Below, one piece after another: positions 1 through 64,000 of a stretch of DNA of 64,000 nucleotides. This DNA comes from Escherichia phage phiWec188. Each line of letters begins with the position of its first letter. Positions within the stretch are counted from its first letter, which is position 1. Where the stretch lies: sequence record LC739537.1. One strand, given 5' to 3'. The notes under the pieces are model-generated. The model was not told where the DNA came from. It was given only the letters and a program-made list of their open reading frames with translations, and ran no database searches. Both the position numbers and the translations under genes were made by a program.

Positions 1-423
1 GTGAAATACATGATTGTTCCGCGTGTAGCTAAAGTGGGGGCTGTTCGAGATGATGTGGTTGCTCCGGTATATGCACCTAAACCACGTTATCGCAAGACTC
101 GCCAAAAACCTCCTGTAGGCAAGAAGCCAGTTGTGCGTATTCTCTACACCACACAACAAACCTACATGTTTAAGAATGTGGACAGTGTGCAGGTTACAGG
201 CGAGAAAGTGTATATCCAATATGCGCGTAATATTGCAGAAGGTATTGTTGAGTCTGTTGTTTCCGAGATCGACAGCAATCTGCTTCTCGCGGTGGTGATT
301 GAAGAGAATGGACACCGTGATAACTTCTTAGCTAACATCGACGGTTCTTGGGATTACCAAGGTCATGATGGTACTGCCGTTAAAGGTGGTAAGCTGATGG
401 GACGACAGTTCCTTTCTAAATAA
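1..423 (+). CDS. hypothetical protein (possibly 5'-truncated by window edge)
   Basis: ORF in frame from window start; followed by hairpin plus T-run; no recognisable motifs. Confidence 0.4.
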   Translation: MKYMIVPRVAKVGAVRDDVVAPVYAPKPRYRKTRQKPPVGKKPVVRILYTTQQTYMFKNVDSVQVTGEKVYIQYARNIAEGIVESVVSEIDSNLLLAVVIEENGHRDNFLANIDGSWDYQGHDGTAVKGGKLMGRQFLSK

Positions 424-428
424 TGCAT

Positions 429-455
429 AGGGCGCTCTCTGCGCCCTTTTTCTTT
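429..455 (+). terminator. intrinsic terminator-like hairpin (AGGGCGC-tctct-GCGCCCT + TTTTCTTT)
   Basis: perfect 7-bp GC-rich inverted repeat followed by T-run directly after stop codon at 421-423. Confidence 0.5.
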
Positions 456-464
456 GGAGGTGAT

Positions 465-656
465 ATGGTTACGTATTTTGCAGTGAAAAACGAAGTAGGA
501 ACGGCTGGGAAGCTGATTATGGACAGCGATCGAGACACTCGTGAGGTTATTTGTACCCTGATTGATATTTTACAAAGAAAAGAGTTGCTTTCTGATCGAG
601 ATATTGCTAATCTACTTGGCATCGGCGGTGACGAACTTCAACGACTGCCATTCTAA
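465..656 (+). CDS. small protein with helix-turn-helix-like C-terminal segment
   Basis: GGAGG RBS 6 nt upstream of ATG 465; C-terminal LSDRDIANLLGIGGDEL resembles HTH; longer 423 start lacks RBS and overlaps terminator. Confidence 0.45.
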   Translation: MVTYFAVKNEVGTAGKLIMDSDRDTREVICTLIDILQRKELLSDRDIANLLGIGGDELQRLPF

Positions 657-668
657 AGGAGACTAACA

Positions 669-1271
669 ATGCAACAACTGATCGTTAATATGCCTCGCAC
701 TGGTAATGAAGTTTTTGGTGTACCAGTAGACAAAGTTTGGAAAGCACACTTTCATCTGACCTTAGCCGAGGTAAGTAGTGAAGAGCTTATGCGAGCAGCA
801 AAGATTATCGGTGCAAAATGCACAACTATCGATCTACATCGTGACACGCAATCACAACGCGATCGTATGTTAACTAAGTATCAGGGTGGCATTGACACAG
901 GCTTGATGTTGGAATGTGTGGCAAAGTTAAAAGCTGCTGGCTTCAAAGTGTTACGCTATAAACTGGAACAAATGTTCAAGGATGTAGAACATGTAATGCA
1001 GATGAACCTAAGCAAAGAGCACTACGGAGAGGTACACATCAAGACTCCTGCTTCTATGCCGGAGATTGACACTGGCTTCTTCCGTATCTCTTCTAATGCA
1101 GAAGAGGTGGATTATCGTTTCTATAATGCCCGTCTGTATACCGAAGAAGATAAGTTGCAGTTCAAGAAAGCTTATGATATGCTTCTGACAAATGGTGTTG
1201 AAATAAAGGGCTACCATGTAGAACAAGTGGTAGTAGACAGTAATCTTAACTTAGACGCATGGTGGGCTTAA
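669..1271 (+). CDS. hypothetical protein (weak 2H-phosphoesterase-like H-x-T-x motif)
   Basis: AAGGAG RBS; single HLTL motif near N-terminus; second motif not found, so family assignment unsupported. Confidence 0.5.
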   Translation: MQQLIVNMPRTGNEVFGVPVDKVWKAHFHLTLAEVSSEELMRAAKIIGAKCTTIDLHRDTQSQRDRMLTKYQGGIDTGLMLECVAKLKAAGFKVLRYKLEQMFKDVEHVMQMNLSKEHYGEVHIKTPASMPEIDTGFFRISSNAEEVDYRFYNARLYTEEDKLQFKKAYDMLLTNGVEIKGYHVEQVVVDSNLNLDAWWA

Positions 1272-1272
1272 T

Positions 1273-1929
1273 ATGACTATTAAACATATCTCTTTTGATG
1301 TATGGAACACACTGATCACAGCAAACCCAAATTACGCGGATATGCGAGCTTGGACTATCGCAAAATACGGAGATATTTCGGAAGTAGAAGCAAGAGCAGC
1401 TTACAAGAAGATCAAAAAGGAACTGGATAATGCGGCACTTCAGGGAACAGCCGAGTGTGCAGCATATGCCTGGGAAAGACTTGGTTACGAACTTGGGATA
1501 ACACCTTTGAAGTCTGCAAAGCTTCGTTTCGAGTGTGAACAGTGGTTCCTTAAGTTTCCACCACATGTGGCTGTGGATTTACCGATGCACTTGCTGTATC
1601 TTTCGGGGCGTTATGATTTGAGCATCAAGAGTAATACCAACTTCATATCAGGGGATATCCTGCGCCGGGCTTGTAAGTTTGATGGTTGGAATTGTTTTGA
1701 GTTCACCCATTTCTCGGATGAAGCTTTACTTTGTAAACCAGATCCGCGATTCTTTGCTCGCACGCTGACGTATTCTCCCATCCCTTTGTTAGGGCACGAA
1801 GTATTGCACGTAGGCGATAGTGAAGAATATGATGGAAAATGTGTTGACTTAGGATTTAACTTCTGTCATATTAAGAACCCTAACGACTTGTTAGATAAAC
1901 TTGCTAAAGGAGAACTTGTTAATGCGTAA
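1273..1929 (+). CDS. HAD-superfamily-like hydrolase (putative)
   Basis: N-terminal FDVWNTL (degenerate HAD motif I) and C-terminal GDSEEYD (motif IV-like); translationally coupled to neighbours. Confidence 0.45.
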   Translation: MTIKHISFDVWNTLITANPNYADMRAWTIAKYGDISEVEARAAYKKIKKELDNAALQGTAECAAYAWERLGYELGITPLKSAKLRFECEQWFLKFPPHVAVDLPMHLLYLSGRYDLSIKSNTNFISGDILRRACKFDGWNCFEFTHFSDEALLCKPDPRFFARTLTYSPIPLLGHEVLHVGDSEEYDGKCVDLGFNFCHIKNPNDLLDKLAKGELVNA

Positions 1930-2749
1930 TCAAACTCAAATCTTTGCTCACAAATTTGATAGTCTGGAAACTGCTCGTTTTGATATTCGTGACTATTCCA
2001 AACTGAAGTTTGGCAGCAACCAGGCGGCACGCCGTATGGGGCAAACATTGGCAGTCTCTTTCTATGACTTGGTAGTCAAGAATATGCCGGAAGAAGAGTT
2101 TGTGGTGATTCCTTCACCTTACAACCATGTGCATAACGCAGCAACCATGATGACCAACCAGTTCATCAATTTCTTGAACCTGTTGCTGCTGAATCACAAA
2201 GGTAGTCGTGCAGTAGAGTTGGATACGATTCACCGTAAGGTAAGCTACATTAACGATTATGGTTTCCTGGACAAAGCAAGCCGTAAGAAACTGATTGATG
2301 GGGACACATTCTATTGCAACAAAGATTTTTGGGGCAACAAGAAGCTGATCTTCATTGATGATGTGAACATCACGGGGACTCATGAAGATAAACTGATTGA
2401 GATCCTGGATGAAAATAAAGTTACGAACGATGTTTACTTCCTGTACTTTGCCAAGTATACTGGTAATCAAGCAGACACAGAAGCTAAACTGAACTTCAAT
2501 TATATTAACACGACAGATGCTTTCGTTAATATGATCAACACCGAACAAGATGCACAGTGTTTGGTTCGTCCTATCAAGTATCTGATGGGGCAAGCACCGG
2601 AAGAGTTTAAAATCATTCTCTCCCGTCTGCCACACCGTTATGTAGAAGCACTGTTCTTTGGGTGTCTTGGGGAAGGTTATGACAAGATCGAGAAGTATTC
2701 TGAAAACTTCGTCTTCCTGAACCGTTACTTTAACCAACATATCCTGTAA
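1922..2749 (+). CDS. phosphoribosyltransferase (PRTase) domain protein
   Basis: PRPP-binding signature KLIFIDDVNITGTHEDKL; start moved to ATG 1922 preceded by AAGGAGAA RBS. Confidence 0.5.
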   Translation: MRNQTQIFAHKFDSLETARFDIRDYSKLKFGSNQAARRMGQTLAVSFYDLVVKNMPEEEFVVIPSPYNHVHNAATMMTNQFINFLNLLLLNHKGSRAVELDTIHRKVSYINDYGFLDKASRKKLIDGDTFYCNKDFWGNKKLIFIDDVNITGTHEDKLIEILDENKVTNDVYFLYFAKYTGNQADTEAKLNFNYINTTDAFVNMINTEQDAQCLVRPIKYLMGQAPEEFKIILSRLPHRYVEALFFGCLGEGYDKIEKYSENFVFLNRYFNQHIL

Positions 2750-2758
2750 GGAGGGAAA

Positions 2759-3232
2759 ATGTTGAAGGTTGTTACTGGTAATCTGATCGATGCAGCTAAG
2801 AGCGGGGAAGTGAACGTTATAGCCCACTGTTGTAACTGCATGTGTAATATGGGTAAAGGGATTGCTCCACAGATTAAAAAAGCATTTCCTTATGCATATG
2901 CAGCCGACTTGGACACAGCAGCAGGTGATCAAAGTAAACTGGGTTCTTTTAGTTTAGGGGTGCCAGAGAATTCCTCTGATCCTTTGGTGTATAACCTGTA
3001 CGGACAGTATCGTTACGGGTACAACGCTAAAGGTCGTCAGTTGGACTACGATGCTCTTTATGACGCACTGATAGCTATGGCTAATGATTTGCTCCTCCAG
3101 GCAAAAGGGCTTAAAATTGGTCTGCCTATGATCGGAGCAGGTTTTGCGGGAGGTAATTGGGCTATCATCGAAGTGATGATTGAAGAAACTTTAGTAAAAA
3201 CAGGTCACGATGTGACTATTTATAAACTTTAA
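2759..3232 (+). CDS. macro domain protein (ADP-ribose binding/processing)
   Basis: VNVIAHCCNCMCNMGKGIAPQI and IGLPMIGAGFAGG match the two conserved macro-domain glycine-rich loops; AAGGAGGG RBS. Confidence 0.65.
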   Translation: MLKVVTGNLIDAAKSGEVNVIAHCCNCMCNMGKGIAPQIKKAFPYAYAADLDTAAGDQSKLGSFSLGVPENSSDPLVYNLYGQYRYGYNAKGRQLDYDALYDALIAMANDLLLQAKGLKIGLPMIGAGFAGGNWAIIEVMIEETLVKTGHDVTIYKL

Positions 3233-3245
3233 GAGGAGAAATAAT

Positions 3246-3467
3246 ATGGGTGTTGTTGCAGGTGTTCTGGCAGTAGTTATCGTGTTTGTTCTGGCTTTCC
3301 TGATCAGTATGATTCCAGCATGGCTTCTGCTGCTGGCTTATAACTACGTTGTTGAAATGATGGGTCACACAGATATCACTGTTCCTATCACCTTCTGGAC
3401 TGTGGTGTGTGTGGCATTTATCATGGCTGTACTACGTGGGATCTTTTCCTCAAGTTCTTCAAAATAA
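3246..3467 (+). CDS. small hydrophobic membrane protein
   Basis: 73 aa, two predicted transmembrane stretches; AGAGGAGAA RBS. Confidence 0.5.
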   Translation: MGVVAGVLAVVIVFVLAFLISMIPAWLLLLAYNYVVEMMGHTDITVPITFWTVVCVAFIMAVLRGIFSSSSSK

Positions 3468-3470
3468 GTG

Positions 3471-3498
3471 TTGACAAAGTTTTAGAATAGAGTAAGAT
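3471..3498 (+). promoter_or_regulatory. sigma70-like promoter candidate (TTGACA -35, TAAGAT -10, 16-nt spacer) upstream of terC
   Basis: consensus -35 hexamer; -10 is 4/6; located in the only sizeable intergenic gap in this region. Confidence 0.4.
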
Positions 3499-3548
3499 GT
3501 ATCACATGAGGCGGGGAGTGGTTCCCCGCAAAGAGAAAGGAGAAAATA

Positions 3549-4523
3549 ATGCAACTTGGTTTCCCCATTATTGATGTAGTGGTGTTGGTAGGTATTCTTG
3601 TTCTGTCCATCGGTATTGACTTTTTCGGGCATCGTGAGAACAAGGAAATCTCTTTCAAATCTGCTGTGGCTTGGTCAATCTTCTGGATTGGTGTGTCTTT
3701 AGCCTACTATGGTTTTGTATACTTCCAGCACGGCGCAGATTTTGCAAACTTGTTCTTGAGCGGGTATGTGTTAGAGAAGTCGCTCTCGGTAGATAACTTG
3801 GTAGTGTTTGTAGCAGTGTTCTCCAGTTTCGGGATTAAGAGCACACACTTACAACACAAAATTCTACTCTGGGGTATTGCAGGTGCGATTGTCTTCCGAG
3901 GTGTGTTTGTAGCAGCAGGGACTTATCTGCTAAGTATTGGATGGTATGTTAATATTTTCTTCGGTATTGTGATTCTTTTTTGTGCGGCGAAGATGTTGTT
4001 TAAACAAGACGATGACGCAGCAGTTGATTACTCTAAACATTGGGCTACCCGCGTCGTTCGTAAACTGTTCCCAGTATCGGATCAGATGGATGGTGAGAAG
4101 TTCTTCACGATTAAGAATGGTGTTCGTGTAGCAACTCCGGCTCTGGTTTGTGTGTTCGTGATGGAAATGGTAGATGTGATCTTTGCAGTAGACTCGGTTC
4201 CGGCTGTAATTGCAGTGACACAAGAACCACTGCTTGTATTCTCTTCGATGCTCTGTGCAATCTTAGGCTTACGTGCTCTGTTCTTTGTTCTTAGTGTGGC
4301 CCTGAAGTATCTGGTTCACCTGGAGAAAGCAGTTATCGCAGTCCTGGTGTTTGTTGGTGTGAAACTGATGTATCACCCGTTTGCAGAAACGCTGCACGCA
4401 AAAGTGAGCTTCCTGCCAGCGCATATTGACCCGACGATCAGCATGTATATCGTGCTTGGTACTCTGGCCCTGGGCGTGATTGCAAGTTTCATCTTCCCTG
4501 AAAAAGAAGAAGCTACCGCTTAA
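3549..4523 (+). CDS. terC: TerC-family integral membrane protein
   Basis: multi-pass hydrophobic protein with the TerC signature EKSLSVDNLVVFVAVF; RBS AAAGGAGAA. Confidence 0.8.
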   Translation: MQLGFPIIDVVVLVGILVLSIGIDFFGHRENKEISFKSAVAWSIFWIGVSLAYYGFVYFQHGADFANLFLSGYVLEKSLSVDNLVVFVAVFSSFGIKSTHLQHKILLWGIAGAIVFRGVFVAAGTYLLSIGWYVNIFFGIVILFCAAKMLFKQDDDAAVDYSKHWATRVVRKLFPVSDQMDGEKFFTIKNGVRVATPALVCVFVMEMVDVIFAVDSVPAVIAVTQEPLLVFSSMLCAILGLRALFFVLSVALKYLVHLEKAVIAVLVFVGVKLMYHPFAETLHAKVSFLPAHIDPTISMYIVLGTLALGVIASFIFPEKEEATA

Positions 4524-4531
4524 TACCAATG

Positions 4532-4556
4532 AACCTCCTTCGGGAGGTTTCTTACT
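4532..4556 (+). terminator. intrinsic terminator (AACCTCC-TTCG-GGAGGTT + T-rich tail)
   Basis: perfect 7-bp stem with UUCG tetraloop immediately after terC stop. Confidence 0.6.
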
Positions 4557-4571
4557 AATATAGGAGGAATT

Positions 4572-4922
4572 ATGTCTGTATATTTTGATGATGTTCAGGA
4601 ATATGTTTGGTGTCTTTCTGGCACAATCCAAGAGGTAGAAGCTGCGATTCAAGAGGTTTTTCCTTATGCTTATGTAGAAGTTAAACAGACACCTCCTATG
4701 GATCTTCCACCTAATGTTGAAGCTTGTTGTGGTTCAGGTGAGGGTACAGTCACCCCAGTTCTGCGTTACGAACTACAAGCAGCAAGTGCAAATGTCGATG
4801 ATATTATTACAGAAATTAAGGTGTATGGTTTCTGGACCTCTCCTTACGCTAAATGGGATAACTCTGACACTTGGGATTTATTCTTCTGGGATAATGAGAC
4901 AGATGATGAGGTATTTCTGTAA
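4572..4922 (+). CDS. hypothetical protein
   Basis: TAGGAGG RBS; acidic, Trp-rich C-terminus; no recognised motif. Confidence 0.5.
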   Translation: MSVYFDDVQEYVWCLSGTIQEVEAAIQEVFPYAYVEVKQTPPMDLPPNVEACCGSGEGTVTPVLRYELQAASANVDDIITEIKVYGFWTSPYAKWDNSDTWDLFFWDNETDDEVFL

Positions 4923-5164
4923 TGAAAGTTGTTTGGGTTGTGTTTGAAAATATTTGTTTTGCAATAGGTTTGTTCGTCATACTTTTTGTGTTGACAAACG
5001 TGATCAATGGTAGTAAAGTATCCCTATACAAAGACGGGGAGCAGATTTACTGCTTCTCTGGAGATTTCAAACACACCTGTGTTAATATGCAGAAAGAAGA
5101 AACTCCACACCAGAAGTCAAGAGAAGATTTTGATTGGTGGTCACTACTTAATAACTTAAGATGA
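4922..5164 (+). CDS. small membrane protein
   Basis: start overlaps upstream stop; N-terminal transmembrane segment. Confidence 0.45.
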   Translation: MKVVWVVFENICFAIGLFVILFVLTNVINGSKVSLYKDGEQIYCFSGDFKHTCVNMQKEETPHQKSREDFDWWSLLNNLR

Positions 5165-5173
5165 GGAGAAAAT

Positions 5174-6040
5174 ATGAAAAATATTCAGCCATTACCTGTA
5201 GTTGGGGATTTGTATTTCTTATCTGGTACGGGTTATTCCCCAGAAGCATTAGAAGTTAACAAGAACGTCTTCCGAGTGAAAGAAATAAGAGAAGAATGTA
5301 ATGAAATTGTTTTCGAAGGTATTACTAACGGAGTTCTTCAGTATGCAGAGATGCGTAGCTGCTTCCAGCAACCTTTCCGCCCGTTGGCAGACGAGTATAA
5401 GATTGCGGTAAATATTGACGATCTTAAAAAATCTCCTTTGTTTGAAGGGTTCTCTGCTTTTATGGCAGATACTTATGTGGATGTAAAGAGATCTAACCTT
5501 TTCGCAGGGGATAATTTCCCTCACTTTGTAGCAGAGAAAAGTCATGGTTTTTCCGATTATGTGGATGCTGTAAACTATGATGTTTCTGAATTGACAGAAG
5601 AGCAGGATTATCTCCTGTTATCTCCTAAAGATTTCATGAGCGTAATGTATGCCGTAGCTGAACAGAAAAAGAAGAAAGAAGAACCTGTAGCCAAAGTTAA
5701 AAAGGTTAAAGGTAAACGTGCCAAAGGTATTCCAGAACGTAAGCGCACCGTAAATAAGGCGACAGTTTTCTTTACCAGCGGTGAGCAATATACGATCAAA
5801 GGTTTTAAAGAAGTGGGTTACACTGCTGGCGGAAACCTTATGTTCTTCACAGTTGCAGAAGAAGGAGAAACTTTTATCCGTTTTTCCAATATGTGGGAAA
5901 TGTCTGTAGAAGATATTAAAAGTGTTGTTGTTTTAGGTGTACATAAGAGTTTCATTATTAACCAAATCTCTGATTTCAGTGCACACTTGACAGCACCAGA
6001 TTTCGAAACTACCACAACAAGCTTTAACTTCAAGGTGTAA
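5174..6040 (+). CDS. hypothetical protein with lysine-rich central linker
   Basis: GAGGAGAA RBS; KKKKEEPVAKVKKVKGKRAKG basic stretch. Confidence 0.5.
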   Translation: MKNIQPLPVVGDLYFLSGTGYSPEALEVNKNVFRVKEIREECNEIVFEGITNGVLQYAEMRSCFQQPFRPLADEYKIAVNIDDLKKSPLFEGFSAFMADTYVDVKRSNLFAGDNFPHFVAEKSHGFSDYVDAVNYDVSELTEEQDYLLLSPKDFMSVMYAVAEQKKKKEEPVAKVKKVKGKRAKGIPERKRTVNKATVFFTSGEQYTIKGFKEVGYTAGGNLMFFTVAEEGETFIRFSNMWEMSVEDIKSVVVLGVHKSFIINQISDFSAHLTAPDFETTTTSFNFKV

Positions 6041-6043
6041 TGC

Positions 6044-6634
6044 ATGAATACCGAGAGAGATTTAAAACTCTTGTGGTGGGAAGTGATGCAGGAGATCAAG
6101 GAGGATTTCCCTGTTTACTACAACATGCTACGTGAAGCTGGATATACGGCTTGCGTTAGGAACAAAGTGAATAACTCTTTCGGTTGGTGCAACTACCGAG
6201 AAAAGATTGTTGTTGTGAATTGGCACTTGCATAAAAACTCCACAAGGGATATGATAGTGGACACAATGAAGCATGAAATTGCTCATGCTATTGATGGTTG
6301 TATGGGTAAGTTCAGTCGTCATGGACCACACTGGCAAAAACTGGCAGCAGAGTTGGGAGCCAATCCTAAAGCTACTTCCAAAGAACCGTTCAATCATGAA
6401 TACAAATATGTTCTTGTTTTGGTAGACAGATTTGCCACAAGATGTGTTAGAGGGTATAATCGTAAACCTAACCGTATGACCCCAGGGAAACAACCACATA
6501 TTTGGTTGAAGAGTGATAAAGAGGGGACAGAAGGAAAAATATGGTTGTATAAATGGGAAGATTGGGTTAAAGTAGCTAAAGAATATGGTGTTTCACCTTA
6601 CACAAGAGAAATAGAAGAGGAGAATGAAGAATGA
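6044..6634 (+). CDS. SprT-like zinc metallopeptidase domain protein
   Basis: HEIAHAI (HExxH) preceded by hydrophobic beta-strand region typical of SprT/Wss1-like fold. Confidence 0.55.
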   Translation: MNTERDLKLLWWEVMQEIKEDFPVYYNMLREAGYTACVRNKVNNSFGWCNYREKIVVVNWHLHKNSTRDMIVDTMKHEIAHAIDGCMGKFSRHGPHWQKLAAELGANPKATSKEPFNHEYKYVLVLVDRFATRCVRGYNRKPNRMTPGKQPHIWLKSDKEGTEGKIWLYKWEDWVKVAKEYGVSPYTREIEEENEE

Positions 6635-7743
6635 CAAGTCCATTTTTGAAAGCGGCAACTGGTGGTCAAAAGAAATCTGAAACGAGTGTACTGACTGCTA
6701 CTACAGACGCAAGCAAGTCCGTGTTCGCTCCGAGTGTCCTGGATGCAAGTCCGGTGTATGCTCCAGCAGCGCCAAAAGCTGTGCCTACCCTGCCAACAAT
6801 GTCTCGTAAAGAGATTGAAGAAGTAGGTGCAGAAGCAGGTTTAACTCTCCGTTCTCTGAATGCTGAAGTGCTGAAGCACCAACGTAGCAATCAAGGTGAC
6901 GAAATGAGTCAACGCCTTACAGCTTTGATTAAACAAGCCAAACAGCTTGATCCTGCCTCCATTAAGCAGAGTAAAGGTGTAGGTAAACTCATCAAGAAAC
7001 TGATGGGGATGAAAGAAGATCTCTTCGGTGAGTTCGATAACGTGAACAACCGTATCGAAGAACTCGTTAAGAATCTTCAAATGGATATCCGTAAAGAAGA
7101 AGATTCTCTGGTGTACCTGGATAAGCTGCACCAGGCGATCGGACAGTACGCCGCAAGCCTGAATCGTGATATGGAATTACTCACAGCAGCTTATGAGCAA
7201 GAACTGGCTACTTTTGAAGCCACACCAGAAGATGACGTAGAAGCCCGTCAACGCGTCCGTGACACGCTTGATCTCTTGGAGATACGTATTGCTGACTTGA
7301 AGGCATTACGCTTGCTGTGCGTGCAAATGGGACCGCGTGTATTGGGTATGCAGAAAGTATCTGCCAGCCTCATGCGTTCTGCTCGTAATATTGTGAACAA
7401 TGTGATTCCTGCTTACTCGGCAAACTTCTCAATGTATATTGAAAGTCTGCGCCAGAAGAAAGCAGCAGAAACACAGAACAACGTTCTGGACGAGTTCAAC
7501 CTGGCAATCAAACTGGGTAGCGATCTTGCCACACAGAATCAGATCGAAGCAGCAGCACTGGCTAACCGCCAAGTACTGGATATTGAAACCCTGCGTCACG
7601 ATCAGGAAAACTTGGTTAAGATGTTGGAAGAAACTAACCGCATCAATACGGAAGCCCGTGCTGCCCGTGTTGATTACATCAATGAAGTTCAATCTCTCGA
7701 AGATGGGATGGTTGACGCTGTTAAGAAGGGGCTTGGTAAATGA
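6631..7743 (+). CDS. alpha-helical protein, possible TelA-like (toxic anion resistance family)
   Basis: 370 aa, predicted helical/coiled-coil, size and context (adjacent to TerC/TerD genes) fit TelA; no diagnostic motif verified. Confidence 0.35.
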   Translation: MTSPFLKAATGGQKKSETSVLTATTDASKSVFAPSVLDASPVYAPAAPKAVPTLPTMSRKEIEEVGAEAGLTLRSLNAEVLKHQRSNQGDEMSQRLTALIKQAKQLDPASIKQSKGVGKLIKKLMGMKEDLFGEFDNVNNRIEELVKNLQMDIRKEEDSLVYLDKLHQAIGQYAASLNRDMELLTAAYEQELATFEATPEDDVEARQRVRDTLDLLEIRIADLKALRLLCVQMGPRVLGMQKVSASLMRSARNIVNNVIPAYSANFSMYIESLRQKKAAETQNNVLDEFNLAIKLGSDLATQNQIEAAALANRQVLDIETLRHDQENLVKMLEETNRINTEARAARVDYINEVQSLEDGMVDAVKKGLGK

Positions 7744-7934
7744 GAATCCGTGTCTATGTAGTTGAAGATTATTTTGGTGTACGCTATGACGAGGAACGTC
7801 GATTCGCACCTATGTGCAGCGTATATTCTCCAAGCGTCTTAGCAAGTTTACGGAAAGATTATTCTTATGAAGCTTGTAATAGTTTTGGTTTTGAGATTCT
7901 TTCAGACGTAGAATTTAATGAGGAGGAAGAATGA
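7740..7934 (+). CDS. hypothetical small protein
   Basis: overlapping start/stop coupling. Confidence 0.35.
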   Translation: MRIRVYVVEDYFGVRYDEERRFAPMCSVYSPSVLASLRKDYSYEACNSFGFEILSDVEFNEEEE

Positions 7935-8104
7935 AAACATTGCGTGTGAACATCGAAACTGCCTGGGCTGGATGTACCGAGGTTGTGGATATCGAAATTG
8001 AAGACGATATGTCTCAAGAAGATATCGAAGATCTTGCAAAAGAAACATTTCAGGATTATTGTAATTACGGGTTCCATATTTTAGGGGAGGAAGAAGATGA
8101 TTAA
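7931..8104 (+). CDS. hypothetical small acidic protein (57 aa, below ORF-track cutoff)
   Basis: GAGGAGGAAGA RBS then ATG 7931; translated by hand. Confidence 0.35.
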   Translation: MKTLRVNIETAWAGCTEVVDIEIEDDMSQEDIEDLAKETFQDYCNYGFHILGEEEDD

Positions 8105-8495
8105 CCACACAAACGTACATTTGAAATTAACGGTAACAGATCCGACTCTTTTCATCAATCTCACAAGCGGTGAAATTTACGAAGTTATCACAGACGAGGA
8201 TGGTTCTTGCTTCCTTAAAGGTTATTATCTCTGTGAATCTGATGAGTTGGTATCTATTATCACCTTGGGAGAATACGAAGAACCAGGTTTCCGTGTAGAG
8301 GTTGTTAAGAATCCTGATATTATCCAATTAACTCGACAAGAACTGATCACCATCATGGAAGATGCTTTTATCGATGGGTGGAAGACTCAAAACTATGATT
8401 GGAGTGGTCCAGAAGACTTCCTGCGTCTTCATAAAGAATATGACGAGTGTAGTGAGACTACTCTTGCCATTGATGATATTAAGGCAGGTCTGTAA
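8097..8495 (+). CDS. hypothetical protein
   Basis: coupled ORF. Confidence 0.45.
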   Translation: MINHTNVHLKLTVTDPTLFINLTSGEIYEVITDEDGSCFLKGYYLCESDELVSIITLGEYEEPGFRVEVVKNPDIIQLTRQELITIMEDAFIDGWKTQNYDWSGPEDFLRLHKEYDECSETTLAIDDIKAGL

Positions 8496-9064
8496 TGGGT
8501 TGCTTTAGTTTTCTGTGTAAGGAGTCGGGCAAAGCTGCCCTCTCCACATCTTTCGATGGTTCTCCTTGCTATCTTTTCCTGTTGAAAGATGGGAAGGTTA
8601 TTGAAGAGATGTATGGCAACTATGATAGTTATGGACGTGTCTTCAGCAGTAAGCAGGATGCTCACGGGAACAGAGAAAGCTTTAAATGGACTATGCCTTG
8701 GAGCGACGTTTGTGATCTTATGTTCTCTGTAAACCGTGGAGACGGTATTGCTATGGTTTTAGCAGAACACTTTACAGGAGAAGTCCCTACAAAGCGATCC
8801 GAGGACGATCCTAATCAAGGTTGGGGAGATGGAGAAGAAGAGGAAGAAGAGGATTATTTCTACAGTACCGAAAATAATATTTTCAAACGTGTTGACAATC
8901 CTTATCATAAAGTGCATAATGTCCTCATTGAAACAGAAGACGACAAAATGGGAATTGAAGAAGATGATCCTCTTGTAACACTGCCTACAAGCGAGTTACA
9001 AAAAATCATCAAAGAAGCTTACGATTTGGGCTTCAAAACTGGTAAAGGAGGAGGGAATGTTTGA
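8495..9064 (+). CDS. hypothetical protein with poly-Glu linker
   Basis: coupled ORF; GDGEEEEEED acidic tract. Confidence 0.45.
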   Translation: MGCFSFLCKESGKAALSTSFDGSPCYLFLLKDGKVIEEMYGNYDSYGRVFSSKQDAHGNRESFKWTMPWSDVCDLMFSVNRGDGIAMVLAEHFTGEVPTKRSEDDPNQGWGDGEEEEEEDYFYSTENNIFKRVDNPYHKVHNVLIETEDDKMGIEEDDPLVTLPTSELQKIIKEAYDLGFKTGKGGGNV

Positions 9065-9329
9065 TTTTAAAATAAAAGATTCAAAACCCCAAGATGTAGC
9101 ACTTCGTTTCGAAGAGTTGGGGATTGGTGAAACTTTCATGTATTATTCAGCATATGAAGAAAATGGTTTGGATACGTTTGCAAACTTAGTATTTATTAAA
9201 AGCGGCGGCGCGACTGCTGTTTGTTTGAATAGTTCATCAAGAGGGAGTGTCCATACCGTATCCCCAGATGTACCGATGGTTGCAGTTCGTTTAGTAGTTA
9301 CCGATATCACACTTACAGAGGAGAAATAA
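9057..9329 (+). CDS. hypothetical protein, paralog A (pairs with 10351-10632)
   Basis: shares KDSKP...SAYEENGLD motif with the 10351-10632 product; each precedes a TerD-type gene. Confidence 0.5.
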   Translation: MFDFKIKDSKPQDVALRFEELGIGETFMYYSAYEENGLDTFANLVFIKSGGATAVCLNSSSRGSVHTVSPDVPMVAVRLVVTDITLTEEK

Positions 9330-9330
9330 T

Positions 9331-10131
9331 ATGTCCAATAAAATTAGCCTGAAGAAACGCCAAGACACCCTGACCATTTCACTGAAGAAAAAGAAAATCG
9401 TCAACGAAGATCAAAAGATCGTTCTGCGTGTTGCAAGCGCACTGGATATCTCCGGTAGTATGTCCAGCTTGTATCGTAACGGCACCGTCAGTGATTTCGT
9501 AGGTAAGCTGCTGCCCTTCGGTATGATCTTTGACGATAATGCACAGATCGATATGTGGGCTTTCAACAATAGCTCTCGTGAAATCACTCCGGCAACTGCT
9601 GATGTGTATGATGATTACGTTGGTAAATGCATTAATGGTCGTGTAACAGTTCAGGGTGGTACAAGCTACGCCCCTGTTATGCAAGATATCTACGATTCTT
9701 ACTTCGGTAGCACTACCAAGTATGAAACTGTAGAAACTCAAGTAACGAAAGAAATCCCTAAGAAAGGTTTCTTCAACCGTCTGTTGGGTAAAACTGAAAC
9801 TGTAGAAGCTGTTGTAGAAAAAACTGTAGCCGTTGCTGTGCCTGGTGTAGACGTTACTCCGGCAGTTGTGTTCTTCCAGACAGATGGTGAGAACGATGAT
9901 CCGAGCCGTGTACTCTCCGTACTGGAAAAGAACAAGGGTAAACCTATCTACTGGTTCATGGTGGGTGTTGGTAGTGCTCGTTTCTCTTTCCTGAAAGATT
10001 TGGCTGAAGCTTACGACAACGTAGCATTCATTGGTCTGAACGATCTTTCCTTGACAGACGAGCAGCTTTACGATAAACTCTTGTCTGAAGAGTTCGGTGA
10101 GTGGGTCGAAAAGGTTGGTGCTAAGAAATGA
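9331..10131 (+). CDS. vWA domain protein with TerD-like N-terminal leader (TerY/TerF-like)
   Basis: N-terminal ISLKK repeats as in TerD; MIDAS-type DISGSM, GGTSYAP, FFQTDGENDD, MVGVG motifs of a von Willebrand A domain. Confidence 0.65.
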   Translation: MSNKISLKKRQDTLTISLKKKKIVNEDQKIVLRVASALDISGSMSSLYRNGTVSDFVGKLLPFGMIFDDNAQIDMWAFNNSSREITPATADVYDDYVGKCINGRVTVQGGTSYAPVMQDIYDSYFGSTTKYETVETQVTKEIPKKGFFNRLLGKTETVEAVVEKTVAVAVPGVDVTPAVVFFQTDGENDDPSRVLSVLEKNKGKPIYWFMVGVGSARFSFLKDLAEAYDNVAFIGLNDLSLTDEQLYDKLLSEEFGEWVEKVGAKK

Positions 10132-10370
10132 TCGATACGCTGATCTCTCAAACGGTGTTACAAGTGATGCGCGAGAGAGAAGCTTTCATCATGAAGGGTC
10201 TTAAAGATTACTTTGGGACTCTTTCTTTGGAAGAACTCAAGCTACGCGTTGAGATCCATCAGTATCCTTTTTATGAAGAATGGATTGACAAAGCAAATAA
10301 AGCTGTTATAATGCGTATCAACAAACCAGAAATCACGACAGGAGGACAAGATGTTAAATTTCGCTATTAA
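10128..10370 (+). CDS. hypothetical small protein
   Basis: coupled ORF. Confidence 0.4.
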   Translation: MIDTLISQTVLQVMREREAFIMKGLKDYFGTLSLEELKLRVEIHQYPFYEEWIDKANKAVIMRINKPEITTGGQDVKFRY

Positions 10371-10632
10371 GAAAGATAGCAAACCAGAGATTCAGACTTG
10401 TCGCATTGCAAATCTTACACATCGGGATTTGTTTGTTCTGAAAAGCGCCTACGATGAAGACGGTCTTGACCCAGAAGCAGTCATCGTTTATATGGTATTG
10501 CGGCGAGACGAAGACACCAAGCACCCATACAATGCGGTAGAAATGAATTACAATGCAATGTTGTGTTCAATACACCATACGGCAGAGTTGGTGCAGGTAG
10601 AGTTAACAGTTAACGAAATTAAACTTAAATAA
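10351..10632 (+). CDS. hypothetical protein, paralog B (pairs with 9057-9329)
   Basis: see paralog A. Confidence 0.5.
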   Translation: MLNFAIKKDSKPEIQTCRIANLTHRDLFVLKSAYDEDGLDPEAVIVYMVLRRDEDTKHPYNAVEMNYNAMLCSIHHTAELVQVELTVNEIKLK

Positions 10633-10647
10633 TAGAGGAGACATATA

Positions 10648-11250
10648 ATGAGCGATAAAATTTCCCTGAAAAAAGGTTCCACTGACAAGATTTCCCTGAA
10701 GAAAGTTGCTCCGGCACTGAAAGAACTGCGTCTGGAGTTCTCCTGGAAATCAAACTCTAAACTGGATTTGGATGTAAGCGCACTTGTATGCCGACACAAC
10801 GCTTCTGGCAACCCTGAAATGCTGTCTGCACGTCATCTGGTTTGTTATGCTAACAAGTTTGATCCAGAACGTTCTGTATTCGCAGGTGATGATGTTCGTG
10901 ATGGTACTGGTCAAATGGAACAGATTGATGTAACCTTAGCTAAGATCTCCGATAAAGCCGAAGAGATTGCTTTTGTCCTGACTATTGATGATGAAACGGG
11001 CCAGAAACGTCTGGGCCATGCTACTGAAGGTATGCTGAAGATTTTTGATGCCGAGCGTAACGTTGAGATCCTGGACTTCGACTTCCTGGCTCCTGAAGTA
11101 GCTGGTAACACGATCTGCCACGTAGCTTCCTTGGTTCGTGAAGACGGTGAATGGAAACTGAAAGCTTACGGTGTTGGTAAAGCAGGTATGGATATCTGTG
11201 ATGTGGTTATGGCCTTCGGTGGTCAGAAAGAATGGTATGATTGCCCGTAA
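10648..11250 (+). CDS. terD: TerD-family protein
   Basis: ISLKKG..ISLKKVAP, DLDVSAL, GDDVRDGTG, FVLTIDD and GEWKLKAYG motifs line up with E. coli TerD. Confidence 0.85.
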   Translation: MSDKISLKKGSTDKISLKKVAPALKELRLEFSWKSNSKLDLDVSALVCRHNASGNPEMLSARHLVCYANKFDPERSVFAGDDVRDGTGQMEQIDVTLAKISDKAEEIAFVLTIDDETGQKRLGHATEGMLKIFDAERNVEILDFDFLAPEVAGNTICHVASLVREDGEWKLKAYGVGKAGMDICDVVMAFGGQKEWYDCP

Positions 11251-11270
11251 GATTTAACTGAAATGTTGTT

Positions 11271-11286
11271 GGGGGAGAAATCCCCC
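11271..11286 (+). other. GC hairpin with GNRA loop (GGGGGA-GAAA-TCCCCC) after terD
   Basis: perfect 6-bp stem; no U-run, so possibly RNA processing/attenuation site rather than terminator. Confidence 0.35.
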
Positions 11287-11287
11287 A

Positions 11288-11316
11288 TTGCAAAAACGCC
11301 TCTCATGTGTTATACT
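11288..11316 (+). promoter_or_regulatory. sigma70 promoter candidate with extended -10 (TTGCAA -35, 17-nt spacer, TGtTATACT)
   Basis: TG dinucleotide one base upstream of TATACT; good spacing; upstream of hydrolase gene. Confidence 0.5.
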
Positions 11317-11347
11317 GGTAGTTCATTCACCCAAAAGGAGGCAAAAT

Positions 11348-11869
11348 TTGCTGATAAAAAACTTTGTAACAGTTGCGTTACTATCCTTAACTGCTTTTAC
11401 ATTTACACCTGTCACGGCAACCGCCGAAGCTGCAAACGTAAAGACTGCTAAAGTAGTTCACAAATGTGCAAAGCAAGATACTAAAGAAAATCTCTTAGCT
11501 TGTGCAATTTACGCTGAAAGTCGTAATCAGGGTAAACGTGGAATGTATGCTGTAGGTAACGTAGTATTGAACAGGAAAGGTGATGATTACTTCCCTGACA
11601 ATATTAAAGATATTCTCTTCCAACGGGGACAATTCTCTTACAGGAAGAAGTTTAACGTTACTGAAGCAGAGCGATGGAAAGAAGCTAAAGCTATCGCAAA
11701 ACGACTTATATACCTGGATACAAACTTCCCTACACTTAGAGAAGCCCAGGACATGACAAAAGGTGCGACATTTTTTAAGAAAGTAAAAACCCGTGCACAC
11801 TGGACAAAAGATATGGTCTTAGTGTATCGTTATAAAGAACATCAGTTCTACTCACCGACAAGGAGCTAA
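11348..11869 (+). CDS. SleB-type cell-wall hydrolase with N-terminal signal peptide (endolysin candidate)
   Basis: TTG start 7 nt after AAGGAGG; LIKNFVTVALLSLTAFTFTPVTATAEA signal-like leader; AIYAESRNQ...GMYAVGNVVLNR hydrolase motifs. Confidence 0.6.
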   Translation: MLIKNFVTVALLSLTAFTFTPVTATAEAANVKTAKVVHKCAKQDTKENLLACAIYAESRNQGKRGMYAVGNVVLNRKGDDYFPDNIKDILFQRGQFSYRKKFNVTEAERWKEAKAIAKRLIYLDTNFPTLREAQDMTKGATFFKKVKTRAHWTKDMVLVYRYKEHQFYSPTRS

Positions 11870-11870
11870 T

Positions 11871-12155
11871 ATGCGAGAAGATAATACTGTTGTTGTTGCG
11901 AGCTATCTCGTTATCGGTTTAACCGAAGAAGATGTGTACTACATTCGTAAAGGTTTGGAAGCTTACGCTACCCTCTTCATGGAAGACGAAAGCGATGTTG
12001 ATAAATATTCCGTGGAGTTGCTCAACGACAGTATTTATCCTTGCATAGCTCTTAAAGTAGATGCTGTTCTGTGGGAGCGTTTTGCAAGAAGTCACGATGC
12101 TGTTGAATCTTCAATGGTTATGGCACAAAACAACATTTTAGGAGTGATTCACTAA
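11871..12155 (+). CDS. hypothetical protein
   Basis: coupled ORF. Confidence 0.45.
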   Translation: MREDNTVVVASYLVIGLTEEDVYYIRKGLEAYATLFMEDESDVDKYSVELLNDSIYPCIALKVDAVLWERFARSHDAVESSMVMAQNNILGVIH

Positions 12156-12385
12156 TGGCAGATATCATCGAAGTAAACTTCCGTACTCGGAAGAAAGTAG
12201 AGAAATACACGATACTGAAAAGTGTTTGCGTTGTTTGTTTCAACAGTGTAATCTACGATTCAAGAAAGGGCGAAGACGGTAACGAACCGTATATCGAACT
12301 CTCCAAGAGCAACGGTAGTTGCATTTGTAAAGCTTGTGCTGTTCAGATTAAGGGGGTTGTTGATGAAAACGAATGGGATAAATAA
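12155..12385 (+). CDS. small zinc-ribbon protein
   Basis: CVVC...CICKAC cysteine pairs. Confidence 0.45.
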   Translation: MADIIEVNFRTRKKVEKYTILKSVCVVCFNSVIYDSRKGEDGNEPYIELSKSNGSCICKACAVQIKGVVDENEWDK

Positions 12386-12557
12386 TACAGGGGAACTTTC
12401 TCTTGAGAACGTAACAAACGACAAACTGATTAAAATGCGAGATGTAGCTTTGGATCATCTTCAAGACTCCTTCAAGGAATATATGGAAGCACGGGATCGT
12501 GTGCTTGAGATTCGTCAAGCAATGGTTAAACGCGGAATGGTAGTGGATTCTAAGTAA
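12336..12557 (+). CDS. hypothetical small protein
   Basis: ORF; start uncertain. Confidence 0.35.
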   Translation: MLFRLRGLLMKTNGINNTGELSLENVTNDKLIKMRDVALDHLQDSFKEYMEARDRVLEIRQAMVKRGMVVDSK

Positions 12558-12566
12558 GGGGTTAGT

Positions 12567-13130
12567 ATGATTTATTATATTACCCCTTATCTGACTGGAG
12601 ATATCGGCAAAGCAATTAACGATGCTATTGCCGTTCTTCATGAAGATAGTTGGGTGTGTTTACGTGATACCGACACCATGTTCTTACTGCCAGACCAACC
12701 TTCTATGTTGGAAGATTTGGTAGCAACCAACCCACCGTTCGATGTAATAGGTGCATCCTGTAACCGTTTAGGCAGTAGTTATCAACTCCTCGGCGGAAAG
12801 ATTAATGATGATCCTGACATTCTGAACCATATTTCTCATGCCAAAGTTGCTCGTGATTACTATGGCGATGAAATTGAAGAAGTCCCGCAAGGCACTCCCT
12901 TGGCAGGTTTCTTCCTGTTGTTCAGGAAATCATTATGGAAGGAGATCCCTTTTGAAGAACGTAGCATCCAGTTCGATATAATCTTCTCAAACACTTTACA
13001 TGAACGAGGAAAAAGGTTAGGATTGATGCGTGGGATGTATCTCTTCCACATTTACCGTTTAGGTCAAAAAGATCCTCAACGGGCAATATCACACCTCATG
13101 CACTGTCATGATCACAGGAAAACTATTTAG
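12567..13130 (+). CDS. glycosyltransferase-like protein (putative)
   Basis: LRDTDTMF DxD-like motif in Rossmann-like N-terminal half. Confidence 0.4.
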   Translation: MIYYITPYLTGDIGKAINDAIAVLHEDSWVCLRDTDTMFLLPDQPSMLEDLVATNPPFDVIGASCNRLGSSYQLLGGKINDDPDILNHISHAKVARDYYGDEIEEVPQGTPLAGFFLLFRKSLWKEIPFEERSIQFDIIFSNTLHERGKRLGLMRGMYLFHIYRLGQKDPQRAISHLMHCHDHRKTI

Positions 13131-13138
13131 GGGGAAAG

Positions 13139-13822
13139 ATGGAAAATGTTAAAATTGGGGTTGGCGTTATCACTGTAGGCGTTCGTCCACTTAAAGATTA
13201 CATGGTTGCACCTGGTGTAGACTTCAAAGTGTTCCACGATCCAGATCGTAAAGGTGTAGCCTATGCTCGCAACCAACTGATGAAACAGTTTTATGACGAA
13301 GGTTTTGATTACTGGTTTATTTTCGATGATGATTGCTATCCAGTCAAACGTGGTTGGGAAGAATACTTCGTTAAGCAAGCTGTTGAAAATGGTTGGGACT
13401 TCTTTGGTATGCCAGAATACTTCAAAGATACCGTGATCGGTTGTTCGGGAGAAGTAGTTTTCTGGGAACTGGCTATGTGTCAGTTTGCAATGTATTCTCG
13501 TGCAACTGTTGAGACAATGGGCTACTTCCGTCCGTACACACATGGATATGGTTTCGAAGATGCAGAATGGACTAACCGTCTGAAAGCTTCAGGTTTGAAT
13601 AAAGGACTTCAGGGCGTACCTTGTCCGATGCGCATTATGGCATATATTCACCCTGACGATGTTTTCGGTGACAACCCTCTGCCTTTTGCTAACCTGACAA
13701 AAGAAGAGAAAGAAGCAGCGATCGGGGTTAACTGGGAAGAATACAAACTGTCTTTGGAGGATATCAATAATGGCAAAACACACATCTCTTTTGAAGAGGC
13801 TGAAGGATATGGCGCTAAATAA
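13139..13822 (+). CDS. glycosyltransferase family 2-like protein
   Basis: GVGVITVGVRP Rossmann start and FIFDDDCYP DXD motif. Confidence 0.5.
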   Translation: MENVKIGVGVITVGVRPLKDYMVAPGVDFKVFHDPDRKGVAYARNQLMKQFYDEGFDYWFIFDDDCYPVKRGWEEYFVKQAVENGWDFFGMPEYFKDTVIGCSGEVVFWELAMCQFAMYSRATVETMGYFRPYTHGYGFEDAEWTNRLKASGLNKGLQGVPCPMRIMAYIHPDDVFGDNPLPFANLTKEEKEAAIGVNWEEYKLSLEDINNGKTHISFEEAEGYGAK

Positions 13823-14756
13823 AAAACCCACCCTACTGTGTGACAACAAATTCAACAGTGGTTGTGATTATCATCGCGTCGTTATGCCGTTTTCTAATGT
13901 AGAGATAAAACCACGTACCGATGTACTGGTCTTTAATCGCATCTTCTCGAAAGGTGCTGACGAAGTAGCAAAGCTTAAGCGTCAAGGTGTTAAGATTGTT
14001 GTAGATTTGGATGATTTCTATCAGTTGAATCCAGAGCACTACCTGGCGCATCTGTACGCGCCAAACACCCGCACCATTGTGGAAATGGTTAAACTGGCAG
14101 ATGTGGTTATCGTGACAACAGAATACTTGGCATATAAAATTCGTCACTTAAACTCTAATGTTGTTGTGATCCGAAATGCTCTACCGTTCGATGATGACCA
14201 GTTCACTCTGTCGAACGATCGTACTTCGGGTACGCCTATTATCTGGGCTGGAGGTGCAAGTCATGAACCGGATCTACGTTTGCTTTCAAATACTTTTGAT
14301 GATAGTCTGTTGTCTATCGCAGGGTATGAAGCGAGCAGCACAGTGACAGGGCAAGAGTGGGTTAAGATCCGCCGTAGTTTGCCTAATGCGCAGTATAAAC
14401 CTGCTGTAGATTCTTTGAATGATTATATGTCTGCATACGATGGTCATGCTATGGCTGTAGCTCCGTTAGTTGATAATGACTTCAACCATTGCAAGAGCAA
14501 CCTAAAAGTATTAGAAGCTGGTGCTAAAGGTATTCCAATCGTTTGTTCTAAGGTATTACCTTACTACAACCCGATCGATGCCCGTGCAGTAACCTTCGCA
14601 GATAGCAAGGCAGAGTGGCACTATGAAGTTGTAAAACTACTTCGTAATCCAAACTACCGTGAAGATCGTGGACTGTTCTTGGCTGAACATGTTCGTACTC
14701 ATTACAACTTGAAGGATGCAAACGAATTGCGTCGTCAAGTGATCGAAAGTCTGTAG
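13770..14756 (+). CDS. glycosyltransferase, GT-B-like (paralog 1)
   Basis: C-terminal NLKVLEAGAKGIPIVCS sugar-donor-binding motif; paralogous to next gene. Confidence 0.5.
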   Translation: MAKHTSLLKRLKDMALNKKPTLLCDNKFNSGCDYHRVVMPFSNVEIKPRTDVLVFNRIFSKGADEVAKLKRQGVKIVVDLDDFYQLNPEHYLAHLYAPNTRTIVEMVKLADVVIVTTEYLAYKIRHLNSNVVVIRNALPFDDDQFTLSNDRTSGTPIIWAGGASHEPDLRLLSNTFDDSLLSIAGYEASSTVTGQEWVKIRRSLPNAQYKPAVDSLNDYMSAYDGHAMAVAPLVDNDFNHCKSNLKVLEAGAKGIPIVCSKVLPYYNPIDARAVTFADSKAEWHYEVVKLLRNPNYREDRGLFLAEHVRTHYNLKDANELRRQVIESL

Positions 14757-15707
14757 GTGTCTATGGGACAAATTATTCTTGACAATCGTGCTGGAAAAGA
14801 ATATAGTGTCTGCGATTATCACCGAGTAATGCTGCCTTACACAAGGCAGTTCTCGGCGCAACCGTCACAGAACGTATATGTCTTTAACGGTGTCCCTACA
14901 AAAGGGAAACAAGGTTTCATAGCCCTTAAGAGCATGGGTTTTAAGATGGTAATGGATTTGGATGACTCCTTAAACATTCCTCAAGGACACATGCTGGAAG
15001 ACATTTTTGATGCAGGTATTCGAGAAGACTTGCAATGGTTTCTTGAACGTAGTGATCTTGTGACGACAACAACACCTGCTCTCCAGGTGGAACTGTCCCA
15101 GTACAATCCTAACGTACATATTATTCCAAATGGCTTACCGTTTGATGAGGATCAGTTCACGTTAACTCGTGATCGCTATTCCAAATCACCGATAGTATGG
15201 GCTGGAAGTGAAACACATAAACAAGATTTAGCTCTACTGCCGAATTTTGGAAGGGATTTAACAATCTGCGGATTCCGTAGAGATAGTGAAGTACTAAGTA
15301 GTCAGCAATGGACTGACATACGTGAAAAAGTGGCTCCAAGCTGCAATTATGAGGCTGTTAGACCATATGAGAGCTACATGGAATCTTATGATGGTCATCA
15401 AATAATGCTTGCGCCTTTGACCGATAACCTGTTTAATAACGCCAAAAGTAACCTTAAGATTCTGGAGGCTGGTGCCAAGGGTCTGCCTTTGGTCTGTTCT
15501 CCTCGTGAGAATTACTTCACAGAAGAGTTTAAGGATTTACTGTTCTTTGCAGAATCAAGAAGTGAATGGGAAGATATTGTTAATTACCTGATCCAAGAAC
15601 CTGATGTGGGGATCGAGAAGGGATTGGCTTTAGCTAAATATGTTCGTAAGCATTATCACATTGATGTGCTGAATGAACGCCGTAGATTATTATTTGAGGA
15701 GCTATAA
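14757..15707 (+). CDS. glycosyltransferase, GT-B-like (paralog 2)
   Basis: GTG start; shares CDYHRV and NLKILEAGAKGLPLVCS with upstream gene. Confidence 0.5.
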   Translation: MSMGQIILDNRAGKEYSVCDYHRVMLPYTRQFSAQPSQNVYVFNGVPTKGKQGFIALKSMGFKMVMDLDDSLNIPQGHMLEDIFDAGIREDLQWFLERSDLVTTTTPALQVELSQYNPNVHIIPNGLPFDEDQFTLTRDRYSKSPIVWAGSETHKQDLALLPNFGRDLTICGFRRDSEVLSSQQWTDIREKVAPSCNYEAVRPYESYMESYDGHQIMLAPLTDNLFNNAKSNLKILEAGAKGLPLVCSPRENYFTEEFKDLLFFAESRSEWEDIVNYLIQEPDVGIEKGLALAKYVRKHYHIDVLNERRRLLFEEL

Positions 15708-15985
15708 TGCTGAATACTTTTGATTTTGAGTACACTACGAAAAGTGGTTTTAATGTTGTGGTGGAAGTTGATTATTACTACGAAGAACCTGATCCACACT
15801 CACGGGAAAGTGATTGGGATTACCACGGTGGGTTACTGATCGACGGTATCCGTTTCTATGCGGGTCTGGAACAACTTGATGCGGAAGATATTAACGTGAC
15901 CGTAACAGAAATCGCATACCAATTCAAAAAACATATGGAGGCATTAGAAGCCGCGTACATGATGGAAACTAACGAATCATTTTAA
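15707..15985 (+). CDS. hypothetical acidic protein
   Basis: coupled ORF. Confidence 0.45.
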   Translation: MLNTFDFEYTTKSGFNVVVEVDYYYEEPDPHSRESDWDYHGGLLIDGIRFYAGLEQLDAEDINVTVTEIAYQFKKHMEALEAAYMMETNESF

Positions 15986-15997
15986 CAGGAGAGGATT

Positions 15998-17779
15998 GTG
16001 ACACACATTATAACGAAATATGGATTTGATGTTGATCTTAGCAGGGAAGGGCACACTGGCTGTCCACGCTGCATGAAAAATGGCAAGGATCGCTCTCGTA
16101 ATAACCTGATGGTTTATGGATTGGATTCTAACGGTGAGCATAAAGGAGCCAAATGCTTTGCGTGTGAGTACACAATCCCCAGCGTTGAATGGTTAAGAGA
16201 GAATGGTGAAGTTTTAGAAGAAGAGGAGGATATTGTGGGTTCGGAATTTAATAAAGAGATTCATCGTAAGATTGTAGAAGAAACAGGCACTAACCCACGA
16301 GGCTACCGTGGGATCAAGGAAGAATATTCTAAATTCTACGGTGTTCGTTACCAGTATAAACAAGAAGAATCTGGTGTTGTTGTGGAACATACTTTGTATC
16401 CAACAACTATCGGTAAAGAACTGGTAGGTTTTAAGCGTCGTATCCATCCTAAAGACTTCTCCAAGCCCATTGGTCAAGTAGGTAAAGATGTAGATTTGTT
16501 TGGACAATTTCGTTTCCTTGAACGTTCCCACACCGTGATCATTACTGGTGGTGAACATGATGCCTTGGCAGCATATCAAATGTTGGCAGAAGGTCTTGAC
16601 AGAAAATATGAATTACCAGCGGTAGTTAGTGGCACAACTGGTGAAACCAGTATGTATAAACAGGTACAGGCACAGTACCCTTTCTTTGAGAAGTTCAAGA
16701 AGATCATCGTCTGCATGGATAATGATAAGGCAGGTAAGGAAGCTTTTGAGAACATTGTAAAAGTGTTGCCTCGTAATAAAGTTTACCTGATGAAGATGGA
16801 ACTGAAAGATGCCAATGAATACCTGTTGCAAGATAAAGCAAAAGATTTTGTGAAGGCTTATTGGGCTGCAAAACTTTATACCCCAGCGGGTGTTTATGCT
16901 TCGAACGAACTCTATGAAGCTGCAATGGACTGTCTGGATGCACAAGTGATCACCCTTCCTCCGTTCATGCGTACTGCTGCGAACATGTTGGGTGGTGGTC
17001 TGGTAGAAGAAGAGATCACAGTTATTCTGGCTAAAACGAGTATCGGTAAGACGTTGATGGTGAATGAGATCACCAAACACATTATCGTAGCCCATCCAGA
17101 ACATGTGTTGGGTATTCTGTCCCTGGAAGCAACGTATAAGAAATACTCACGTAACCTTCTTTCTTCGTTCCTGCATATTCCTTTGCATCGTAAGACTAAG
17201 GAAGAAAAGGCTGCGATCCTGGAAGAGAACAAGGAAGCTATTAATAACTTCTACGTTCGTGAAGATGGCTCTCCTCGTTTCTTTGTTTGTGATGACCGTG
17301 GTGCAGACATTGATTCAATCAAGGAGAAGGTGCTGGAGATGATTATCTACTTTGGCATTACCATCTTGGTAATTGACCCATACTCGGATCTGTTGTCGGG
17401 GATGAGTGTTCAGGAACAAGAAGAGTTGGCAACGTGGTTGAAGCGCATCATGAAAGAATACGGCATTACAATCATCGTGATCTCCCATGTTAAGAAAGCT
17501 GCGAACAATGGTAATGAGCACTTAACCGAAGATGATGCAATGGGTAGTAGCTTCTTGGCTAAAGGGGCAGGTATTACACTGGCACTGGAACGAGATAAGA
17601 GTCATGAAGACCCCGTTATGAGAAACACCACTATGTGCTACATCCTCAAAAACCGAGAATTTTCGGAAACTGGTCCGGCTGGGGAGTTTTATTACGATAT
17701 TAAAACTGCCACGCTACACGACAAAGCACAGTATTTTGCTAACCCTGATAATGCAGGTGGTGCAGAAGGCGCGTATTGA
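15998..17779 (+). CDS. bifunctional DNA primase/helicase (T7 gp4-like)
   Basis: N-terminal CPRC...CFAC zinc ribbon, central TOPRIM-like region, Walker A (AKTSIGKT) and Walker B (LVIDPYSD) of DnaB-type helicase. Confidence 0.8.
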   Translation: MTHIITKYGFDVDLSREGHTGCPRCMKNGKDRSRNNLMVYGLDSNGEHKGAKCFACEYTIPSVEWLRENGEVLEEEEDIVGSEFNKEIHRKIVEETGTNPRGYRGIKEEYSKFYGVRYQYKQEESGVVVEHTLYPTTIGKELVGFKRRIHPKDFSKPIGQVGKDVDLFGQFRFLERSHTVIITGGEHDALAAYQMLAEGLDRKYELPAVVSGTTGETSMYKQVQAQYPFFEKFKKIIVCMDNDKAGKEAFENIVKVLPRNKVYLMKMELKDANEYLLQDKAKDFVKAYWAAKLYTPAGVYASNELYEAAMDCLDAQVITLPPFMRTAANMLGGGLVEEEITVILAKTSIGKTLMVNEITKHIIVAHPEHVLGILSLEATYKKYSRNLLSSFLHIPLHRKTKEEKAAILEENKEAINNFYVREDGSPRFFVCDDRGADIDSIKEKVLEMIIYFGITILVIDPYSDLLSGMSVQEQEELATWLKRIMKEYGITIIVISHVKKAANNGNEHLTEDDAMGSSFLAKGAGITLALERDKSHEDPVMRNTTMCYILKNREFSETGPAGEFYYDIKTATLHDKAQYFANPDNAGGAEGAY

Positions 17780-17783
17780 TTCA

Positions 17784-17812
17784 GAAGGGGCGCAAGCCCC
17801 TCTTGACTTTTG
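17784..17812 (+). terminator. terminator-like hairpin (AGGGGC-GCAA-GCCCCT + T-rich)
   Basis: after primase-helicase stop. Confidence 0.5.
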
Positions 17813-17862
17813 ATTGAGGAATGTGATACCCTTCAGGTTGAGTTACATAATATGGAGGACTA

Positions 17863-20460
17863 ATGAGTAAGTTTACATGGGATATTGAAGCAACCGCATT
17901 ACTGAACAATGACACAATTGATTACCTGGCAAGCCCTTATCGATTGAAAGACACTTTTGGTATGCATTGTATTTGTCTGGAAAACCACGAAACAGGAGAG
18001 ATCATTGCTTTTCACGATGGTCCTAAGTACATTTTCGATGGTCGTCCTTATGAAGAGTCTGACGGTAAGTACACTTATGTACTGAAGGAGTATGTGGCAC
18101 AGGAATACACACACTTCCCTCTGGCAGATTTTCCAGATTTTGTCAACCATACAGGTAAGTTCGCAGATAAGCCTGAATACCTCGTAGAAATGGCTGTAGC
18201 CCATAACGGCATCAACTATGACCACTTGGCAGTTAAGCTTTACTACGGGCTGAATTACAGCGTTAAATACAACACTTGGGGTGATTCGAAAGTTAAGATT
18301 ATTGATACCTTAATCCTTAGTAAAGTATTGAACCCTGATCGCAAGGTTGATGGTAAACCTGGACACAACTTGAACGCCCTTTCTAAAAAAGCTGGCGGGG
18401 ATGTTAAGATCGATTTCCGTAAAGAGATTCCAGAAGGAGAGCGATTCAAGACGTTCGCCGCAGATATGTTGTACTACTGTATCTACGACAACAAGGCAAC
18501 TACAGCAGTATATTATTACCTCATGGAAGAATGGGGTGATTATAAGAAGTGGCAAGAGCCGTTCGACTTGGAGCAACGTATTGCGGATATCATCACCCGT
18601 CAAGAACACCGTGGCTTTAAGTTCAACATGCAACAAGCTGAACAGAACCTGGAATTCTTGGACAAAGAAATGGAACGTCTACGTTTGTTGGTAGAGCCTA
18701 TTCTTCCACCTAAGCCAGCAACTAAAGGTTATCTGAAAGATTTTATTCCACCGAAACTTCAGATCAAGAAGAACGGTGAGCCAACAAACCATATCATCAG
18801 GTTTGCGGAGAAACATGGCGGTAGCCTTGAAGAACGTGAAGGTGATTGGTGGCTGCTTGTTTTAGATAAAGAGTTTAAGTTACCGATCTCAAGTGAAGAA
18901 CCTATTTGTGAACCTACCATTCCGTCTACACTGAATGATACGACACACATTAAAAACTGGCTTGTAGGTTTGGGTTGGGTTCCGTCTGAATATAAAGACA
19001 AAGACTTGACGCTTAAATCTGGTTCGAAGATCAAGAAAGATCCTGACGACTTAGAGAAAGGTATTCTGTCTTATGTCAAACAAACTCTGGAAAGCAACTT
19101 CTGTAATGATCGTTGCGAACACTTACAAGCTGATGCTGAAACATTGGAGCTTAGAATCCGTGAACGTCTGGCTAAAGGGAAAGGTCGTGGTCTTAAAGTG
19201 CTGACCAACCCATGCTTCACGAAGGGACAGGAGAAAGAGATTTGTCCTAATCTTGAAGCACTGGGCGAGAAGTTCCCGTATGCCACGCAGATTGTGCAGT
19301 ACCTGACGTACAAACATCGTCGAAACTCTATTTTGGGCGGTGGTGCAGATTGGGAAGACGATGAGGAAGATCAAGAATACGATAAAGGCTTCTTAGCAGC
19401 AGTTCGTGCCGATGGTCGTATATCGACTCCAGCGGCTACGTGTGACGCTGCAACGTCTCGTATGAAGCATCGCTCTGTTGCGAACGTTCCTCGCGTTACA
19501 TCGTTGTTTGGGTACGAAATGCGTAACTTGTTTGGGGTAGAAACACCACGTTACTTCCAGATCGGTTATGACTTTGACTCCTTGGAAGCAAAGATTGAGT
19601 CGCATTATTGTTGGCGCTACGAGCCGGAGCCTCATGAATACTGTAACGCCCTCTTGTTAGAGAAGCCTAACGATGTTCATACCATGATGGCAAGGCGTAT
19701 CACAGAAACTATTGGACGTAAGTTTGAACGTAGTCCAGCTAAATCTGTTAAGTACGGGATTACATATGGAGCACAGGCAGACAAGGTTGCTAAGACAATT
19801 GGTAGTGATAAGTACACAGGGCAACTGGTGTTTGATGCATTCTGGGAAGCAGCTTTCCCGTTAGCACAACTTAAAGAGAAGTTGAATGCTTTCTGGGTTA
19901 ACACTGGTAAGCAGTATGTTCTTGGTATTGATGGACGTAAAGTACCAACACGATCTGCACATGCAATCTTAAACTCACTGTTCCAAAGTGGCGGGGTTAT
20001 CTGTGCTAAACGTGCAATGGTGATTTATGACGATATGATCGAAGAGGAGGGTTTGGCTGTTGACTTCTTCGTTGATGACTGGAAGAATAAAGACTTCGTT
20101 CAGCAAATGATTGCTTACCACGATGAAGCGCAGCTTGAAGTATCTCGTAACCTGGTAGAATTTAAATGGTTCTCTAAAGAATCTTTGGGCTGGGTTAAAG
20201 TGGATGATGAGAAAGAGCAGAAGAAAATAGATGCAGAATGTCTTGCAAAAGCTAATGAATGGAAGCATAATAAAGAGAAAGAGACAGGGCAGATTTGGGC
20301 TAACGTTCACGAATCACCTAAAGGTGGTTGGTTTACCGCTTATAGTCGTGCCGGAGAGCTTGCTTCTCTTGCTGTTATCAAAGCTGGGGAATATTACAAG
20401 CTAAATGTTCAGCTTACTGCTGGATACGATGTTGGTAGTTCCTGGGCAAGCTGTCACTGA
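17863..20460 (+). CDS. family A DNA polymerase with 3'-5' exonuclease domain
   Basis: Exo I WDIEAT; pol motif A YDFDSLEAKI, motif B RSPAKSVKYGITYG, motif C YHDE. Confidence 0.85.
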   Translation: MSKFTWDIEATALLNNDTIDYLASPYRLKDTFGMHCICLENHETGEIIAFHDGPKYIFDGRPYEESDGKYTYVLKEYVAQEYTHFPLADFPDFVNHTGKFADKPEYLVEMAVAHNGINYDHLAVKLYYGLNYSVKYNTWGDSKVKIIDTLILSKVLNPDRKVDGKPGHNLNALSKKAGGDVKIDFRKEIPEGERFKTFAADMLYYCIYDNKATTAVYYYLMEEWGDYKKWQEPFDLEQRIADIITRQEHRGFKFNMQQAEQNLEFLDKEMERLRLLVEPILPPKPATKGYLKDFIPPKLQIKKNGEPTNHIIRFAEKHGGSLEEREGDWWLLVLDKEFKLPISSEEPICEPTIPSTLNDTTHIKNWLVGLGWVPSEYKDKDLTLKSGSKIKKDPDDLEKGILSYVKQTLESNFCNDRCEHLQADAETLELRIRERLAKGKGRGLKVLTNPCFTKGQEKEICPNLEALGEKFPYATQIVQYLTYKHRRNSILGGGADWEDDEEDQEYDKGFLAAVRADGRISTPAATCDAATSRMKHRSVANVPRVTSLFGYEMRNLFGVETPRYFQIGYDFDSLEAKIESHYCWRYEPEPHEYCNALLLEKPNDVHTMMARRITETIGRKFERSPAKSVKYGITYGAQADKVAKTIGSDKYTGQLVFDAFWEAAFPLAQLKEKLNAFWVNTGKQYVLGIDGRKVPTRSAHAILNSLFQSGGVICAKRAMVIYDDMIEEEGLAVDFFVDDWKNKDFVQQMIAYHDEAQLEVSRNLVEFKWFSKESLGWVKVDDEKEQKKIDAECLAKANEWKHNKEKETGQIWANVHESPKGGWFTAYSRAGELASLAVIKAGEYYKLNVQLTAGYDVGSSWASCH

Positions 20461-20466
20461 TGGTAT

Positions 20467-20484
20467 GGGGCTTCGGCCCCTTTA
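20467..20484 (+). terminator. terminator-like hairpin (GGGGC-TTCG-GCCCC + TTTA)
   Basis: directly after polymerase stop; inside the 5' extension of ORF 20460-20690. Confidence 0.5.
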
Positions 20485-20495
20485 TAGGAGGATAT

Positions 20496-20690
20496 ATGAG
20501 TTACGATTTAGATTACTTTGGTATGCCTTACCTACCCGATGAGTTCGCAGATGAGGCGGAGGATCGTGAGTGGGATGATGGGGATATCCGTTGTTGGTCT
20601 TGTGGTAAAGACATGTCTTATGAACAACACATGCATAACGATGGATTCTGTCCACACTGTCAGAATGAAATCGATTTAGAGGAGGACTAA
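20496..20690 (+). CDS. small zinc-ribbon protein
   Basis: start set to ATG 20496 after GGAGGA RBS; CWSCG...CPHC. Confidence 0.45.
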   Translation: MSYDLDYFGMPYLPDEFADEAEDREWDDGDIRCWSCGKDMSYEQHMHNDGFCPHCQNEIDLEED

Positions 20691-20692
20691 TA

Positions 20693-20860
20693 ATGACTTC
20701 CGGTATTATGATCTGTTATAAGATCGTTCGTATTGTTGGGGATGAAGTTACTACTCGCCACTTTATGATTGAAAATCACGCTGATGAAGTGTATAATGAT
20801 TGGCTGGAACAAGGTGGATACGACTTCGTATCTAAAGAAACTTTCCACTTGGAAGTATAA
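20693..20860 (+). CDS. hypothetical small protein (55 aa, below ORF-track cutoff)
   Basis: GAGGAGGA RBS then ATG; hand translation. Confidence 0.35.
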   Translation: MTSGIMICYKIVRIVGDEVTTRHFMIENHADEVYNDWLEQGGYDFVSKETFHLEV

Positions 20861-20869
20861 GGAGAAGAA

Positions 20870-21088
20870 ATGCGTAAATTAGTAAGTTTTAATGTTTCAA
20901 TTCTTGTTGATGAACAACATGAAGATGTTATTAAAGGTCTTGCAAATAAGCTTGCAGGTGGAATGACGGAAGCTGAAGTGTGGGAAGAATGTGCTCGACT
21001 TTATGAGGAAGGTGTTATTGAGGTCTTGGGGGATGAGATTAATATGGACGATGTTGTAAAAGTAACTGTGGAGCGTATCAATGACTAA
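20870..21088 (+). CDS. hypothetical protein
   Basis: AAGGAGAAGAA RBS. Confidence 0.45.
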   Translation: MRKLVSFNVSILVDEQHEDVIKGLANKLAGGMTEAEVWEECARLYEEGVIEVLGDEINMDDVVKVTVERIND

Positions 21089-21677
21089 ATCAAGCCAGAT
21101 TACCCTTGCCTGTGAGATCCTTACTGTTCTCAAGATTGCTGATCCTCGTTCAATCCTGGCAGGTGGCGCAGTCCGTGACTGGCGAATGTTAAATGCTGCT
21201 GGGCGAGATCTTGACTTCTACACCTCTCTTCCTGCATATAACGGGGAAGCAGAGATTAAAGAATTTATCACCACATCTTTACGTGGGACAAATATTAAGC
21301 TTTTAGGTAACAAAGATTTACCTGAAAACTATTCGTCAATGGTTGGTTTGAAACATGTGTTTGAATTTGAACGTGATGGTCAATTATGTAACCTCATGGT
21401 CATGGAAAGGGGCTACCTACCACAAGTAGCACATAACTTTGATACATCTGTTTGCCAAGCTTCTTTCGACGGAGACACCTACTGGTATAGTGATAACTTT
21501 GAAGTTACACTCGCTACTGGTATTTGTTTCTTGCACAAAGATGCAAAGGAGGATGCCAAACATGTTCGTAAACTTGCTGATCGCTTCCCAACTATGCGTT
21601 TTGTTCGTGAAGTACATGTTCGTCCCGACCCGCAAGCGGATAATTTTGAAGATTTTCAGGACGACATTCCTTGGTAA
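21081..21677 (+). CDS. minimal nucleotidyltransferase, CCA-adding/poly(A) polymerase head-domain-like
   Basis: ILAGGAVRDW followed by GRDLDFY (GGxVRD ... DxD signature of class II tRNA nucleotidyltransferases). Confidence 0.55.
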   Translation: MTKSSQITLACEILTVLKIADPRSILAGGAVRDWRMLNAAGRDLDFYTSLPAYNGEAEIKEFITTSLRGTNIKLLGNKDLPENYSSMVGLKHVFEFERDGQLCNLMVMERGYLPQVAHNFDTSVCQASFDGDTYWYSDNFEVTLATGICFLHKDAKEDAKHVRKLADRFPTMRFVREVHVRPDPQADNFEDFQDDIPW

Positions 21678-21722
21678 ATAAAGCTTGACTTTCACTAATC
21701 TTTTATGATAGGATGACAATCA

Positions 21723-22118
21723 ATGACTGAACGTTCAAAAATAAGTGTTGAAACTGAATACAGCGAATACCTGAACAGTTTGATACTTGTTGAAAAAGAT
21801 GTAATAGGTCTGGATAACTCGTTCTTCTTTCAAATCCTGATAGGTAAGGGTGGACACCGAAAGTTATTCTCTCGTGTGGAAGACTCTGACCTATCCGAAA
21901 CTGAAATAACGGTTAAAGAATTTATTAGCTTGCAGGATAACATCCGAAAAGTTATTGACACAGCCGGAAACGCTGTTACAATAAAACTCGATATGCATTC
22001 TGTGCAATTTGTTCATTTTCCGAATGGAGAAATTGGAGTTGGAATAGGTAAAGGTAAGTACCTTTTAGAAAAAGAAAACGCAGAGCTTCTTCGTGAGTTC
22101 TGTGCAAAAACAATGTGA
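21723..22118 (+). CDS. hypothetical protein
   Basis: ORF. Confidence 0.45.
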   Translation: MTERSKISVETEYSEYLNSLILVEKDVIGLDNSFFFQILIGKGGHRKLFSRVEDSDLSETEITVKEFISLQDNIRKVIDTAGNAVTIKLDMHSVQFVHFPNGEIGVGIGKGKYLLEKENAELLREFCAKTM

Positions 22119-22135
22119 ATATAGAGGAGATAATA

Positions 22136-23044
22136 ATGTCCGTAATTAATACTGAAACTGATCGTAAAGGCAAAACTGTAACTTATGCAACTGGTGTTGT
22201 AGACTACGTTAAACTGGATAAATTTGCAGAGCCTAAAACCTTCCAATGGGATGGTAAGTCGATTGTTTCTACTCACCGTGCTTCACTCGTTCTGAAAGAA
22301 AAGGGTGCCAAGCAGGATGCAAAAGGGACGTGGATTAGCCTGGGTGATATTGAACTGAAAGAAGGTTACGAAAATCTTCAGGTTAAAGATGGTGATACTT
22401 GGATCACTATCGAAAAAGGTGTTGAAGTTAGTATTGATATCGACAAAGTTGATACCAAAGGTGACAAAACTTACTACAATACTAAGAAATCTCGTATCAC
22501 TGTTCTTTCTACTGAAGGCGTTCAAAAGAAAGAAAATAAATCAGGTGGCACTGGCGTTTCAGGTAACACTGGAAACAAACAATCCTTCAAAAAACGTGAT
22601 ACCGTAGGTCTTGAGACTGGTCATGCTGTAAACGGTGCACTGGAATTGATTCGTAATGGTGTGAAAGGTGAAGCGTTTGATATTGCAGGTGTGGTTCAGT
22701 CTGCGACTGTGACTCTGAAAGCTGAAGTGGCTAAAGAACGTGGCGTAGATATCAGTGATTATGATCTGGGGGCTTCTGTTGGTCACGCTGTTCTGAATGC
22801 CTGTAAAGATCATTCCGGTAAGTCTGTTTCAGTAGAAGATTTGATTGAAAATGCTCGTGAAGTTCTGGCACTTTCTGACAAGGTAGCTAATGCCATTCGT
22901 GGTGCAGCAGAACAACCTAAGAAAGAAGAAGCCAAGAAAGAGCCTAAGAAGGAAGAACCTAAGCAGGAGCCTAAGCAAGAACCTGCTCCTCAACAAAATC
23001 AAGAAGAACCTCCAATGGACTTCGACGAAGATATTCCTTTTTGA
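22136..23044 (+). CDS. ssb: single-stranded DNA-binding protein
   Basis: C-terminal tip MDFDEDIPF preceded by Pro/Glu/Lys-rich linker, the hallmark of bacterial-type SSB tails; start set to ATG 22136 after GAGGAG. Confidence 0.6.
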   Translation: MSVINTETDRKGKTVTYATGVVDYVKLDKFAEPKTFQWDGKSIVSTHRASLVLKEKGAKQDAKGTWISLGDIELKEGYENLQVKDGDTWITIEKGVEVSIDIDKVDTKGDKTYYNTKKSRITVLSTEGVQKKENKSGGTGVSGNTGNKQSFKKRDTVGLETGHAVNGALELIRNGVKGEAFDIAGVVQSATVTLKAEVAKERGVDISDYDLGASVGHAVLNACKDHSGKSVSVEDLIENAREVLALSDKVANAIRGAAEQPKKEEAKKEPKKEEPKQEPKQEPAPQQNQEEPPMDFDEDIPF

Positions 23045-23472
23045 TCAGTAAGTTATGCTCGTGTTGTGGGGCTGAAAAGCCTCTCAACATGTTCCAAGTA
23101 AGGAAGGCTTCTAAAGATGGCTATACGGCATCTTGTAAAGCTTGCTTAAAAGAACGTGACCGTATACGAGATCAAGACCCTGATCGTAAAGCAGCAAAAG
23201 AAAAATATGTAAAAGGGAAAGGAAAGGATAAAGCAGACGCTGCTAAAAAGCGTTGGCGAGAAAAGAATCCAAAGAAAAGATCTGTTCATGTTGCCGTAGG
23301 TAATGCATTACGAGATGGGGATTTGGTAAAACAACCTTGTCAAGTTTGCGGAGATACTACTGTTCATGCTCATCATTGCGATTATAACAAACCGTTTGAC
23401 ATTTTGTGGCTATGTCCTCTACATCATGAAGCTTGGCATCAAGAACATGGTGAAGGATTGAATGCTGAATAA
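23041..23472 (+). CDS. HNH endonuclease
   Basis: CQVCG...HAHHCDY...WLCPLHHEAWH zinc-coordinating HNH motif. Confidence 0.6.
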   Translation: MISKLCSCCGAEKPLNMFQVRKASKDGYTASCKACLKERDRIRDQDPDRKAAKEKYVKGKGKDKADAAKKRWREKNPKKRSVHVAVGNALRDGDLVKQPCQVCGDTTVHAHHCDYNKPFDILWLCPLHHEAWHQEHGEGLNAE

Positions 23473-23473
23473 A

Positions 23474-23505
23474 AAGAAAGGAGCCATTTGGCTCCTTTTC
23501 TTATT
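23474..23505. terminator. bidirectional terminator (AAAGGAGCC-ATTT-GGCTCCTTT, flanked by A-run and T-run)
   Basis: sits between the convergent plus-strand early block and minus-strand structural block. Confidence 0.6.
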
Positions 23506-26173
23506 TATAACCCGAAGGAATGCTGTTATAGTCAGAAAGTTTTGTGCAATATCTAAACAGGTAACTGTTAGCTGCACCTCCTAACGTGGTTGTTAATGTC
23601 ACACCTGATCCAGTCAAATTGGTACATCCACTAAAGAATGAAGATAAGGCTCCACGTTTACCACAAACTGTTAATCCTGGGTTGTCATTAAAGATTTTAT
23701 TAAAATCTGTAAGTGCTAAACAACCTTGGAACATAGCTGTGAAAGAAGTTACTTTCGTCGGAATATCATCAAACATTCCTACTGGAACTTCTGCCAAAGC
23801 CGTACAATCTTTAAAAGTGTAAGAGTATCTTGTAACTTTAGATAGATTCTTAAACAAATCGGAAGGAATAGACACCAAAGATGTGCAACCTTCAAACGTA
23901 CTTGACATTGTTGTTATCGAAGGGAACAGAGTGTCACTAAACAAACCTTCAGGAACAGCTTTCAAACTTGTGCAACCAGAGAAGATACCGCTCACAGATG
24001 TTCCAGTATAAGATGTATTGCTAAAACAATCTGACGTTATTCGTCTTAAGTTGACACAACCTTTCAAGAATTGCGAAGCTGGGCTTGTAGAATAACTAAT
24101 TCTGTTACCGCCCCACAGTTCTAAAAGATTTGGGTTTGCTTCTACAGACACTTCAACACTATTAACTACAGCAGCACTTGCAAAGTCAATAGCCAGTCGA
24201 TATTCTCCTGCTGGATAACTATCCACTGTAGAAAAAGCTTTGTTTCTAAATATCACTTTATTTGTAGGAACTACAACGTCGTCCACCTTAACTACAAAGT
24301 TAGCTGGTGTGACAGTACCCGATAAATTTGGGAACGTAATCGCCCCATCTGTCGAGTGGTTGAAATATCCATTTAGAACCGTTAAACTACTACTCGGAGA
24401 TGGAGCTAACTCCTTTCCCGCGACAGCATTTACCGCTAAATAAGAACTATCTTCCGCAGTTACCACGCCTTGATAGGTTGCTCTACAACCAATACGACAA
24501 TCCCCATCAGTAACCGCTGTAATAACGCCTGTAACGGGGTCAACTGTTGCTACCGTAGGGTCGTTAGAGAAATACTCAACAACCATGCCAGGGAGGTTCT
24601 CTGCCCCTGCTGGAGTTATTTCTGCCACCAATGTCTGCGTTGTCCCTTCATCCATAGCTGAAAGACTTGGAGTATACACTTCCAACGTTGAAGCATAACC
24701 TCCAGAGCTATCTGATAAAGTTGTTCCTGCTGCGTTCAATGCTGTCATCCCTGCATCAAAACCACCTTCAGCAACAAACGTCATCAAACCAGAGGAAGAT
24801 ATCGTCATATAAGCTGGGGCAGATGTTGTGTAAGCTTCGTTGAAGAGCTTACCTCCTGAAGGACTTACTGAATAGGTTAACTGTTTGGTCCCACCAACAA
24901 TACAAATACCTAAAGAATCTGTAGACAATCCTGTTGCCAGGGTAGTCCCTGTTACAGTATCTGTAGTTATAGGCGAGAAAGATGTAGAGTTAAGACCGCT
25001 GTTGAACAGGTAAGAAGCTTTTCCGTCTACCCAAGCACCGGAGTAGAAGAGGTTGCCATCGTACACAATGAAAGTTCCCTGGTAGCCCAACTGATTAGTA
25101 ACGTCCATATTGAGCGTGTGTACGCTTGTGAGCTTGTTAAGGTTCCAAGAGGCCACACCTTCAGGTTTGATTGGTTTACCGACTTGTAGTGGGTCTGTGC
25201 TCGCAGAAGCGTATCCTAAGCCAAGATTCGCTGTGTAGTTCTTACCAATGGCCCACAAAGTGTTATTTATCCCCACAAAGAAGGAATGTCTACTCGGAGG
25301 TATTACCCATGATGTAAAACCTGTTGAGAAGTTCTCAAGCTTTGTATACGTTGTTGCCGTATTGGAACGAACATACAGGTAGTTTATTGATCCTGCCCCT
25401 GCTGCTGTATCTCCAATAACAATCGTTTGGGATACTGTGTTGATGTAATCCTTAACAAACACTGTTTCAGTAGCCGAGATTGTAGCTGTAACGAAGGCTG
25501 TGGTTGTACTGTTGTTCCCTGCAACCCCTCTACTTGTCCCGCACACACGAAGTGCTCCTACATTATTGAGGTAAGTACATTGGTTGTATCCTGCATCAAA
25601 CGCCAAAGCAACGCTTGTTATCTGACGTGGAGTAGATATTTGGTTTGTGTTACTTGAACCTAAACTCCCAACAGTATTTTGTCCTGATCCGTAGAGAACT
25701 CCTGTTGTCATCAACCACAACGTGTTATTGTAACCCCCCTTGACTTCTTTCAAGTTGGCTAAGGTGATTGTTCCTGTAATTGAAGATGGGAAACTTGTCC
25801 AAGAAGTCGCACAAACATCTGATCCTCCTGCGGCATTTGCACCTACCAAACCTGCTGTCAGTCCTGCGTATTGCCATCCACCGCTTTGTAGTTTAATAAC
25901 GAAGCAACGATCTGCTGTAAACACATCCGAAGCTACCGTTGAAGCCAGGTAGAAGCTATTGAAACGAGAGCTACGCGTTCCATCTGCGATCTCCCCAAAA
26001 AGGTTGGCACCTTGCATGAACAGTCGCCCATCGTTGAGCAAAAGGGCCAGACTACTGTTAGAATTTCCCGCGTTATCTGGGTAATCTAAAGTTATTACTT
26101 TCTTGACAATCCCTGCTGGAAGTGGTATTACTCCCGCATCTGTCATAATCATCATTACTGGGATTGGAAACAT
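23501..26173 (-). CDS. tail fibre protein with Ig-like (Big_2-type) domain and C-terminal BspA/DUF285-type leucine-rich repeats
   Basis: start set to ATG 26173 after GGAGG; repeated F-x-G-C-T-x-L...P...F ~25-aa units in last ~200 aa; TVATVDPVTGVITAV Big_2-like segment. Confidence 0.55.
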   Translation of the reverse strand: MFPIPVMMIMTDAGVIPLPAGIVKKVITLDYPDNAGNSNSSLALLLNDGRLFMQGANLFGEIADGTRSSRFNSFYLASTVASDVFTADRCFVIKLQSGGWQYAGLTAGLVGANAAGGSDVCATSWTSFPSSITGTITLANLKEVKGGYNNTLWLMTTGVLYGSGQNTVGSLGSSNTNQISTPRQITSVALAFDAGYNQCTYLNNVGALRVCGTSRGVAGNNSTTTAFVTATISATETVFVKDYINTVSQTIVIGDTAAGAGSINYLYVRSNTATTYTKLENFSTGFTSWVIPPSRHSFFVGINNTLWAIGKNYTANLGLGYASASTDPLQVGKPIKPEGVASWNLNKLTSVHTLNMDVTNQLGYQGTFIVYDGNLFYSGAWVDGKASYLFNSGLNSTSFSPITTDTVTGTTLATGLSTDSLGICIVGGTKQLTYSVSPSGGKLFNEAYTTSAPAYMTISSSGLMTFVAEGGFDAGMTALNAAGTTLSDSSGGYASTLEVYTPSLSAMDEGTTQTLVAEITPAGAENLPGMVVEYFSNDPTVATVDPVTGVITAVTDGDCRIGCRATYQGVVTAEDSSYLAVNAVAGKELAPSPSSSLTVLNGYFNHSTDGAITFPNLSGTVTPANFVVKVDDVVVPTNKVIFRNKAFSTVDSYPAGEYRLAIDFASAAVVNSVEVSVEANPNLLELWGGNRISYSTSPASQFLKGCVNLRRITSDCFSNTSYTGTSVSGIFSGCTSLKAVPEGLFSDTLFPSITTMSSTFEGCTSLVSIPSDLFKNLSKVTRYSYTFKDCTALAEVPVGMFDDIPTKVTSFTAMFQGCLALTDFNKIFNDNPGLTVCGKRGALSSFFSGCTNLTGSGVTLTTTLGGAANSYLFRYCTKLSDYNSIPSGYK

Positions 26174-26184
26174 TGTTATCCTCC

Positions 26185-26211
26185 ATAAAAGAAAAGCCCC
26201 TTGCGGGGCTT
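26185..26211 (-). terminator. intrinsic terminator (AGCCCC-GCAA-GGGGCT + U-run on minus strand)
   Basis: hairpin then TTTTCTTTT in transcript orientation, just after stop of collagen-like fibre gene. Confidence 0.55.
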
Positions 26212-26214
26212 CTG

Positions 26215-28260
26215 TTATCGTGTTACAACAACCATGTCCACGATATCGCCCACACCACAATACGTTAACTGAAGGATTGTTACAGCAGATGCTGCTGTGC
26301 CTACTTCCGTATCGTTAAGTGCTCCATAAGACGCATCCAGCGTCACGGTGTGTCCCGTTGTGTCTTGCAAAAGGTAAATCATTGCAGAGAAAGCTTTCGG
26401 TTTTGTGGTTCCTGTTACTCCAGGCCATGCTCCGATCGTCAATGCGTCTGTAACGTTCACCACGTACATGTTGGTGGCCCCAGAAGGAGTCCAAGCCGTT
26501 CCTGAACTTGCTACATTAGTTGTTTCCAACTCGATGTAACCTGCGCTGACTTTCGTTGGTGCAATCTCTTGGGTAGGATCGCTGCCACTGATTTCGATCC
26601 AATCTCCATCAGAACGTCCATAGGTTAAACCATCTTCAGGAGCTTCAGGAATGCTTGGAAGTGTACCAACTTGCGTCCAAACAGTAGCAGCGGTTTTCTT
26701 AAAGACCGCCCCTGTTGCAGTGTTGAAAGCGTAGTCGTCAATAACACCTTCGGCATTGGTTGGGTTGGTTGCAGCTACAAACCATTGCGCCCCGTCCTTA
26801 CCATCTGTTCCATCAACCCCTGGTGTACCGTTAGTTCCATCTGTTCCGTCAGTACCTGCTGGACCTGGATCACCCTTATCTCCTTTGTCACCTTTATCGC
26901 CTTTTATACTACCCATATCAACAAAAGAGGCGGTGTTCGTATCTTTGTCGTAAGTGTAAATATAAAGGTTACTGGTATCTTCTGTCAGATAAGCGTCACC
27001 ATAGTTGTTGTAGGTTGGTAGTGCAGAACCGCTTGGTACGTGACCTTTAGCAGTAATGGATGTTCCACCAAGACTACCCACGTTCATCCAGTCTGTAGCA
27101 CCTTCTACCCAAACATAAAGGTTGTTGTCGATAATATATGCATCACCAACTTCACCTGTTTCTGGGAGTTGAGATTCATCAGACAGAACGTCTAAGATTT
27201 CCAAGCCAGAGCCTGTTGCACCTACTGGGCCTTGTGGACCTACTTCGCCTTGATTTCCTTGTTCACCTTGAATCCCTTGATCGCCTTTCTCGCCTTTGAT
27301 TGCTGCGATAAAATCTACTTCCGTCCCTGTATTACCGATATCTAACCAAGATTGGTAAGCAGACTTCCCTTCGTCCCCGTCTGTCCCATCCAGCCCGTCA
27401 GTACCTGCTTCACCCTGCGGACCTTGTGGCCCAACAATGTTACCCATGTTAACCCAATCTTCACCGTTGGAAACATAAAGATATCCGGCGATAGAATAAG
27501 CTTGGCTTACGTTATTTGGGTTGGCTGCGGGTAAGTTGGCAGTAGATTCCAGATCTCCACGATAATCAAAACCATTGGCATTAAGACCTGCTGCCCCTTG
27601 TGGACCTTGAGGACCAACGTCTCCTCGATCTCCTTTCAGAGATGCCAGGTAGTCGTAAATTGTACCAGTATTACCTACTGACAACCATACCTGGTACGCT
27701 GACTTTCCTTCTGGACCCAGAGAAGAAATCATTTTCCAAGTTGCGCCGTCCCAAGCGTAAATTGCGTCTCCGACAATCCAACCATCTCCTAAAGCATTAC
27801 CTGTTGTAGGTAATTGGTTGATGTTGTTCAAAGATCCTTTGATATTCAATTGTGCGCCAGTGTCACCTTTAAGAGACGCTAACCACTGTTGTTCTGTTCC
27901 TACGAAACCATTATCCAGAGCAATCTGGTAGGCTGATTTCCCAGCTTCAGGGATTTGAGAAGAGATGTTATTGATCTCTTGCTGCATTATTGCAAAACGG
28001 GCATTAATTACTGCGATATCATCAGCAGTACCTACGCTCTCCCATCCAGTGGAGCTAATGCCGCCTGTGCTTGCCGGAGTAGAGTTCTCAGGAACAACTT
28101 TCGGAAAAGCACCTTTCCATTTATAATAGTTACCGTCATCATCTAAAAGCAGAACTTCACGGGCATTACGTAAAGTAAATCCCGCTGCAAAGCTTCGACG
28201 TTTACGGTACGTAGCTTCGACCATATCTGCAATCGAGCTATTCGGTCTTGTTAAAAGCAT
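26215..28260 (-). CDS. collagen-like repeat tail fibre protein
   Basis: multiple Gly-X-Y tracts (GDKGDKGDKGDPGPAGTDGTDG..., GEKGDQGIQGEQGNQGEVGPQGP...). Confidence 0.6.
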   Translation of the reverse strand: MLLTRPNSSIADMVEATYRKRRSFAAGFTLRNAREVLLLDDDGNYYKWKGAFPKVVPENSTPASTGGISSTGWESVGTADDIAVINARFAIMQQEINNISSQIPEAGKSAYQIALDNGFVGTEQQWLASLKGDTGAQLNIKGSLNNINQLPTTGNALGDGWIVGDAIYAWDGATWKMISSLGPEGKSAYQVWLSVGNTGTIYDYLASLKGDRGDVGPQGPQGAAGLNANGFDYRGDLESTANLPAANPNNVSQAYSIAGYLYVSNGEDWVNMGNIVGPQGPQGEAGTDGLDGTDGDEGKSAYQSWLDIGNTGTEVDFIAAIKGEKGDQGIQGEQGNQGEVGPQGPVGATGSGLEILDVLSDESQLPETGEVGDAYIIDNNLYVWVEGATDWMNVGSLGGTSITAKGHVPSGSALPTYNNYGDAYLTEDTSNLYIYTYDKDTNTASFVDMGSIKGDKGDKGDKGDPGPAGTDGTDGTNGTPGVDGTDGKDGAQWFVAATNPTNAEGVIDDYAFNTATGAVFKKTAATVWTQVGTLPSIPEAPEDGLTYGRSDGDWIEISGSDPTQEIAPTKVSAGYIELETTNVASSGTAWTPSGATNMYVVNVTDALTIGAWPGVTGTTKPKAFSAMIYLLQDTTGHTVTLDASYGALNDTEVGTAASAVTILQLTYCGVGDIVDMVVVTR

Positions 28261-28299
28261 TTATTTACTCCTGATTAATCATTCATTTATCGTTGGGAG

Positions 28300-28324
28300 T
28301 TAAAAAGGGGGACAAGCCCCCTTT
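28300..28324 (-). terminator. intrinsic terminator (GGGGG stem, + U-run on minus strand)
   Basis: immediately after stop of 1016-aa fibre gene. Confidence 0.5.
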
Positions 28325-28327
28325 CAC

Positions 28328-31300
28328 TTATGTCGTCGGAGTATCAATCACCGGAGTAGGACGAATTACCGCAGTGTTACCAACCGCAACGTTGCTTGAG
28401 CTATTAGGAATAGTTGTGATACGTACTCCTGCTGCTGTTGCTGTTTGGATAGGATCTGCAATATCCACCTTCACTGGGTTGGTCCAAGTGTCGTTATCCT
28501 GATAAGGGGCACGAGTGATTACTGTGTCCAAATCAGATCCGCCTGGACCTGCACCTGCGATACGGATACGTGTACCTGCTGACAGTGGGTAATGATATAA
28601 CCAAGAAGCATTTGTCGCTGTACCGTTAGGTGTCAGGTTCTGCACAATCGATTTATCACCAACATTTGTCGCTCGGATACCGAAGGCTGGAATGTCTGGG
28701 ATGTACGCACCACTTGTTGTTACAAGGAAGAACGTGTTGTCTGCTTTAACGATAATATCCCCTTTATCGAATTCTTTCCCTGTTGGGAAGTGCATCCCGT
28801 CAATGTTACGACCTGGGATTGCTTCGATGTAGTAAGATTTACCAGTAGAGCCTACCAGAGCACCAATACCACCTGCGATGTTCGTATACATGTTAGCTTC
28901 AACGTTACAGTTGATACGATGAATATCCGAGTAACGGCAACGACTCCATTGAGGACGTCCAGTTACCATTGTGTTTCCATTCGGGTAACAGTTTACGTTC
29001 ACCATCTCCAGAACTGACTTCTCTCTACGGAAGAATCCATCGTAGAAAGTACCTGGACCAGATTCAGGTTGACCCACACACTCGAAAGAGTTACAAGTGA
29101 TGTTTGCCATTGACAACCAAGAAGCGATACCAAACAATTGCAGAGCGTTACAACGGATGTTATCGAAGCTAACACGGTTCTCAAAACCTGGACCCGCTGA
29201 TACACCAGCGAACACACGACCTGTGGCAGTATGAACGTTACGTACCGAGTAGTTGAAGCAAGGGTTTGATGGACGACCCTGTGCAGGAACAACAGGTTTA
29301 CCGTCTTCACCTAAAACTGCGTTTGTACCCCATTCCAGATAAATCATACGGATTGCACTTGGCAACGTACTGTCGTCTGTAATAGGCTCACCATAAACAC
29401 CGTCGATAGTAAAGTCTTTACAACCGTACATTACAACAGCACCAGTTGCCAGACCTGTACCAACAGAAACTGTTTGGTCAGGATCGCCGTGGATGTTCTG
29501 GATAGAAATGTTACGACCAACTTCTACGTGAACAATCTGGCGGCAACGTTTCGCAAATACGTTACGGATTGTAATGTTCTTACAATACTGCGTATCTGGA
29601 ATGTCATAACCGTATGGACCTTTACCTGCTACACCGATACCGATACCCCAGTTGGAAAGAGGAATTGGTGCGTTCGTTCCGTCGATGTGAGACAAGTAGA
29701 TGTTCTCAATAACACAACCTTCATCGTAATGCTTGTTGATTACGTTCAGTTCGATTGCATCCCCTTGCATATCCATGAACGTCAAGTTACGGAAGACACC
29801 GCGACTAACTGGTTCACCAGTACCTTGTTGAAGGATACCGTAAAGTCCGTTTTTAAACGTACAGTTGTCAATCTCAAAAGTACCTGGAATTGGGTTGCCC
29901 TGGAATACCAAGCTACCAACCTGTCCGGCACGAGGTGCACCATCCCACAAGCAGTCGTAGATACGCACATCGCCACCCCAGTACATTACACGGGAGTTGC
30001 GGAAAGTTGTACCTTCCACTTTACAGTTTTGTAAACGGTAGTCACGTTGTCCACGGAAGACACCTCCAAGAAGGGTGATCCCAGTAATATCAAAAGAACT
30101 TGTAGTGAAGGTCATATCACAACCATAAGCATTCAGGATCTTGCTTTTGGTTGCTGCTGTTGCCACGAGAGCCGCTTGGAAAGCTGCTTCTGGAGTAGCG
30201 TACACTGCACTGTTTGCAAACTCGGACAGGTAAACAACATCAAACAGATCATCAAACTTACCACCGTGTGGAGTTAACAGACCTTCTGTGTTTGTCAGTA
30301 CCCAAGCATTTGGACCTACGCCGCCAGAGGAGGCAAGGGTATCACTTGCAGAGAGAGTTTTTGGCAAAGGGCCAGCCCAACGATAACGACCTGCACCCAT
30401 GCCGATAGTCTGGTGTTTGAGTGTCAGGGTAACTTCATTACCGAAGCTGGTAGGCAGATGTACATATTGCTGACGTTCAACTGCTAATGCTGCCAAGTCA
30501 ACAGTACCAGAAGAGTGGGTAAGAACACCAGTATCTGATAAGCTAACAAATGTCCCAGTTAAACCAGGTGGCAGGGTGTAAGCTATTTGGTTAGTGGCAT
30601 CATACAGGGCTTTCAGACCTACTAAAGCTTGTCCTGATTTTGCGTAAGCCACTTCATAATTCAGGAAACCATATTTACGAGCGATTGTCTGAAGAGGAAC
30701 AGCGTTCATATCTTCGGTCAATGTTTCAGTAGTTGTTTCCAGGTTAGAAATTCGGTTTTCGAGGTTAGGATCGTTTTCTGCGCTTGCTACAATCTTACCG
30801 ATGTAAGCAAACAACTGATTAGGTAATCCAGTTGCAGGATCGTGTCCAAGTGGTTCGGACAAGATGATCTGACTGTTCTCAATACGGAAGGCATCACCCA
30901 CAATCTGGATAACGCCGTTGATAGTCACAATAGCACTATCGAACACATAAGGAGGACTGATTACTTTTTCATAACCTGTTGCAGAGGTATACAGCCAAGG
31001 AATAACTTCACTTGGCAGTTGTTCAGTCTGCATTCCCCACAGCACCCAGTTATTGTCCCCGACTGGAGTCCCTTGCATTGGGATAGGGTTCACCAGTGTT
31101 GCTGCTGGAGCGTAGTAGTATCCACTCAAGATTCCGTTCTGATAGAAACGGAGTTGGTTGAATACTGTTTCATTGGTCCCTTGCGCCCAGGCAATAGGAC
31201 TTTTGAAGTAAAAGTTATCAACCAAAGCCTTACGTAAAGTCGGAATCAATCCTGATTCCGTGTCAATACTTTCTGTTGCGCTTCCGTTGATGATATCGTG

Positions 31301-31378
31301 TATCTGGTTAGAAGAGAAGATTACCAGATCTACGCCCTGTTCCAAGGACGTAGCGGGATATGTTGGGAATAGTGTCAT
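28328..31378 (-). CDS. large tail fibre/tailspike protein, probable beta-helix (depolymerase-like) central domain
   Basis: 1016 aa; Asn/Gly-rich repetitive beta-strand segments (IDNCTFKNG..., NITIRNVFAKRC...) typical of right-handed beta-helix. Confidence 0.5.
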   Translation of the reverse strand: MTLFPTYPATSLEQGVDLVIFSSNQIHDIINGSATESIDTESGLIPTLRKALVDNFYFKSPIAWAQGTNETVFNQLRFYQNGILSGYYYAPAATLVNPIPMQGTPVGDNNWVLWGMQTEQLPSEVIPWLYTSATGYEKVISPPYVFDSAIVTINGVIQIVGDAFRIENSQIILSEPLGHDPATGLPNQLFAYIGKIVASAENDPNLENRISNLETTTETLTEDMNAVPLQTIARKYGFLNYEVAYAKSGQALVGLKALYDATNQIAYTLPPGLTGTFVSLSDTGVLTHSSGTVDLAALAVERQQYVHLPTSFGNEVTLTLKHQTIGMGAGRYRWAGPLPKTLSASDTLASSGGVGPNAWVLTNTEGLLTPHGGKFDDLFDVVYLSEFANSAVYATPEAAFQAALVATAATKSKILNAYGCDMTFTTSSFDITGITLLGGVFRGQRDYRLQNCKVEGTTFRNSRVMYWGGDVRIYDCLWDGAPRAGQVGSLVFQGNPIPGTFEIDNCTFKNGLYGILQQGTGEPVSRGVFRNLTFMDMQGDAIELNVINKHYDEGCVIENIYLSHIDGTNAPIPLSNWGIGIGVAGKGPYGYDIPDTQYCKNITIRNVFAKRCRQIVHVEVGRNISIQNIHGDPDQTVSVGTGLATGAVVMYGCKDFTIDGVYGEPITDDSTLPSAIRMIYLEWGTNAVLGEDGKPVVPAQGRPSNPCFNYSVRNVHTATGRVFAGVSAGPGFENRVSFDNIRCNALQLFGIASWLSMANITCNSFECVGQPESGPGTFYDGFFRREKSVLEMVNVNCYPNGNTMVTGRPQWSRCRYSDIHRINCNVEANMYTNIAGGIGALVGSTGKSYYIEAIPGRNIDGMHFPTGKEFDKGDIIVKADNTFFLVTTSGAYIPDIPAFGIRATNVGDKSIVQNLTPNGTATNASWLYHYPLSAGTRIRIAGAGPGGSDLDTVITRAPYQDNDTWTNPVKVDIADPIQTATAAGVRITTIPNSSSNVAVGNTAVIRPTPVIDTPTT

Positions 31379-31384
31379 TTATAA

Positions 31385-31720
31385 TTAACCCTTACTCTGT
31401 GTACGTTTAGTAATATCCTCTAACATCATCTGGATCGTTGCATTCTTGAGGTCCATGATTTTTTCAATCTTCTGCTCAAGAGTAGTATTGTTCGCCAGTA
31501 ATGTAGAGTTAATCTGATTCAGCATTTGAGTAAGTTCAGCTTTCGTTGCGTAAGTGGATTCGACGAAAACAAGTTTCTTTTCCAACTCACGGGCCTTGTC
31601 TTCGACCTTCTCCAAATCAACACCAAACTTATCTATTTTTTGTTTAAACAGGAACCAGATTAAACCGATTAGAGGGATGATTGCGTCCTTAGCAAGACCC
31701 CAGACTTCTTGAAATTCCAT
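31385..31720 (-). CDS. small protein with N-terminal transmembrane helix and coiled coil
   Basis: AIIPLIGLIWFLF hydrophobic segment followed by heptad-like region. Confidence 0.4.
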   Translation of the reverse strand: MEFQEVWGLAKDAIIPLIGLIWFLFKQKIDKFGVDLEKVEDKARELEKKLVFVESTYATKAELTQMLNQINSTLLANNTTLEQKIEKIMDLKNATIQMMLEDITKRTQSKG

Positions 31721-31731
31721 ATTTGCATCCC

Positions 31732-32277
31732 TTATTTTGTTGGTAGGGTAGGCCAGTTAACCTCGTAAGGATATCCCTCTTGAAGAGGCACACGGTTCAA
31801 TTCCACAACATAAATCTGGAGTTGCTTCAGTTCCGCAAGTTCTTCAGGTGTCGCTATCTCAAGGTCTTTTGCATATTGCAAAGGAGTGATAAGGGCAACG
31901 GCTGCTTCTTGCTTATTCTTTATTTCAGCAGAAACCTTGACAATCATTTGTTCACGACTATACTCTTTATCTTTCAGTGTAAGAGTGTCCAAGTCTAAAA
32001 CCTTGTCACGGATATCTTCGAAGCTTGTAATCTCGAAATCAACTTGTGCAAGAGACATGTTTTCGGGACACAATAGAGTAGGATCTGTGTTCCAAAAAAC
32101 TATACGGTTTTGCTCATCAAATACGACTTTCATTTTATCGTTCTGTAGCAAACCATCGCGCAATTCATACCAATCAATACCCTGGTCGCAAAGTAGGAAC
32201 AAAATGTTCTCTACTTCTACGAGTTCTCTTAGGGCGGGATCTTCTGGGATATACTTCTTAAAATTAGTGTAGAGCAT
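31732..32277 (-). CDS. tail fibre assembly/chaperone-like protein
   Basis: position immediately downstream of a fibre gene; size ~180 aa. Confidence 0.4.
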   Translation of the reverse strand: MLYTNFKKYIPEDPALRELVEVENILFLLCDQGIDWYELRDGLLQNDKMKVVFDEQNRIVFWNTDPTLLCPENMSLAQVDFEITSFEDIRDKVLDLDTLTLKDKEYSREQMIVKVSAEIKNKQEAAVALITPLQYAKDLEIATPEELAELKQLQIYVVELNRVPLQEGYPYEVNWPTLPTK

Positions 32278-33339
32278 TTAGCCTCCAATATCGTACCAGT
32301 TTCCGTTCACGTTTCGCTGGAGACGTTTGAAGTAAACACCACCAATGTTATCCGCAGAACTACGACCTGTTTCCTGAACAATAATACCAGAAAGAACATA
32401 GCCGGAAGAACAAATATATGTCCAAGACACTTCGTTACCTGGTGGGTAATATACGCCTTGGCTGGTATAACGTATGTCACGAACAAAATTACCATTCGCA
32501 TAGTTATAGTTGTTACTGATCTGGTTTTGCAAGTTACTGTTCACGCTGTCAATACGTGAGTTCAAGTTATTGTTAACGTTGTTCAGGTTGTTTTGAACAG
32601 AGTTAATATTCGTTTGCAAGGTGTTCTGTAAAGAGCTTAAACGTGAGTTCAAGTAATCTAAACGAACCAGAGCATTACCGTTCCCAGTATCTTGTCCACT
32701 ATTAGATCGTGGATTATCAATCAGAACATAACCGCCATCATATAAACGCACTGCACAGGATACGTTACCACTGGTAGGGTTCCTGCGGTATATATAAAGA
32801 TGACCGCCATTATTGTACTCGGAAGAAATCTCTCCGTTAGTTTGCCCTGCAAAGTTTTTAAAGAATATTGTAGCAGGATCTGAAGTAGCTGTACCGTTTA
32901 CGTAAACATCTCCAGCATAAATAGCGCCGCCGCCGTCACGTTTAACCAATACATTAGGGGTTACTGTGGTGCTTGTTGCATCTGTGATGTTAGAGGATAA
33001 GTGGTTGTGACTGTTGTCTACAACTTGAATAGAAAGCGTTACTGCTGCATTCCCGTTCCAGGTTACTTCGCCTGTTGCATCCCCTGCCATTGTTATCTTA
33101 GTACCAACCAGGGGAAGATATGTATTTGGTAATGTTGGAAGGAATTCATCAACCAAGTAACGAATCCATAATCCGTTATTGTTGAGTATCCAGTTCATTT
33201 CTTCACATGTCATGATTTGACCATAATCCATACCCACGGTACGAATGATTTCTTTAGGTCGAATCTTGTTCATGTTTTGTGTTCCTGGGAGGGTAACTGT
33301 TTCTACAGCCCAATCAGGATAGTAAATTGGCTTCGCCAT
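32278..33339 (-). CDS. tail fibre protein (Asn-rich coiled region)
   Basis: NSRLSSLQNTLQTNINSVQNNLNNVNNNLNSRIDSVNSNLQNQI heptad-like fibre shaft. Confidence 0.5.
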   Translation of the reverse strand: MAKPIYYPDWAVETVTLPGTQNMNKIRPKEIIRTVGMDYGQIMTCEEMNWILNNNGLWIRYLVDEFLPTLPNTYLPLVGTKITMAGDATGEVTWNGNAAVTLSIQVVDNSHNHLSSNITDATSTTVTPNVLVKRDGGGAIYAGDVYVNGTATSDPATIFFKNFAGQTNGEISSEYNNGGHLYIYRRNPTSGNVSCAVRLYDGGYVLIDNPRSNSGQDTGNGNALVRLDYLNSRLSSLQNTLQTNINSVQNNLNNVNNNLNSRIDSVNSNLQNQISNNYNYANGNFVRDIRYTSQGVYYPPGNEVSWTYICSSGYVLSGIIVQETGRSSADNIGGVYFKRLQRNVNGNWYDIGG

Positions 33340-33348
33340 TGGAACTCC

Positions 33349-33978
33349 TTAATAGATTTGTTTCAGAAGCATACACATGCGTCCAGTTTCATCCCCTGTA
33401 GATTCCAAGTACAAGGAACCCAAACCACCAATACCGTGAGGATCTTTGGTAGCGTAATAAGAGGTGAATCCAAAAGCTGATCCGGCTTTAGCTCCCAGTC
33501 GGTAGTTGCTTATAATTGGGAACACACTTAAAAGTTGCTCAAGAGCTTGATCAGACTGAAGACACAAGTTATAAAAGAACACATCAAAGGATTTATTCAA
33601 CCCAACATATGTGTTAATTGTATCTCGTTTTGTACCTGTGAAACGGGCGAAGATATCAATAATGTCCCCACGAGTCCCCGAAGAGGCAACACGATAAGCC
33701 CTGATTTTTAAAATTGTGCGGTACTCTTCATCATCAGAACCATTTCGTTCAATACCCATCTCTTCACCAAGGAGATCAAGATAATCCCCTGTGGCTGTAG
33801 ATATTAAACGGTGTTTAGCAAGATAGATCATTGCCTGATCTATCTTTTGCTTTTCACTTGATACGATGTAGAGGAGCTTGACAATGTTAGGGGAAGATTT
33901 AAAATCTTCAATCAACAGATCTTTAACGTCTTCATTGATATTCTCCCAAGTCGTTACATGGTCAACACTCACTGCCAT
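33349..33978 (-). CDS. baseplate/tail structural protein (putative)
   Basis: position within baseplate block. Confidence 0.35.
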   Translation of the reverse strand: MAVSVDHVTTWENINEDVKDLLIEDFKSSPNIVKLLYIVSSEKQKIDQAMIYLAKHRLISTATGDYLDLLGEEMGIERNGSDDEEYRTILKIRAYRVASSGTRGDIIDIFARFTGTKRDTINTYVGLNKSFDVFFYNLCLQSDQALEQLLSVFPIISNYRLGAKAGSAFGFTSYYATKDPHGIGGLGSLYLESTGDETGRMCMLLKQIY

Positions 33979-33980
33979 TT

Positions 33981-35468
33981 TTAGACTCCATACTCGTAGG
34001 AAATGTTATCAAGGTCGAAAGACGGGACAATATTGTAGGCAGGAACAATGTTTCCTTCTGTATATTTACTGTCGTCTTCATTATTAAGTTTAACATAAAC
34101 ACGGAGAGAAGTCAAGCGCCCAAAAGCAAGTGCTGCATAAATAACGCCTTTAATCTGGTCGTTAGTTACAGAAGAACCCAATTCGAAGTAGGCTTGCAGG
34201 TTATCCAGTGCTTCAACAATGTTTTCTTTCTCTGTCCCGCTTAACGTTGTACCATTGATTGTCTGGTATACAAGTTTCAAGGAGTACGTTGCAGTAGCAC
34301 CAGGAGAGAAGCGGATAATCTCTTGTCCACCATCTTCCGTCATGACAGTAATGTTAGTTGTGCCATAAGTCAAGGTATTGATTGGTTTAGTGTCGTAAAT
34401 TACTTTAGCAACTTCTTCGGCACTCCCACCGTACACGATTGTCTGGAAACTCATTGCAGGTGCATGTTCCTGATCGTGGATTGTTGGGTTGTCGTAAATC
34501 TTAACCTTGGTTACGCCGTCAGTCTGCAACAAAGCTTTAATGATAGCTGCGCGTGTACCTGCGTTTGCTTCATCAAGGTTATCGTTGAAACGTGAGCGGA
34601 ACTCTGCATCTGTCTCTACATCTCGTCCTGAAGAGAAAGCATAAAAGTTACCAGAATCAAGGTAGCCTGTGAAGGTTGAAGAGATCCCAGAAATGGATTC
34701 CACACCTACCGGATTGTACCCTGCTTCTGATCCTACCACCGGAACTTCACTCCACTTCGTCCCGACAGGAACAGAAGCATAGAATTTTATTGGTGTTACC
34801 AAACCAACAGGTTCTACATCTCCCGCTGCTGCGAAGCCAACGTAAACGTTACTTGCGTCTGTATGGATTAAATCACGATCCGTAGTGGAGAGGTTGTCTC
34901 GAATAAAGTTTGCAAGATCTGTAATGAATGTCGAAGAAGCTGGAGAGAGTACACGACTATTCAAACCACCATCATTTGCACTTTGTGCGTAGAAAGTTAT
35001 GTTAGCCACTCCTGTAGCTGTTGCATTCGCACGCGAGATTTGATATGCTGCTATCTTAGCATTCAACATGGTAGGTGCGCTGACATAATAGTTCATGTCG
35101 TTGTCTGCATTAAAATACGTATCCGTGCCAAGTTCAAAAGTCCAAGGGGCTTTGTTGTTGCTTTTCACATAAGCAAAACCTGAACCAGGTGCAGCGGCAG
35201 AACGATAGAAACCACGTTTGGAGAAGATTTCATCAAGGTAAATACCTTCAGCACCATCCAGTGTCTGGGTATTATAAACTCCTTGCATTCCTTCCCATAA
35301 TGTGTAGTCGGTATAAGCAATAATACGGAACAACTGTCCGAAGACAGTATCCTCCGAAGTCGCTGCATCGGCACCAAAAGTGTTCTTAAGTGCAGTCATA
35401 TAGTTGTTAAGTACATCATCGAATGTCGGGATTACAAATCCCGCATCGGTTAAGCCATATTCATCCAT
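33981..35468 (-). CDS. baseplate wedge protein (gpJ-like, putative)
   Basis: size and position in baseplate block. Confidence 0.35.
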   Translation of the reverse strand: MDEYGLTDAGFVIPTFDDVLNNYMTALKNTFGADAATSEDTVFGQLFRIIAYTDYTLWEGMQGVYNTQTLDGAEGIYLDEIFSKRGFYRSAAAPGSGFAYVKSNNKAPWTFELGTDTYFNADNDMNYYVSAPTMLNAKIAAYQISRANATATGVANITFYAQSANDGGLNSRVLSPASSTFITDLANFIRDNLSTTDRDLIHTDASNVYVGFAAAGDVEPVGLVTPIKFYASVPVGTKWSEVPVVGSEAGYNPVGVESISGISSTFTGYLDSGNFYAFSSGRDVETDAEFRSRFNDNLDEANAGTRAAIIKALLQTDGVTKVKIYDNPTIHDQEHAPAMSFQTIVYGGSAEEVAKVIYDTKPINTLTYGTTNITVMTEDGGQEIIRFSPGATATYSLKLVYQTINGTTLSGTEKENIVEALDNLQAYFELGSSVTNDQIKGVIYAALAFGRLTSLRVYVKLNNEDDSKYTEGNIVPAYNIVPSFDLDNISYEYGV

Positions 35469-35737
35469 TACTCATCCTCTTTGTTGTGTTCAGGGGTGGA
35501 AGACCTACCCCAGCGCAGGTCTATTAGATTTTTCATTAGTCGTGAGGGAGTGACCATAAAAACAAAAGCCCAGCCCATCCATTCAGGAATTTCTTTTTCT
35601 ATTCCTAAAAAGATGAACATACCTGTCATTGTCATCATACCTACGGCGTTCCATACTTTAGTGGAACTTACCCCGTTTCCAGGGTAAGTACAAAACATTC
35701 CGCGAACAAACTTCTTAAACCCATTCTCTTTAGGCAT
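35468..35737 (-). CDS. small two-TMD membrane protein (holin-like topology)
   Basis: two hydrophobic helices and charged C-terminus; embedded in tail gene block. Confidence 0.35.
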
Positions 35738-37796
35738 AAACTGTATCCTGTAGGTAAACGTTTAAAGGAACATTGCCCATATAGAAAACTTGCGAATGAG
35801 AGTTGACCACAGTAATAGAGTCTTGCATTATTTGTGGGTAAGCCCATATATATTGCTTAAGACCTTCGAACTTGCTATTGTTCAGGACTATGTTCCCGAT
35901 GATCATTTTCCACAAATATGTGCGATAATTTGAATCAGGATCAAAGCCGTACAACGGTGCTAATGTGGCATCTGGTACGAACCCAGCCAAGTAGTGAATA
36001 TCTTCGTAAGGGAATCCCAAAGTCTCGTGCGGTATTGTTACGGCATCGTAGGCTTTAATCATCTTACCTTGAAGCAACCAATCATAACATTCAGAACAAT
36101 AGAAATCGAAAGCTTCTGGAATGTAGTAATCTTTAGGAAAGTTTACTTTCTCCATTAACCCGTTGCCAATGATCGAAGGTAAGAACGGAAGTAATGTCAC
36201 TTGAGCGCCTGGGTATGCAGCGCGTGTATCCGTTGCAAACTTGGTAACTCTCAAACCCAATTTACGAGACAAGAACTCGTAATACTGATCGTATGGGCTT
36301 CCTGTTTTATAGTTATCAATCGTCCCAGCATCTTGTGCAAACAAACCTGTTTCTGTATTGAAAGCCAGTTTTGTCGTATAATCATAAATGCAAGGCAGGT
36401 TGGTAGCTGTATTGTACCACCACCACGGTTCCCCAATTTGAATAACAACCGGAATGTCGTTAGTTGTGGAAATGGAGGCGATCTTGTTAATTACATTCTG
36501 AAGATATTGCATACCCTCATCAATTGTAGGAGACAACACATAGCTCGGAGGCACATAACCTGTAGCAGCTAAAGCATCGTTCCAATCGTGCTGCACCCAC
36601 TCAACAGGGCAGACTGTGCTCATCAATTCGAAACTCAAAGAGTTCATAACTGTGTAGCCGGAGGCTTTGGCGATTGCATGGAAGCTGTTCAACCACGCTT
36701 CAGTCGCTGGGTTAAGAAACACGGAAGTGTTTAATTGCCAGCCATCATTGCCGTCCCATTCAAACTGGTAGTAGTGCGACATTCCGTTGTAATGGTTTAT
36801 CATACCACGATACCCTAAAGCATAAGTGTTGGAAATAACACGTTCAGGGGTAAGATTATACATGTCATCGTAAGATGTGCACATACGAATATCGTGTGCT
36901 GCTTGCACCAAATTGCTAACGTCCATCTGACTAAACCCAGTGTCAGGTTCAAGCAAAGTGAATTTCATTGACGACTGCATATTGTTCATCTGAACAATTT
37001 CTGTTATGTCTTGGTAGCGTGTCGTGATCAATGAGAAGAAGAAATTGTCCACCTGTGTGGTGTCCACTTCAATATCATTGTTCGGTCCAGACTTAATATT
37101 ACTAAAGTCTAAGCGGATATCTGCTGTTTTGCCATCTTCTGATACATTGAAAGCATAATAACTCAAATCAATGTAGTGAATCGTCTTATCAACCAATGTT
37201 AAAGTAATAGTTGGGATCAACGGAGCATCATTGAACCCTGGCATGTTTGCACTAAGTTCTAATTTAAACCAGAGCTTCTCTTCACTTAAATCTTGGTGAG
37301 GAAGAAAACCTACGCCCTTATGATCAAAGGTGTCTGTTGTGTGCCAAATAACACCTGCCAAACCTGCTGCTGTACGGTTAACAAAGTACGCCGTAAAGGA
37401 ATCCCCACTGGAAATTATGGAACAACTCTCTGTTGCTTGGGAGTCGATAGTCCAGAACTTAGGAGAGAACATTTTAGCTTTGGTTGAGGTCCATGTAATC
37501 GGAGTGGTGTTCTCTTGTCTCGTCGTAATGACACACTCGATCTTGGTTTCAACCATCGTGTTGTTTTCGCTGATACCAGAAACTTCTAAAAAGAAGTTAA
37601 TATCTATTGAGTTTTTTGGTCGTTCGTAAACATCAACCACAATTGTTGCAGAGTCGGCGTTAGCAGGGAACACTAAGGTTCCCGACTTCGCTACATAATC
37701 TCTACCGGAGACTGCCGTTCCATCGACAGTCTTGTAGTTGAACGAACTCACATTTACTCGTTTGTCTCTTGTGACAGTAAATGTTGCCTGTTTCAT
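35730..37796 (-). CDS. tail/baseplate structural protein
   Basis: 688 aa ORF in structural block. Confidence 0.4.
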
Positions 37797-37804
37797 TTTG
37801 CTCC

Positions 37805-40680
37805 TTATTCAGTGGCATCCACGGTTACGTCTTTTATTGTCAAGACGGTAAGCGCCGGAATATTGCTTGAGGCTAAGAGTGGAAGGGCATTTTGCGGATT
37901 CAGTTTTTTGTATAAAGCATATAAACCAAAACCACGTAAAAGTTCCCCAGCGTGGAAGCCAAAGAATACCCCGTTATCTGTGCTTGCTCTTGGTGCAGAA
38001 CTCCAACATCCATTCATGATGTGGTTCGGACCTAAGACAATGTAGTTTTCCTGAATCAGTTCGAAGCAACGATCTGCTACGATTTTAAGATTAGGGATCT
38101 CTGTGTCATATCCTGCCATACCCATGATAGAACAACCCGCCATAAACAATGCAGACATGTGACTGGTAAAGTCGTCTATAGGAGCAGTTACCTCTCCAGT
38201 AGGGTAGAAGATTGTCGGTGTTCTTCCTTCGTTGTTATCTTGGAACCATTTCAGATAGTTGATCCAGTTCTTACAAACAGTCAAAAGCTTGGTTGGAATA
38301 TCTTCCCCACGCTGCTTCAGTTCGTAAACTGTATGACAAGCACAATAGAACGCACGAGCCTCGTATCCATCCCAAGCTTTATCATTCCAGTGATACATGG
38401 TGAACTCATTCTTAGTACCATACTTCAAAGCATCCCAACGATCCCAAACATAAGCTTGCGCCATAGGGCCAGGCATTACAGGAGAGAACTTATTGTAGAA
38501 CCACATTTGTGAATCGTACAAGAAGTCAATACTGTTGTTCAGTCTTGTCCAATCAATATCACGCCCTTGGAAACAATACAGAGACGGATACTGGTAGCCA
38601 GGATATGGAATCCCACGCCACCCATCATACAAGGATGTATTAGGGTCACTAATATTCGAGAACGGAATAATTCCTGGTGTGTAGTTCAGGCTATTTAGTT
38701 TGTAGTCAATGATCGTACAATCACCAAGTTTAGCAGTGTGCGGGTGTTCAGACTGAACTGTGATCCTGAAATACATCGTGTAATCTTCACCGGAAGCAGA
38801 AGAGTAACGAGAAGGTATATCGTTAACACAATAGAAGTCAATGCCGCCTGTCAAACCGTTTGCAGGATCTGTATCCAGAACCAAGTTAATCTGCTCTACA
38901 GCAGAAAGGTCTATAACCGTAGGCTTGGGATCTGTATCTGAATGATCTGGTTGCCAAGCTGATAACTGGAAACTTGCTGTGGTTAACGTTTTAGTTGACC
39001 AAAGTCCACCAGTTTTCTCCAGCATTGCCCACCATCTCCACCCATTCTCGTCCGTTATTGTGATATTGAAATCATCAGTATAGGAACGGTAAGTGATAGA
39101 TTTTAAGTTTGCTGTTTTAGTTGGTGTCAACCAGAAACCGATTGTTATCCCGCCATCAGCGTCCATGTTTGCAGAAACAATCTGATCGCTATTCGTTCCA
39201 GCTATATCTGTTGCATATTTGTATTGTACCACAGTATTGGCACCCCAGTCAATGATCATTCGTGGGTCTGCAATAATATATACACCACCATTAGCTGGTT
39301 CAGTACGCATGAAGCTGGACAGAGGAATATCCATTGTCGTCATGTTGGCTGCACCTAAAGGCAGTCCACAACGATATGTAACTGTGTCAGTCTCACTTTT
39401 CGTCTTGCTCAATTCCAACTCTGGACGGAAAACAATACCCTCCCCTGCATCATCAACACCTTGGAACTGAACACGCAGTTTAGAGCTATCCCCAACACGG
39501 AACCAGACAGCCTGTTGCTCCAGTGTAGTTTGTGCTGCCACGTTCTGACGAATAACCGTGTACCCTAACGAATCCCTGGAGTAAGTTGGGATTGCTGTAG
39601 ATGGGTAACTGTAATCATAAGAAATGCCATCTGTGAATGGGATGGTCGCAGTAGTTGACTTACGGAAAAACTTATCGAACATATCTATGTTGGAGTAGTC
39701 TTGACAAAGCAGCAGTGAAGACTGCCAACACAACCAATACTTCCTTTCGCCAGTGATCTGGTACATCAGATAGTTCGCATCACACCACCAAGTTTCAGCA
39801 TCGGAGGCGTTATCTTGGAAGCCCATCTCTACAGGTACGTTGACTGGGCGGTTATGCCACATCTCGTTACGTCCCATGAGATAGCCACCATGCTCTACAG
39901 GGTTACATGTTGCATAGTTGAATTTGTATGATCCGGTGACTGTGGTGTTCTTCAGTTGGACAGTACCGTATTCAGCGGGAGTGTGCCCTTGTGATAGAAT
40001 GTTTCCATCCCAGTCCACTTTACGTCCCAGCCGATCAATAATCCAATCAACATCCCATTGATCTCCGTACTCACGCCAGTTGGTAGAGCCGTCACTGTTG
40101 GTCGCGTAAACTGTGGCATTAACAGAGTTCCATCCTAAGTTACCGTTGAAAGCAAACCAAGCTTTATCCAAGTATTCTCCCCAGTGTGGAGCACCTTTAG
40201 GAATCACGGTACGCCCGTTTGTCCAAGTCATCAGACTTCCTTTGAAGCCCCCGTGAGTTGGATACCCATCATCCGTTAATGGGTAGTGGGCCAGACGTGG
40301 TTCCTTCCCGTTGATGATCCAATTAGGACGATACTTTTGCGGAGGATCGGGGATAGGTTGCCCCCCGAAGAATCCGTCAATGTAGGCTTGCCAATATTTC
40401 TTAGCGGAGTCCAGATATTTGCTATCTCCGGTGGCTAAGTATGCATAGGCAAAACCTGTGATAAGCACAGATTGACCTTCTGTTGTAGCATCGCCGTTTG
40501 GCTGACCTTCCTGTGCTGTCCAGTTGATAAAGTGACGGTTGTTAGCCAGAATGTTTTGTGGGTTGATCACGTAATGTTGAACCGTAGGATCAATTGTCAA
40601 CCCAGTATTTCTTTCTAAGAACTGTACCAATCCGTCGATTAGCTGGAAAGTGTTATCAATATTGTGCTTAATTTGAGACA
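37805..40680 (-). CDS. large tail/baseplate structural protein
   Basis: start set to ATG 40680 (GGGAG RBS, abuts upstream stop); ~958 aa. Confidence 0.45.
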
Positions 40681-41154
40681 TTAGATCACTCCCGCCATTA
40701 CCATACTTCCAATCCAAGAAGCACCGTTGTCTAAACTGATAAATTCAAAAGTATCGATCGCACCTTGACGATAACTTAAAACAGGTGTGCGCCCAAAACT
40801 CCATTTAACCGAGGCTGGCCATACCACTTTATTTGCCCCGCTACCTTGACGCAAAGCCAGACTAAAGTTTAAAACTGTTGCTGTGGTAACGGGAATGTTT
40901 GTAAAGCTGATCGTACAAGAAGCAGAAGAGAGGGTAGCATAAAAATACTCTGCTGATCCCAAGTCTAAAGCTAAGGTACTGGTGACGGTGCCACGGGTAC
41001 TTAAACGGTTACGAGTAACCCCAGCACCATTCAAAAGAACACGCAGGGACGTTTTCTTGGTTATCCCTGCCTGATCCGTTACAAAAAAATCTGCATCTGA
41101 AACAGACGTGGTTTGCACCAAGTCTGTAACTTTGATAGTTGTTAAATCTGCCAT
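40681..41154 (-). CDS. baseplate protein (putative)
   Basis: position. Confidence 0.35.
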   Translation of the reverse strand: MADLTTIKVTDLVQTTSVSDADFFVTDQAGITKKTSLRVLLNGAGVTRNRLSTRGTVTSTLALDLGSAEYFYATLSSASCTISFTNIPVTTATVLNFSLALRQGSGANKVVWPASVKWSFGRTPVLSYRQGAIDTFEFISLDNGASWIGSMVMAGVI

Positions 41155-41155
41155 C

Positions 41156-41776
41156 TTATACTCCTGTCATAGCCGTAAGGCCGAAGTTATTATTTGTTGA
41201 AAGAACTGAACCTGAATCGCTAACCATCATACGTTCGACAGCGGTTTCAGTCGCCCACTCATTCCACCAAGTAGAATAAGTATTTTCAGGCAGACCAACA
41301 AAGTTAATGAAGCGGTACAGACGGTTAGAAGATTCAACAATGGTGTATGCTTCACAAGTGATTGCCGCATTGTCATCGCCAGCTTCTGGGTAAATGAATT
41401 CTTCAGAAGGTTGGGTGTTGAAACTCGTTGTTACTGTGTCTGCGCCTACTGTGACAACAACATCCATATTATAATAGCGTTGGTCACGATCGTAATAAGA
41501 TTTGTAAGAGTTGATTGTGTCGATATAAATATTCTTGGCAATCTCTGCCAGGAAGATTCGGTCCACAATATCTTTCTTTCGTGCTACACCGATAATCTCT
41601 TGCAGGTAAGGAACACCGAACGTGGTGTTAAGGAACCATTCTCCACGATATGTTTTGAGGGTGATCCCTAATGTCTGCGCTGCAATCTCGGTACGAGTGG
41701 TTGTCAAAACAAGATCCCCATCATCCATGATGAGGTCGTTGTCTGATCCCAATTTTAAATCATATGGGATACCCAT
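41156..41776 (-). CDS. baseplate protein (gpW/gp25-like position)
   Basis: position next to spike gene. Confidence 0.35.
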   Translation of the reverse strand: MGIPYDLKLGSDNDLIMDDGDLVLTTTRTEIAAQTLGITLKTYRGEWFLNTTFGVPYLQEIIGVARKKDIVDRIFLAEIAKNIYIDTINSYKSYYDRDQRYYNMDVVVTVGADTVTTSFNTQPSEEFIYPEAGDDNAAITCEAYTIVESSNRLYRFINFVGLPENTYSTWWNEWATETAVERMMVSDSGSVLSTNNNFGLTAMTGV

Positions 41777-41778
41777 TA

Positions 41779-42513
41779 TTATGCTCCTGAAGGTTTCAAG
41801 GATTCCGCACTTGAGCTTCCGCTCTGAATGTTGCGAACCGTATGGGTGTGGGTATGGAAGCCAATACCATTACCGTCTGTCATCAATCCGTTCTGATCAA
41901 TCTGTAGTCCGTTAATGTTTGCAGACGTGCCTTTGAAAGTCATGACACCACCTGTCAAATCCAGGGTGCCGGAACCGTCTGTCATTGTTATTCCAGAAGG
42001 AGTAATATCAATCTTCATTCCTTGACTATTCCATATAGATATGGTGCCAGAAGGATCGAAAGATGCATATGTGTTTTTGTTATTTGAAATAACCACCTTC
42101 TCGGAATCTACTGCTTCTGTTGAATCGGTGCCTGTGGAAATCTTAGGAATAAAGCAAATCGGATATAAACCGCAAGGCTGCATTAATGTAGTCGTTGTGG
42201 CTGCTTCTCCAGAAGTTTGCATTGCATTCGAAGGATCTCGTTCAGAGAAAATAACAACACCAATATCGCCGGATTTAATAGGGAAGGAGATACGCCCTGT
42301 ACCTCCTCCGTTAACCATAAAAGGAACATCGTGGAAGGTTGGATAGTCGATAGAATCTTCTTCTGATCGCGTATTCTTCACAATGGATTCCAGTGTCAGT
42401 GTTTTTGCACCGTAGTTAACACCTGTAACTCGTACTGGTAATGAGGTGTGCACCTCTGCCAGTTGTTCTGTCATCATGCCACGCATTGCTGTGACAAAGT
42501 TCAAAGCATCCAT
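41779..42513 (-). CDS. baseplate central spike (gpV-like)
   Basis: Gly/Thr-rich beta-strand repeats and C-terminal HTHTHT His-x-His tip motif as in P2 gpV-type spikes. Confidence 0.5.
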   Translation of the reverse strand: MDALNFVTAMRGMMTEQLAEVHTSLPVRVTGVNYGAKTLTLESIVKNTRSEEDSIDYPTFHDVPFMVNGGGTGRISFPIKSGDIGVVIFSERDPSNAMQTSGEAATTTTLMQPCGLYPICFIPKISTGTDSTEAVDSEKVVISNNKNTYASFDPSGTISIWNSQGMKIDITPSGITMTDGSGTLDLTGGVMTFKGTSANINGLQIDQNGLMTDGNGIGFHTHTHTVRNIQSGSSSAESLKPSGA

Positions 42514-43526
42514 TATTTACCTTCCTTCGTCATGATCGCAGATACAGATACGCACTCAACTTCTGTCACCCACTCGCTACCTTCCTTGTCCCCATGATGC
42601 GATACAGATACCACTTTAAATGGACCATCATAATCACGGCTCTTGAGCCAAATGGTTTTTTCAGGTAAGATTGCACCATTCATCTGACATTTGAACTTCA
42701 CACCGTCTGTAGGTTTCTTGGCTTTCTTAGAAGCTTTAGTCACCTTCTTGGCAGGTTTGATATCGTTGTGGAATGGTTCTGGGCTTCCTATCAACCCTGT
42801 TTCAGGACTGATGTAGGCGCTTCTTGCGTTGGACATTTGAGAACGAGGTGTAACATAAACAGATCCATCTTGAATGGACACGTTATGATCAATACTCTTA
42901 CAAATATGTTCCAGGTAGTGTGAAGTATTTCCACACATCGCTGTCGCAGAAGAAAGGGTCTGATCGTTATCAATATGAATGTTACCTTCTGTTGTCCCAA
43001 GATCTTTAACAAGATCTGCAACAACACGTTTCACTTTCGTCCCTTTAGGGTAGCTACGACTGGTACGGGCTTCAGAGATGTTAATACCTCCGTCCAGACA
43101 ATGGAGAACAGTTTTACGATCGACGCTATCAAACGTATCACTTACCCACTGAATTGTACCCTTGAAAATCATAACCAATTCTTGTCCTTCGTAGCCCACT
43201 GCTAAGGCTACTGCCAGGTTGTTACGAATCCCTCGGTTGATGTAGTTTACTGTGTCATCTGACAGGTTGTAAATAGTAATCTCCGCTTGGTTAGGATCTT
43301 TGTTATTATCTTTCTTGATGTTGAAAGTAATTTGATGATGTTCAAGTAGATACAAATTAGAAGAAGATTTTGTAGTGCTTCCCAATTTAGTATCCAAATC
43401 TACTGTTGATTTAAAGGATGAGTTGCTTGTCCTTTTCTGCACGGTATTCGTTGCCGTGCCAATCAACAGTTTATATGCCCTGTTCAGATTGGGAACAGGG
43501 GCTTTTGTATATCCTCTTTCTGCCAT
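42513..43526 (-). CDS. baseplate hub/tail protein (putative)
   Basis: position. Confidence 0.35.
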   Translation of the reverse strand: MAERGYTKAPVPNLNRAYKLLIGTATNTVQKRTSNSSFKSTVDLDTKLGSTTKSSSNLYLLEHHQITFNIKKDNNKDPNQAEITIYNLSDDTVNYINRGIRNNLAVALAVGYEGQELVMIFKGTIQWVSDTFDSVDRKTVLHCLDGGINISEARTSRSYPKGTKVKRVVADLVKDLGTTEGNIHIDNDQTLSSATAMCGNTSHYLEHICKSIDHNVSIQDGSVYVTPRSQMSNARSAYISPETGLIGSPEPFHNDIKPAKKVTKASKKAKKPTDGVKFKCQMNGAILPEKTIWLKSRDYDGPFKVVSVSHHGDKEGSEWVTEVECVSVSAIMTKEGK

Positions 43527-43544
43527 ACAATCTCCCCTTAACTA

Positions 43545-43958
43545 TTAAGCTTGGTTCGATAGATTATCTATGTAAACCAAAACAAAACGTTTTTCAATTC
43601 CTGTTGTTGTGTAACCAGGACGACCATTAATCTTCACCGTGTCAATCATATAGAGCTGTCCGTCTGGAACGCCTTCAAGATATTTGTACGGCTTCAACAG
43701 ATCGAGTCCGTTGGTTATCTTAAACGTTACACTTGGTTCATCTCCTGATAAACCTATAAGGCACTGCCAGGCTTCATCACGAGTGTTCCAACGTAAACGT
43801 ATATCGTAATCCACACCATCCAATGTTACGGTGTAGGTTTGGTCTGGATACTCTTCAGTTTTTAAATACCAGGCGAAGTAGTCAGAACGGTCTTCCAAGA
43901 AGACAGCCTTGTATCCAGAGTTTGTTGTGCTTCGTGTTGCTTTAGAATAAGTTGCCAC
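43545..43958 (-). CDS. tail protein (putative)
   Basis: position. Confidence 0.35.
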   Translation of the reverse strand: MATYSKATRSTTNSGYKAVFLEDRSDYFAWYLKTEEYPDQTYTVTLDGVDYDIRLRWNTRDEAWQCLIGLSGDEPSVTFKITNGLDLLKPYKYLEGVPDGQLYMIDTVKINGRPGYTTTGIEKRFVLVYIDNLSNQA

Positions 43959-43960
43959 GA

Positions 43961-44668
43961 TTACCCTCCGTTATTCGACGGTGTATTAGTATCCCTTGCA
44001 GCATTTTGGTTAATTGGGTTAGTGATTTTAGCACCACCAGTTGGAGCCTTGCTCTTAACCTCACCACCAGTAGATTTGTTCGGGGCAGTCTTCACAGCTA
44101 TCGCGTTAGTTGTTGCAGTGCTGACCAAACGAATCTGTTCCAATTCCAGGTTAAACTGCATAGCAAATTCTGAACGATATTCGTAAGTGTAACCTTTCAG
44201 GATCACGTTCTCGAAAGTACGGTGTTCAGTTAATAAGACTATTGGCTGACGTGAATCGAAAATCTGATCCAAATACTCAATTGCTTGAGAGATACGTGTT
44301 CCATTAACACCTGCACTGTAAAGCTGATCACGCATCAGACGAACAGGTGTTTCTGTAATCACACCCGTCAGTTTAAAAGTGTTATTGTTTATCTTTACGT
44401 TATCACTAACTGTACTACCTGATTCAACAGGGAAGCTTGTGATATCGGCTGAACGAGTTACCCCAACTTCCGGTGCGGAGTCGAAAGTAATCGCCATAAA
44501 GTTTTGTATGTATTGATCACTTGAGCTATTGTAAACACTGGCTAAGATACAAAAACCGTTATCACCTTTCACCGTGGAGGCGGAGTTATTCGTATTTTGT
44601 GTTGAGTTCACCTCTTGCTCGGATTTGTAGACGGCTCTTACCGACTGTTGTGGAGTCATTGCTGCCAT
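43961..44668 (-). CDS. tail protein (putative)
   Basis: start set to ATG 44668 with upstream GAGG. Confidence 0.35.
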   Translation of the reverse strand: MAAMTPQQSVRAVYKSEQEVNSTQNTNNSASTVKGDNGFCILASVYNSSSDQYIQNFMAITFDSAPEVGVTRSADITSFPVESGSTVSDNVKINNNTFKLTGVITETPVRLMRDQLYSAGVNGTRISQAIEYLDQIFDSRQPIVLLTEHRTFENVILKGYTYEYRSEFAMQFNLELEQIRLVSTATTNAIAVKTAPNKSTGGEVKSKAPTGGAKITNPINQNAARDTNTPSNNGG

Positions 44669-44727
44669 GATAACCTCATAGTAATGGTAATGCAAAGAGG
44701 AAGATGCAAGATCTTCCCATATTGATT

Positions 44728-44757
44728 ATAATACCACAAATGTCGCCGTTATGTCAA
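44728..44757 (-). promoter_or_regulatory. sigma70-like promoter candidate on minus strand (TTGACA -35, 18-nt spacer, TATTAT -10)
   Basis: consensus -35; located between tape-measure terminator and next tail gene. Confidence 0.45.
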
Positions 44758-44799
44758 TGTAAAAATAAGAAGGGAGTATGCGAAGGGAGTATTATAGAA

Positions 44800-44822
44800 A
44801 TGAAAAAGGGGCCGAAGCCCCT
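44800..44822 (-). terminator. intrinsic terminator (GGGGC-UUCG-GCCCC + U-run)
   Basis: immediately after tape-measure stop. Confidence 0.55.
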
Positions 44823-44827
44823 TTCTT

Positions 44828-46783
44828 TTAGTTGCTGTTTGACTGTCCACTTAACGTCTGCAAAGTCAGGCTTTGCATGAACGATTCAGAAGAAGCTTTA
44901 GCATTGAAGTCAATGTAATCGGAAAGACGAGAAACATCGCTTTGTAATGTCAAGGCAACTTCCGGTGTCAACGTAATGTTGAAGGTCGGGTTTGTCTGGT
45001 ACTGCATAGCTTTAGACTGGAAATTCTGTGCGTCTTGACGAATAGATTCTCCGGTAAACGTATAATTGTTTGCCGCAGATCCTGATCCATCCTTCTCAAA
45101 ATATCCCACAACCTTATCCCAAATAGAAACACCCTCGTCATTCTTAGAAGTGAGTCCATCTGAAACCGCCGCAAAAGGGTTAAAGGTTCTGTTCGCCATA
45201 TCCCACACACTGGCATCCTTTCCTGTAGCTGCATAAATGAAACCGAAGTTCTCACGCATGAAGCTATCCAACCCTGTAAAGATGTTCAGGAACATGGTTG
45301 CAGTTTTGGCTGTGTTGACAGTTAACTTACCCATCTCTTCACCCAAATCTTTCGCTACCTTATCCAACATTTTTACGTTGTCCAACCAGGACTCGTCTTT
45401 AGGTATTGCGTTCATAAATCCTTCCAGGAAATAGTTCTGCATACCTTGCCCGACCAAGCCCACCGTGGCAGTCAAGCGTGTGTACTCTTTAGAAGCTTCC
45501 ATTTGCTCATTGGTCAATGCAGCGCCAGTACGTTGAAGCATACGGAGGGTTTCTTGGAAGCCTTCTCCGTTCTTACTAAACATACGTTGGTAATGCATGA
45601 GGTCGTCCCCAAGGTTCTCAAGAAGACGACCAATCTGTGCCGAGTTCATGCCACGACGCTCGCCTTCATTCACAGTTGCCTGGATGAAAGCTAATGGATC
45701 GTTCTGCATATGTTTAATTTGTGAAGGGTTCCAGCCGAACATGTTCATGATATCATTGATACCATTATCACCGCCACGCCAGCGACCTTTCTTTTCGTCC
45801 CATTCAGCAGCCATCATCGAGTTACCCAAACGTTCACGAACGTCTTTAAGGTTATCGATTGACTTAATAATGTTTGCCGAGTCAACACCGTTTTGTTCAC
45901 CCCAAGCAGTCATTGTCATAATGGCGTTGGCGTTTGCCTGAACGTTCTCTGCACCACGACCTATGAACTTGATACGATCGTTAGCAGTTTGTAACGTATT
46001 ACCTACAACAGAGCCACCTGCAAACAATCCTGCACCAATCATGGAGGAAACCATCATGCGAGGATTAAGGCCCAAAGCGCCATCTCTCATTTGCGAGTAT
46101 TGACGATCTTTATCTCGGCGTTGCTGTGCCAGTTCACGTTTATGGTTACGTTCAATATCACGTAGCTCTTTATCACGCATACGTTGACGTTGTTTGGCTT
46201 CTGCTTCCAGTTCACGACGAACTCGACGACGACCACGTACTTCATCTTCGATATCTTTTACTTTCTCTCGGTGAGATCGACGAAGATTATCAAGCTGGTG
46301 GGCCAGTGTCTGGTTCATACGTTGAAGAGTGATATCACCGCGTTTGTACGATTCTACAGACGCATCCATGATTTGTTTGGCTTGACGTTGCGCATCTATG
46401 GAAGCTTTGGTATACTGCATACCCCGCTTTTCAAAGTTCTCCATACGGAGATTGCCTAAATCATTACGACGAGCCTGTAGCTCGGCAGCGCGTTCTTCTG
46501 GAGTTTTCTTTCCTGGTTTAGCTGGACGACCAGGACCGGAGGTAGTTCCACCACCTTTTGGAGTAGGAGGGGGAGCAGGGCGAGCAGGGAAAGTCTGCGC
46601 TTTACGCATTTCTCTTTCGATCTCTTTCATCTGCTGCCTAAACTTACTCATGTTTAAGGTGGGCTGTATTCTTTCAGCGAACTTTTTAACACTCTCTACA
46701 GAATCTTTGGCTTCTTTGAGACTGTTCTTGTCCACCTTAAATGTGACTACGTTACTGATTTTAGCCGCGTTTATATCTAACAA
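44828..46783 (-). CDS. tail tape measure protein
   Basis: 651 aa, helical, Arg/Glu-rich coiled-coil centre; follows chaperone pair. Confidence 0.65.
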   Translation of the reverse strand: MLDINAAKISNVVTFKVDKNSLKEAKDSVESVKKFAERIQPTLNMSKFRQQMKEIEREMRKAQTFPARPAPPPTPKGGGTTSGPGRPAKPGKKTPEERAAELQARRNDLGNLRMENFEKRGMQYTKASIDAQRQAKQIMDASVESYKRGDITLQRMNQTLAHQLDNLRRSHREKVKDIEDEVRGRRRVRRELEAEAKQRQRMRDKELRDIERNHKRELAQQRRDKDRQYSQMRDGALGLNPRMMVSSMIGAGLFAGGSVVGNTLQTANDRIKFIGRGAENVQANANAIMTMTAWGEQNGVDSANIIKSIDNLKDVRERLGNSMMAAEWDEKKGRWRGGDNGINDIMNMFGWNPSQIKHMQNDPLAFIQATVNEGERRGMNSAQIGRLLENLGDDLMHYQRMFSKNGEGFQETLRMLQRTGAALTNEQMEASKEYTRLTATVGLVGQGMQNYFLEGFMNAIPKDESWLDNVKMLDKVAKDLGEEMGKLTVNTAKTATMFLNIFTGLDSFMRENFGFIYAATGKDASVWDMANRTFNPFAAVSDGLTSKNDEGVSIWDKVVGYFEKDGSGSAANNYTFTGESIRQDAQNFQSKAMQYQTNPTFNITLTPEVALTLQSDVSRLSDYIDFNAKASSESFMQSLTLQTLSGQSNSN

Positions 46784-46798
46784 AGTATTTTCCTCATG

Positions 46799-47047
46799 TT
46801 AGTGGATCATTTTCTTAAACATGTCTTGCATTTGAGTAGCGTTCTCTTGTTGCTTTCTCTTTATTGAAGTGTCTTTGGTGTACAGAGCTTCAATATATTC
46901 CTCATAAGTGAGGTACTCGTACATCCCCAATAGATAATCCACCCCGTATTGATCCAGGGTGGAGCGTGTTTCCGAGGTATTCTTCACGACCTTGCAGAGA
47001 ATGATCTCATACCACTTCAACGTAAGGGTCTTCTCTGCTGTTTCCAT
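46799..47047 (-). CDS. tail assembly chaperone, -1 frame extension (GT-like); probably expressed mainly as frameshift fusion
   Basis: open in -1 frame from slippery site 47131-47140 through 46799. Confidence 0.5.
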   Translation of the reverse strand: METAEKTLTLKWYEIILCKVVKNTSETRSTLDQYGVDYLLGMYEYLTYEEYIEALYTKDTSIKRKQQENATQMQDMFKKMIH

Positions 47048-47067
47048 CGCATGACGAATGGCTGGGC

Positions 47068-47550
47068 TTAGTTCGTTGCCAGATCCTGAACTGCTTGGAA
47101 CTGGGTCAACAGTTTTCCGAAACCTCGTTTGAAAAAAGGGCCGTAGTTCACCTCAAGAACTTTTGCTGTCAAGTCGAGGACAAGTTCTGGGTGAGCAAAG
47201 AAGAGTTCGTCGAAGTTATCAGATACGTTGTGACCTGCTTCGGTATATACTTCATCTAAGATCTTACGGAGGAACACAGTAAGGTTCTTCTCTTCAAGAC
47301 CAGAGAACAATTGAATAAGTGCCATTGCAATACGAGATTCCAGATCTTCTTCAGCCGACATAAGGGCAGTATTGTACATGGTCATAGGTACAGCTAAAAC
47401 GCTACCGAGTTCTGGGATACGCTCGAAGACCTTTGAAGGACTCCATTTCAGAATACGGAAGGTTACAAAACGGGTTTCATCCAAATAGATTTTTACAATT
47501 TCTTCTGGACGTGCATATTGTTTGATAGTATCATCTTGTTGTTCGGACAT
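47068..47550 (-). CDS. tail assembly chaperone (G-like)
   Basis: between tube and tape measure genes; acidic. Confidence 0.55.
   Translation of the reverse strand: MSEQQDDTIKQYARPEEIVKIYLDETRFVTFRILKWSPSKVFERIPELGSVLAVPMTMYNTALMSAEEDLESRIAMALIQLFSGLEEKNLTVFLRKILDEVYTEAGHNVSDNFDELFFAHPELVLDLTAKVLEVNYGPFFKRGFGKLLTQFQAVQDLATN
47131..47140 (-). other. slippery sequence CCCUUUUUUC for programmed -1 frameshift
   Basis: in-frame C.CCU.UUU / U.UUU.UUC heptamers; -1 frame stays open into the downstream ORF. Confidence 0.5.
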
Positions 47551-47569
47551 AGTTTCCTCTCTTTTTAGT

Positions 47570-47595
47570 TAAATAAAAAGGGCATTTCTGCCCTT
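47570..47595 (-). terminator. intrinsic terminator (AGGGCA-GAAA-UGCCCU + U-run)
   Basis: after tail tube stop. Confidence 0.5.
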
Positions 47596-47601
47596 TCGTT
47601 A

Positions 47602-48081
47602 TTATTGAATGGTCAGTGCGGAGATAGAGTTAAGAACACTCATACCTACACCAACTTCATTACGTAACAGGCTTGCATCTTTCAGACCGATAACCCACTG
47701 GTTCTCTGTAATCATTTCGCCCATAGTGTCTTCAGGTTGAGATTGAATCCAACCAATGGTGCTAATGTAGTAACCACGAGGATCTTCCAGATAAACGCTG
47801 AATGCTACTTGACGAGTAGAATACATTGTTTGAGCATAAGTTGCCAAAACTTCGTTTGCCGGAGATGTACGTTGCAGAGAAATAGTCATGGTGCCGAGAC
47901 GGTTACGGCTAAGAGCCAGAGAAACATCGCCATCAGTACCAGCATATGGGTTAATAATATCGTTGGCTTTTGCGATTACAATTTTAGTGTCGGTTGCAAA
48001 ACCCCACGGCTCCCATCCACCCAGGGACAGAACGATTTGGGAAGGATCATAGGCCATTACGCCAGTAAGCATTTTATCCAA
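47602..48081 (-). CDS. tail tube protein
   Basis: 159 aa immediately downstream of sheath gene. Confidence 0.55.
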   Translation of the reverse strand: MDKMLTGVMAYDPSQIVLSLGGWEPWGFATDTKIVIAKANDIINPYAGTDGDVSLALSRNRLGTMTISLQRTSPANEVLATYAQTMYSTRQVAFSVYLEDPRGYYISTIGWIQSQPEDTMGEMITENQWVIGLKDASLLRNEVGVGMSVLNSISALTIQ

Positions 48082-48127
48082 TTTGGATCTCCTTTAGGGA
48101 TAAGGCGAGGTTGCCCCCGCCAAATTA

Positions 48128-49501
48128 TTAGTTTGCAGTACGGTTGGTCAGGACGTGAACCTGAACCTTAACGTAATGGAAGAATCCTGCGTAAACGTAT
48201 TCAATCTTCATGCCGTCAACCAGACGCTGATTAATCTGCGAATCAGTCATGTCAGCACGAGAAGGAAGGTAAACGATAGGCTTCAGGTCAACACGCAGTC
48301 CAGTTTCTTCTGAAACAACCACTTCGTTAGAAATAGAGCCATTCAGAATACCAACTTGGATCGGGTTAGCCAGAACCGCTTGTTTAATCAGAGCCAGACC
48401 ATTGGAAGTAGCACGAACACCACCACCCAACATTGACTGCTGTTTGAACAGAGTGAACAGAGATTCTTCGGTACGAGCTTTGAACCACAGAGCGTGAACT
48501 ACGTAGTCAGCAAAGAAACCGTTAACCATCAGACCATCGCGGTAGAACAGAGTTGCGTGTTCTTTACGGTAGATGTTACCATTCTGTTGAACAATGTTAT
48601 TTTCCGCAGTCTGACCGAGTTTCTCGATTTCAACTCCAACCAGAGTTTTACCATGCAGAGTCGTAGTACCAGGCTGTGCAGAGCAGATAGAACCAACAAC
48701 AGCAGCTTCTGGGAATACAGAGTCTGCGTCGCTCATCCACAGAGCAAAACAGGTGTTGACATAGCCAAGGTCATTTAAACGCTCAAGAACGTTGTCTTCG
48801 GCTTTAGTAGTGATACCAACGTCTGAACTGGAGAAGAAGTATACTTTATCATTCTCTTCTACCCAAGCAGCTACATCGAGAATATCTTCAACAGCGTGGG
48901 AGTCAGACAGAACCCAGAACCAGCTACTATCGATATCATGCAGTGCAGCGATATCTTCAGTAATGTCGTTAGCGTATACGGTTTCTTTAGCGAAGCCGCT
49001 TGCATCCAGAGAAGCGTATTTGCCTACAACTGGAGAAACAGTGATCACAGCGCCATCGTTAGCAACGGTGAACAGACCACCATAAACTACGTCTGCATTG
49101 ATCATTTCTGTCAGACCAACAACGATTTCTTGTGCTGTTGCAGTGTCGTCAGCAATGAATTTGAAATCTTTCTTGTTCTTGCCTTCTTTGATAGTGATAA
49201 CATATGTTGCACTATCTTCAACTGCTGGGGTCAGGGTAAAGTTTGTTACTTCACGCTTACCAACAATCACTTGACTTGGTGCAAATAATCCGTTAAACAG
49301 TTTAACTGCCATGATATAGGCTGGATCATTAACACCGTAACCCGCTTCCAGAAGTGCGTCAGAAGAGGTGTAATATTCAATCGCGTTACCAGTGACAGTC
49401 TGACCAGTAAGGATCAGGGGAATGTCAAACTGGGTTTCACGGATTGATGTAGCTCCGTACAGTAAAGTTACGGTTGCTACCTTTTCACGAAAAGTTGCCA
49501 T
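48128..49501 (-). CDS. contractile tail sheath protein
   Basis: 457 aa, position upstream of tube/chaperones/tape measure. Confidence 0.65.
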   Translation of the reverse strand: MATFREKVATVTLLYGATSIRETQFDIPLILTGQTVTGNAIEYYTSSDALLEAGYGVNDPAYIMAVKLFNGLFAPSQVIVGKREVTNFTLTPAVEDSATYVITIKEGKNKKDFKFIADDTATAQEIVVGLTEMINADVVYGGLFTVANDGAVITVSPVVGKYASLDASGFAKETVYANDITEDIAALHDIDSSWFWVLSDSHAVEDILDVAAWVEENDKVYFFSSSDVGITTKAEDNVLERLNDLGYVNTCFALWMSDADSVFPEAAVVGSICSAQPGTTTLHGKTLVGVEIEKLGQTAENNIVQQNGNIYRKEHATLFYRDGLMVNGFFADYVVHALWFKARTEESLFTLFKQQSMLGGGVRATSNGLALIKQAVLANPIQVGILNGSISNEVVVSEETGLRVDLKPIVYLPSRADMTDSQINQRLVDGMKIEYVYAGFFHYVKVQVHVLTNRTAN

Positions 49502-49534
49502 TTATGCTCCTGTTAGAAACTTATTCCAATGAAT

Positions 49535-50173
49535 TTATTCGTTGGGGTTGTTAAATAATGATCCATCATCAGTTACTGGTGAGTATTCGCCATTAACCTC
49601 ATGAACTACGTAAATTCTATCCAGAGTTAAATCCAGAGGTGTGGGATCATTGTAGCTATCTCTGAATGATCGAATATGCATGTTGACAGCCTCTATAGGG
49701 GTTGTCATAATGTCCTCAATACTCATACGAGTGTTGAAGGTCATAATCATACGCGCTCTAACTTCAGTCTTATCTCCATCCAGAACTGTGTTTGCCTGTG
49801 TGATATTTGTTGCTGACAGGAAACCCATCCCTTTGGAATAGAGATGCTTGTATTTTAATTCCTCTGCACCACGTAGAGCAGCCAGAACATAGCTCAACAG
49901 AGTAGTAGGTCTTCCACGGAAAGCCATGAGTTCAATCTCATAGGTATTATCCATCTCATAGGAAAACATATCCTGATCTATTTTGCCTCGGTAAGACCAC
50001 CCGCCAGAATCACTGGAGGTGATAATACGTAGTGCCAGGTATGGATTGGTCGGTTGGACGAACGGTTTGTCCATCACGTAAATTGGCAATCCAGTTAATT
50101 CTTGAAGGAAACTACCTATGTTAAGATAGATAGCATTCTCATACGCTTCGATTTGTTCGTAGATATTAGCCAA
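49535..50173 (-). CDS. neck/tail completion protein (putative)
   Basis: position between capsid and tail genes. Confidence 0.35.
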   Translation of the reverse strand: MANIYEQIEAYENAIYLNIGSFLQELTGLPIYVMDKPFVQPTNPYLALRIITSSDSGGWSYRGKIDQDMFSYEMDNTYEIELMAFRGRPTTLLSYVLAALRGAEELKYKHLYSKGMGFLSATNITQANTVLDGDKTEVRARMIMTFNTRMSIEDIMTTPIEAVNMHIRSFRDSYNDPTPLDLTLDRIYVVHEVNGEYSPVTDDGSLFNNPNE

Positions 50174-50615
50174 AGTTTCCTCCCTCTTGATCGTAATCCC
50201 ACGTATTGTTTTGATCGTCTAATATGGCGACACAATGATGATGGGTTAGGAAAGTAGTTCGAGTCCAATCTTTAAGGGAGTACACAGAATACCACTGACC
50301 ATCAATCAAGATTTGGTCGGATAGTTGAGAGGTTCCTTGTTGGATGCCTCGCATTTCTGTTTTAGTCCAGAAACTATATTGCGCCTTTGATCTGTACCCT
50401 TCGGGCAGTGCTTTTAGAGTTTTTCCAGAGATTGGTTGCAGACTTGCAGCCGCTATCTCAAACTCTTCATATTCTACGGTACTACCCATATTGGCAATAA
50501 CAGAACCTACAGCTTCTTTGTAGACACGTCTACGCCCTTGATATGAGGTAAGATCAAGGAGAGTGAATTGATCAAGTAACACCTGTATCTCCTTTTTAGT
50601 ATACATCAAAAACAA
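50166..50615 (-). CDS. head-tail joining protein (putative)
   Basis: position. Confidence 0.35.
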   Translation of the reverse strand: MFLMYTKKEIQVLLDQFTLLDLTSYQGRRRVYKEAVGSVIANMGSTVEYEEFEIAAASLQPISGKTLKALPEGYRSKAQYSFWTKTEMRGIQQGTSQLSDQILIDGQWYSVYSLKDWTRTTFLTHHHCVAILDDQNNTWDYDQEGGNFG

Positions 50616-50627
50616 AATTTATGCAAG

Positions 50628-51116
50628 TTATTTTTTAGACTTGCCTTTTGTGATCTTCGAGTCTATATCGTTAATCATGTGCCCTGTGTCAATCAAAGTA
50701 TGCGTAGAGTAATTCCCTCTATCACGACGAATCTTAATTGTCACCGGAGAAAGTGCTCTATATCGTTGGGAAGCTATTGCTCTTGCTATTCCTTCACGAG
50801 AAGCTTTCGCTATCGGCTCAAAAACTCCGAGTCCTTTATTTCGCATCAGGTATTGAACAAAAACATTCGGTAATAGCTTGGCTATCTCTTTACTGGAAAT
50901 CACAGCACCGTCAGTCATAAACGGACGGGCTGGAATATTATTTGTTTCGTTACCGTATTGCTGGATAGCAGCTATCGCTGGAATAGTGAGATCTGATTCA
51001 GGGTGTCTCTTGTTTTCAAGGAAACCAGCTTCAATTTCCACATTCTCTAATACCATCATCTTTTTAATGATTGTATCCCAGTCTGTGTCTGTACCTGGTA
51101 AGATCTCACTTTTCAT
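50628..51116 (-). CDS. head-tail joining protein (putative)
   Basis: position. Confidence 0.35.
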   Translation of the reverse strand: MKSEILPGTDTDWDTIIKKMMVLENVEIEAGFLENKRHPESDLTIPAIAAIQQYGNETNNIPARPFMTDGAVISSKEIAKLLPNVFVQYLMRNKGLGVFEPIAKASREGIARAIASQRYRALSPVTIKIRRDRGNYSTHTLIDTGHMINDIDSKITKGKSKK

Positions 51117-51664
51117 TATTTGTCCCTACGATAATATGATACAGGCCCGTAGTTTCGCAGATAGTTTACGTTACGTGTTTTACGATCTACACTGGCAACA
51201 TTACCTAAACCATTCACGGAATTAGGATCGCTGTTGACACGATCGATTTCACGAGCATCTACACCACCAATCAGAACACGACTTGTTGCACCACGTCCAG
51301 CGGTACATCCTGGAATAACCATTAAGCCGTTCAGGTAGTTGTTGTAGATATCTTCCCAAGGAGATTTGTATTCTACTTGACCGTTACTAAATTTAACTTC
51401 TACTTCCACTTCGCCCATCTTTTCACGGCGGGACATTGCACCGCCACTTTGACTGTTGTTATTTAAAACATCAGTATTCCACAGGTATTCCAGAACAGAA
51501 ATTAAACTGTTCCACAGAACAGCACACTTATTAGAGTCGGCGTTACCAATAATATCGATCCACGTCTGGATAATCTGAATCAACACTGCGTCTGGCAAAG
51601 TTTCTTGAGACGGATTATAAACAAGGATTCGAACCATTGGTGCCAATTCAGTAGCAATCAGCAT
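51116..51664 (-). CDS. head-tail adaptor (putative)
   Basis: position. Confidence 0.35.
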   Translation of the reverse strand: MLIATELAPMVRILVYNPSQETLPDAVLIQIIQTWIDIIGNADSNKCAVLWNSLISVLEYLWNTDVLNNNSQSGGAMSRREKMGEVEVEVKFSNGQVEYKSPWEDIYNNYLNGLMVIPGCTAGRGATSRVLIGGVDAREIDRVNSDPNSVNGLGNVASVDRKTRNVNYLRNYGPVSYYRRDK

Positions 51665-51673
51665 AACTTCTCC

Positions 51674-52048
51674 TTACTTTTTACGGAGTGATCGTTTCTT
51701 GGCTGGTGAATCTACTGCTTCAACTTTCAGAACTTCCTGTTCGACTTCGATCTCTTTGTAATCTTCGAAGCTGACAAGGAAATAGCCCATGTGCTCTTCG
51801 CTACTAAACGGATGAACCAACAGACCAGTTTCTTCACGCAGACGTTGTAAGAAATGAATAAAATTACCACCTAAAGCAACACGACCATCTTTCAGATAGA
51901 AAGACATTGGAGGCGCTTGAGTGAGAGTCTTCTCTGCATCCAGATTGCTCACGAGCTTAGAGAAATCCTGAATCATTTCGTGGTAGCTGAAGTAACGTTT
52001 TAATTGTGGGTTTGACATTATAATCTCCTCGGTGTATATTGTTCTCAT
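51674..52048 (-). CDS. head completion protein (putative)
   Basis: position. Confidence 0.35.
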   Translation of the reverse strand: MRTIYTEEIIMSNPQLKRYFSYHEMIQDFSKLVSNLDAEKTLTQAPPMSFYLKDGRVALGGNFIHFLQRLREETGLLVHPFSSEEHMGYFLVSFEDYKEIEVEQEVLKVEAVDSPAKKRSLRKK

Positions 52049-52049
52049 A

Positions 52050-52082
52050 ACAAAAAAGGCTCGCCCATCACGGACGAGCCTC
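52050..52082 (-). terminator. intrinsic terminator after major capsid gene
   Basis: AGGCTCG...CGAGCCT stem followed by U-run in transcript orientation. Confidence 0.5.
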
Positions 52083-52100
52083 TTTTAGAACAGAGTTCTA

Positions 52101-53099
52101 TTAAGCAGTGGTCAGACGAACGATCAGTTCTGGGCGAACGTTAACTGCCAGAAGAGAGAATTCAGACTGAAGACTTACAGTACGGTGCTCACTGATCATG
52201 AACGTGTACAGTTCACGAGCAACAGTGTTAGCCAGTTCTGGAGTATCAGCAGGAGCGTAGTGCGCCTGGAACATATCCGCGATACCCATAGGCAGAACAT
52301 ATGCTTCACCAGCAGGGATGTTACCGTGAATATCTTCGATGTAGGTTACGCCGTTCCATTCGAACACCTGAACGTCCATGTTACCGTTCAGACGGTCACG
52401 CAGGAGGTTAGGAGTACCCTGGAAGTACTGGTAAGCCTGGCGAACGAACGGAGAGTTAACCAGAGAAGCGAAGAACTCACGAGAACACAGAGCAACGATA
52501 CGAGTAGCGGTAGAACCGTCTTGTTTCTCGTCGATGATGTATGCACGAGCTTCTTGTTCAACGGTAGCCGCTGGAGAAACAGTGGTAGAAGAGAAATCTA
52601 CAGCAACTGATTTCTGGGTAGCGTTCCACTCGGTGTACCAGTTGTACGCAGAGTTAGCAGCGCCGCCGCCAGTGTATGCACGACCCATTACTGCTTCAGC
52701 AAAGATCTTCTCTTTGGTTTTTGCAGCATCACGCAGAATCTGCGTCATATAACGGTTAACTACTTCTGCTTCAGTACGCAGAGAGTCGTTGATACCAGCC
52801 ATAGCGAAGCTACGGAAAGACTGGATATCTTGAGCTTTGATGTTCTTATCAAGTGGGAAGAATGGGATACGGAACACTTTGACTTCTGGAGTATCCATAG
52901 TCAGGAAGTTACGCTCACCACCACGTTCACGGGCAGGGATCAGACCATCTTGAGTTTTTTGTTTGCCGATTTCAACAACGGTAGTTGCATGGTACTGTAC
53001 ATCAAACAGACCCAGGCTGGCAATCAGTGTATCAGGAGTATCCTGAAGTTCGATCATTGGGCTGAAATCAACAACCTGATCTAAAATTACTGCTGGCAT
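52101..53099 (-). CDS. major capsid protein (lambda gpE-like position)
   Basis: 332 aa following decoration-like and scaffold-like genes; strong terminator downstream. Confidence 0.65.
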   Translation of the reverse strand: MPAVILDQVVDFSPMIELQDTPDTLIASLGLFDVQYHATTVVEIGKQKTQDGLIPARERGGERNFLTMDTPEVKVFRIPFFPLDKNIKAQDIQSFRSFAMAGINDSLRTEAEVVNRYMTQILRDAAKTKEKIFAEAVMGRAYTGGGAANSAYNWYTEWNATQKSVAVDFSSTTVSPAATVEQEARAYIIDEKQDGSTATRIVALCSREFFASLVNSPFVRQAYQYFQGTPNLLRDRLNGNMDVQVFEWNGVTYIEDIHGNIPAGEAYVLPMGIADMFQAHYAPADTPELANTVARELYTFMISEHRTVSLQSEFSLLAVNVRPELIVRLTTA

Positions 53100-53121
53100 T
53101 ATATTAATCTCCTATCAAAAA

Positions 53122-53514
53122 TTAAGAAGTGAAAACGACTTTTTCAGTCAGTTTCAGATCACGAGTTTCCAGTGCTGCTACGCCAGCGTCGTCAATCAGA
53201 TTACCGTTGCTATAGAATACAGCAAAACGGTTCAGAGTCAGGTCGCGTACACCAACAACGGCGGTGAAAGTGTCACCAACTGCAACATCATCGATACCGA
53301 ACAGAGCGTCAGTCCACAGCAGAACTTTAGCAGCGTCAGCAGCGGCAGCAGCTTCAGTGTTGTCAGCTTTCAGTACGGAACCAATTTTCATGGTTGCGGT
53401 TTTAACCAGGTTTACTTCGCGTACACAGTGTCCGAGGTCAGAGCTAAAAACTCCACCCAGAACCAGGTGTCCGAATTCCTGGCGAGAGTTAGATAAAGTA
53501 ATTCCTTTAGCCAT
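53122..53514 (-). CDS. head decoration protein (gpD-like, putative)
   Basis: 130 aa, Ala/Gly-rich, directly upstream of capsid gene. Confidence 0.45.
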   Translation of the reverse strand: MAKGITLSNSRQEFGHLVLGGVFSSDLGHCVREVNLVKTATMKIGSVLKADNTEAAAAADAAKVLLWTDALFGIDDVAVGDTFTAVVGVRDLTLNRFAVFYSNGNLIDDAGVAALETRDLKLTEKVVFTS

Positions 53515-53533
53515 TTAATTTAATCTCCTAAGA

Positions 53534-54652
53534 TTATTGTTTCTGGGCTTTTTTGAGTTCGGCAGCTTTCTGACGAATCAGTTCAGATGCAGACTTGGCA
53601 ACAACTTCAACATTGGCAACATCAGCGCCTTGTTCTTTACCAAACTCTTTCTTAACTGCTTCAACTTCTGCACGGGCTTTTTCGAATGCGTTAACAACAG
53701 TTTCAGCGATCTCTTTATTATCGATCAGGTATTTAACCAGAGCTTCAACTTTTTCTTCTTCTACGAAAGCGTAGGACTTAACAACAGTGGTGTACTCTTC
53801 TTCGATACGAGCCAGTTCAGCTTTACGAAGTTCTTCTGCTGCGAGTTCTGCTTTAGCGATCTTTTCCTGTGCTGCCAGTTCTGCTTGTTCACGGGCTTCT
53901 GTCGCTGCTTTTTCTACAGCTTCAGCAATCTGTGCTTTCATCAGGTCTTGGAATTCGGCAGATTTCAGGAATTCTTCTTTGTTAATATTTTCCAAAGGTA
54001 ATTCTCCTTTATTGATTCCAGTTGTGTTTGCAGATTTGTCACCTGCGGGGTTAGCCTCTGCATCCACAGAGTTCTTATTGGTTTGAGCATTCTGTGCTTT
54101 CACCAGATAATCTTTAACTTGATCGTGTTTCAGAGCACCTTTAATAAGATCGCCAAGAGCATCTTCGATCAGGTCTTCAAAGAAATCGACGGAAACCATA
54201 ACGTCACCATCAACAACTTGATAATCGGTAGTACGTACAACAGGTTTAGCAACTTCTTCGAGTTCAACAACTAAACCGTTCAAAGTAAAGTTTACGGCAA
54301 ACATACCGTGATCAGAACAGAAGATTGCAACGTTAGCATCAAAGTCTACATCTGCCAGCCAAACCCAGTCCCAACATGTAGAGAACTTTTCGTTTACAGC
54401 GTTGGCGATGCGGTCCATTACTTGCTGAATATAACCTTTACGTAATTCAGTAACGTCTTCACCCATTTTAGCCAGAGCTTCGATTTTCTCGAAGGTCACT
54501 TCAGGAGAGCCGTCAGATTTAAAAAGCAGTGGGGTATTGTAACCAGACGCTGCACCACCTTGAAAATCGAAAGTGTATGCGATGTGTGCGCCCAGAGTTT
54601 CTTCCGTAGCTTTACCCGAAAAGTCTACGTTAGTAAGATATGTATTTGCCAC
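53534..54652 (-). CDS. head scaffolding protein (putative)
   Basis: C-terminal half is Ala/Glu/Lys-rich coiled coil. Confidence 0.45.
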   Translation of the reverse strand: MANTYLTNVDFSGKATEETLGAHIAYTFDFQGGAASGYNTPLLFKSDGSPEVTFEKIEALAKMGEDVTELRKGYIQQVMDRIANAVNEKFSTCWDWVWLADVDFDANVAIFCSDHGMFAVNFTLNGLVVELEEVAKPVVRTTDYQVVDGDVMVSVDFFEDLIEDALGDLIKGALKHDQVKDYLVKAQNAQTNKNSVDAEANPAGDKSANTTGINKGELPLENINKEEFLKSAEFQDLMKAQIAEAVEKAATEAREQAELAAQEKIAKAELAAEELRKAELARIEEEYTTVVKSYAFVEEEKVEALVKYLIDNKEIAETVVNAFEKARAEVEAVKKEFGKEQGADVANVEVVAKSASELIRQKAAELKKAQKQ

Positions 54653-54654
54653 AA

Positions 54655-55134
54655 TTAGTCCTTCTTGACTTTCACGCCCATCGCACCTATACTCAAACCT
54701 TTAAGAACACCGTCCTTACGAGCTTGATACAGTTCAGGGTCGTTGAATTGGATTTTAACGAGGGGAGTTCCTTCCACAACGAGTTCGTCACCAATGTAAC
54801 AATCAACTTCGTTCACCCAAGCTTTAACTGGAGCAAATTTGTCTGTGTTCTTCATGTGACCAAGATTACCACTTACGTTAGTAATATTCTCATTGAAGTT
54901 GTCTACCATCTTCCTGATTTCCATATCAGACATACGCTCACCGTGGAGGTCGTCTTTTTCAGGTGGACAATACAATACCTCAATAACCTGCATTTGCTCT
55001 TCGTCAAACTTATTATGTTTGATTACTGTTTGAGGTTGTTGAGGAGGTGTAGAATCTTGTTGGGATGGGGTTGATTCTTTCATACCGCTGAACGATTTGA
55101 AGAGTTCCCAGAGTGTATCTTTATTAAGTTCCAT
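54655..55134 (-). CDS. head morphogenesis protein (putative)
   Basis: position between portal and scaffold. Confidence 0.35.
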   Translation of the reverse strand: MELNKDTLWELFKSFSGMKESTPSQQDSTPPQQPQTVIKHNKFDEEQMQVIEVLYCPPEKDDLHGERMSDMEIRKMVDNFNENITNVSGNLGHMKNTDKFAPVKAWVNEVDCYIGDELVVEGTPLVKIQFNDPELYQARKDGVLKGLSIGAMGVKVKKD

Positions 55135-55225
55135 ATGAACCTCTTAAAAACAAATATCCCATAAATCTTAGTCTACAGGATATTCGTCATTTTGTCAATA
55201 CCTAAAATCAAAAAAGTTTAATTTT

Positions 55226-56791
55226 TTAATTCGATAAGTTTGCTGCTGATGGATCAAGAGCCGAAACGCTGGTGGATGTACCTGTACCTGCGGTCGCCAT
55301 ACCGTCTCCAGAACGTGAAGTTTTATCTGGCATGAATGTCTCCATATATTCTACGAATTTATCCTTGTCAGAAACAATCTCGTCTGGTATACGATAATCA
55401 AAGCCTAACTTCTCTAAGAACTCGTTGATAATTTCCGCTGTAAGTGGAATAGCTCCTGCTGCAACAATCTGTTGGATCGCTTTAGCGTTTACTTCAATAT
55501 CAGGATCACCCATTTCACCACTAACAAACTTCGGCATATCTTCATCGGAAAGGAAGATATTGTTTAAGCGAAGTGCTTGTGGAATGAGTTGAGAGTTAAT
55601 AGCTTCAACAACAATATCTACATCGCGTTCAATGAAGTGTGAGAGCAGGGTCTGTTTATTATCGGACAATGCAAAGCTGCCAGCGTCCCCGTCACCCATT
55701 ATCAATACACCCGCACCAAAACGGTTGTAAATATCCAGTTTACGTTGTTTGATCAGTTCTTGTGTATCAAACTGTTTACCAGCCCCTTCTACGCCCTGGA
55801 ACACCAGATCGTACTGACGCATAACAGTTCCTTCATAAACGTCTGAAGGTAATACCATGTATGCTTGCTCACCAGAGTGCAGGTTGGCAATGTTTGCCTG
55901 TAGAACTCGTAAGGACTGTGCTTCATCTCCGGCAGGATCAAGAGATGCGCGGTTAAGAATATCGCTCGGTACTTTCAGAACAGGCATACCGCCCAAATCT
56001 TTAGAAACCCCGATAACTTCGAATTCTTGAATTAAAGATTTTTCACGCCAACTACGATAAACAGCCAACAGAGGTGACACACCCAAAGGATTGTTTTCTG
56101 TGATATTGCTACCCACAAAAATAACCTTGTTCATAGGGATTTGACGTACACCCAGTTGCAACTTACTGTTACCTGGAGCCAACATGGTATTAGTGATGTT
56201 CTGGTTTACCGAAATAACGGTGCGACCATCATCAGAATAGGTGAAAGGGTTTGCCATATCCAAAGTATCTTGCGGTCGGAAAGCAAGTTTAGTGAGGCGG
56301 TAATAGCCATAGTATGGACTCTTCGGATCTTCGTCAAGTTCAAACACCTTTTCAGCAAATGCAAAACCGAACTGTTTGTAAGTAAGAAGAGATCTCACAT
56401 ACTGACGTAATGGTGCTTGCATGTTGCGTAACATATATTCAATAAACTTTGCAGCTTTTCTTGACTTGGCAGAGTTTACGTTGTATTTTATTTTAAAGTC
56501 GAAAAATGCTCTGTCTACGAAAATGTATGTTGCGTCAAGAGCGGTAGCAACATCTGGGTCTTCACCCATTTCCTTATAAGTACGGATGTTTTCAGGAAAG
56601 CGTGTTTCATACGGTTGCATGAAGTTAGTGAATGCTTTGATTGAGTTCAACCCAATCGTCCCGATTTCAGGAGAGAGAAGTAAACTCTTTTCTTTCTCTG
56701 CCTGTTTTGACGGAGAGAGAGCAGCTTTGTTCACTGCACTTTGTTTCCAGTAATCCGACTTCTTAGTGTACTGTCTTTTTTCTGTTGACAC
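55226..56791 (-). CDS. portal protein
   Basis: 521 aa immediately downstream of terminase large subunit. Confidence 0.6.
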   Translation of the reverse strand: MSTEKRQYTKKSDYWKQSAVNKAALSPSKQAEKEKSLLLSPEIGTIGLNSIKAFTNFMQPYETRFPENIRTYKEMGEDPDVATALDATYIFVDRAFFDFKIKYNVNSAKSRKAAKFIEYMLRNMQAPLRQYVRSLLTYKQFGFAFAEKVFELDEDPKSPYYGYYRLTKLAFRPQDTLDMANPFTYSDDGRTVISVNQNITNTMLAPGNSKLQLGVRQIPMNKVIFVGSNITENNPLGVSPLLAVYRSWREKSLIQEFEVIGVSKDLGGMPVLKVPSDILNRASLDPAGDEAQSLRVLQANIANLHSGEQAYMVLPSDVYEGTVMRQYDLVFQGVEGAGKQFDTQELIKQRKLDIYNRFGAGVLIMGDGDAGSFALSDNKQTLLSHFIERDVDIVVEAINSQLIPQALRLNNIFLSDEDMPKFVSGEMGDPDIEVNAKAIQQIVAAGAIPLTAEIINEFLEKLGFDYRIPDEIVSDKDKFVEYMETFMPDKTSRSGDGMATAGTGTSTSVSALDPSAANLSN

Positions 56792-56862
56792 TTTCTTCCT
56801 CCGGCACTGTGCTTAAAGATCAATAGGGCAAGGGTTAAATAAATTAACCCGCCCATAAAGTC

Positions 56863-56891
56863 ATTGTACACTTTAAAGTAACTTTTGTCAA
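56863..56891 (-). promoter_or_regulatory. sigma70 promoter candidate on minus strand (TTGACA -35, 17-nt spacer, TACAAT -10)
   Basis: near-consensus hexamers with ideal spacing in terminase-portal intergenic region. Confidence 0.5.
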
Positions 56892-56894
56892 CAA

Positions 56895-64000: not shown

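Follow-up and report, generated by a model that had tools for sequence, protein, structure and literature searches.

The gene at positions 11348..11869 (+) of the window, by which we mean the whole 64,000-nucleotide stretch of DNA that was analysed, encodes the precursor of a peptidoglycan hydrolase of the SleB/CwlJ family (Hydrolase_2; 173 aa plus stop codon), an assignment that draws on Pfam, PHROG and fold matches and on a start codon shared with relatives. The explanation that we favour, with moderate confidence and on the strength of sequence comparisons, is that this protein would serve as a second or auxiliary muralytic enzyme, exported by Sec and tightly dosed, within a dispersed lysis system. 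According to this explanation, host RNA polymerase would transcribe the gene from a sigma-70 extended -10 promoter, the conserved TTG start would keep translation of the message low, and the product would be exported by the Sec pathway via an N-terminal signal peptide, which signal peptidase I would probably cleave. Stabilised in the periplasm through a Cys40-Cys52 disulfide, the enzyme could then cut the host peptidoglycan from there without any holin. A leaderless T4 gene-e-type lysozyme encoded 76 kb away would, by contrast, need a holin, and the two hydrolases, Rz/Rz1 and a holin would together constitute a dispersed, T4-style lysis system. A freely soluble and active periplasmic hydrolase should risk premature lysis if it is made before the late genes; we can only infer that the exported enzyme would be held back, either by a sub-lytic dose or by an activity that stays restrained until the membrane is de-energised.

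Gene model and catalytic domain

Record coordinates given below refer to LC739539.1 (phiWec190, 150,689 bp; Stephanstirmvirinae, Phapecoctavirus). The window corresponds to the reverse complement of positions 42913-106912 of this record (reassembled via two further loci), and its positions 10600-12400 are 100% identical to it. The hydrolase gene is labelled 'hypothetical protein' in the phiWec190 record, while the list of open reading frames has it as 11288-11869 (+), with 193 aa counted from the first in-frame TTG. We rejected TTG 11288 as the start codon; it belongs to the -35 hexamer of the promoter described below. As judged from the sequence context, the true translation start is almost certainly TTG 11348, which is located 6 bases past the Shine-Dalgarno sequence AAGGAGG (11335..11341, +) and gives a protein of 173 aa. 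The same start is annotated in phi92, where the equivalent ribosome binding site is also marked, in ESCO5, in BME3 and in PsgM04F, a 97% identical relative with a PHROG-style annotation, and the TTG codon was kept in 9/9 lineages compared.

The initial annotation described a SleB-type hydrolase with a signal-peptide-like leader, a description that our analysis bears out in both respects. Indeed, the protein matched the Pfam family Hydrolase_2 (PF07486) with E=5.4e-17 and 62.7 bits (cut-off 27), covering profile positions 2-100 of 100, and PHROG 938 'endolysin' with 2.9e-20. Its AF2 model, built with 31 homologues, had a pLDDT of 83.6, with values >90 over residues 40-170, and the only structure that Foldseek retrieved from the PDB was the SleB catalytic domain (4FET, 4F55; probability 1.00, TM (target) 0.70-0.77). 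In the sequence alignment to these two entries, YGESRGE stands opposite YAESRNQ; Glu57 is the counterpart of the YGESRGE glutamate of both entries and is invariant in the 31 homologues, down to 23% identity. The mature catalytic domain (11432..11866, +; ~145 aa, pI 9.9), as delimited by conservation and the SleB fold, carries this catalytic residue (codon 11516-11518) together with Cys40 and Cys52. Both cysteines are conserved in homologues down to 39% identity, from which we infer a Cys40-Cys52 disulfide, conserved Cys pairs being what one would expect of a periplasmic protein.

The N-terminal PG_binding_1 domain of SleB proper is absent from the phage protein, which has a single Pfam domain and an N-terminus made up of the leader and a short linker. 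With its predicted muralytic activity, the enzyme is probably a lytic transglycosylase. E. coli peptidoglycan can be regarded as a putative substrate, because Bacillus SleB requires muramic-delta-lactam and the E. coli wall does not contain this modification.

The predicted export leader and its codons

Residues 1-28 (11348..11431, +) were recognised as a putative export leader by a rule-based scan for n-h-c organisation and (-3,-1) sites across 37 homologues, by alignments and by low pLDDT, as the model is disordered over residues 1-31 (pLDDT <50). The leader reads MLIKNFVTVALLSLTAFTFTPVTATAEA and is followed by ANV. It comprises the n-region MLIK (K4), a 16-residue h-region (F6-P21) and the c-region VTATAEA, in which overlapping small-x-small sites end at A24 (VTA/T), A26 (ATA/E) and A28 (AEA/A). 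No other part of the protein is as poorly conserved as the c-region (mean pairwise identity 0.46), but small residues at -3 and -1 are retained across the homologues, whose sites read AEA, AKA, GQA, ALA, AVA, AYA or VDA. Since the (-3,-1) motif survives in a hypervariable c-region, where it is sensible only if it is cut, we read the leader as a cleaved one. Sec export is the best reading of the leader, with cleavage predicted after A24, A26 or A28. With respect to homologues in other phages, the leaders of FV3 (rV5-like; MKIKIFAIILSAFLSLPVVA, followed by AP) and of a T5-like phage (MKAALLLTAALAFSFNSHA, followed by TH) are textbook short signal peptides. A signal peptide has likewise been reported for the Vequintavirinae homologue of Pectobacterium phage CB7, a protein whose expression in E. 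coli proved toxic (data not shown there; PMC7344957), while one paper on related phages detected no signal peptides (PMC10698182).

The initial annotation allowed for a signal-anchor-release (SAR) endolysin next to a Sec-exported one. A SAR leader would remain uncleaved and tether the inactive enzyme in the inner membrane until depolarisation. Several features are consistent with such a design, namely an uncharged stretch of 21 residues that is 52% Thr/Ala/Ser, the location of Cys52 five residues ahead of the catalytic Glu, the strong conservation of the h-region and of its codons (see below), and the distant Pseudomonas-phage homologues (PAK_P1, Ab03), which have longer, true N-terminal anchors in which no cleavage site is obvious. 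However, the uncharged stretch is broken by the invariant Pro21, which closes the h-region after 16 residues and is followed by the conserved A-x-A sites discussed above, and no pinholin gene is adjacent. Moreover, in the nearest other clades of enterobacterial phages, the rV5-like and T5-like ones, the h-regions of the homologues measure 12-13 residues, too short for a membrane span. Given the retained (-3,-1) motif and these short leaders, we consider the SAR mechanism very unlikely and retain Sec export with cleavage as the preferred reading.

Among all 16-residue segments of the hydrolase, the h-region is the best conserved, with a mean pairwise identity of 0.86 that equals that of the catalytic region. 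This conservation extends to the nucleotide level: the DNA block TTAACTGCTTTTACATTTACACCTG (11387-11411, codons 14-21) is identical in 8/9 lineages, and among degenerate codons whose amino acid is invariant, the same codon was used in all eight lineages at 7/11 positions of the leader versus 5/54 of the mature part (Fisher p=2.7e-4). We rejected conserved RNA structure as the cause of this pattern (RNAalifold -0.57 kcal/mol; single-sequence z-score -0.31), and an overlapping open reading frame was not convincing either. Taken with a start codon (TTG) that is both weak and invariant, the codon conservation in the leader suggests selection on the amount of a potentially lethal enzyme that is made or exported; alternatively, it could reflect a sequence-specific role of the leader. 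Such conservation of an h-region would not be expected of a signal peptide that is simply discarded and may point to a further function of the leader.

Probable promoter and genomic neighbourhood

Upstream of the gene, we accepted the segment 11288..11316 (+) as a probable sigma-70-type promoter. It consists of the -35 hexamer TTGCAA (11288-11293), a 17-base spacer and the extended -10 element TGtTATACT (TG at 11308-09, hexamer at 11311-16), amounting to 9/12 matches plus the TG. The number of promoter-like matches around the hydrolase gene was not above that in shuffled sequence, and we make the call, and predict the function, because the site is conserved: the -35 element, the TG, the spacing, the T-A---T of the -10 element, the Shine-Dalgarno sequence and the TTG start are all preserved in six relatives whose flanks diverge. 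Directly 5' of the -35 element, a GC-rich hairpin can be read from the sequence (GGGGGA-GAAA-TCCCCC; 11271..11286, +), with no U-tract after it. Its stem is kept with changed sequence in six relatives, and folding gave -13.6 to -15.3 kcal/mol (z=-2.8). The hairpin may mark where the upstream TerD transcript ends.

The initial annotation had the gene expressed from its own extended -10 promoter in the early block. The promoter itself is supported by the six relatives, but 'own' overstates the case. Indeed, no terminator was found 3' of the hydrolase gene, and the next open reading frame begins one base past its stop codon, so that the promoter would also serve downstream genes; small open reading frames, four glycosyltransferase genes and the genes for the primase-helicase and the DNA polymerase are within its possible reach. 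'Early block' is imprecise as well and claims too much, since the gene belongs to a block of replication and glycosyltransferase genes, where it is co-directional with the DNA polymerase, primase and glycosyltransferase genes. Genome-wide, sigma-70-like sites are densest in a region of small open reading frames at record 120-135 kb, and the T4-type late promoter motif TATAAATA was not found 5' of any of the four gene groups examined.

A sigma-70 promoter, a place in the replication block and a conserved weak start codon would also suit a protein without a role in lysis, namely an early or middle enzyme of periplasmic peptidoglycan remodelling or turnover with an auxiliary metabolic or host-takeover function. 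The presence of the SleB-type gene alongside a canonical lysin in three lineages of phages points in the same direction, and so does the accumulation of wall precursors during infection by PAK_P3, which has been tentatively linked to the cell-wall-hydrolase gene gp151 (PMC4933390). An annotated cell wall hydrolase is the only PAK_P3 feature under our homology match. The authors put that link forward as speculation, however, and the homologue in question is distant (~30% identity). Furthermore, a small, basic muralytic domain such as the one found here is typical of Gram-negative endolysins, and a lytic role would explain just as well why the CB7 homologue was toxic. We therefore regard a function restricted to wall remodelling as somewhat unlikely.

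The neighbourhood also bears on a hydrolase that would be carried in the virion to pierce the wall for DNA injection. What speaks for it is that the window's tail and baseplate proteins include no other peptidoglycan hydrolase domain. The gene, however, lies far from the structural module and on the opposite strand, it codes for a small single-domain protein with a Sec-type leader and no tail-protein fusion, and its homologues in phages of unrelated morphotypes are always found among replication genes, which makes a virion-associated role extremely improbable.

Dispersed lysis genes and comparison with known systems

The spanin genes are located on the minus strand. The i-spanin (Rz-like; 59218..59625, -) has 135 aa with an N-terminal TMD and matched PHROG 4297 'Rz-like spanin' with 2.9e-24, and the o-spanin (Rz1-like; 58983..59309, -) has 108 aa with the lipobox LMMTG/C and matched PHROG 1267 'Rz-like spanin' with 8.9e-17. 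Rz1 overlaps the 3' end of Rz and stops 10 bases short of the large terminase gene. The distance from the spanins to the hydrolase gene is 47.1 kb, in agreement with the separation of about 47 kb that had been proposed. The initial annotation was equally right in finding no holin beside either of them: the open reading frames that adjoin the hydrolase gene (TerD-like, 94 aa and 76 aa) or the spanins lack TMDs, and none of them matched a holin family.

Its claim that the SleB-type enzyme is the only recognisable peptidoglycan hydrolase in the window is valid, as Hydrolase_2 was the only family of this kind in a Pfam scan of all 81 window open reading frames of at least 60 aa, but the enzyme is not the only one of the phage. 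Outside the window, tblastn with T4 lysozyme found a T4 gene-e-type lysozyme of 167 aa (record LC739539.1 18419-18922; PF00959 2e-11). This second lysozyme is 49% identical to T4 lysozyme (47-50% range), has the Glu/Asp/Thr triad conserved and carries no leader. In phiWec190 it is annotated 'hypothetical protein' and flanked by PhoH-like and thioredoxin-like genes, and no holin was found nearby. Lambda R as tblastn probe gave nothing significant. The Pharokka annotation of PsgM04F leaves the T4-type lysozyme 'hypothetical' too and is hence not exhaustive.

For the holin search, the whole reassembled genome was scanned for Kyte-Doolittle TMDs, and five candidates were compared with Pfam and ten with PHROGs. 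None of these membrane-protein candidates matched a holin family, the T-type holin family included. The small membrane proteins found comprise a tandem pair of 62-aa proteins with two TMDs each (record 35595-35981) as well as candidates inside the window at 3246-3467, 4922-5164 and 31385-31720. The 'hol-like chemotaxis protein' of PsgM04F was rejected as a holin, having no TMD. The lysis genes are dispersed over the record, with the hydrolase at 95.0-95.6 kb, the spanins at 47.3-47.9 kb and the T4-type lysozyme at 18.4-18.9 kb, and the split lysis system suggested beforehand is hence evident as three separate gene sets. A canonical endolysin-holin cassette elsewhere in the genome had been named as evidence that would speak against such a system; what we found is half of it, as the canonical endolysin exists outside the window with no holin cassette beside it, nor was a holin-endolysin cassette found anywhere in the genome. 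Homologues with at least 60% identity were present in ~131 phage records for the SleB-type gene and ~132 for the T4-type lysozyme, and, with the two record sets counted separately, both wall hydrolases appear to belong to the core gene set of the subfamily (phi92/phAPEC8 group).

In a phage with two such enzymes, the SleB-type protein might itself be the principal endolysin, Sec-exported in advance and let loose once a holin or pinholin has depolarised the membrane, with the T4-type lysozyme being redundant or otherwise employed. Names would agree with this, as phi92 gp170 and many RefSeq homologues are called 'endolysin', which is also the label of PHROG 938, and in PAK_P1-/KPP10-like Pseudomonas phages the membrane-anchored homologue is the annotated endolysin. 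Besides the toxic CB7 protein, there is the homologue of CR3, to which a part in lysis has been ascribed (PMC7344957). These labels are homology annotation, however, and the T4 gene-e orthologue is complete, with an intact triad and close homologues in about as many records. In addition, T5-like phages possess a canonical holin-peptidase cassette to which the SleB-type gene is an extra, and a start codon as weak as TTG speaks for a low dose. We consider it unlikely that the SleB-type enzyme is the principal endolysin. An auxiliary or second-lysin role appears likelier than that of a sole endolysin because the combination of a canonical lysin with a SleB-type enzyme recurs across lineages.

More tentatively, phi92-like, rV5-like and T5-like phages might keep beside their canonical lysin a holin-independent, tightly dosed periplasmic factor that pre-weakens or remodels the wall, or that lyses cells where the holin pathway fails, a broader idea that we hold possible but put well behind the favoured one. 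If it were true, the invariant TTG and the nucleotide conservation of the leader would mark a dedicated control of translation or export, or a sequence-specific partner of the leader. The SleB-type hydrolase as such is already known from the annotation of close relatives and of the rV5 group and from papers on these phages, and is in this sense an ordinary, if putative, second lysin. The pairing of a canonical lysin with a SleB-type enzyme of predicted secretion in three phage lineages nonetheless poses a genuine though modest question. Provided that it is exported and active, the enzyme would be a natural holin-independent lysin of a Gram-negative phage. It could then help to explain lysis timing in large virulent coliphages without a recognisable holin, and could offer a candidate enzybiotic scaffold, with a leader useful for the periplasmic delivery of lysins.

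Matches to the SleB-type protein were found by tblastn in 1,179 phage records, including phi92, rV5-like phages, where it bears the name 'SleB', T5-like Epseptimavirus, Pakpunavirus and Nankokuvirus. Its orthologues in Stephanstirmvirinae, namely phi92 gp170 'endolysin' and the 'putative cell wall hydrolase SleB' of ESCO5, BME3 and others, are 68-79% identical and 169-173 aa long. They share the TTG start, the leader, the promoter and the site 3' of TerD-like genes and 5' of glycosyltransferases, with no material difference. This picture is in line with previous work on Phapecoctavirus (PMC10793346) and on Justusliebigvirus BME3 (PMC12210895), where 'two lytic proteins' or 'two endolysins' (PF00959 and PF07486) were described with no holin nearby.

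The SleB-like proteins of Vequintavirinae (rV5, FV3, PVP-SE1 gp243, CB7_83, CR3_087) belong to the same family and have 36-42% identity, a signal peptide and the Cys pair. In these phages too, the hydrolase gene lies away from spanins that sit beside the large terminase, and there is no classic lysis cassette; spanin genes adjoining the large terminase have been described for CB7, rV5 and PVP-SE1, the absence of a classic lysis cassette for CB7, and three candidate wall-degrading enzymes for Vequintavirinae (PMC7344957). The genes differ from the one analysed here by a GTG start and by other neighbours (MoxR and rIIA in FV3), and in CB7 a 65-aa holin candidate with two TMDs overlaps the SleB-like gene, whereas phiWec190 has no such open reading frame. 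For T5-like Salmonella phages, an M15C peptidase gene was reported to adjoin the holin gene with the SleB-type gene far away, and the authors left open which enzyme is used (PMC11180984).

Outside phages, Bacillus SleB/CwlJ (4F55, 4FET) shares the catalytic fold and the Glu in Y-[AG]-E-S-R. It is, however, only 21-23% identical, contains the PG_binding_1 domain that the phage protein is missing, and functions in germination as opposed to phage infection. Lys44 of Oenococcus phage fOg44 and the SAR endolysins (P1 Lyz, phage 21 R) are likewise muralytic and routed through Sec without a holin, as is predicted for the hydrolase described here, and they need restraint until the membrane is depolarised (PMC7143992). 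They belong to other catalytic families; Lys44 is part of a Gram-positive system, while the SAR enzymes stay uncleaved and are usually encoded beside a pinholin gene.

In T4, the lysis genes e, t, rI, rIII and pseT.3/pseT.2 are dispersed. We know of no exported SleB-type enzyme in T4; the likeness lies in the scattering of the lysis genes and in the second enzyme, which is an orthologue of gene e.

Codon conservation in the hydrolase leader

Synonymous variation in the SleB-type wall hydrolase gene (window 11348-11869, + strand) was suppressed over the region encoding the predicted export leader (11348-11431), and especially between positions 11387 and 11411, a 25-base block that was identical in eight of nine lineages. 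When we compared amino-acid-invariant degenerate codons across eight lineages, 7 of 11 were invariant in the leader, whereas for the mature part of the protein the count was 5 of 54 (Fisher test, p=2.7e-4). The TTG start was likewise invariant. As possible causes of this conservation we considered predicted RNA structure and overlapping ORFs, both of which fail to account for the pattern. Upstream of the gene, a GC-rich hairpin with a GAAA loop (11271-11286) is found immediately 5' of the -35 hexamer and is conserved in relatives, where the stem is retained although the stem sequences differ; no U-tract was found at this hairpin.

Gene neighbourhoods of the two wall hydrolases

The region upstream of the hydrolase is occupied by a Ter-type stress-response gene set (window 669-11250, + strand), which includes genes for TerC (3549-4523, +) and a TerD-domain protein (10648-11250, +). 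Further Pfam matches, assigned to the block as a whole rather than to individual ORFs, were to TelA, vWA-TerF-like, PRTase ComF-like, HAD hydrolase, SprT-like and Macro domains. For a virulent phage, so many genes of this kind represent a considerable commitment. Downstream of the hydrolase lie four consecutive glycosyltransferase genes (12567-15707, +), and the second lysin, a T4 gene-e-type lysozyme encoded outside the window, adjoins rmlA/B/C/D-like genes of the dTDP-rhamnose pathway (LC739539.1 19343-22618). Thus, both wall hydrolases are neighbours of sugar-modifying genes, which may be a coincidence or more.

Small membrane proteins as holin candidates

By our judgement, the most holin/antiholin-like candidates of the genome are a tandem pair of 62-residue proteins encoded outside the window (LC739539.1 35595-35783 and 35793-35981, - strand; locus L005), each with two predicted transmembrane domains (TMDs). 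The pair is flanked by genes for a nucleotide pyrophosphohydrolase and a DNA ligase, and its PHROG matches were exclusively to function-unknown groups. Within the window, three small membrane proteins gave no holin family match in Pfam and PHROG scans: a 73-residue protein with two TMDs adjoining TerC (3246-3467, +), an 80-residue protein with one TMD (4922-5164, +), and a 111-residue protein with an N-terminal TMD and a coiled coil in the tail-fibre module (31385-31720, -). The last of these matched a PHROG labelled 'lipoprotein', despite which it lacks a lipobox Cys.

Host and gene labels in related records

Record OR584014.1, the source of our loci L001-L003, was deposited as Pseudomonas phage PsgM04F with P. 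coronafaciens pv. garcae as its host, and over the two regions compared it is about 97% identical to the E. coli phage phiWec190. Moreover, rV5-like or T5-like versions of the hydrolase gene also occur in several 'Campylobacter phage' records (C2, C13). Either the host assignments seem questionable, or these phages infect an unusually wide range of hosts. The PHROG-based annotation of PsgM04F leaves a clear T4 gene-e-type lysozyme (OR584014.1 92695-93198; 42695-43198 of locus L002) as a 'hypothetical protein'. From annotation tables alone, the second lysin would therefore have stayed hidden. In other records its orthologue is labelled 'baseplate hub subunit and tail lysozyme', contrary to which the T4-type lysozyme is a stand-alone enzyme of 167 residues.

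Follow-up and report, generated by a model that had tools for sequence, protein, structure and literature searches.

A conserved four-glycosyltransferase block and a phage-encoded dTDP-L-rhamnose pathway in Stephanstirmvirinae, with a possible acceptor other than DNA

Background

What is the acceptor of four consecutive glycosyltransferases encoded next to the replication genes of a strictly lytic coliphage? The locus lies in a 64,000-nucleotide stretch of Escherichia phage phiWec188 (LC739537.1), called the window below, in whose coordinates genes are given; genome-wide counts and the Rml genes refer to the phiWec190 record (Escherichia phage, Stephanstirmvirinae; 150,689 bp). An earlier note, made from the letters of the window alone, took the placement as typical of DNA hypermodification that evades restriction, and DNA glycosylation had already been suggested for this phage group in 2020 (Olsen et al. 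2020). Because that guess has been in the literature since then and annotators will repeat it, gathering the counter-evidence is useful. The related Phapecoctavirus and Justusliebigvirus have broad host ranges, recur in therapy-oriented isolation studies and devote eight or more genes to dTDP-rhamnose synthesis and sugar transfer. In the literature that could be searched, we came upon no functional study of these transferase genes and no proteomic or glycan data on Stephanstirmvirinae virions.

Results and discussion

Organization of the locus

The four glycosyltransferase-like genes described in the earlier note were all found on the + strand: GT1 (12567..13130; 187 aa, a minimal GT-A fold with D34-x-D36, PHROG 14179), GT2 (13139..13822; 227 aa, a GT-A enzyme of the GT2/GT7C type, PHROG 2456), GT3 (13770..14756; 328 aa from the first ATG, a GT-B enzyme and paralogue of GT4, PHROG 7162) and GT4 (14757..15707; 316 aa, a GT4/CgeB-like GT-B enzyme, also PHROG 7162). 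The block is indeed just upstream of the primase-helicase (15998-17779) and DNA polymerase (PolA, 17863-20460) genes, with one further + strand ORF, encoding a small acidic protein (15707..15985; 92 aa, pI 4.1, SDWDY motif, PHROG 4240), between GT4 and the primase-helicase. For GT3 and GT4, translation probably begins at 13809 and 14763, giving 315 and 314 aa; the ATG at 13809 is preceded by an AAGGA Shine-Dalgarno sequence, and the annotated products of relatives are 314-315 aa long. Genes of the block overlap or abut, the first strong terminator is at 17786, 3' of the primase gene, and the block is probably co-transcribed with the replication genes; a promoter scan gave sites no more numerous than in shuffled sequence.

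The 92-aa ORF, a possible fifth component of the module, is always 3' of the GT-B gene. Its homologues in PaulScherrer, L004, Klebsiella phage 05F01 and the distant contig L019 are placed likewise, and its distribution among isolates is that of the glycosyltransferase block. Immediately upstream of the block, on the same strand, is a Ter-type cluster with HAD (1273-1929), PRTase_3 (1901-2749) and Macro (2759-3232) genes as well as TerC, SprT, TelA, vWA-TerF and TerD, which is syntenic in relatives.

The GT-A enzymes

All four proteins fall into glycosyltransferase families of PHROGs, with E values from 1e-74 to 1e-138, and AlphaFold models verified the GT-A and GT-B folds. No NCBIfam family covers any of the four or the 92-aa ORF, Pfam matches are near threshold, with only GT4 passing (PF13524), and neither GT1, GT2 and GT4 nor the family profiles of GT1 and GT2 had a meaningful match among all PDB sequences. 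Each GT-A enzyme folds into one Rossmann-like alpha/beta/alpha domain, in which strand four is followed by a DxD metal/nucleotide-sugar motif. The DxD motifs mentioned in the earlier note are present, CLRDTDT in GT1, where D34-x-D36 is invariant across 21 homologues, and FIFDDDCYP in GT2, which also has YGFEDAE; the motif residues of GT2 are R44, D63-D64-D65 and E140-D141.

GT2 scores 20.1 bits against Glycos_transf_2 (PF00535; cut-off 23.3) and 15.7 against Glyco_transf_7C (PF02709; cut-off 23). By an exhaustive profile search GT2 has 1273 relatives, and a Pfam scan of 137 sequences of the family (136 relatives and GT2 itself) gave Glyco_transf_7C matches in 64 (best E = 3.6e-11) and Glycos_transf_2 matches in 44 (best E = 2e-33). 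Matches to TAGT (PF20691), the TET-associated glycosyltransferases, occur in 16 of the 137, all sub-threshold (best E = 1.6e-5); GT2 itself reaches 18.7 bits (gathering threshold 27.5), over residues 36-74 only. With GT2/7C enzymes as its family neighbours and none of the scanned sequences at the TAGT cut-off, GT2 was rejected as a TAGT member. The R...DDD...ED motifs of GT2 are common to DNA-modifying GT-A enzymes (10.1101/2023.12.21.572611), and sub-threshold TAGT matches recur in 14 of 15 GT2 orthologues (best E = 3.4e-5); both observations count against the reading of an acceptor other than DNA.

The GT-B pair

GT3 and GT4 are true paralogues, as the earlier note had proposed, with 41.6% identity over 303 aa (E = 4e-77) and the quoted motifs, CDYHRV and SNLK(V/I)LEAGAKG(I/L)P(I/L)VCS, in common; each keeps all 17 columns that are invariant among 59 family members. 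The pair is best explained as a lineage-specific duplicate of the GT4/CgeB-like GT-B type: the models show a cleft between two Rossmann domains, and the PF13524 score of GT4 is at or above the 25-bit gathering threshold. PF13524 (Glyco_trans_1_2) is, by the names of the BFVD matches, the family of the CgeB/YkvP spore-protein transferases. Among the solved folds closest to GT4 are enzymes with lipid-linked acceptors (PglA, 8dqd; WlaC, 6eji; PimA; WaaG; WbnH), and its top structural neighbours also include sucrose-phosphate synthase, BshA, TreT and GlgM, which have small-molecule substrates. The acceptor is not readable from the folds, because the best-matching enzymes work variously on lipid-linked, small-molecule, protein or polysaccharide acceptors. 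None of the four transferases has a membrane segment, and their pI values range from 4.8 to 7.7, three being acidic and GT3 near-neutral.

A complete rhamnose pathway

Like its phage group, phiWec190 encodes the complete dTDP-L-rhamnose pathway, RmlB-RmlA-RmlC-RmlD (record positions 19343-22618, outside the window, about 20 kb past its high-coordinate end). All four proteins score above their NCBIfam equivalog cut-offs (score/cut-off: RmlB, TIGR01181, 429/365; RmlA, TIGR01207, 464/361; RmlC, TIGR01221, 244/156; RmlD, TIGR01214, 245/224), and an infected cell can therefore make dTDP-L-rhamnose irrespective of host serotype. RmlC and the glycosyltransferase block occur in the same set of phages, with 105 and 106 records respectively for Escherichia, 5 and 5 for Campylobacter, 3 and 3 for Justusliebigvirus, and 3 and 3 for Phapecoctavirus; the divergent Klebsiella phage 05F01 also has both.

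The rml genes are neighbours of NrdAB and of a divergent ThyX-like protein within the module for nucleotide metabolism. This position, like that of the transferase genes in a replication operon, counts against the reading of an acceptor other than DNA. In the ThyX-like protein the RHR motif has lost its first Arg, and the score is far under the thyX equivalog cut-off. Its Thy1 match was considered as a candidate hydroxymethylase and rejected, the protein being ThyX-like and not ThyA-like; ThyX-type enzymes are known as methylases, not hydroxymethylases, and we know of no ThyX-type hydroxymethylase.

Relatives in other genomic contexts

In other phages the glycosyltransferase module is portable and often lies within the structural region. 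Phage contig L012 has a GT-B gene and a 7C-type GT-A gene between a tail-repeat protein and the terminase/portal genes, the 35-kb phage L013 has a GT-B gene just upstream of terminase, and in Streptomyces phage Zuko the GT-B gene adjoins UDP-glucose dehydrogenase and terminase. In L019 the order is an epimerase/dehydratase gene, two GT-A genes, a 317-aa ORF (P0027) and the small ORF; P0027 has no Pfam match and, from its position, appears to be the GT-B gene. ThyA and TET are absent from all seven genomic neighbourhoods of distant homologues. A Ter cluster is not visible beside the module in L011, L012, L013, L019 or L020, and the proposal that the Ter cluster is necessary for glycosyltransferase function was rejected, since the module is present without it in these phages.

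Outside its own clade, GT2 has phage relatives only among the GT2/7C-type transferases of some 500 mycobacteriophages (e.g. PMC gp100 and Rizal gp229), and in mycobacteriophages virion glycosylation is an established finding (summarized in PMC11256854). A closer homology, between GT2 and the Che8 108-110 proteins, was rejected: BLASTP found no significant similarity, and the mycobacteriophage matches are a different gene of the GT2/7C type. The link is therefore at family level only.

Is the phage DNA glycosylated?

The proposal that the block serves DNA hypermodification is contradicted by several kinds of data. Phages Bas60-62 of the BASEL collection (Justusliebigvirus) were described as 'exceptionally susceptible' to restriction-modification (RM) 'despite a putative dTDP glycosylation machinery' (PMC8594841); these phi92-like sisters carry a syntenic four-gene block at about 70-75% amino acid identity. 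HincII cut the DNA of every ESCO phage but three, and ESCO47 and ESCO58 are named as Tevenvirinae (PMC10269720); the third resistant phage, ESCO10, appears to be the Mosigvirus of that collection. The block-bearing Phapecoctavirus and Justusliebigvirus isolates were therefore among those cut. These restriction data come from sister genera of phiWec190, and the evidence for phiWec190 itself is indirect, consisting of palindrome avoidance and a complete lack of CTAG (0 observed vs. about 243 expected in 150,689 bp). Observed/expected ratios below 0.1 were found for 17 of 56 palindromic hexamers vs. 17 of 3920 non-palindromic ones, and for 0 of 46 palindromes in a 50-kb T4 control. phiWec190 thus avoids restriction sites to an extreme degree, unlike hypermodified T4. 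Sites for EcoRV (71), HindIII (110) and HincII (about 144) do occur in its genome. A DNA modification that is sparse, or that does not block cutting, would be compatible with these data.

The accessory enzymes expected of such a system were also sought. No ThyA-type hydroxymethylase, TET/JBP (5mYOX) protein or DNA-hydroxymethyl kinase was found among the scanned window proteins and 31 non-window phiWec190 proteins (about 170 aa or longer and not clearly named in the record), nor was a ThyA-type hydroxymethylase or TET found in the annotations of relatives. The earlier note had recognised no hydroxymethylase or kinase in the window, which is borne out here and extends to the rest of the genome within the proteins scanned. 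A comparison with the T4 alpha- and beta-glucosyltransferases (AGT and BGT), which the note had put forward as a check, gave no specific sequence or structural kinship: no Straboviridae appeared among the organism groups tabulated in two tblastn runs (small groups collapsed), and neither enzyme was recognisable among the 50 nearest viral folds, about 10 of which are entries without names. The nearest relatives of the transferases are generic GT2/GT7-type and GT4/CgeB-type enzymes, not T4 or TET-associated DNA glycosyltransferases. Placement beside replication genes does not hold as a sign of DNA modification either, for distant homologues of the GT pair adjoin terminase, portal and tail genes.

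A candidate glycosylation module and its alternatives

We give about even credence to the reading that this is a conserved Stephanstirmvirinae module which uses phage-supplied dTDP-L-rhamnose to place a rhamnose-containing glycan on an acceptor other than DNA, most likely virion proteins. The four proteins would be soluble, cytoplasmic, nucleotide-sugar-dependent transferases, two small GT-A enzymes and a GT-B duplicate pair, which may use dTDP-L-rhamnose and host UDP-sugars to build a short rhamnose-containing oligosaccharide, four enzymes making for roughly four linkages. The glycan would be attached to one or more phage structural proteins while these are in the cytoplasm, either ahead of assembly or in the course of it. 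As acceptors, virion proteins rank first by analogy only; a virion glycan would resemble what is seen in the glycosylation of mycobacteriophage capsids and tail tubes, chlorovirus capsids and the Bacillus spore crust. The stronger proposal, that the virions of phiWec190 and of all Stephanstirmvirinae, some of which are under study for therapy, are coated with a rhamnose-containing glycan by an eight- or nine-gene system of RmlABCD, the four transferases and perhaps the small ORF, is tentative and, on present evidence, rather doubtful.

Glycosylation of DNA bases, with rhamnose or a rhamnose-containing glycan on a modified pyrimidine blocking host nucleases, seems improbable given the RM sensitivity of Bas60-62, the cutting by HincII, the site avoidance, the missing ThyA, TET/JBP and kinase partners among the proteins scanned and in the distant contexts, the methylase nature of ThyX-type enzymes and the kinship of GT2 with GT2/7C enzymes, none of which reaches the TAGT cut-off; the acidic or, in GT3, near-neutral character of the transferases also argues against it. 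A sparse rhamnosyl modification seeded by the ThyX-like enzyme, of a kind that does not block EcoRI, EcoRV or HincII, is very improbable indeed. Remodelling of the host envelope, which the earlier note gave as its alternative, is unlikely, though less so than DNA glycosylation. Soluble transferases at the inner membrane face would here add rhamnose side chains to lipid-linked intermediates or the LPS core, and altered LPS, ECA, colanic acid or NGR glycans would bring about superinfection exclusion or keep progeny from being trapped on debris. Such a role would fit the use of surface glycans as receptors by these phages and their many glycan-degrading fibres (PMC8594841; PMC11990801). It would also fit the lipid-linked acceptors of several of the closest solved folds of GT4, and a dTDP-rhamnose pathway of the phage's own would give independence from host serotype. 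Known phage seroconversion, however, is typically the work of temperate phages with membrane-embedded Gtr or O-acetylase proteins, whereas none of the four transferases is predicted to enter a membrane; no flippase, polymerase or ligase gene lies beside the block, a strictly lytic cycle leaves little time for renewal of outer-membrane glycans, and GT pairs homologous to this one also turn up in Streptomyces phages and in others of no close relation, where the envelopes are very different.

As improbable as DNA base glycosylation is a role in glycosylating a small molecule, a host protein or RNA, either by decorating a predicted nucleoside-like product of the Ter/PRTase/HAD/Macro genes or by inactivating a host factor. 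The complete Ter-type cluster immediately upstream, on the same strand and syntenic in relatives, speaks for it, as do the several structural neighbours of GT4 that act on small molecules. The module nevertheless occurs without a visible Ter cluster in the five phages and contigs named above, tailoring or export genes are not evident, and four transferases with a dedicated sugar pathway are much for one metabolite; we know of no precedent.

If virion proteins are the acceptor, the phage 'glycan shields' known from actinobacteriophages would be extended to coliphages, to our knowledge as the first case among tailed phages with Gram-negative hosts. A virion glycan would matter for how antibodies recognise therapeutic phages and how these persist in the gut, as well as for mucus binding and particle stability. 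Should the host envelope be the target, the locus would represent a new kind of receptor remodelling by a lytic phage.

Comparison with known systems

The T4 alpha- and beta-glucosyltransferases, which glucosylate hmC in DNA and belong to CAZy families GT72 and GT63, and the arabinosyltransferases of RB69 come from T-even phages, a group absent from the tabulated tblastn organism groups, and 20-30 other GT-B enzymes are structurally closer. The T4 and RB69 systems depend on a ThyA-type hydroxymethylase or a hydroxylase, neither of which was detected in the phiWec190 proteins scanned. T-even DNA resists restriction, whereas the Stephanstirmvirinae lineage is RM-sensitive and strongly site-avoiding, with no avoidance in the 50-kb T4 control. 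TAGT enzymes, of the base-J glucosyltransferase type, share with GT2 the GT-A fold and the R...DDD...ED motifs, but the match covers about 40 residues around the DDD motif at a score under the gathering threshold, and no TET/5mYOX or C5-methyltransferase partner was detected in the phiWec190 proteins scanned.

Among capsid-glycosylating enzymes, PBCV-1 A064R, STIV A197 and mimivirus R655/R699 have very low identity and come from viruses of eukaryotic or archaeal hosts, the acceptor being proven for only some of them. The Bacillus subtilis spore crust carries a rhamnose-containing glycan made by an SpsA-like GT-A enzyme, a CgeB-like GT-B enzyme and SpsI-L (Rml). That system is cellular and not viral, similarity to it is at the level of fold and family (10-16% identity), and the analogy is a functional one, without bearing on descent. 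In mycobacteriophages, virion glycosylation by the products of Che8 genes 108-110 was reportedly described by Freeman and colleagues in 2023. The mycobacteriophage systems differ in having no Gram-negative host, and the module described here adds GT-B enzymes and a complete Rml pathway; the likeness would lie in multiple soluble GT-A enzymes encoded outside the structural module and acting, in the cytoplasm, on proteins of the capsid and tail.

Glycosyltransferase genes and their surroundings

The four consecutive glycosyltransferase genes described in the earlier note, with a tandem pair of paralogs among them, were confirmed; all lie on the + strand and all fall into PHROGs glycosyltransferase families (E values 1e-74 to 1e-138). 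GT1 (12567-13130; PHROG 14179) and GT2 (13139-13822; PHROG 2456) are GT-A genes and are followed by the GT-B genes GT3 (13770-14756) and GT4 (14757-15707), both assigned to PHROG 7162 and 41.6% identical to each other. The superfamilies are already known, the GT-A genes being of the GT2/7C type and the GT-B genes of the GT4/CgeB type, and RefSeq already annotates orthologues as glycosyltransferases. GT2 reaches only near-threshold Pfam scores (20.1 bits for Glycos_transf_2, 18.7 for the TET-associated DNA glycosyltransferases, TAGT, and 15.7 for Glyco_transf_7C), and on PF13524 (cut-off 25 bits) GT3 scores 22.9 bits and GT4 29.8 bits, the latter above the cut-off. In an alignment of 59 members, all invariant residues are conserved in GT3 and GT4, which suggests, at the level of sequence, that both are probably active. 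All four proteins are soluble, and three are acidic, GT3 being near-neutral.

The glycosyltransferase genes abut or overlap. The longest ORF of GT3 shares 53 nt with the end of GT2 (13770-13822), and its true start is likely the internal ATG at 13809, which has a good Shine-Dalgarno sequence, while GT4 probably starts at ATG 14763 in place of the listed GTG 14757. Next comes an ORF for a very acidic protein of 92 aa (15707-15985, +; pI 4.1; PHROG 4240) with an SDWDY motif. Since the genes abut and the first strong terminator (17786-17801) lies downstream of the primase-helicase gene, the glycosyltransferase block, the 92-aa ORF and the primase-helicase gene are probably co-transcribed.

The window is 100% identical (megablast) to Escherichia phage phiWec190 (LC739539.1, 150,689 bp), with opposite strands, a window position w corresponding to record position 106913 - w. 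This phage, a myovirus, belongs to the subfamily Stephanstirmvirinae, and a genus 'Wecvirus' has been proposed (PMC12695924). Early and middle genes occupy the + strand over roughly the first 23.5 kb of the window; from there on the - strand encodes the tail, baseplate and head, and the end is taken up by an array of 11 tRNA genes (60836-63288, -; two Met, Ile, Pro, Gln, Gly, Thr, Tyr, two Ser and Arg). A complete phage-borne Ter-type cluster is found at 669-11250 (+), in the same gene order throughout the subfamily, and comprises + strand genes for a HAD hydrolase (1273-1929), a ComF-like PRTase (1901-2749), a Macro domain protein (2759-3232), TerC (3549-4523), an SprT-like protein (6044-6634), TelA (6631-7743), vWA-TerF (9331-10131) and TerD (10648-11250). 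The gene for a SleB-type cell-wall hydrolase (11288-11869, +) comes after it.

At 15998-20460 the primase-helicase gene of phiWec190 adjoins that of PolA, which is uninterrupted (865 aa). PsgM04F has an endonuclease gene between the two, an intein lies within the polymerase of PaulScherrer, and the polymerase gene annotated in Ro121c4YLVW is longer (1077 aa) and has two additional ORFs upstream of it; the region is a hotspot for mobile insertions. The record 'Pseudomonas phage PsgM04F' is 97% identical to phiWec190, and the 'Campylobacter phage' records B15, C3 and A150 are almost identical to Stephanstirmvirinae of E. coli, so that these host labels look doubtful, or else the host ranges are remarkably wide.

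Conservation and portability of the module

The block is found with the same gene order in Phapecoctavirus (Ro121c4YLVW gp027-030), in PsgM04F, in Justusliebigvirus (PaulScherrer, also named Bas60; bas60_0048-0051) and in a metagenomic relative with 49% identity. Divergent Klebsiella members have a single GT-B gene (phage 05F01 genes 133-135; one match place per record), which indicates that the tandem GT-B pair arose by duplication within E. coli-infecting lineages. The PHROG 4240 ORF always comes next after the GT-B gene, even on a distant contig of 5.8 kb with an epimerase/dehydratase gene, two GT-A genes, an ORF of 317 aa where the GT-B would be expected and the small ORF; the 317-aa ORF has no Pfam match, and we infer it to be a GT-B because a homologue of 317 aa (P0027) is encoded on a contig of equal length. 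The constant position suggests that the 92-aa protein is part of the glycosylation module, possibly as acceptor, adaptor or regulator.

The module is portable: it recurs in unrelated phages at varying genomic positions. It was found near PolA and ligase genes on one contig, between a tail-repeat protein and terminase/portal genes on another (GT-B first, then a 7C-type GT-A), directly upstream of terminase in a 35-kb phage, and beside UDP-glucose dehydrogenase and terminase genes in Streptomyces phage Zuko. The location next to replication genes, which the earlier note took as a sign of DNA modification, therefore carries no information on function.

Rhamnose supply

Olsen et al. (2020) described a complete dTDP-rhamnose pathway encoded by the region for DNA metabolism in Phapecoctavirus and phi92-like phages and proposed rhamnosylation of hydroxymethylated nucleotides (PMC7552041), so the DNA-glycosylation idea of the earlier note was already in print; published in 2020, it was doubted in 2021 (PMC8594841). 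In phiWec190 the corresponding genes lie outside the window, beside nrdAB (record 19343-22618), and RmlB, RmlA, RmlC and RmlD all score above the NCBIfam equivalog cut-offs. Record counts for RmlC and the glycosyltransferase block are 105 vs 106 in Escherichia phages, 5 vs 5 in Campylobacter-labelled phages, 3 vs 3 in Justusliebigvirus and 3 vs 3 in Phapecoctavirus, and both are present in Klebsiella phage 05F01. From this co-occurrence, which is good evidence, we infer that dTDP-L-rhamnose is used by at least one of the transferases.

DNA as a possible acceptor

Glycosylation of phage DNA bases, favoured in the earlier note, has five lines of evidence against it: restriction-modification data, cutting in vitro, site avoidance, the lack of an acceptor-generating enzyme and the lack of kinship. 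Maffei et al. (2021) found Vequintavirinae and related phages, among them the phi92-like Bas60-62, 'exceptionally susceptible' to restriction-modification systems and not effectively protected 'despite a putative dTDP glycosylation machinery' (PMC8594841). Bas60, of a sister genus, has the same four-gene block (69.7% identity to the window protein for GT3, 75.2% for GT2). In the ESCO collection, HincII cut all phage DNAs but three, two of which, ESCO47 and ESCO58, are stated to be Tevenvirinae, and Phapecoctavirus and Justusliebigvirus isolates gave RFLP patterns (PMC10269720). The third uncut phage, ESCO10, appears to be the collection's Mosigvirus. The block was confirmed in ESCO8, ESCO9, ESCO13, ESCO25 and REC, members of sister genera whose DNA is thus cut.

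The sequence of phiWec190 itself points the same way. Across its 150,689 bp, observed/expected ratios below 0.1 occur in 17 of 56 testable palindromic hexamers vs 17 of 3,920 non-palindromic ones. The near-eliminated hexamers include the BamHI, PstI, SalI and KpnI sites, CACGTG, CAGCTG, CCATGG and TCCGGA; GGATCC (25 expected), CTGCAG (36), TCCGGA (25), CAGCTG (21) and CACGTG (20) are absent, and GGTACC occurs once (18 expected). CTAG is missing from the genome (about 243 expected) and from the window (190 ± 13.5 in shuffles), with no avoidance of GATC or CCWGG. PsgM04F likewise lacks CTAG, its avoidance is only partial in Phapecoctavirus Ro121c4YLVW and Justusliebigvirus PaulScherrer, and hexamer avoidance is common to all three lineages. 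Such avoidance makes sense only for DNA that is open to attack by restriction enzymes, which counts against glycosylated DNA. No avoidance of this kind is seen in T4, which has glucosyl-hmC in its DNA: a 50-kb stretch gave a median ratio of 1.01, with none of 46 palindromes below 0.1. The loss of CTAG and of many six-base palindromes may be a more surprising feature of the genome than the glycosyltransferase genes.

Known glycosylated bases begin with a ThyA-type hydroxymethylase/hydroxylase or with TET/5mYOX (PMC13326640; 10.1101/2023.12.21.572611). Neither was found among the annotations of Ro121c4YLVW outside its 38-62 kb structural region, and Pfam scans of 31 phiWec190 proteins encoded outside the window (each of about 170 aa or more) and of window proteins gave neither; the earlier note had likewise recognised no hydroxymethylase in the window. 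The only related match, encoded outside the window (record 27960-28955, - strand), is a ThyX-like but divergent 331-aa protein. It has THRxxSRxxxSSR, i.e. THR in place of RHR, and passes Pfam Thy1 (36.9 bits), but its 29.5 bits on NCBIfam thyX fall far below the cut-off (87.9). Its gene lies beside those of an NT5C-like nucleotidase, NrdAB and rmlBACD; to our knowledge, ThyX-type enzymes are methylases.

Searches for relatedness to DNA glycosyltransferases revealed none that is specific. With GT2 and GT3, tblastn against 50,697 phage records listed no T-even phage, all tabulated groups being non-Straboviridae (small groups collapsed). TAGT matches occur in 14 of 15 GT2 orthologues, none reaching the cut-off. 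An exhaustive GT2 profile search of 1.84 billion representatives yielded 1,273 relatives; among 137 sequences scanned with Pfam (136 of the 150 listed matches plus GT2), Glyco_transf_7C was found in 64, Glycos_transf_2 in 44 and TAGT in only 16. Seven genomic contexts of distant homologues contain neither ThyA nor TET. We therefore regard phage DNA as an improbable acceptor; a sparse or non-blocking modification is conceivable.

Likely function

In our view there is an even chance, or slightly better, that the genes form a module for a rhamnose-containing glycan on an acceptor other than DNA, the inferred donor included. Four transferases and a dedicated deoxyhexose pathway point to an oligosaccharide, which the four enzymes would assemble in the cytoplasm. 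Virion proteins are the acceptor that we tentatively favour. Remodelling of the host envelope, the alternative in the earlier note, ranks after them and seems rather unlikely, and a small-molecule or other target is more unlikely still.

Glycosylation of viral structural proteins has precedents in chloroviruses, mimiviruses and STIV. Non-DNA acceptors of viruses also include structural proteins of the mycobacteriophages Che8 and Rita (summarized in PMC11256854). Systems of this kind, in which a virus encodes both glycosylation enzymes and a sugar pathway of its own, are already known. Among cellular systems, the closest analogue of the set of enzymes is that of the Bacillus spore crust, where a small GT-A (SpsA), a CgeB-family GT-B and the Rml pathway glycosylate a protein shell; SpsA and PF13524 are among the matches of the phage transferases.

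Follow-up and report, generated by a model that had tools for sequence, protein, structure and literature searches.

Does a short phage protein that carries the active-site signature of tRNA nucleotidyltransferases, encoded by a phage with many tRNA genes, act in the repair of tRNA 3′ ends? This question is raised by a gene at positions 21,081–21,677 (plus strand) of Escherichia phage phiWec188 (LC739537.1). We analyzed the gene within a 64,000-nt stretch of this record (hereafter the window), the whole of which matches Escherichia phage phiWec190 (LC739539.1) with 100% identity. A sequence-only reading had interpreted the product as a minimal CCA-adding-type enzyme and, from its combination with a tRNA cluster, had suggested phage-directed repair or maturation of tRNA 3′ ends. 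Our analysis retained one part of this interpretation, the class II-type nucleotidyltransferase (NTase) head, but neither the assignment as a CCA-adding enzyme nor the tie to the tRNA cluster.

A stand-alone class II-type nucleotidyltransferase head

The ORF, whose coordinates and length of 198 aa are exactly as first read, starts with an ATG that gives an 8-nt overlap with the end of the upstream ORF, and a Shine–Dalgarno sequence, GGAG, can be read in the sequence 7 nt 5′ of this ATG (21,070–21,073, plus strand). It is a real gene and not a chance reading frame, because the product matches PHROG 10174 ("nucleotidyltransferase"; E = 1.2e-46), has thousands of profile relatives, and shows a dN/dS of 0.14 in comparison with its phAPEC8 ortholog. 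An exhaustive profile search placed 3,862 cluster representatives in the family at E ≤ 1e-3 and 1,357 at E ≤ 1e-10; an NCBIfam search and a single-sequence phmmer search against PDB with the NTase returned no matches. We assign the product with high confidence to the Pol-beta superfamily, as a stand-alone NTase that consists of a class II (CCA/PAP-type) head and a short helical stub and belongs to a phage family related to Gad2.

The head signature on which the sequence-only reading was based is present as motif A, A27-G-G-A-V-R-D-W34 followed by D43-L-D45 (21,159–21,215, plus strand), and it lies within an NTase fold of the class II head-domain type. The motif comprises a glycine/arginine turn for NTP binding and a pair of catalytic aspartates: A27, G28, G29, A30, R32, W34, D43, and D45 are invariant among 91 family sequences that share 19–100% identity, and the motif aligns to the GGxVRD...DxD of Cca/PcnB. 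The third catalytic carboxylate is not strictly kept across the family and has two candidates. One candidate is E95, in the segment V93-F-E95-F-E97 (21,357–21,371, plus strand), which belongs to a strand of residues 90–98 in the structure model; this position is acidic in 65 of the 91 members. The other candidate is D121 (51/91), in the motif B-like segment F120-D121-T-S123-V-C125-Q-A (21,438–21,461, plus strand), which lacks the arginines of the class II RRD and is otherwise well conserved in the family at positions 123 (S, 83/91), 125 (C, 84/91), and 126 (K, 81/91). The protein itself has E95, E97, and D121.

A permissive hhalign comparison placed the helix A155...E157-D158-A-K-H161..K164...R168-F169-P170 (21,543–21,590, plus strand) where class II enzymes have their motif D helix (EDPxRxLRxxRF), a low-confidence placement (mact 0–0.05) that we used only as a hint. 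Here the protein reads EDAKH, with histidine instead of the templating arginine. The histidine is found in 71 of the 91 sequences (tyrosine in 16, arginine in 3), K164 in 90, and F169 in 89, while the E/D pair is not conserved, which gives a family pattern of Y.W.D.H..K...[RYK]F. The core is acidic (pI 5.8), which is atypical of a nucleic-acid-binding enzyme, and the folded part ends at about residue 175 of the structure model, where a disordered tail begins.

A C-terminal tail resembling the tip of host SSB

The tail (residues 176–198; 21,606–21,674, plus strand) is acidic and ends in EDFQDDIPW, mimicking the C-terminal tip of host SSB, which in E. coli reads MDFDDDIPF. In the structure model, its pLDDT is 62 and then 47 over residues 181–198, with values below 70 from about residue 181. 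The last five residues conform to D-D-[IL]-P-[FW], an ending of a kind found in just 2 of the 456 ORF segments of the window, and D194, P197, and W198 are invariant in the phAPEC8-like clade, where the linker varies. We also considered the tail as a family-wide trait and rejected this, given that it was absent from all 70 IMG/VR members. It is restricted to the phAPEC8-like clade and one jumbo-phage member and therefore cannot explain what the family as a whole does.

The gene lies in a DNA polymerase–SSB operon

The transcription unit that contains the NTase gene starts after a terminator-like hairpin (17,786–17,801, plus strand) and is closed by a bidirectional terminator-like hairpin (23,476–23,499). 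Between these two strong hairpins lie PolA, three small ORFs, the NTase gene, a 131-aa ORF, an SSB gene, and an endonuclease gene; the only other plus-strand terminator candidate in this interval is a weak 5-pair site within the polymerase gene (18,120–18,137). The first gene encodes a family A DNA polymerase (17,863–20,460, plus strand; Pfam DNA_pol_A, 4e-14; PHROG 17). The three conserved small ORFs that fill the interval up to the NTase gene (20,460–21,088, plus strand) encode a 76-aa zinc-ribbon-like protein, for which the zinc-ribbon matches are weak, and proteins of 55 and 72 aa (PHROGs 25582, 22931, and 25475). Directly 3′ of the NTase gene is the conserved 131-aa ORF (21,723–22,118, plus strand; PHROG 16560, 4e-55), which holds the same position in phAPEC8, phi92, and KP13-26. 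It is followed by a putative phage SSB (22,136–23,044, plus strand; 302 aa from the annotated start) that ends in EPPMDFDEDIPF. The tail of this protein matches SSB PHROGs 18154 and 7364 and is identical to E. coli SSB at 13 of 19 positions, and the copies in relatives are annotated as SSB. The gene order around the NTase gene is identical in phAPEC8, phi92, and KP13-26. A promoter scan of the sequence yielded 12 candidates against 12.8 expected, that is, not above chance.

A phage family associated with replication genes and related to Gad2

The protein belongs to a large family that is almost exclusively found in phages and nearly absent from bacterial genomes: among 185,579 species genomes there were three matches, all on contigs of metagenome-assembled genomes. 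Of 51 dereplicated viral loci of the family, 35 had a DnaB-type helicase and 23 had PolA at a distance of no more than 7 kb. When only contigs of 40 kb or longer were counted, 23 of 34 had a helicase or polymerase this close, where 5.9 would be expected under uniform gene placement (P ~ 1e-10), although this enrichment could merely mirror the clustering of early genes. The family varies in length. The ICP1 homolog keeps the head alone (137 aa), whereas 10 longer members carry N-terminal extensions and CHOED_022 an extra 190 aa; neither the extensions nor this extra segment contained a Pfam domain, and the fusions thus yield no clue to function. Our literature search found no functional study of phage mini-NTases.

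In profile comparison, the N-terminal NTase domain of Gad2 (PF26128), an inhibitor of the Gabija defense nuclease, comes out as the closest characterized relative of the family. The family profile aligned with verified Gad2 sequences in hhalign at 95.1% (E = 3.3e-8) over 124 columns, covering residues 10–154 of the NTase and 15–141 of Gad2, and this match is longer and stronger than that to the Cca/PcnB profile (52 columns). Precomputed PF26128 ("Gad2") matches exist for many family members, including a relative that is 63% identical to the protein studied here; the latter has no such precomputed match, and its pairwise BLASTP comparison with Gad2 fell short of significance (E = 0.04). The homology is remote and is confined to the N-terminal ~140 residues of Gad2. 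Knockout of Gad2, in which an NTase domain is predicted, sensitizes phage SPbetaL7 to Gabija, and among Gad2 proteins Gabija inhibition has been demonstrated for just two, that of SPbetaL7 and a Brevibacillus homolog (bioRxiv 10.1101/2023.05.01.538930). The mechanism of Gad2 is unknown (PMC12904381). Searches of the literature for the accession PF26128 and for Gabija sensitivity of Stephanstirmvirinae found nothing.

The features of the protein argue against tRNA repair

A minimal CCA-adding or tRNA 3′-end repair enzyme would restore damaged acceptor ends, whether of phage or of host tRNAs, and thereby counter acceptor-targeting nucleases. This explanation has points in its favor: class II tRNA nucleotidyltransferases have this type of fold and motif A, relatives are annotated as "putative tRNA nucleotidyl transferase / poly(A) polymerase", and the phage is indeed tRNA-rich, with at least 11 tRNA genes, of which the 11 identified lie at 60,836–63,288 on the minus strand. 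There is also a precedent in jumbo phages, whose full-length CCA-adding enzymes are predicted tRNA repair factors (PMC7824862).

The protein, at 198 aa, is far shorter than cellular CCA-adding enzymes, as had been pointed out (E. coli Cca has 412 aa). Enzymes of this kind measure about 350–450 aa in total, and their neck, body, and tail domains bind the acceptor arm and elbow of tRNA. None of these RNA-binding domains is present in the phage protein, and PF12627, which occurs in every Cca/PAP homolog compared, is absent. The PolyA_pol profile (PF01743), proposed as a check by the sequence-only reading, scored 13.1 bits against a gathering cutoff of 23 and covered only residues 26–61, and relatives scored 12.9–19.2 bits. 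The family profile gave only weak motif A matches to PDB sequences (E ≥ 0.028), and its alignments with single Cca or PcnB sequences were likewise confined to motif A. Motif B (RRDxTxNA), for which R90, R91, D92, T94, and N96 are invariant in the Cca/PcnB alignment, is replaced by H-N-F-D-T-S-V-C-Q, without arginines, and the family consensus is [MF]-D-V-S-I-C-K. The EDxxR of motif D serves class II enzymes as an amino-acid template for the choice of CTP and ATP, and E130, D131, P132, and R134 are invariant in the Cca/PcnB alignment; under the low-confidence placement given above, this template is not conserved in the family.

The genomic context points in the same direction. The tRNA genes are 39 kb from the NTase gene, which sits in the polymerase–SSB operon, and the family as a whole is embedded in replication modules. 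The CCA end is already present in the sequence of each of the 11 phage tRNA genes, and the E. coli host has its own Cca. A homolog is found in a 46.9-kb Vibrio phage that has no tRNA genes, and among 70 related viral loci, a tRNA occurred within 10 kb on either side in only 6. The closest experimentally characterized relative, moreover, is not a tRNA enzyme but the anti-Gabija protein Gad2. The missing domains, the replication-gene setting, and the kinship to Gad2 therefore argue against tRNA repair, which we consider improbable: the protein is not supported as a bona fide CCA-adding enzyme, and tRNA 3′-end repair has no specific support.

A tentative model and its alternatives

Our best guess, which is a tentative one, is that the protein is a nucleotidyltransferase tethered to the replisome and protects the phage in a Gad2-like manner; in this model, we infer the catalytic activity, the substrate, the tethering, and the anti-defense outcome, while the data show the fold, the conserved motifs, the homology to Gad2, the setting of the operon and the family, and the mimicry by the tail. 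The NTase gene would share a transcript with the genes for the phage DNA polymerase and SSB. NTP binding would involve the invariant GGA(V/P)R(D/N)W turn together with H161 and K164, and D43 and D45, along with E95 or D121, would catalyze nucleotidyl transfer. The DFQDDIPW tail may dock the enzyme into SSB-tip pockets, either of the phage polymerase or helicase or of host SSB-interacting proteins, which would bring it to ssDNA, forks, and DNA ends. Its action at these sites could be nucleotide addition to a 3′ end or nucleotidylation of a protein, and replicating phage DNA might thereby escape end-sensing host nucleases such as Gabija. The fully specified version, in which an SSB-tip-docked mini Gad2-like NTase nucleotidylates DNA ends or a host factor and so disarms end-sensing defenses such as Gabija, is in our estimate unlikely to be correct in all its parts.

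An alternative is a replication accessory without a role in defense, namely a template-independent terminal transferase or a primer- or end-processing NTase. It would be recruited through the SSB-like tail and would work on RNA primers or on the 3′ ends of phage DNA, for example to prepare ends for ligation or concatemer formation. The protein, however, has no DNA-binding domain such as a helix-hairpin-helix or 8-kDa domain, and its core is acidic. The family gene is, in addition, missing from many phages with the same type of replisome, such as KP34, and is therefore dispensable. To our knowledge, there is no experimental precedent for such an accessory NTase in phage replication, and we regard this explanation, too, as unlikely. 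A MenT- or PAP-like host-shutoff toxin would tail the 3′ ends of host tRNA or mRNA, with aminoacylation blocked or the RNA marked for decay as the effect. The similarity to MenT is weaker than that to class II enzymes, Gp22 of Klebsiella phage fHe-Kpn01 aligns with the family only at motif A (26 columns), and neither a match to a PADLOC toxin model nor an evident antitoxin-like partner was found for the NTase. This explanation also leaves the replication-operon setting and the SSB-tip tail unaccounted for, and we judge it rather unlikely.

Finally, the domain could be a degenerate, inactive scaffold that serves as a structural or binding module, for instance as a decoy for SSB-tip sites. The variation at the third-carboxylate positions would fit such a role, as would the retention of just the head in ICP1, and the tail by itself could be a competitive mimic of host SSB. 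Against this stand the NTP-binding turn and both DxD aspartates, which are invariant in the 91 sequences, and the almost invariant K164; such conservation, like the low dN/dS, is what one typically sees when selection maintains an active enzyme, and a mere scaffold is very improbable.

Implications for annotation

The gene family is already known and annotated as nucleotidyltransferase, and our result is a useful re-annotation and a lead rather than a discovery. The label "tRNA nucleotidyltransferase / poly(A) polymerase", which hundreds of phage genomes give to this gene, seems to over-read a single motif. If the short, replisome-embedded forms share the activity of Gad2, they would offer a 200-residue minimal system in which to study how an NTase opposes a nuclease that senses DNA ends, and many virulent phages would carry counter-defense as part of their replication operons. 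The SSB-tip-like tail provides a concrete and cheap hypothesis as to which protein recruits the NTase. If the proposal of a tethered NTase is true, it would reveal the mechanism of the Gad2 family and make "SSB-tip mimicry" a phage route for delivering enzymes to the replication fork.

Comparison with known systems

Class II tRNA nucleotidyltransferases and poly(A) polymerase I (Cca and PcnB; PDB 1miv, 3h37, 3aql, 4wby, and 3wfo) are at least twice as long as the phage protein. Closer in size are Gp22 of fHe-Kpn01 and other small "PolyA_pol head" proteins of Autographiviridae (for example, those of LKD16, PP2, and Ninurta), stand-alone heads of about 170–190 aa that carry motif A at the same residue numbers and are structural neighbors of the NTase in BFVD. 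The gene for Gp22 is directly 3′ of the DNA polymerase gene, and Gp22 is toxic in E. coli (PMC7291057). These heads have no SSB-like tail. We considered Gp22 as a family member and instead regard it as representing a parallel family, as its profile likeness (71.7%) is limited to motif A; KP34 has no equivalent of Gp22. Another head of similar size, the "CCA-adding enzyme head domain" of S. pneumoniae (NP_344798.1, 191 aa; PDB 2la3), is bacterial, unlike the phage NTase. It was not among the matches of the family profile to PDB sequences at E ≤ 10, and a literature search for it found nothing pertinent. MenT/AbiEii toxins are, like the phage protein, small Pol-beta-fold NTases (about 180–300 aa) without tRNA-measuring domains, and MenT enzymes extend tRNA acceptor ends (PMC11541572). 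Such toxins are recognized by a toxin-model match and an adjacent antitoxin, and the locus shows neither; the PADLOC defense models gave no AbiEii, MenT, or cyclase match on the NTase. In the same search, two sub-significant matches fell on other proteins and were disregarded.

The reference Gad2, ORF_159 of Bacillus phage SPbetaL7 (400 aa), is phage-encoded like the NTase and shares with it the order of elements: a helix, the AGGA turn, D-x-D-x-Y/F, a Q-x-M/I strand, and F-D-x-[ST]-V-C...F-D, with the motif B-like segment of the NTase aligned to FDFTVCMG. The turn itself differs, reading AGGAITSLF in Gad2 but AGGA(V/P)R(D/N)W in the family, with the class II-like AGGAVRDW in the present protein. 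Gad2 is twice as long, and its C-terminal ~250 residues, which may be what acts on Gabija, are absent from the NTase. Gad2 is encoded by temperate SPbeta-like phages and by prophages, in an anti-defense locus, whereas the NTase family is found in the replication modules of virulent phages.

The gene and its family

The ORF at 21081-21677 (+), encoding 198 aa, has the coordinates and length given in the sequence-only reading, and the signature quoted there was confirmed as A27-GGAVRDW34 followed by D43-L-D45. Its ATG overlaps the stop codon of the preceding ORF, with a Shine-Dalgarno GGAG read from the sequence at 21070-21073 (+). PHROG 10174 ("nucleotidyltransferase") matches the protein at E=1e-46, and comparison with the phAPEC8 ortholog gave a dN/dS of 0.14. 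The gene is real, not spurious. The source phage belongs to Stephanstirmvirinae, in the proposed genus 'Wecvirus' (PMC12695924); phiWec190 (LC739539.1) is 100% identical to the window, whose plus strand is the record's minus strand.

An exhaustive profile search returned 3,862, 1,357 and 240 cluster representatives at E<=1e-3, E<=1e-10 and E<=1e-30, respectively, nearly all of 175-220 aa, and at least 121 small viral proteins in BFVD are structurally similar. Among 185,579 bacterial and archaeal species genomes, a pattern-based scan, which divergent members may escape, gave three family matches, all on MAG contigs; the family is almost absent from such genomes. From phAPEC8 onward, orthologs have carried the label 'putative tRNA nucleotidyl transferase / poly(A) polymerase' or simply 'nucleotidyltransferase', and Pfam already holds a family, Gad2 (Gabija anti-defence 2), covering relatives of the protein. 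Together with the BFVD neighbours, these annotations place it in a known, functionally uncharacterised kind. Domains fused to longer family members gave no functional clue, and none of the defence-system nucleotidyltransferase models matched the protein.

Relation to CCA-adding enzymes and tRNA genes

The Pfam PolyA_pol profile scored the protein at 13.1 bits, short of its gathering score of 23, and aligned with aa 26-61 only; NCBIfam and PDB phmmer searches with the protein gave no match. In the PDB, a profile of 91 family sequences matched CCA-adding enzymes and PAP with E-values no better than 0.028; against a 20-sequence Cca/PcnB profile it reached 91.9% probability (E=7e-7) over 52 columns, limited to helix 1, motif A and the helix that follows. 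The sequence-level tie to class II enzymes is thin. The Cca/PcnB alignment is invariant at R90, R91, D92, T94 and N96 (motif B) and at E130, D131, P132 and R134 (motif D). At the motif B position the family has [MF]-D-V-S-I-C-K (S123 in 83/91, C125 in 84/91, K126 in 81/91), and at the motif D position, as placed by a low-confidence alignment, a helix Y.W.D.H..K...[RYK]F (H161 in 71/91, K164 in 90/91, F169 in 89/91), with His or Tyr where class II enzymes have the templating Arg. The protein itself carries E157-D158-A-K-H161 there, the E and D not being conserved across the family. Every genuine Cca/PAP homolog retrieved contained PF12627 and was 300-440 aa long. Lacking the motif B arginines, a conserved motif D and the neck, body and tail domains of class II enzymes, the protein does not belong among the CCA-adding enzymes; the sequence-only reading had called it CCA-adding-type.

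Absolutely conserved in the family are A27, G28, G29, A30, R32, W34, D43 and D45, which form the NTP-binding turn and two aspartates. The third carboxylate could be E95 or D121; the protein has both, and the family conserves them only in part (65/91 and 51/91). The protein probably works as a nucleotidyltransferase, but CCA-adding enzymes would be no guide to the nucleotide and acceptor that it uses.

The phage is indeed tRNA-rich, with 11 tRNA genes (Met x2, Ile, Pro, Gln, Gly, Thr, Tyr, Ser x2 and Arg) at 60836-63288 on the minus strand, opposite to the nucleotidyltransferase gene. The proposed tie between the two is not supported. The 3'-terminal CCA is DNA-encoded in 11/11 of these genes, making de novo CCA addition needless for maturation; the cluster is 39 kb away; a homolog occurs in a 46.9-kb Zobellviridae Vibrio phage without tRNA genes; and a tRNA lies within +-10 kb in only 6/70 related viral loci. 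Cca is present in the host. Several of the tRNA genes are 2-6 nt apart (e.g. Arg/Met2, Ser/Ser), which suggests a polycistronic precursor.

Association with replication modules

In the window, the gene lies in a unit bounded upstream by a strong terminator-like hairpin (17786-17801) and closed by a strong bidirectional one with a perfect 10-bp stem (23476-23499). The unit comprises a family A DNA polymerase gene (17863-20460, +), three small ORFs, the nucleotidyltransferase gene, a 131-aa ORF, a putative SSB gene (22136-23044, +; annotated SSB in relatives) and an HNH/endonuclease VII-like ORF (23041-23472, +; PHROG 2340) overlapping the SSB stop codon. The only other plus-strand terminator candidate between the hairpins is a weak 5-pair site (18120-18137) within the polymerase gene, and the gene order is identical in phAPEC8, phi92 and KP13-26.

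The bidirectional terminator parts converging transcription units. Directly 3' of the polymerase gene is a conserved 76-aa ORF (20460-20690, +; PHROG 25582, of unknown function) with two CxxC pairs and weak zinc-ribbon matches. In the nucleotide match list (including OR584014.1, MG065650.1 and OP562383.1), some close relatives, across this region, of E. coli Phapecoctavirus-type phages are listed under other hosts: PsgM04F (86% nt identity) under Pseudomonas coronafaciens, B15 and C3 under Campylobacter jejuni, and ABPW7 under Acinetobacter. These hosts may be misattributed, or the labels may stem from contaminating coliphages.

More distant homologs adjoin genes for DNA ligase (ICP1, CHOED and the metagenomic contig L014), primase-helicase (Curvibacter phage) or nucleotide metabolism. 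For a systematic test, 77 IMG/VR loci were fetched, their ORFs called and the loci dereplicated into 51 groups, with neighbours clustered and identified by Pfam. A DnaB-type gp4-like helicase was found near the family gene in 35/51 groups (median gap -63 bp) and a family A DNA polymerase in 23/51 (median +336 bp), followed by an HNH-like homing gene (20/51), a 5'-3' flap exonuclease (14/51) and an SSB-like protein (9/51); ThyX, dCMP deaminase and ATP-dependent DNA ligase occurred in fewer. The commonest order was helicase, nucleotidyltransferase, polymerase. Among the groups with contigs of at least 40 kb, 23/34 had a helicase or polymerase within 7 kb, against 5.9 expected under uniform gene placement (P about 1e-10). 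Since phage genes cluster by function, this enrichment places the family in the replication module but does not show a direct mechanistic role.

Several loci showed further features. In 8/51, the 'DNA polymerase' slot 3' of the family gene is filled by a conserved protein of 695 aa (e.g. L083:12444-14531); it contains a D..S.YP-type motif but has no Pfam match at E<=1e-3, and may represent a divergent DNA polymerase family. In 4 locus groups, proteins of ~400 aa with four CapR-homology repeats are encoded immediately 5' (e.g. L049:6273-7475). Vibrio phage ICP1 ORF223 (L002:2956-3369) is a 137-aa head only, ending right after the FG.SVC motif, and some ICP1 isolates have two ORFs under the family match. 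In Vibrio phage CHOED_022 (L003:2419-3699), whose gene overlaps the stop of a DNA ligase gene, the domain is fused via a proline-rich linker to an unknown 190-aa N-terminal region.

An SSB-tip-like tail

Residues 176-198 are predicted to be disordered and end in EDFQDDIPW; the E. coli K-12 SSB C-terminus is EPPMDFDDDIPF. The putative SSB of the phage, encoded one gene further downstream than the next ORF of the same unit, ends in EPPMDFDEDIPF. Only its last 20-50 residues match SSB families and E. coli SSB, its similarity to the host SSB being confined to the tail, and its body (PHROG 4477, unknown function) has no OB-fold match in Pfam; the protein could be an SSB of a non-canonical kind, or a different protein borrowing the host SSB tip. 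Across six frames of the window, an SSB-like tip ends 2/456 stop-to-stop segments of at least 50 aa, namely these two proteins. In the phAPEC8-like clade, D194, P197 and W198 are invariant and the linker is variable.

Of the remaining family members examined, only one has such a tail: a 204-aa jumbo-phage protein on a 351-kb contig (L018:7001-7615; ERZ2485795 NODE_2) ending in ...NANDLIPF, which looks like an independent gain outside the phAPEC8 clade. The E. coli SSB tip is a docking site for many genome-maintenance proteins; the nucleotidyltransferase would therefore be recruited to, or compete at, the same sites. No published description of this host-SSB-tip mimicry was found in literature searches that had other aims.

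Kinship with Gad2 and candidate functions

Precomputed PF26128 matches, named 'Gad2' in contig look-ups, fall on many family members, including one 63% identical to the protein, which itself has none among precomputed Pfam matches. Gad2, encoded by Bacillus phage SPbetaL7, is 400 aa long and has a predicted nucleotidyltransferase domain; its knockout renders SPbetaL7 fully Gabija-sensitive, a Brevibacillus homolog blocks Gabija, and SPbetaL7 Gad2 is toxic on expression (bioRxiv 10.1101/2023.05.01.538930). As of February 2026, its mechanism was 'yet to be elucidated' (PMC12904381). Verified Gad2 sequences from the supplementary tables of bioRxiv 10.1101/2023.05.01.538930 were aligned, and the family profile matched them over 124 columns (95.1% probability, E=3.3e-8), pairing aa 10-154 with Gad2 aa 15-141; this match is longer and stronger than that to Cca/PcnB. 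Pairwise BLASTP between the protein and Gad2 was not significant. The metagenomic phage contig L014 encodes a long 371-aa protein (3067-4182, strong PF26128:Gad2) and a short 218-aa one (7001-7657, weak Gad2) ~3 kb apart, flanking an ATP-dependent DNA ligase, which suggests that the two forms are not redundant.

The protein is very probably a stand-alone class II-type nucleotidyltransferase head that is expressed together with the replisome and belongs to a Gad2-related family specific to phages. As to function, we tentatively favour a nucleotidyltransferase that, tethered at the replisome or SSB hub, would transfer nucleotides and thereby shield against end-sensing nucleases in a Gad2-like manner. 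A replication accessory without a defence role or a terminal transferase is a reading we consider rather unlikely. A MenT- or PAP-like host-shutoff toxin is unlikely too; the toxicity of Gad2 speaks for it, as does that of fHe-Kpn01 Gp22, a parallel 182-aa mini-nucleotidyltransferase also encoded directly after PolA. Repair of tRNA CCA ends is improbable, no finding speaking specifically for repair of host tRNAs, and with the NTP-binding turn and both aspartates invariant, an inactive scaffold is very improbable.

This analysis adds a negative membership test for 'CCA-adding enzyme', a quantitative association with replication modules, host-SSB-tip mimicry and an explicit profile link to verified Gad2, and would offer a sound lead toward the mechanism of Gad2-type nucleotidyltransferases. 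The family and Gad2 share an F-D-x-[ST]-V-C...F-D element, whereas the C-terminal ~250 residues of Gad2 have no counterpart in the protein, and Gad2 reads AGGAITSLF where the family retains the class II-like AGGAVRDW. Given the Gad2 profile match and these limits, the family sits between class II heads and Gad2.

Follow-up and report, generated by a model that had tools for sequence, protein, structure and literature searches.

A leucine-rich repeat module as a candidate exchangeable host-adhesion cassette in the last tail-cluster protein of Escherichia phage phiWec188

The last gene of the tail-fibre cluster in the window (the whole stretch of 64 000 nt analysed here) encodes an 890-aa protein that ends in a leucine-rich repeat (LRR) module. 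With a probability of roughly 60%, we read it as a modular tail-associated host-adhesion protein with an exchangeable LRR cassette, the swap of which changes the ligand recognized. The extreme N terminus and an RCC1-like propeller most likely dock on the tail-fibre/baseplate apparatus, with two Ig-like domains as a spacer. Beyond a linker (aa 584–597), the cassette would comprise a small β-sandwich, an LRR solenoid of ∼190 aa and a conserved cap. The LRR most likely binds a ligand of the host envelope, presumably with a Ser/Thr/Arg-lined face built by parallel β-strands; recombination in the linker would replace the whole cassette, so that a different ligand is recognized. We infer a location in the virion, a distal C terminus, the oligomeric state, a bacterial ligand and the binding face from the evidence below; receptor binding by the LRR module is suggested by sequence.

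The coding region is complete (positions 23501..26173, minus strand; ATG at 26173, TAA at 23501–23503), and direct reading of the sequence shows a Shine-Dalgarno GGAGGA (26179..26184, minus strand) 5 nt 5′ of the start codon. The carrier phage is a Stephanstirmvirinae myovirus. The protein is 100% identical to a protein of Escherichia phage phiWec190 annotated in GenBank as ‘hypothetical protein’ and named TfpM1 by Kaneko et al. (2025). Over its full length, it belongs to PHROG 11922 ‘tail protein’, the Phapecoctavirus TfpM1 family (E = 0, 1190 bits, aa 1–890 versus profile positions 1–867 of 870). The 41-nt gap to the upstream fibre gene TfpM2 (stop codon at 26215–26217) contains a terminator-like GC-rich hairpin followed by a T-run (26192..26213, minus strand), at a site equivalent to an annotated terminator of phAPEC8; no promoter-like site was found in this gap. 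As the hairpin is strong, expression may be low or under separate control. On the other side, the late structural gene block ends at a bidirectional terminator-like hairpin (23476..23499), located between the gene and convergent plus-strand genes. Plus-strand ORFs of 63–78 aa within the gene had no support and were discounted.

According to the predicted structures, the protein is a bead-on-a-string chain in which a propeller is followed by two Ig domains, a small sandwich and, last, the LRR module. The region aa 1–∼400 (24974..26173, minus strand) is assigned to the RCC1-like domains, with a predicted seven-bladed β-propeller fold. The Pfam RCC1 repeat passes marginally (21.8 bits versus a cut-off of 21.7), PF25390 matches with E 2.4e-11, yet under its 150-bit cut-off, and Foldseek aligns ∼390 columns with the RLDs of UVR8, RCC1, RPGR and HERC2 (E down to 7.5e-12, TM 0.5–0.66; for UVR8, RCC1 and HERC2, TM 0.60–0.66 on the target). 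Conservation within the family is highest at the extreme N terminus, with many invariant residues in aa 1–61.

The Ig-like domain claimed in the earlier note is borne out by a Big_2 match (PF02368, aa 506–561, 35.6 bits versus a cut-off of 22.8), which places this region in the Big_2 family, and the structural model adds another. The first Ig-like β-sandwich (aa ∼410–495; 24689..24946, minus strand) comes from the full-length AF2 model, and the second, the Big_2 domain (aa ∼498–583; 24425..24682, minus strand), is all-β in that model; PHROG 215 ‘structural protein with Ig domain’ matches aa 398–584. Then follow the flexible linker AGKELAPSPSSS (aa 584–597; 24383..24424, minus strand), with pLDDT <50 at aa 585–588 of the AF2 model, and a small β-sandwich domain (aa 598–690; 24104..24382, minus strand) predicted by AF2, which moves together with the LRR module. 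Foldseek relates the latter domain weakly (E 0.05–0.2) to small domains found in tail and tailspike proteins of phages (8es4_F, 7rej_B and 9k09_U). The propeller (aa 1–∼400), a second Ig domain and the β-sandwich at aa 598–690 had been missed in the earlier note.

A Tail_spike_N or other anchor family was not found in the protein; Tail_spike_N is present in both neighbours. All predicted domains are of a usually monomeric kind, and the monomer model has no coiled coil, collagen, β-helix or other trimeric fibre element; for these reasons the protein does not look like a classical fibre.

The LRR solenoid, predicted to be of the BspA/TpLRR/DUF285 type, occupies aa 700–890 (23504..24076, minus strand) and was characterized by motif counts, predicted structures and profile searches. 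Seven F-x-G-C-T-x-L units (scored as [FL]x[GDY]C[TVL]xL) start at aa 703, 731, 760, 787, 815, 847 and 873, which makes an array of ∼188 aa; when the C-terminal 200 aa were shuffled 20 000 times, no shuffle had more than one motif. The reading of the C-terminal ∼200 residues as such repeats thus holds, and the tandem array is real; the period, however, given earlier as ∼25 aa, is nearer 28 aa (spacings of 28, 29, 27, 28, 32 and 26 aa). Structure prediction, proposed in the earlier note as a check, returned an LRR solenoid with one short parallel β-strand per turn (aa 726–728, 755–757, 782–784 and 810–812), while the final units are irregular and partly helical. Tandem repeats, a hydrophobic/Cys ladder and the predicted solenoid together identify an LRR superfamily fold. 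No clear signal of hypervariability on the concave face was seen when variable positions of 13 homologues were placed on the repeat register. A TRF search found no tandem repeat at the DNA level in the gene; the units are therefore old, diverged protein repeats and not recent duplications. The array closes with a C-terminal cap motif, CTKLSDYNSIPSGYK (aa 876–890; 23504..23548, minus strand), which is also kept by distant homologues in phages; a search of IMG/VR with [TS][KTG]L[ST][DN]Y..[IM]P retrieved 35 viral loci.

Assignment of the repeats to the BspA/DUF285 type, also made earlier, agrees with the solenoid fold, the family profile and the homologues, but the single sequence stays under the thresholds of both DUF285 and LRR_5. 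The best Pfam repeat match, DUF285 (PF03382; aa 750–821), scores 18.8 bits with the full protein and 21.0 bits with the C terminus alone (E 3e-4 to 1.4e-3), below the gathering threshold of 25 bits; this cut-off is passed by 20 of 45 homologues and, of the eight top-ranking database relatives that were scanned, by seven. For LRR_5 (PF13306; gathering threshold 27.7 bits) the single sequence gave no match at E ≤ 1; 23 of the 45 homologues matched it (best 3e-76), and a search with the family profile picks out the LRR_5-type structures 4fs7 (1e-31) and 4gt6 (3e-27). NCBIfam gave only an insignificant PARCEL match (16 versus 30 bits). DUF285 ‘PARCEL’ repeats are found in Mycoplasma and Listeria lipoproteins, and the present repeats share with them the register ‘...V-T-x-x-x-x-x-F-x-G-C-T-x-L’. 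The propeller-plus-Ig architecture recurs in P0065 and P0069, whose C-termini are bona fide DUF285 (145 and 138 bits, respectively); similarity of the P0065-type C-terminus to the LRR described here is weak (32% over 113 aa). By its single-sequence scores, the module is a divergent relative of DUF285, not a formal member of that family.

The counterparts in rV5-like phages (phAPEC8 gp086, ESCO5 gp226, PVP-SE1 gp40 and rV5 gp27) occupy the same genomic position at the end of the tail block, and allelic variation of this gene was noted by Maffei et al. (2021), who described the assignment of genes to individual fibres in these phages as unclear. N-terminal homology amounts to 83% with phAPEC8 (aa 1–584), 36% with PVP-SE1 (aa 1–582) and 33–36% with Vequintavirus (aa 1–195). 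C-terminal parts differ completely: no Pfam family matches the phAPEC8 type, the rV5 type has 1878 aa with many Ig/intimin domains, and PVP-SE1 and further short forms stop after the Ig domains. The counterpart of rV5 gp27 in the BASEL phages is the ‘lateral tail fiber protein with intimin domain’.

The C-terminal module (aa 585–890) is an exchangeable cassette. Homology to phAPEC8 gp086 ends abruptly at aa 584 (BLASTP), and nucleotide identity to phAPEC8 drops from ∼76% to 27.6% across the breakpoint, which falls in the flexible linker. The clean cases of a C-terminal swap are P0052 and the pair ESCO5 and phAPEC8, whose proteins are 98.5% identical in the propeller/N-terminal part and have unrelated C-termini in otherwise similar genomes. 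The 98.5% C-terminal identity to PsgM04F was considered as a sign of horizontal transfer of the LRR cassette; this was rejected, the whole neighbourhood being 96–100% identical. Within that backbone the propeller is only 72% identical to PsgM04F and is itself mosaic; therefore it may possibly be a binding module as well.

A scan of genome contigs for close relatives produced only one MAG contig (91% identity), probably phage, so that close relatives occur almost exclusively in phages. Related LRR modules are found at tail-fibre-tip positions in unrelated phages, beside fibre chaperones; in two of three IMG/VR loci inspected, the LRR gene is near head genes, not tail genes. The adhesin architecture proposed earlier is matched by the closest LRR relatives, which are surface adhesins of bacteria and carry BACON or fimbrillin domains of the kind typical of gut species, but it is not restricted to bacteria, as LRR modules are present in unrelated phage tail proteins too.

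Some room, though not much, is left for an accessory adhesin resembling Hoc, i.e. a tail decoration that holds the virion on mucus, animal-host surfaces, capsule or biofilm matrix and raises encounter rates but does not determine which strains are infectable. Such a decoration would suit the globular, Ig-rich and probably monomeric architecture and the gut-type adhesins nearest to the LRR; the gene is missing from Justusliebigvirus relatives (PMC12695924) and is thus dispensable for the basic infection machinery, and the upstream terminator suggests sub-stoichiometric expression. However, C-terminal swaps on near-identical backbones are the usual signature of host-specificity modules, and the homologues adjoining fibre chaperones sit at tail-fibre tips. 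The two phiWec groups, which differ in this allele, also differ in receptor-gene dependence. This genetic correlation is confounded, as the groups differ in TfpL alleles as well as in TfpM1 alleles, and YhaH, an inner-membrane protein out of reach for an external LRR, counts against it.

LRRs are classic scaffolds for protein–protein interaction. The module could accordingly make contacts within the virion, e.g. holding another fibre or a chaperone and not the host, and the protein does lack a recognizable anchor domain and a cognate chaperone gene downstream. We consider such an assembly or docking role improbable: the module should then co-vary with its virion partner, yet unrelated C-termini occur on 98.5% identical N-termini; the invariant part of the family is the N terminus, not the C terminus; and in the P0001 fusion the LRR is carried on a different anchor. 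Least credible of all is a late soluble or released factor (for superinfection exclusion or matrix binding) merely encoded beside tail genes: the hairpins on either side could delimit a separate unit and the GenBank label is non-committal, but in both Vequintavirinae and Stephanstirmvirinae the gene keeps its strand, tight spacing and synteny as the last of the tail genes, its product falls in a PHROG tail family, the 41-nt gap offers no promoter-like site and virion mass spectrometry of rV5 detected, if weakly, gp27 (an N-terminal homologue) by three low-quality, mostly non-tryptic peptides.

A tail-associated host-adhesion protein with an exchangeable LRR cassette would thus be the preferred reading, and a broader one can be put forward tentatively, as a doubtful extension: sandwich, LRR and cap could represent a widespread class of monomeric LRR receptor-binding tips, mobile among unrelated phages, drawn from a pool of bacterial adhesins and recognizing a protein or core-LPS ligand. 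If so, LRR-tip lineages would include rV5-like myoviruses, P2-like prophages, temperate phages with fibre chaperones and large metagenomic phages; the pool would be that of bacterial fimbrial and surface adhesins; and ligands would be recognized as by innate-immune LRR receptors, mechanistically unlike the trimeric lectin-like or enzymatic tips of model phages.

Phages of the rV5-like and phAPEC8-like groups have a large, mostly unassigned tail-fibre repertoire and are widely isolated as therapy candidates. The natural breakpoint at aa 584/585, together with an allele of LRR adhesin fold, offers an engineerable handle for host-range work, and through the LRR module the BspA/DUF285 adhesin families, known from gut and mucosal bacteria, are linked to proteins of phage adsorption. 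In the searchable literature, we found no description of the LRR allele of the terminal tail-cluster protein as an LRR, nothing on BspA-type LRRs or RCC1 propellers in phage receptor-binding proteins and nothing on Phapecoctavirus virion proteomics (papers combining DUF285 and phage were irrelevant); nor did it yield a structural or functional characterization of any LRR-based phage receptor-binding domain.

An LRR tip is an unusual but not unprecedented phage route to cell recognition. The Klebsiella Reipivirus gpI-Big_2-LRR fusion and PHROG 9915 share the LRR type, in tail/baseplate proteins, and DUF7941 proteins of Goslar have predicted LRR/β-helix domains with a proposed role in host recognition (bioRxiv 10.64898/2026.04.21.720040). 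The carriers in these cases are unrelated to the present protein, identity is only ∼30% and none has been experimentally characterized. In the BspA/TpLRR class, solved examples of which are BACOVA_04585 (4fs7), FAEPRAA2165_01021 (4gt6) and T. pallidum TpLRR (6mlx), LRR_5 units have ∼23 aa and the carriers are bacterial surface proteins; the phage units are longer (26–32 aa), only about five regular turns precede an irregular helical C-terminal cap, and the module is carried by a phage tail protein. The branched tailspikes of CBA120/G7C and the distal fibre tips of T-even phages likewise combine a conserved N terminus with a recombining C terminus. As in cassette-type receptor-binding proteins, the breakpoint coincides with a linker between domains and the neighbours are fibres or spikes bearing Tail_spike_N. 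However, the CBA120/G7C and T-even tips are trimeric β-helix or fibre folds, whereas the present protein, itself without Tail_spike_N, has a predicted LRR solenoid as its tip and an RCC1-like propeller as its proximal part, both normally monomeric.

The best-supported reading of TfpM1 (named by Kaneko et al. 2025; window 23501-26173, minus strand) is that of a tail-associated adhesin. Its conserved N-terminus would dock onto the adsorption apparatus, its C-terminal sandwich and leucine-rich repeat (LRR) cassette (aa 585-890) would bind a host envelope ligand and recombination within the linker would replace the cassette. That it is a 'distal fibre' and a 'host-range determinant', as the earlier note proposed, we infer.

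The longest minus-strand ORF at this position is 23501-26260; its first 29 codons run into the end of the upstream gene. This overlap, the GGAGGA 5' of the ATG at 26173 and a terminator-like hairpin after the upstream stop codon establish the coordinates proposed from sequence alone as the right gene model, of 890 aa. The hairpin (26192-26213, minus strand), which is strong and has a T-run, lies within the 41 nt that separate TfpM2 from TfpM1, directly before the Shine-Dalgarno sequence; the phAPEC8 record also annotates a terminator in the corresponding spacer. The attenuated read-through expected from the hairpin implies that TfpM1 would be made in fewer copies than the fibre protein encoded upstream. 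The region is 100% identical over 2673 nt to phiWec190 (LC739539.1), where it is labelled 'hypothetical protein'; both gene and family already have database entries as 'tail protein', so no new entity is described.

The full-length model (pLDDT 84.8) presents TfpM1 as a string of globular domains in the predicted order propeller, Ig, Ig, linker, sandwich, LRR; no fibrous or trimerising segment was predicted in it. The first ~400 residues are an all-beta domain with Foldseek matches to UVR8, RCC1, RPGR and HERC RLDs, including HERC2 (E-values down to 7.5e-12, TM-scores 0.5-0.66 on the target, ~390 columns). This RCC1-like beta-propeller (24974-26173, minus strand; aa 1-400) makes up the N-terminal 45% of the protein, in agreement with weak Pfam RCC1 and RLD matches and with several PHROGs titled 'regulator of chromosome condensation'. 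Two Ig-like domains (aa ~410-495 and 498-583) follow, then a linker whose pLDDT drops below 50 at aa 585-588. The earlier note named an Ig-like domain and the LRR; its architecture was incomplete and left out the propeller, the other Ig-like domain and the sandwich.

The C-terminal repeat pattern is real and far above chance. Seven copies of [FL]x[GDY]C[TVL]xL (aa 703, 731, 760, 787, 815, 847 and 873) are spaced 26-32 aa apart, and shuffling the last 200 residues 20,000 times never gave more than one. The F-x-G-C-T-x-L-type units noticed earlier therefore hold, with a period of about 28 aa and not 25; no tandem repeat was found in the gene at the DNA level. An AlphaFold2 run on aa 585-890 with a 45-sequence alignment (pLDDT 87.7, pTM 0.85) gave a beta-sandwich (~598-690) followed by a solenoid to which each repeat contributes one short strand and whose end is partly helical. 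Its top Foldseek matches, 4gt6 and 4fs7, are both of BspA type; their database entries describe leucine-rich surface proteins, with 4fs7 listed as an uncharacterised LRR protein. A profile built from homologues matched 4fs7 (1.4e-31), 4gt6 (3.1e-27) and TpLRR (1.8e-14).

Among the profile searches suggested at the outset, Big_2 was significant (35.6 bits, cut-off 22.8). The single sequence scored 18.8-21 bits against DUF285 (cut-off 25) and had no LRR_5 match in Pfam; TfpM1 is therefore not formally a member of either family. Judged by its relatives, there is little doubt that the C-terminus belongs to the LRR_5/DUF285 lineage, and the BspA/DUF285 assignment was correct for repeat class and fold. 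LRR_5 was found in 23 of the 45 homologues (best 3e-76) and DUF285 in 20 (best 2e-70). Searched exhaustively, 1.84 billion representatives yielded 14,490 relatives at E<=1e-3 (699 at E<=1e-30). The eight top relatives were scanned; seven passed the DUF285 cut-off, three that of LRR_5, and their partner domains (BACON, Mfa-like fimbrillin, PKD, fn3, Kelch) form architectures of bacterial surface adhesins. That TfpM1 is an accessory adhesin, directed at mucus or matrix, seems unlikely.

The gene ends the minus-strand late block, and a bidirectional terminator-like hairpin separates it from convergent replication genes. Upstream on the same strand are TfpM2 (26215-28260; 681 aa, Tail_spike_N at aa 11-77, collagen repeats) and a tailspike (28328-31378; 1016 aa, Tail_spike_N at aa 299-361) whose relatives are annotated 'colanic acid degradation'; tail-fibre assembly, short fibre and baseplate genes lie farther upstream. 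The Tail_spike_N of both upstream adsorption proteins is of TSP1/gp66 type and suggests a branched attachment scheme like that of CBA120/G7C; TfpM1, unlike these neighbours, lacks the domain. Its position and N-terminal region are shared by phAPEC8 gp086, ESCO5 gp226, PVP-SE1 gp40 and Vequintavirus EmilHeitz bas49_0041, an orthologue of rV5 gp27 labelled 'lateral tail fiber protein with intimin domain'. Within the family, invariance is highest over the first ~60 residues. A published virion mass-spectrometry table lists three rV5 gp27 peptides (3.1% coverage), which weakly support virion association. A docking module inside the virion is improbable, and a protein outside the virion more improbable still.

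Cassette exchange is visible among relatives. TfpM1 and phAPEC8 gp086 are 83% identical over aa 1-584, with nil beyond; the breakpoint falls at the disordered linker. ESCO5 and phAPEC8 share 98.5% nucleotide identity over nt 1-1350 and 28% over nt 1753-2670; one backbone therefore bears either of two unrelated C-terminal cassettes. In the homologue P0052 a phiWec190-type N-terminus (99%) is joined to a phAPEC8-type C-terminus, hence each cassette is found on each backbone. In the phage collection, 35 records carry the LRR cassette at >=90% identity and at least 39 the alternative at >=90%, plus ~21 more divergent. Other relatives have a classical DUF285 C-terminus (P0065, 145 bits; P0069, 138 bits) or end after the Ig domains. 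phiWec190 and PsgM04F are 96-100% identical through the neighbourhood, Ig and LRR part included, but only 65-78% identical over the propeller (window 24792-26191); with such a mosaic patch, the propeller may be a second binding module instead of a mere anchor.

Two further patches of 61-64% identity to PsgM04F, in surroundings of 84-100%, lie in a nucleotidyltransferase gene (21192-21591) and at the start of an HNH-like ORF (22992-23191), and indicate fine-scale mosaicism near the end of the tail gene. This plus-strand ORF (23041-23472; 143 aa) is Cys-rich at its N-terminus and contains an HNH-like motif, HHCDYNKPFDILWLCPLHHEAWH; it had no significant Pfam match. It sits between an SSB-like gene and the TfpM1 3' end, where PsgM04F has an 'endonuclease' and ESCO5 and phAPEC8 no gene; it could be a homing endonuclease promoting exchange of the adjoining cassette.

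In each LRR strand (S-V-S, T-M-S, R-Y-S, S-F-T; sequence and model), a hydrophobic central residue is flanked by exposed residues that are either small and polar or basic. A glycan or LPS-core ligand would suit them; a protein ligand is also possible. In published genetics, phiWec190 depends on waaG, waaT and yhaH, and a sister phiWec group on waaT and flhD; the TfpL and TfpM1 differences between them are mostly C-terminal. Given P0052 and a length reported as 891 aa, the sister group probably carries the phAPEC8-type cassette. TfpL confounds the correlation of receptor gene with TfpM1 allele. YhaH is an inner-membrane protein.

Within the searchable literature, we found no report that the tip is an LRR with a conserved cap, that it behaves as a cassette or that it recurs at fibre-tip positions among unrelated phages. 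A metagenomic contig of a related phage (Logan SRR10359460; L004 8001-9191) encodes a 396-aa fusion in which TfpM2 aa 1-74, with the Tail_spike_N domain, precede TfpM1 aa 568-890, which cover the end of Ig2, the sandwich and the LRR; ~3.3 kb is deleted. The junction is an imperfect ~20-nt microhomology (CAA.GTGTTG..ACCGCT), too short for a k-mer assembly artefact. The fusion resembles a naturally occurring 'minimal' LRR fibre and suggests that the sandwich and LRR unit is portable onto another anchor.

The closest homologues beyond the TfpM1 family (30-35% identity) keep the cap CT.LS.Y..IP..WK and are also phage-borne. One, P0004, is encoded on a 41-kb temperate phage contig downstream of large virion proteins, before a DUF4376 gene (a domain known in tail-fibre assembly proteins) and holin and lysozyme genes. 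One degenerate cap pattern retrieved 35 loci from IMG/VR. L016-L018 encode a 300-aa LRR protein with a tail-fibre assembly gene on one side and a gene for a 1720-aa collagen-like tail fibre on the other; head genes are close to the LRR gene in L012 and L013, so genomic context is not uniform. Klebsiella P2-like prophages have the baseplate protein gpI fused to Big_2 and a long LRR_5/DUF285 array above Pfam thresholds, an independent case of BspA-type LRR on a phage baseplate/tail protein. In phage ST16-OXA48phi5.4 (NC_049450.1; L003 2547-5573) gpI (Tail_P2_I) is thereby lengthened to 1008 aa, and at least 14 Klebsiella phage records contain the fusion. PHROG 9915 (1813 aa, no assigned function) is a further phage LRR family, and in a 2026 preprint on phage Goslar (bioRxiv 10.64898/2026.04.21.720040) LRR/beta-helix domains are predicted for proteins with a proposed host-recognition role. 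LRR modules, though uncharacterised, thus recur on phage adsorption proteins.
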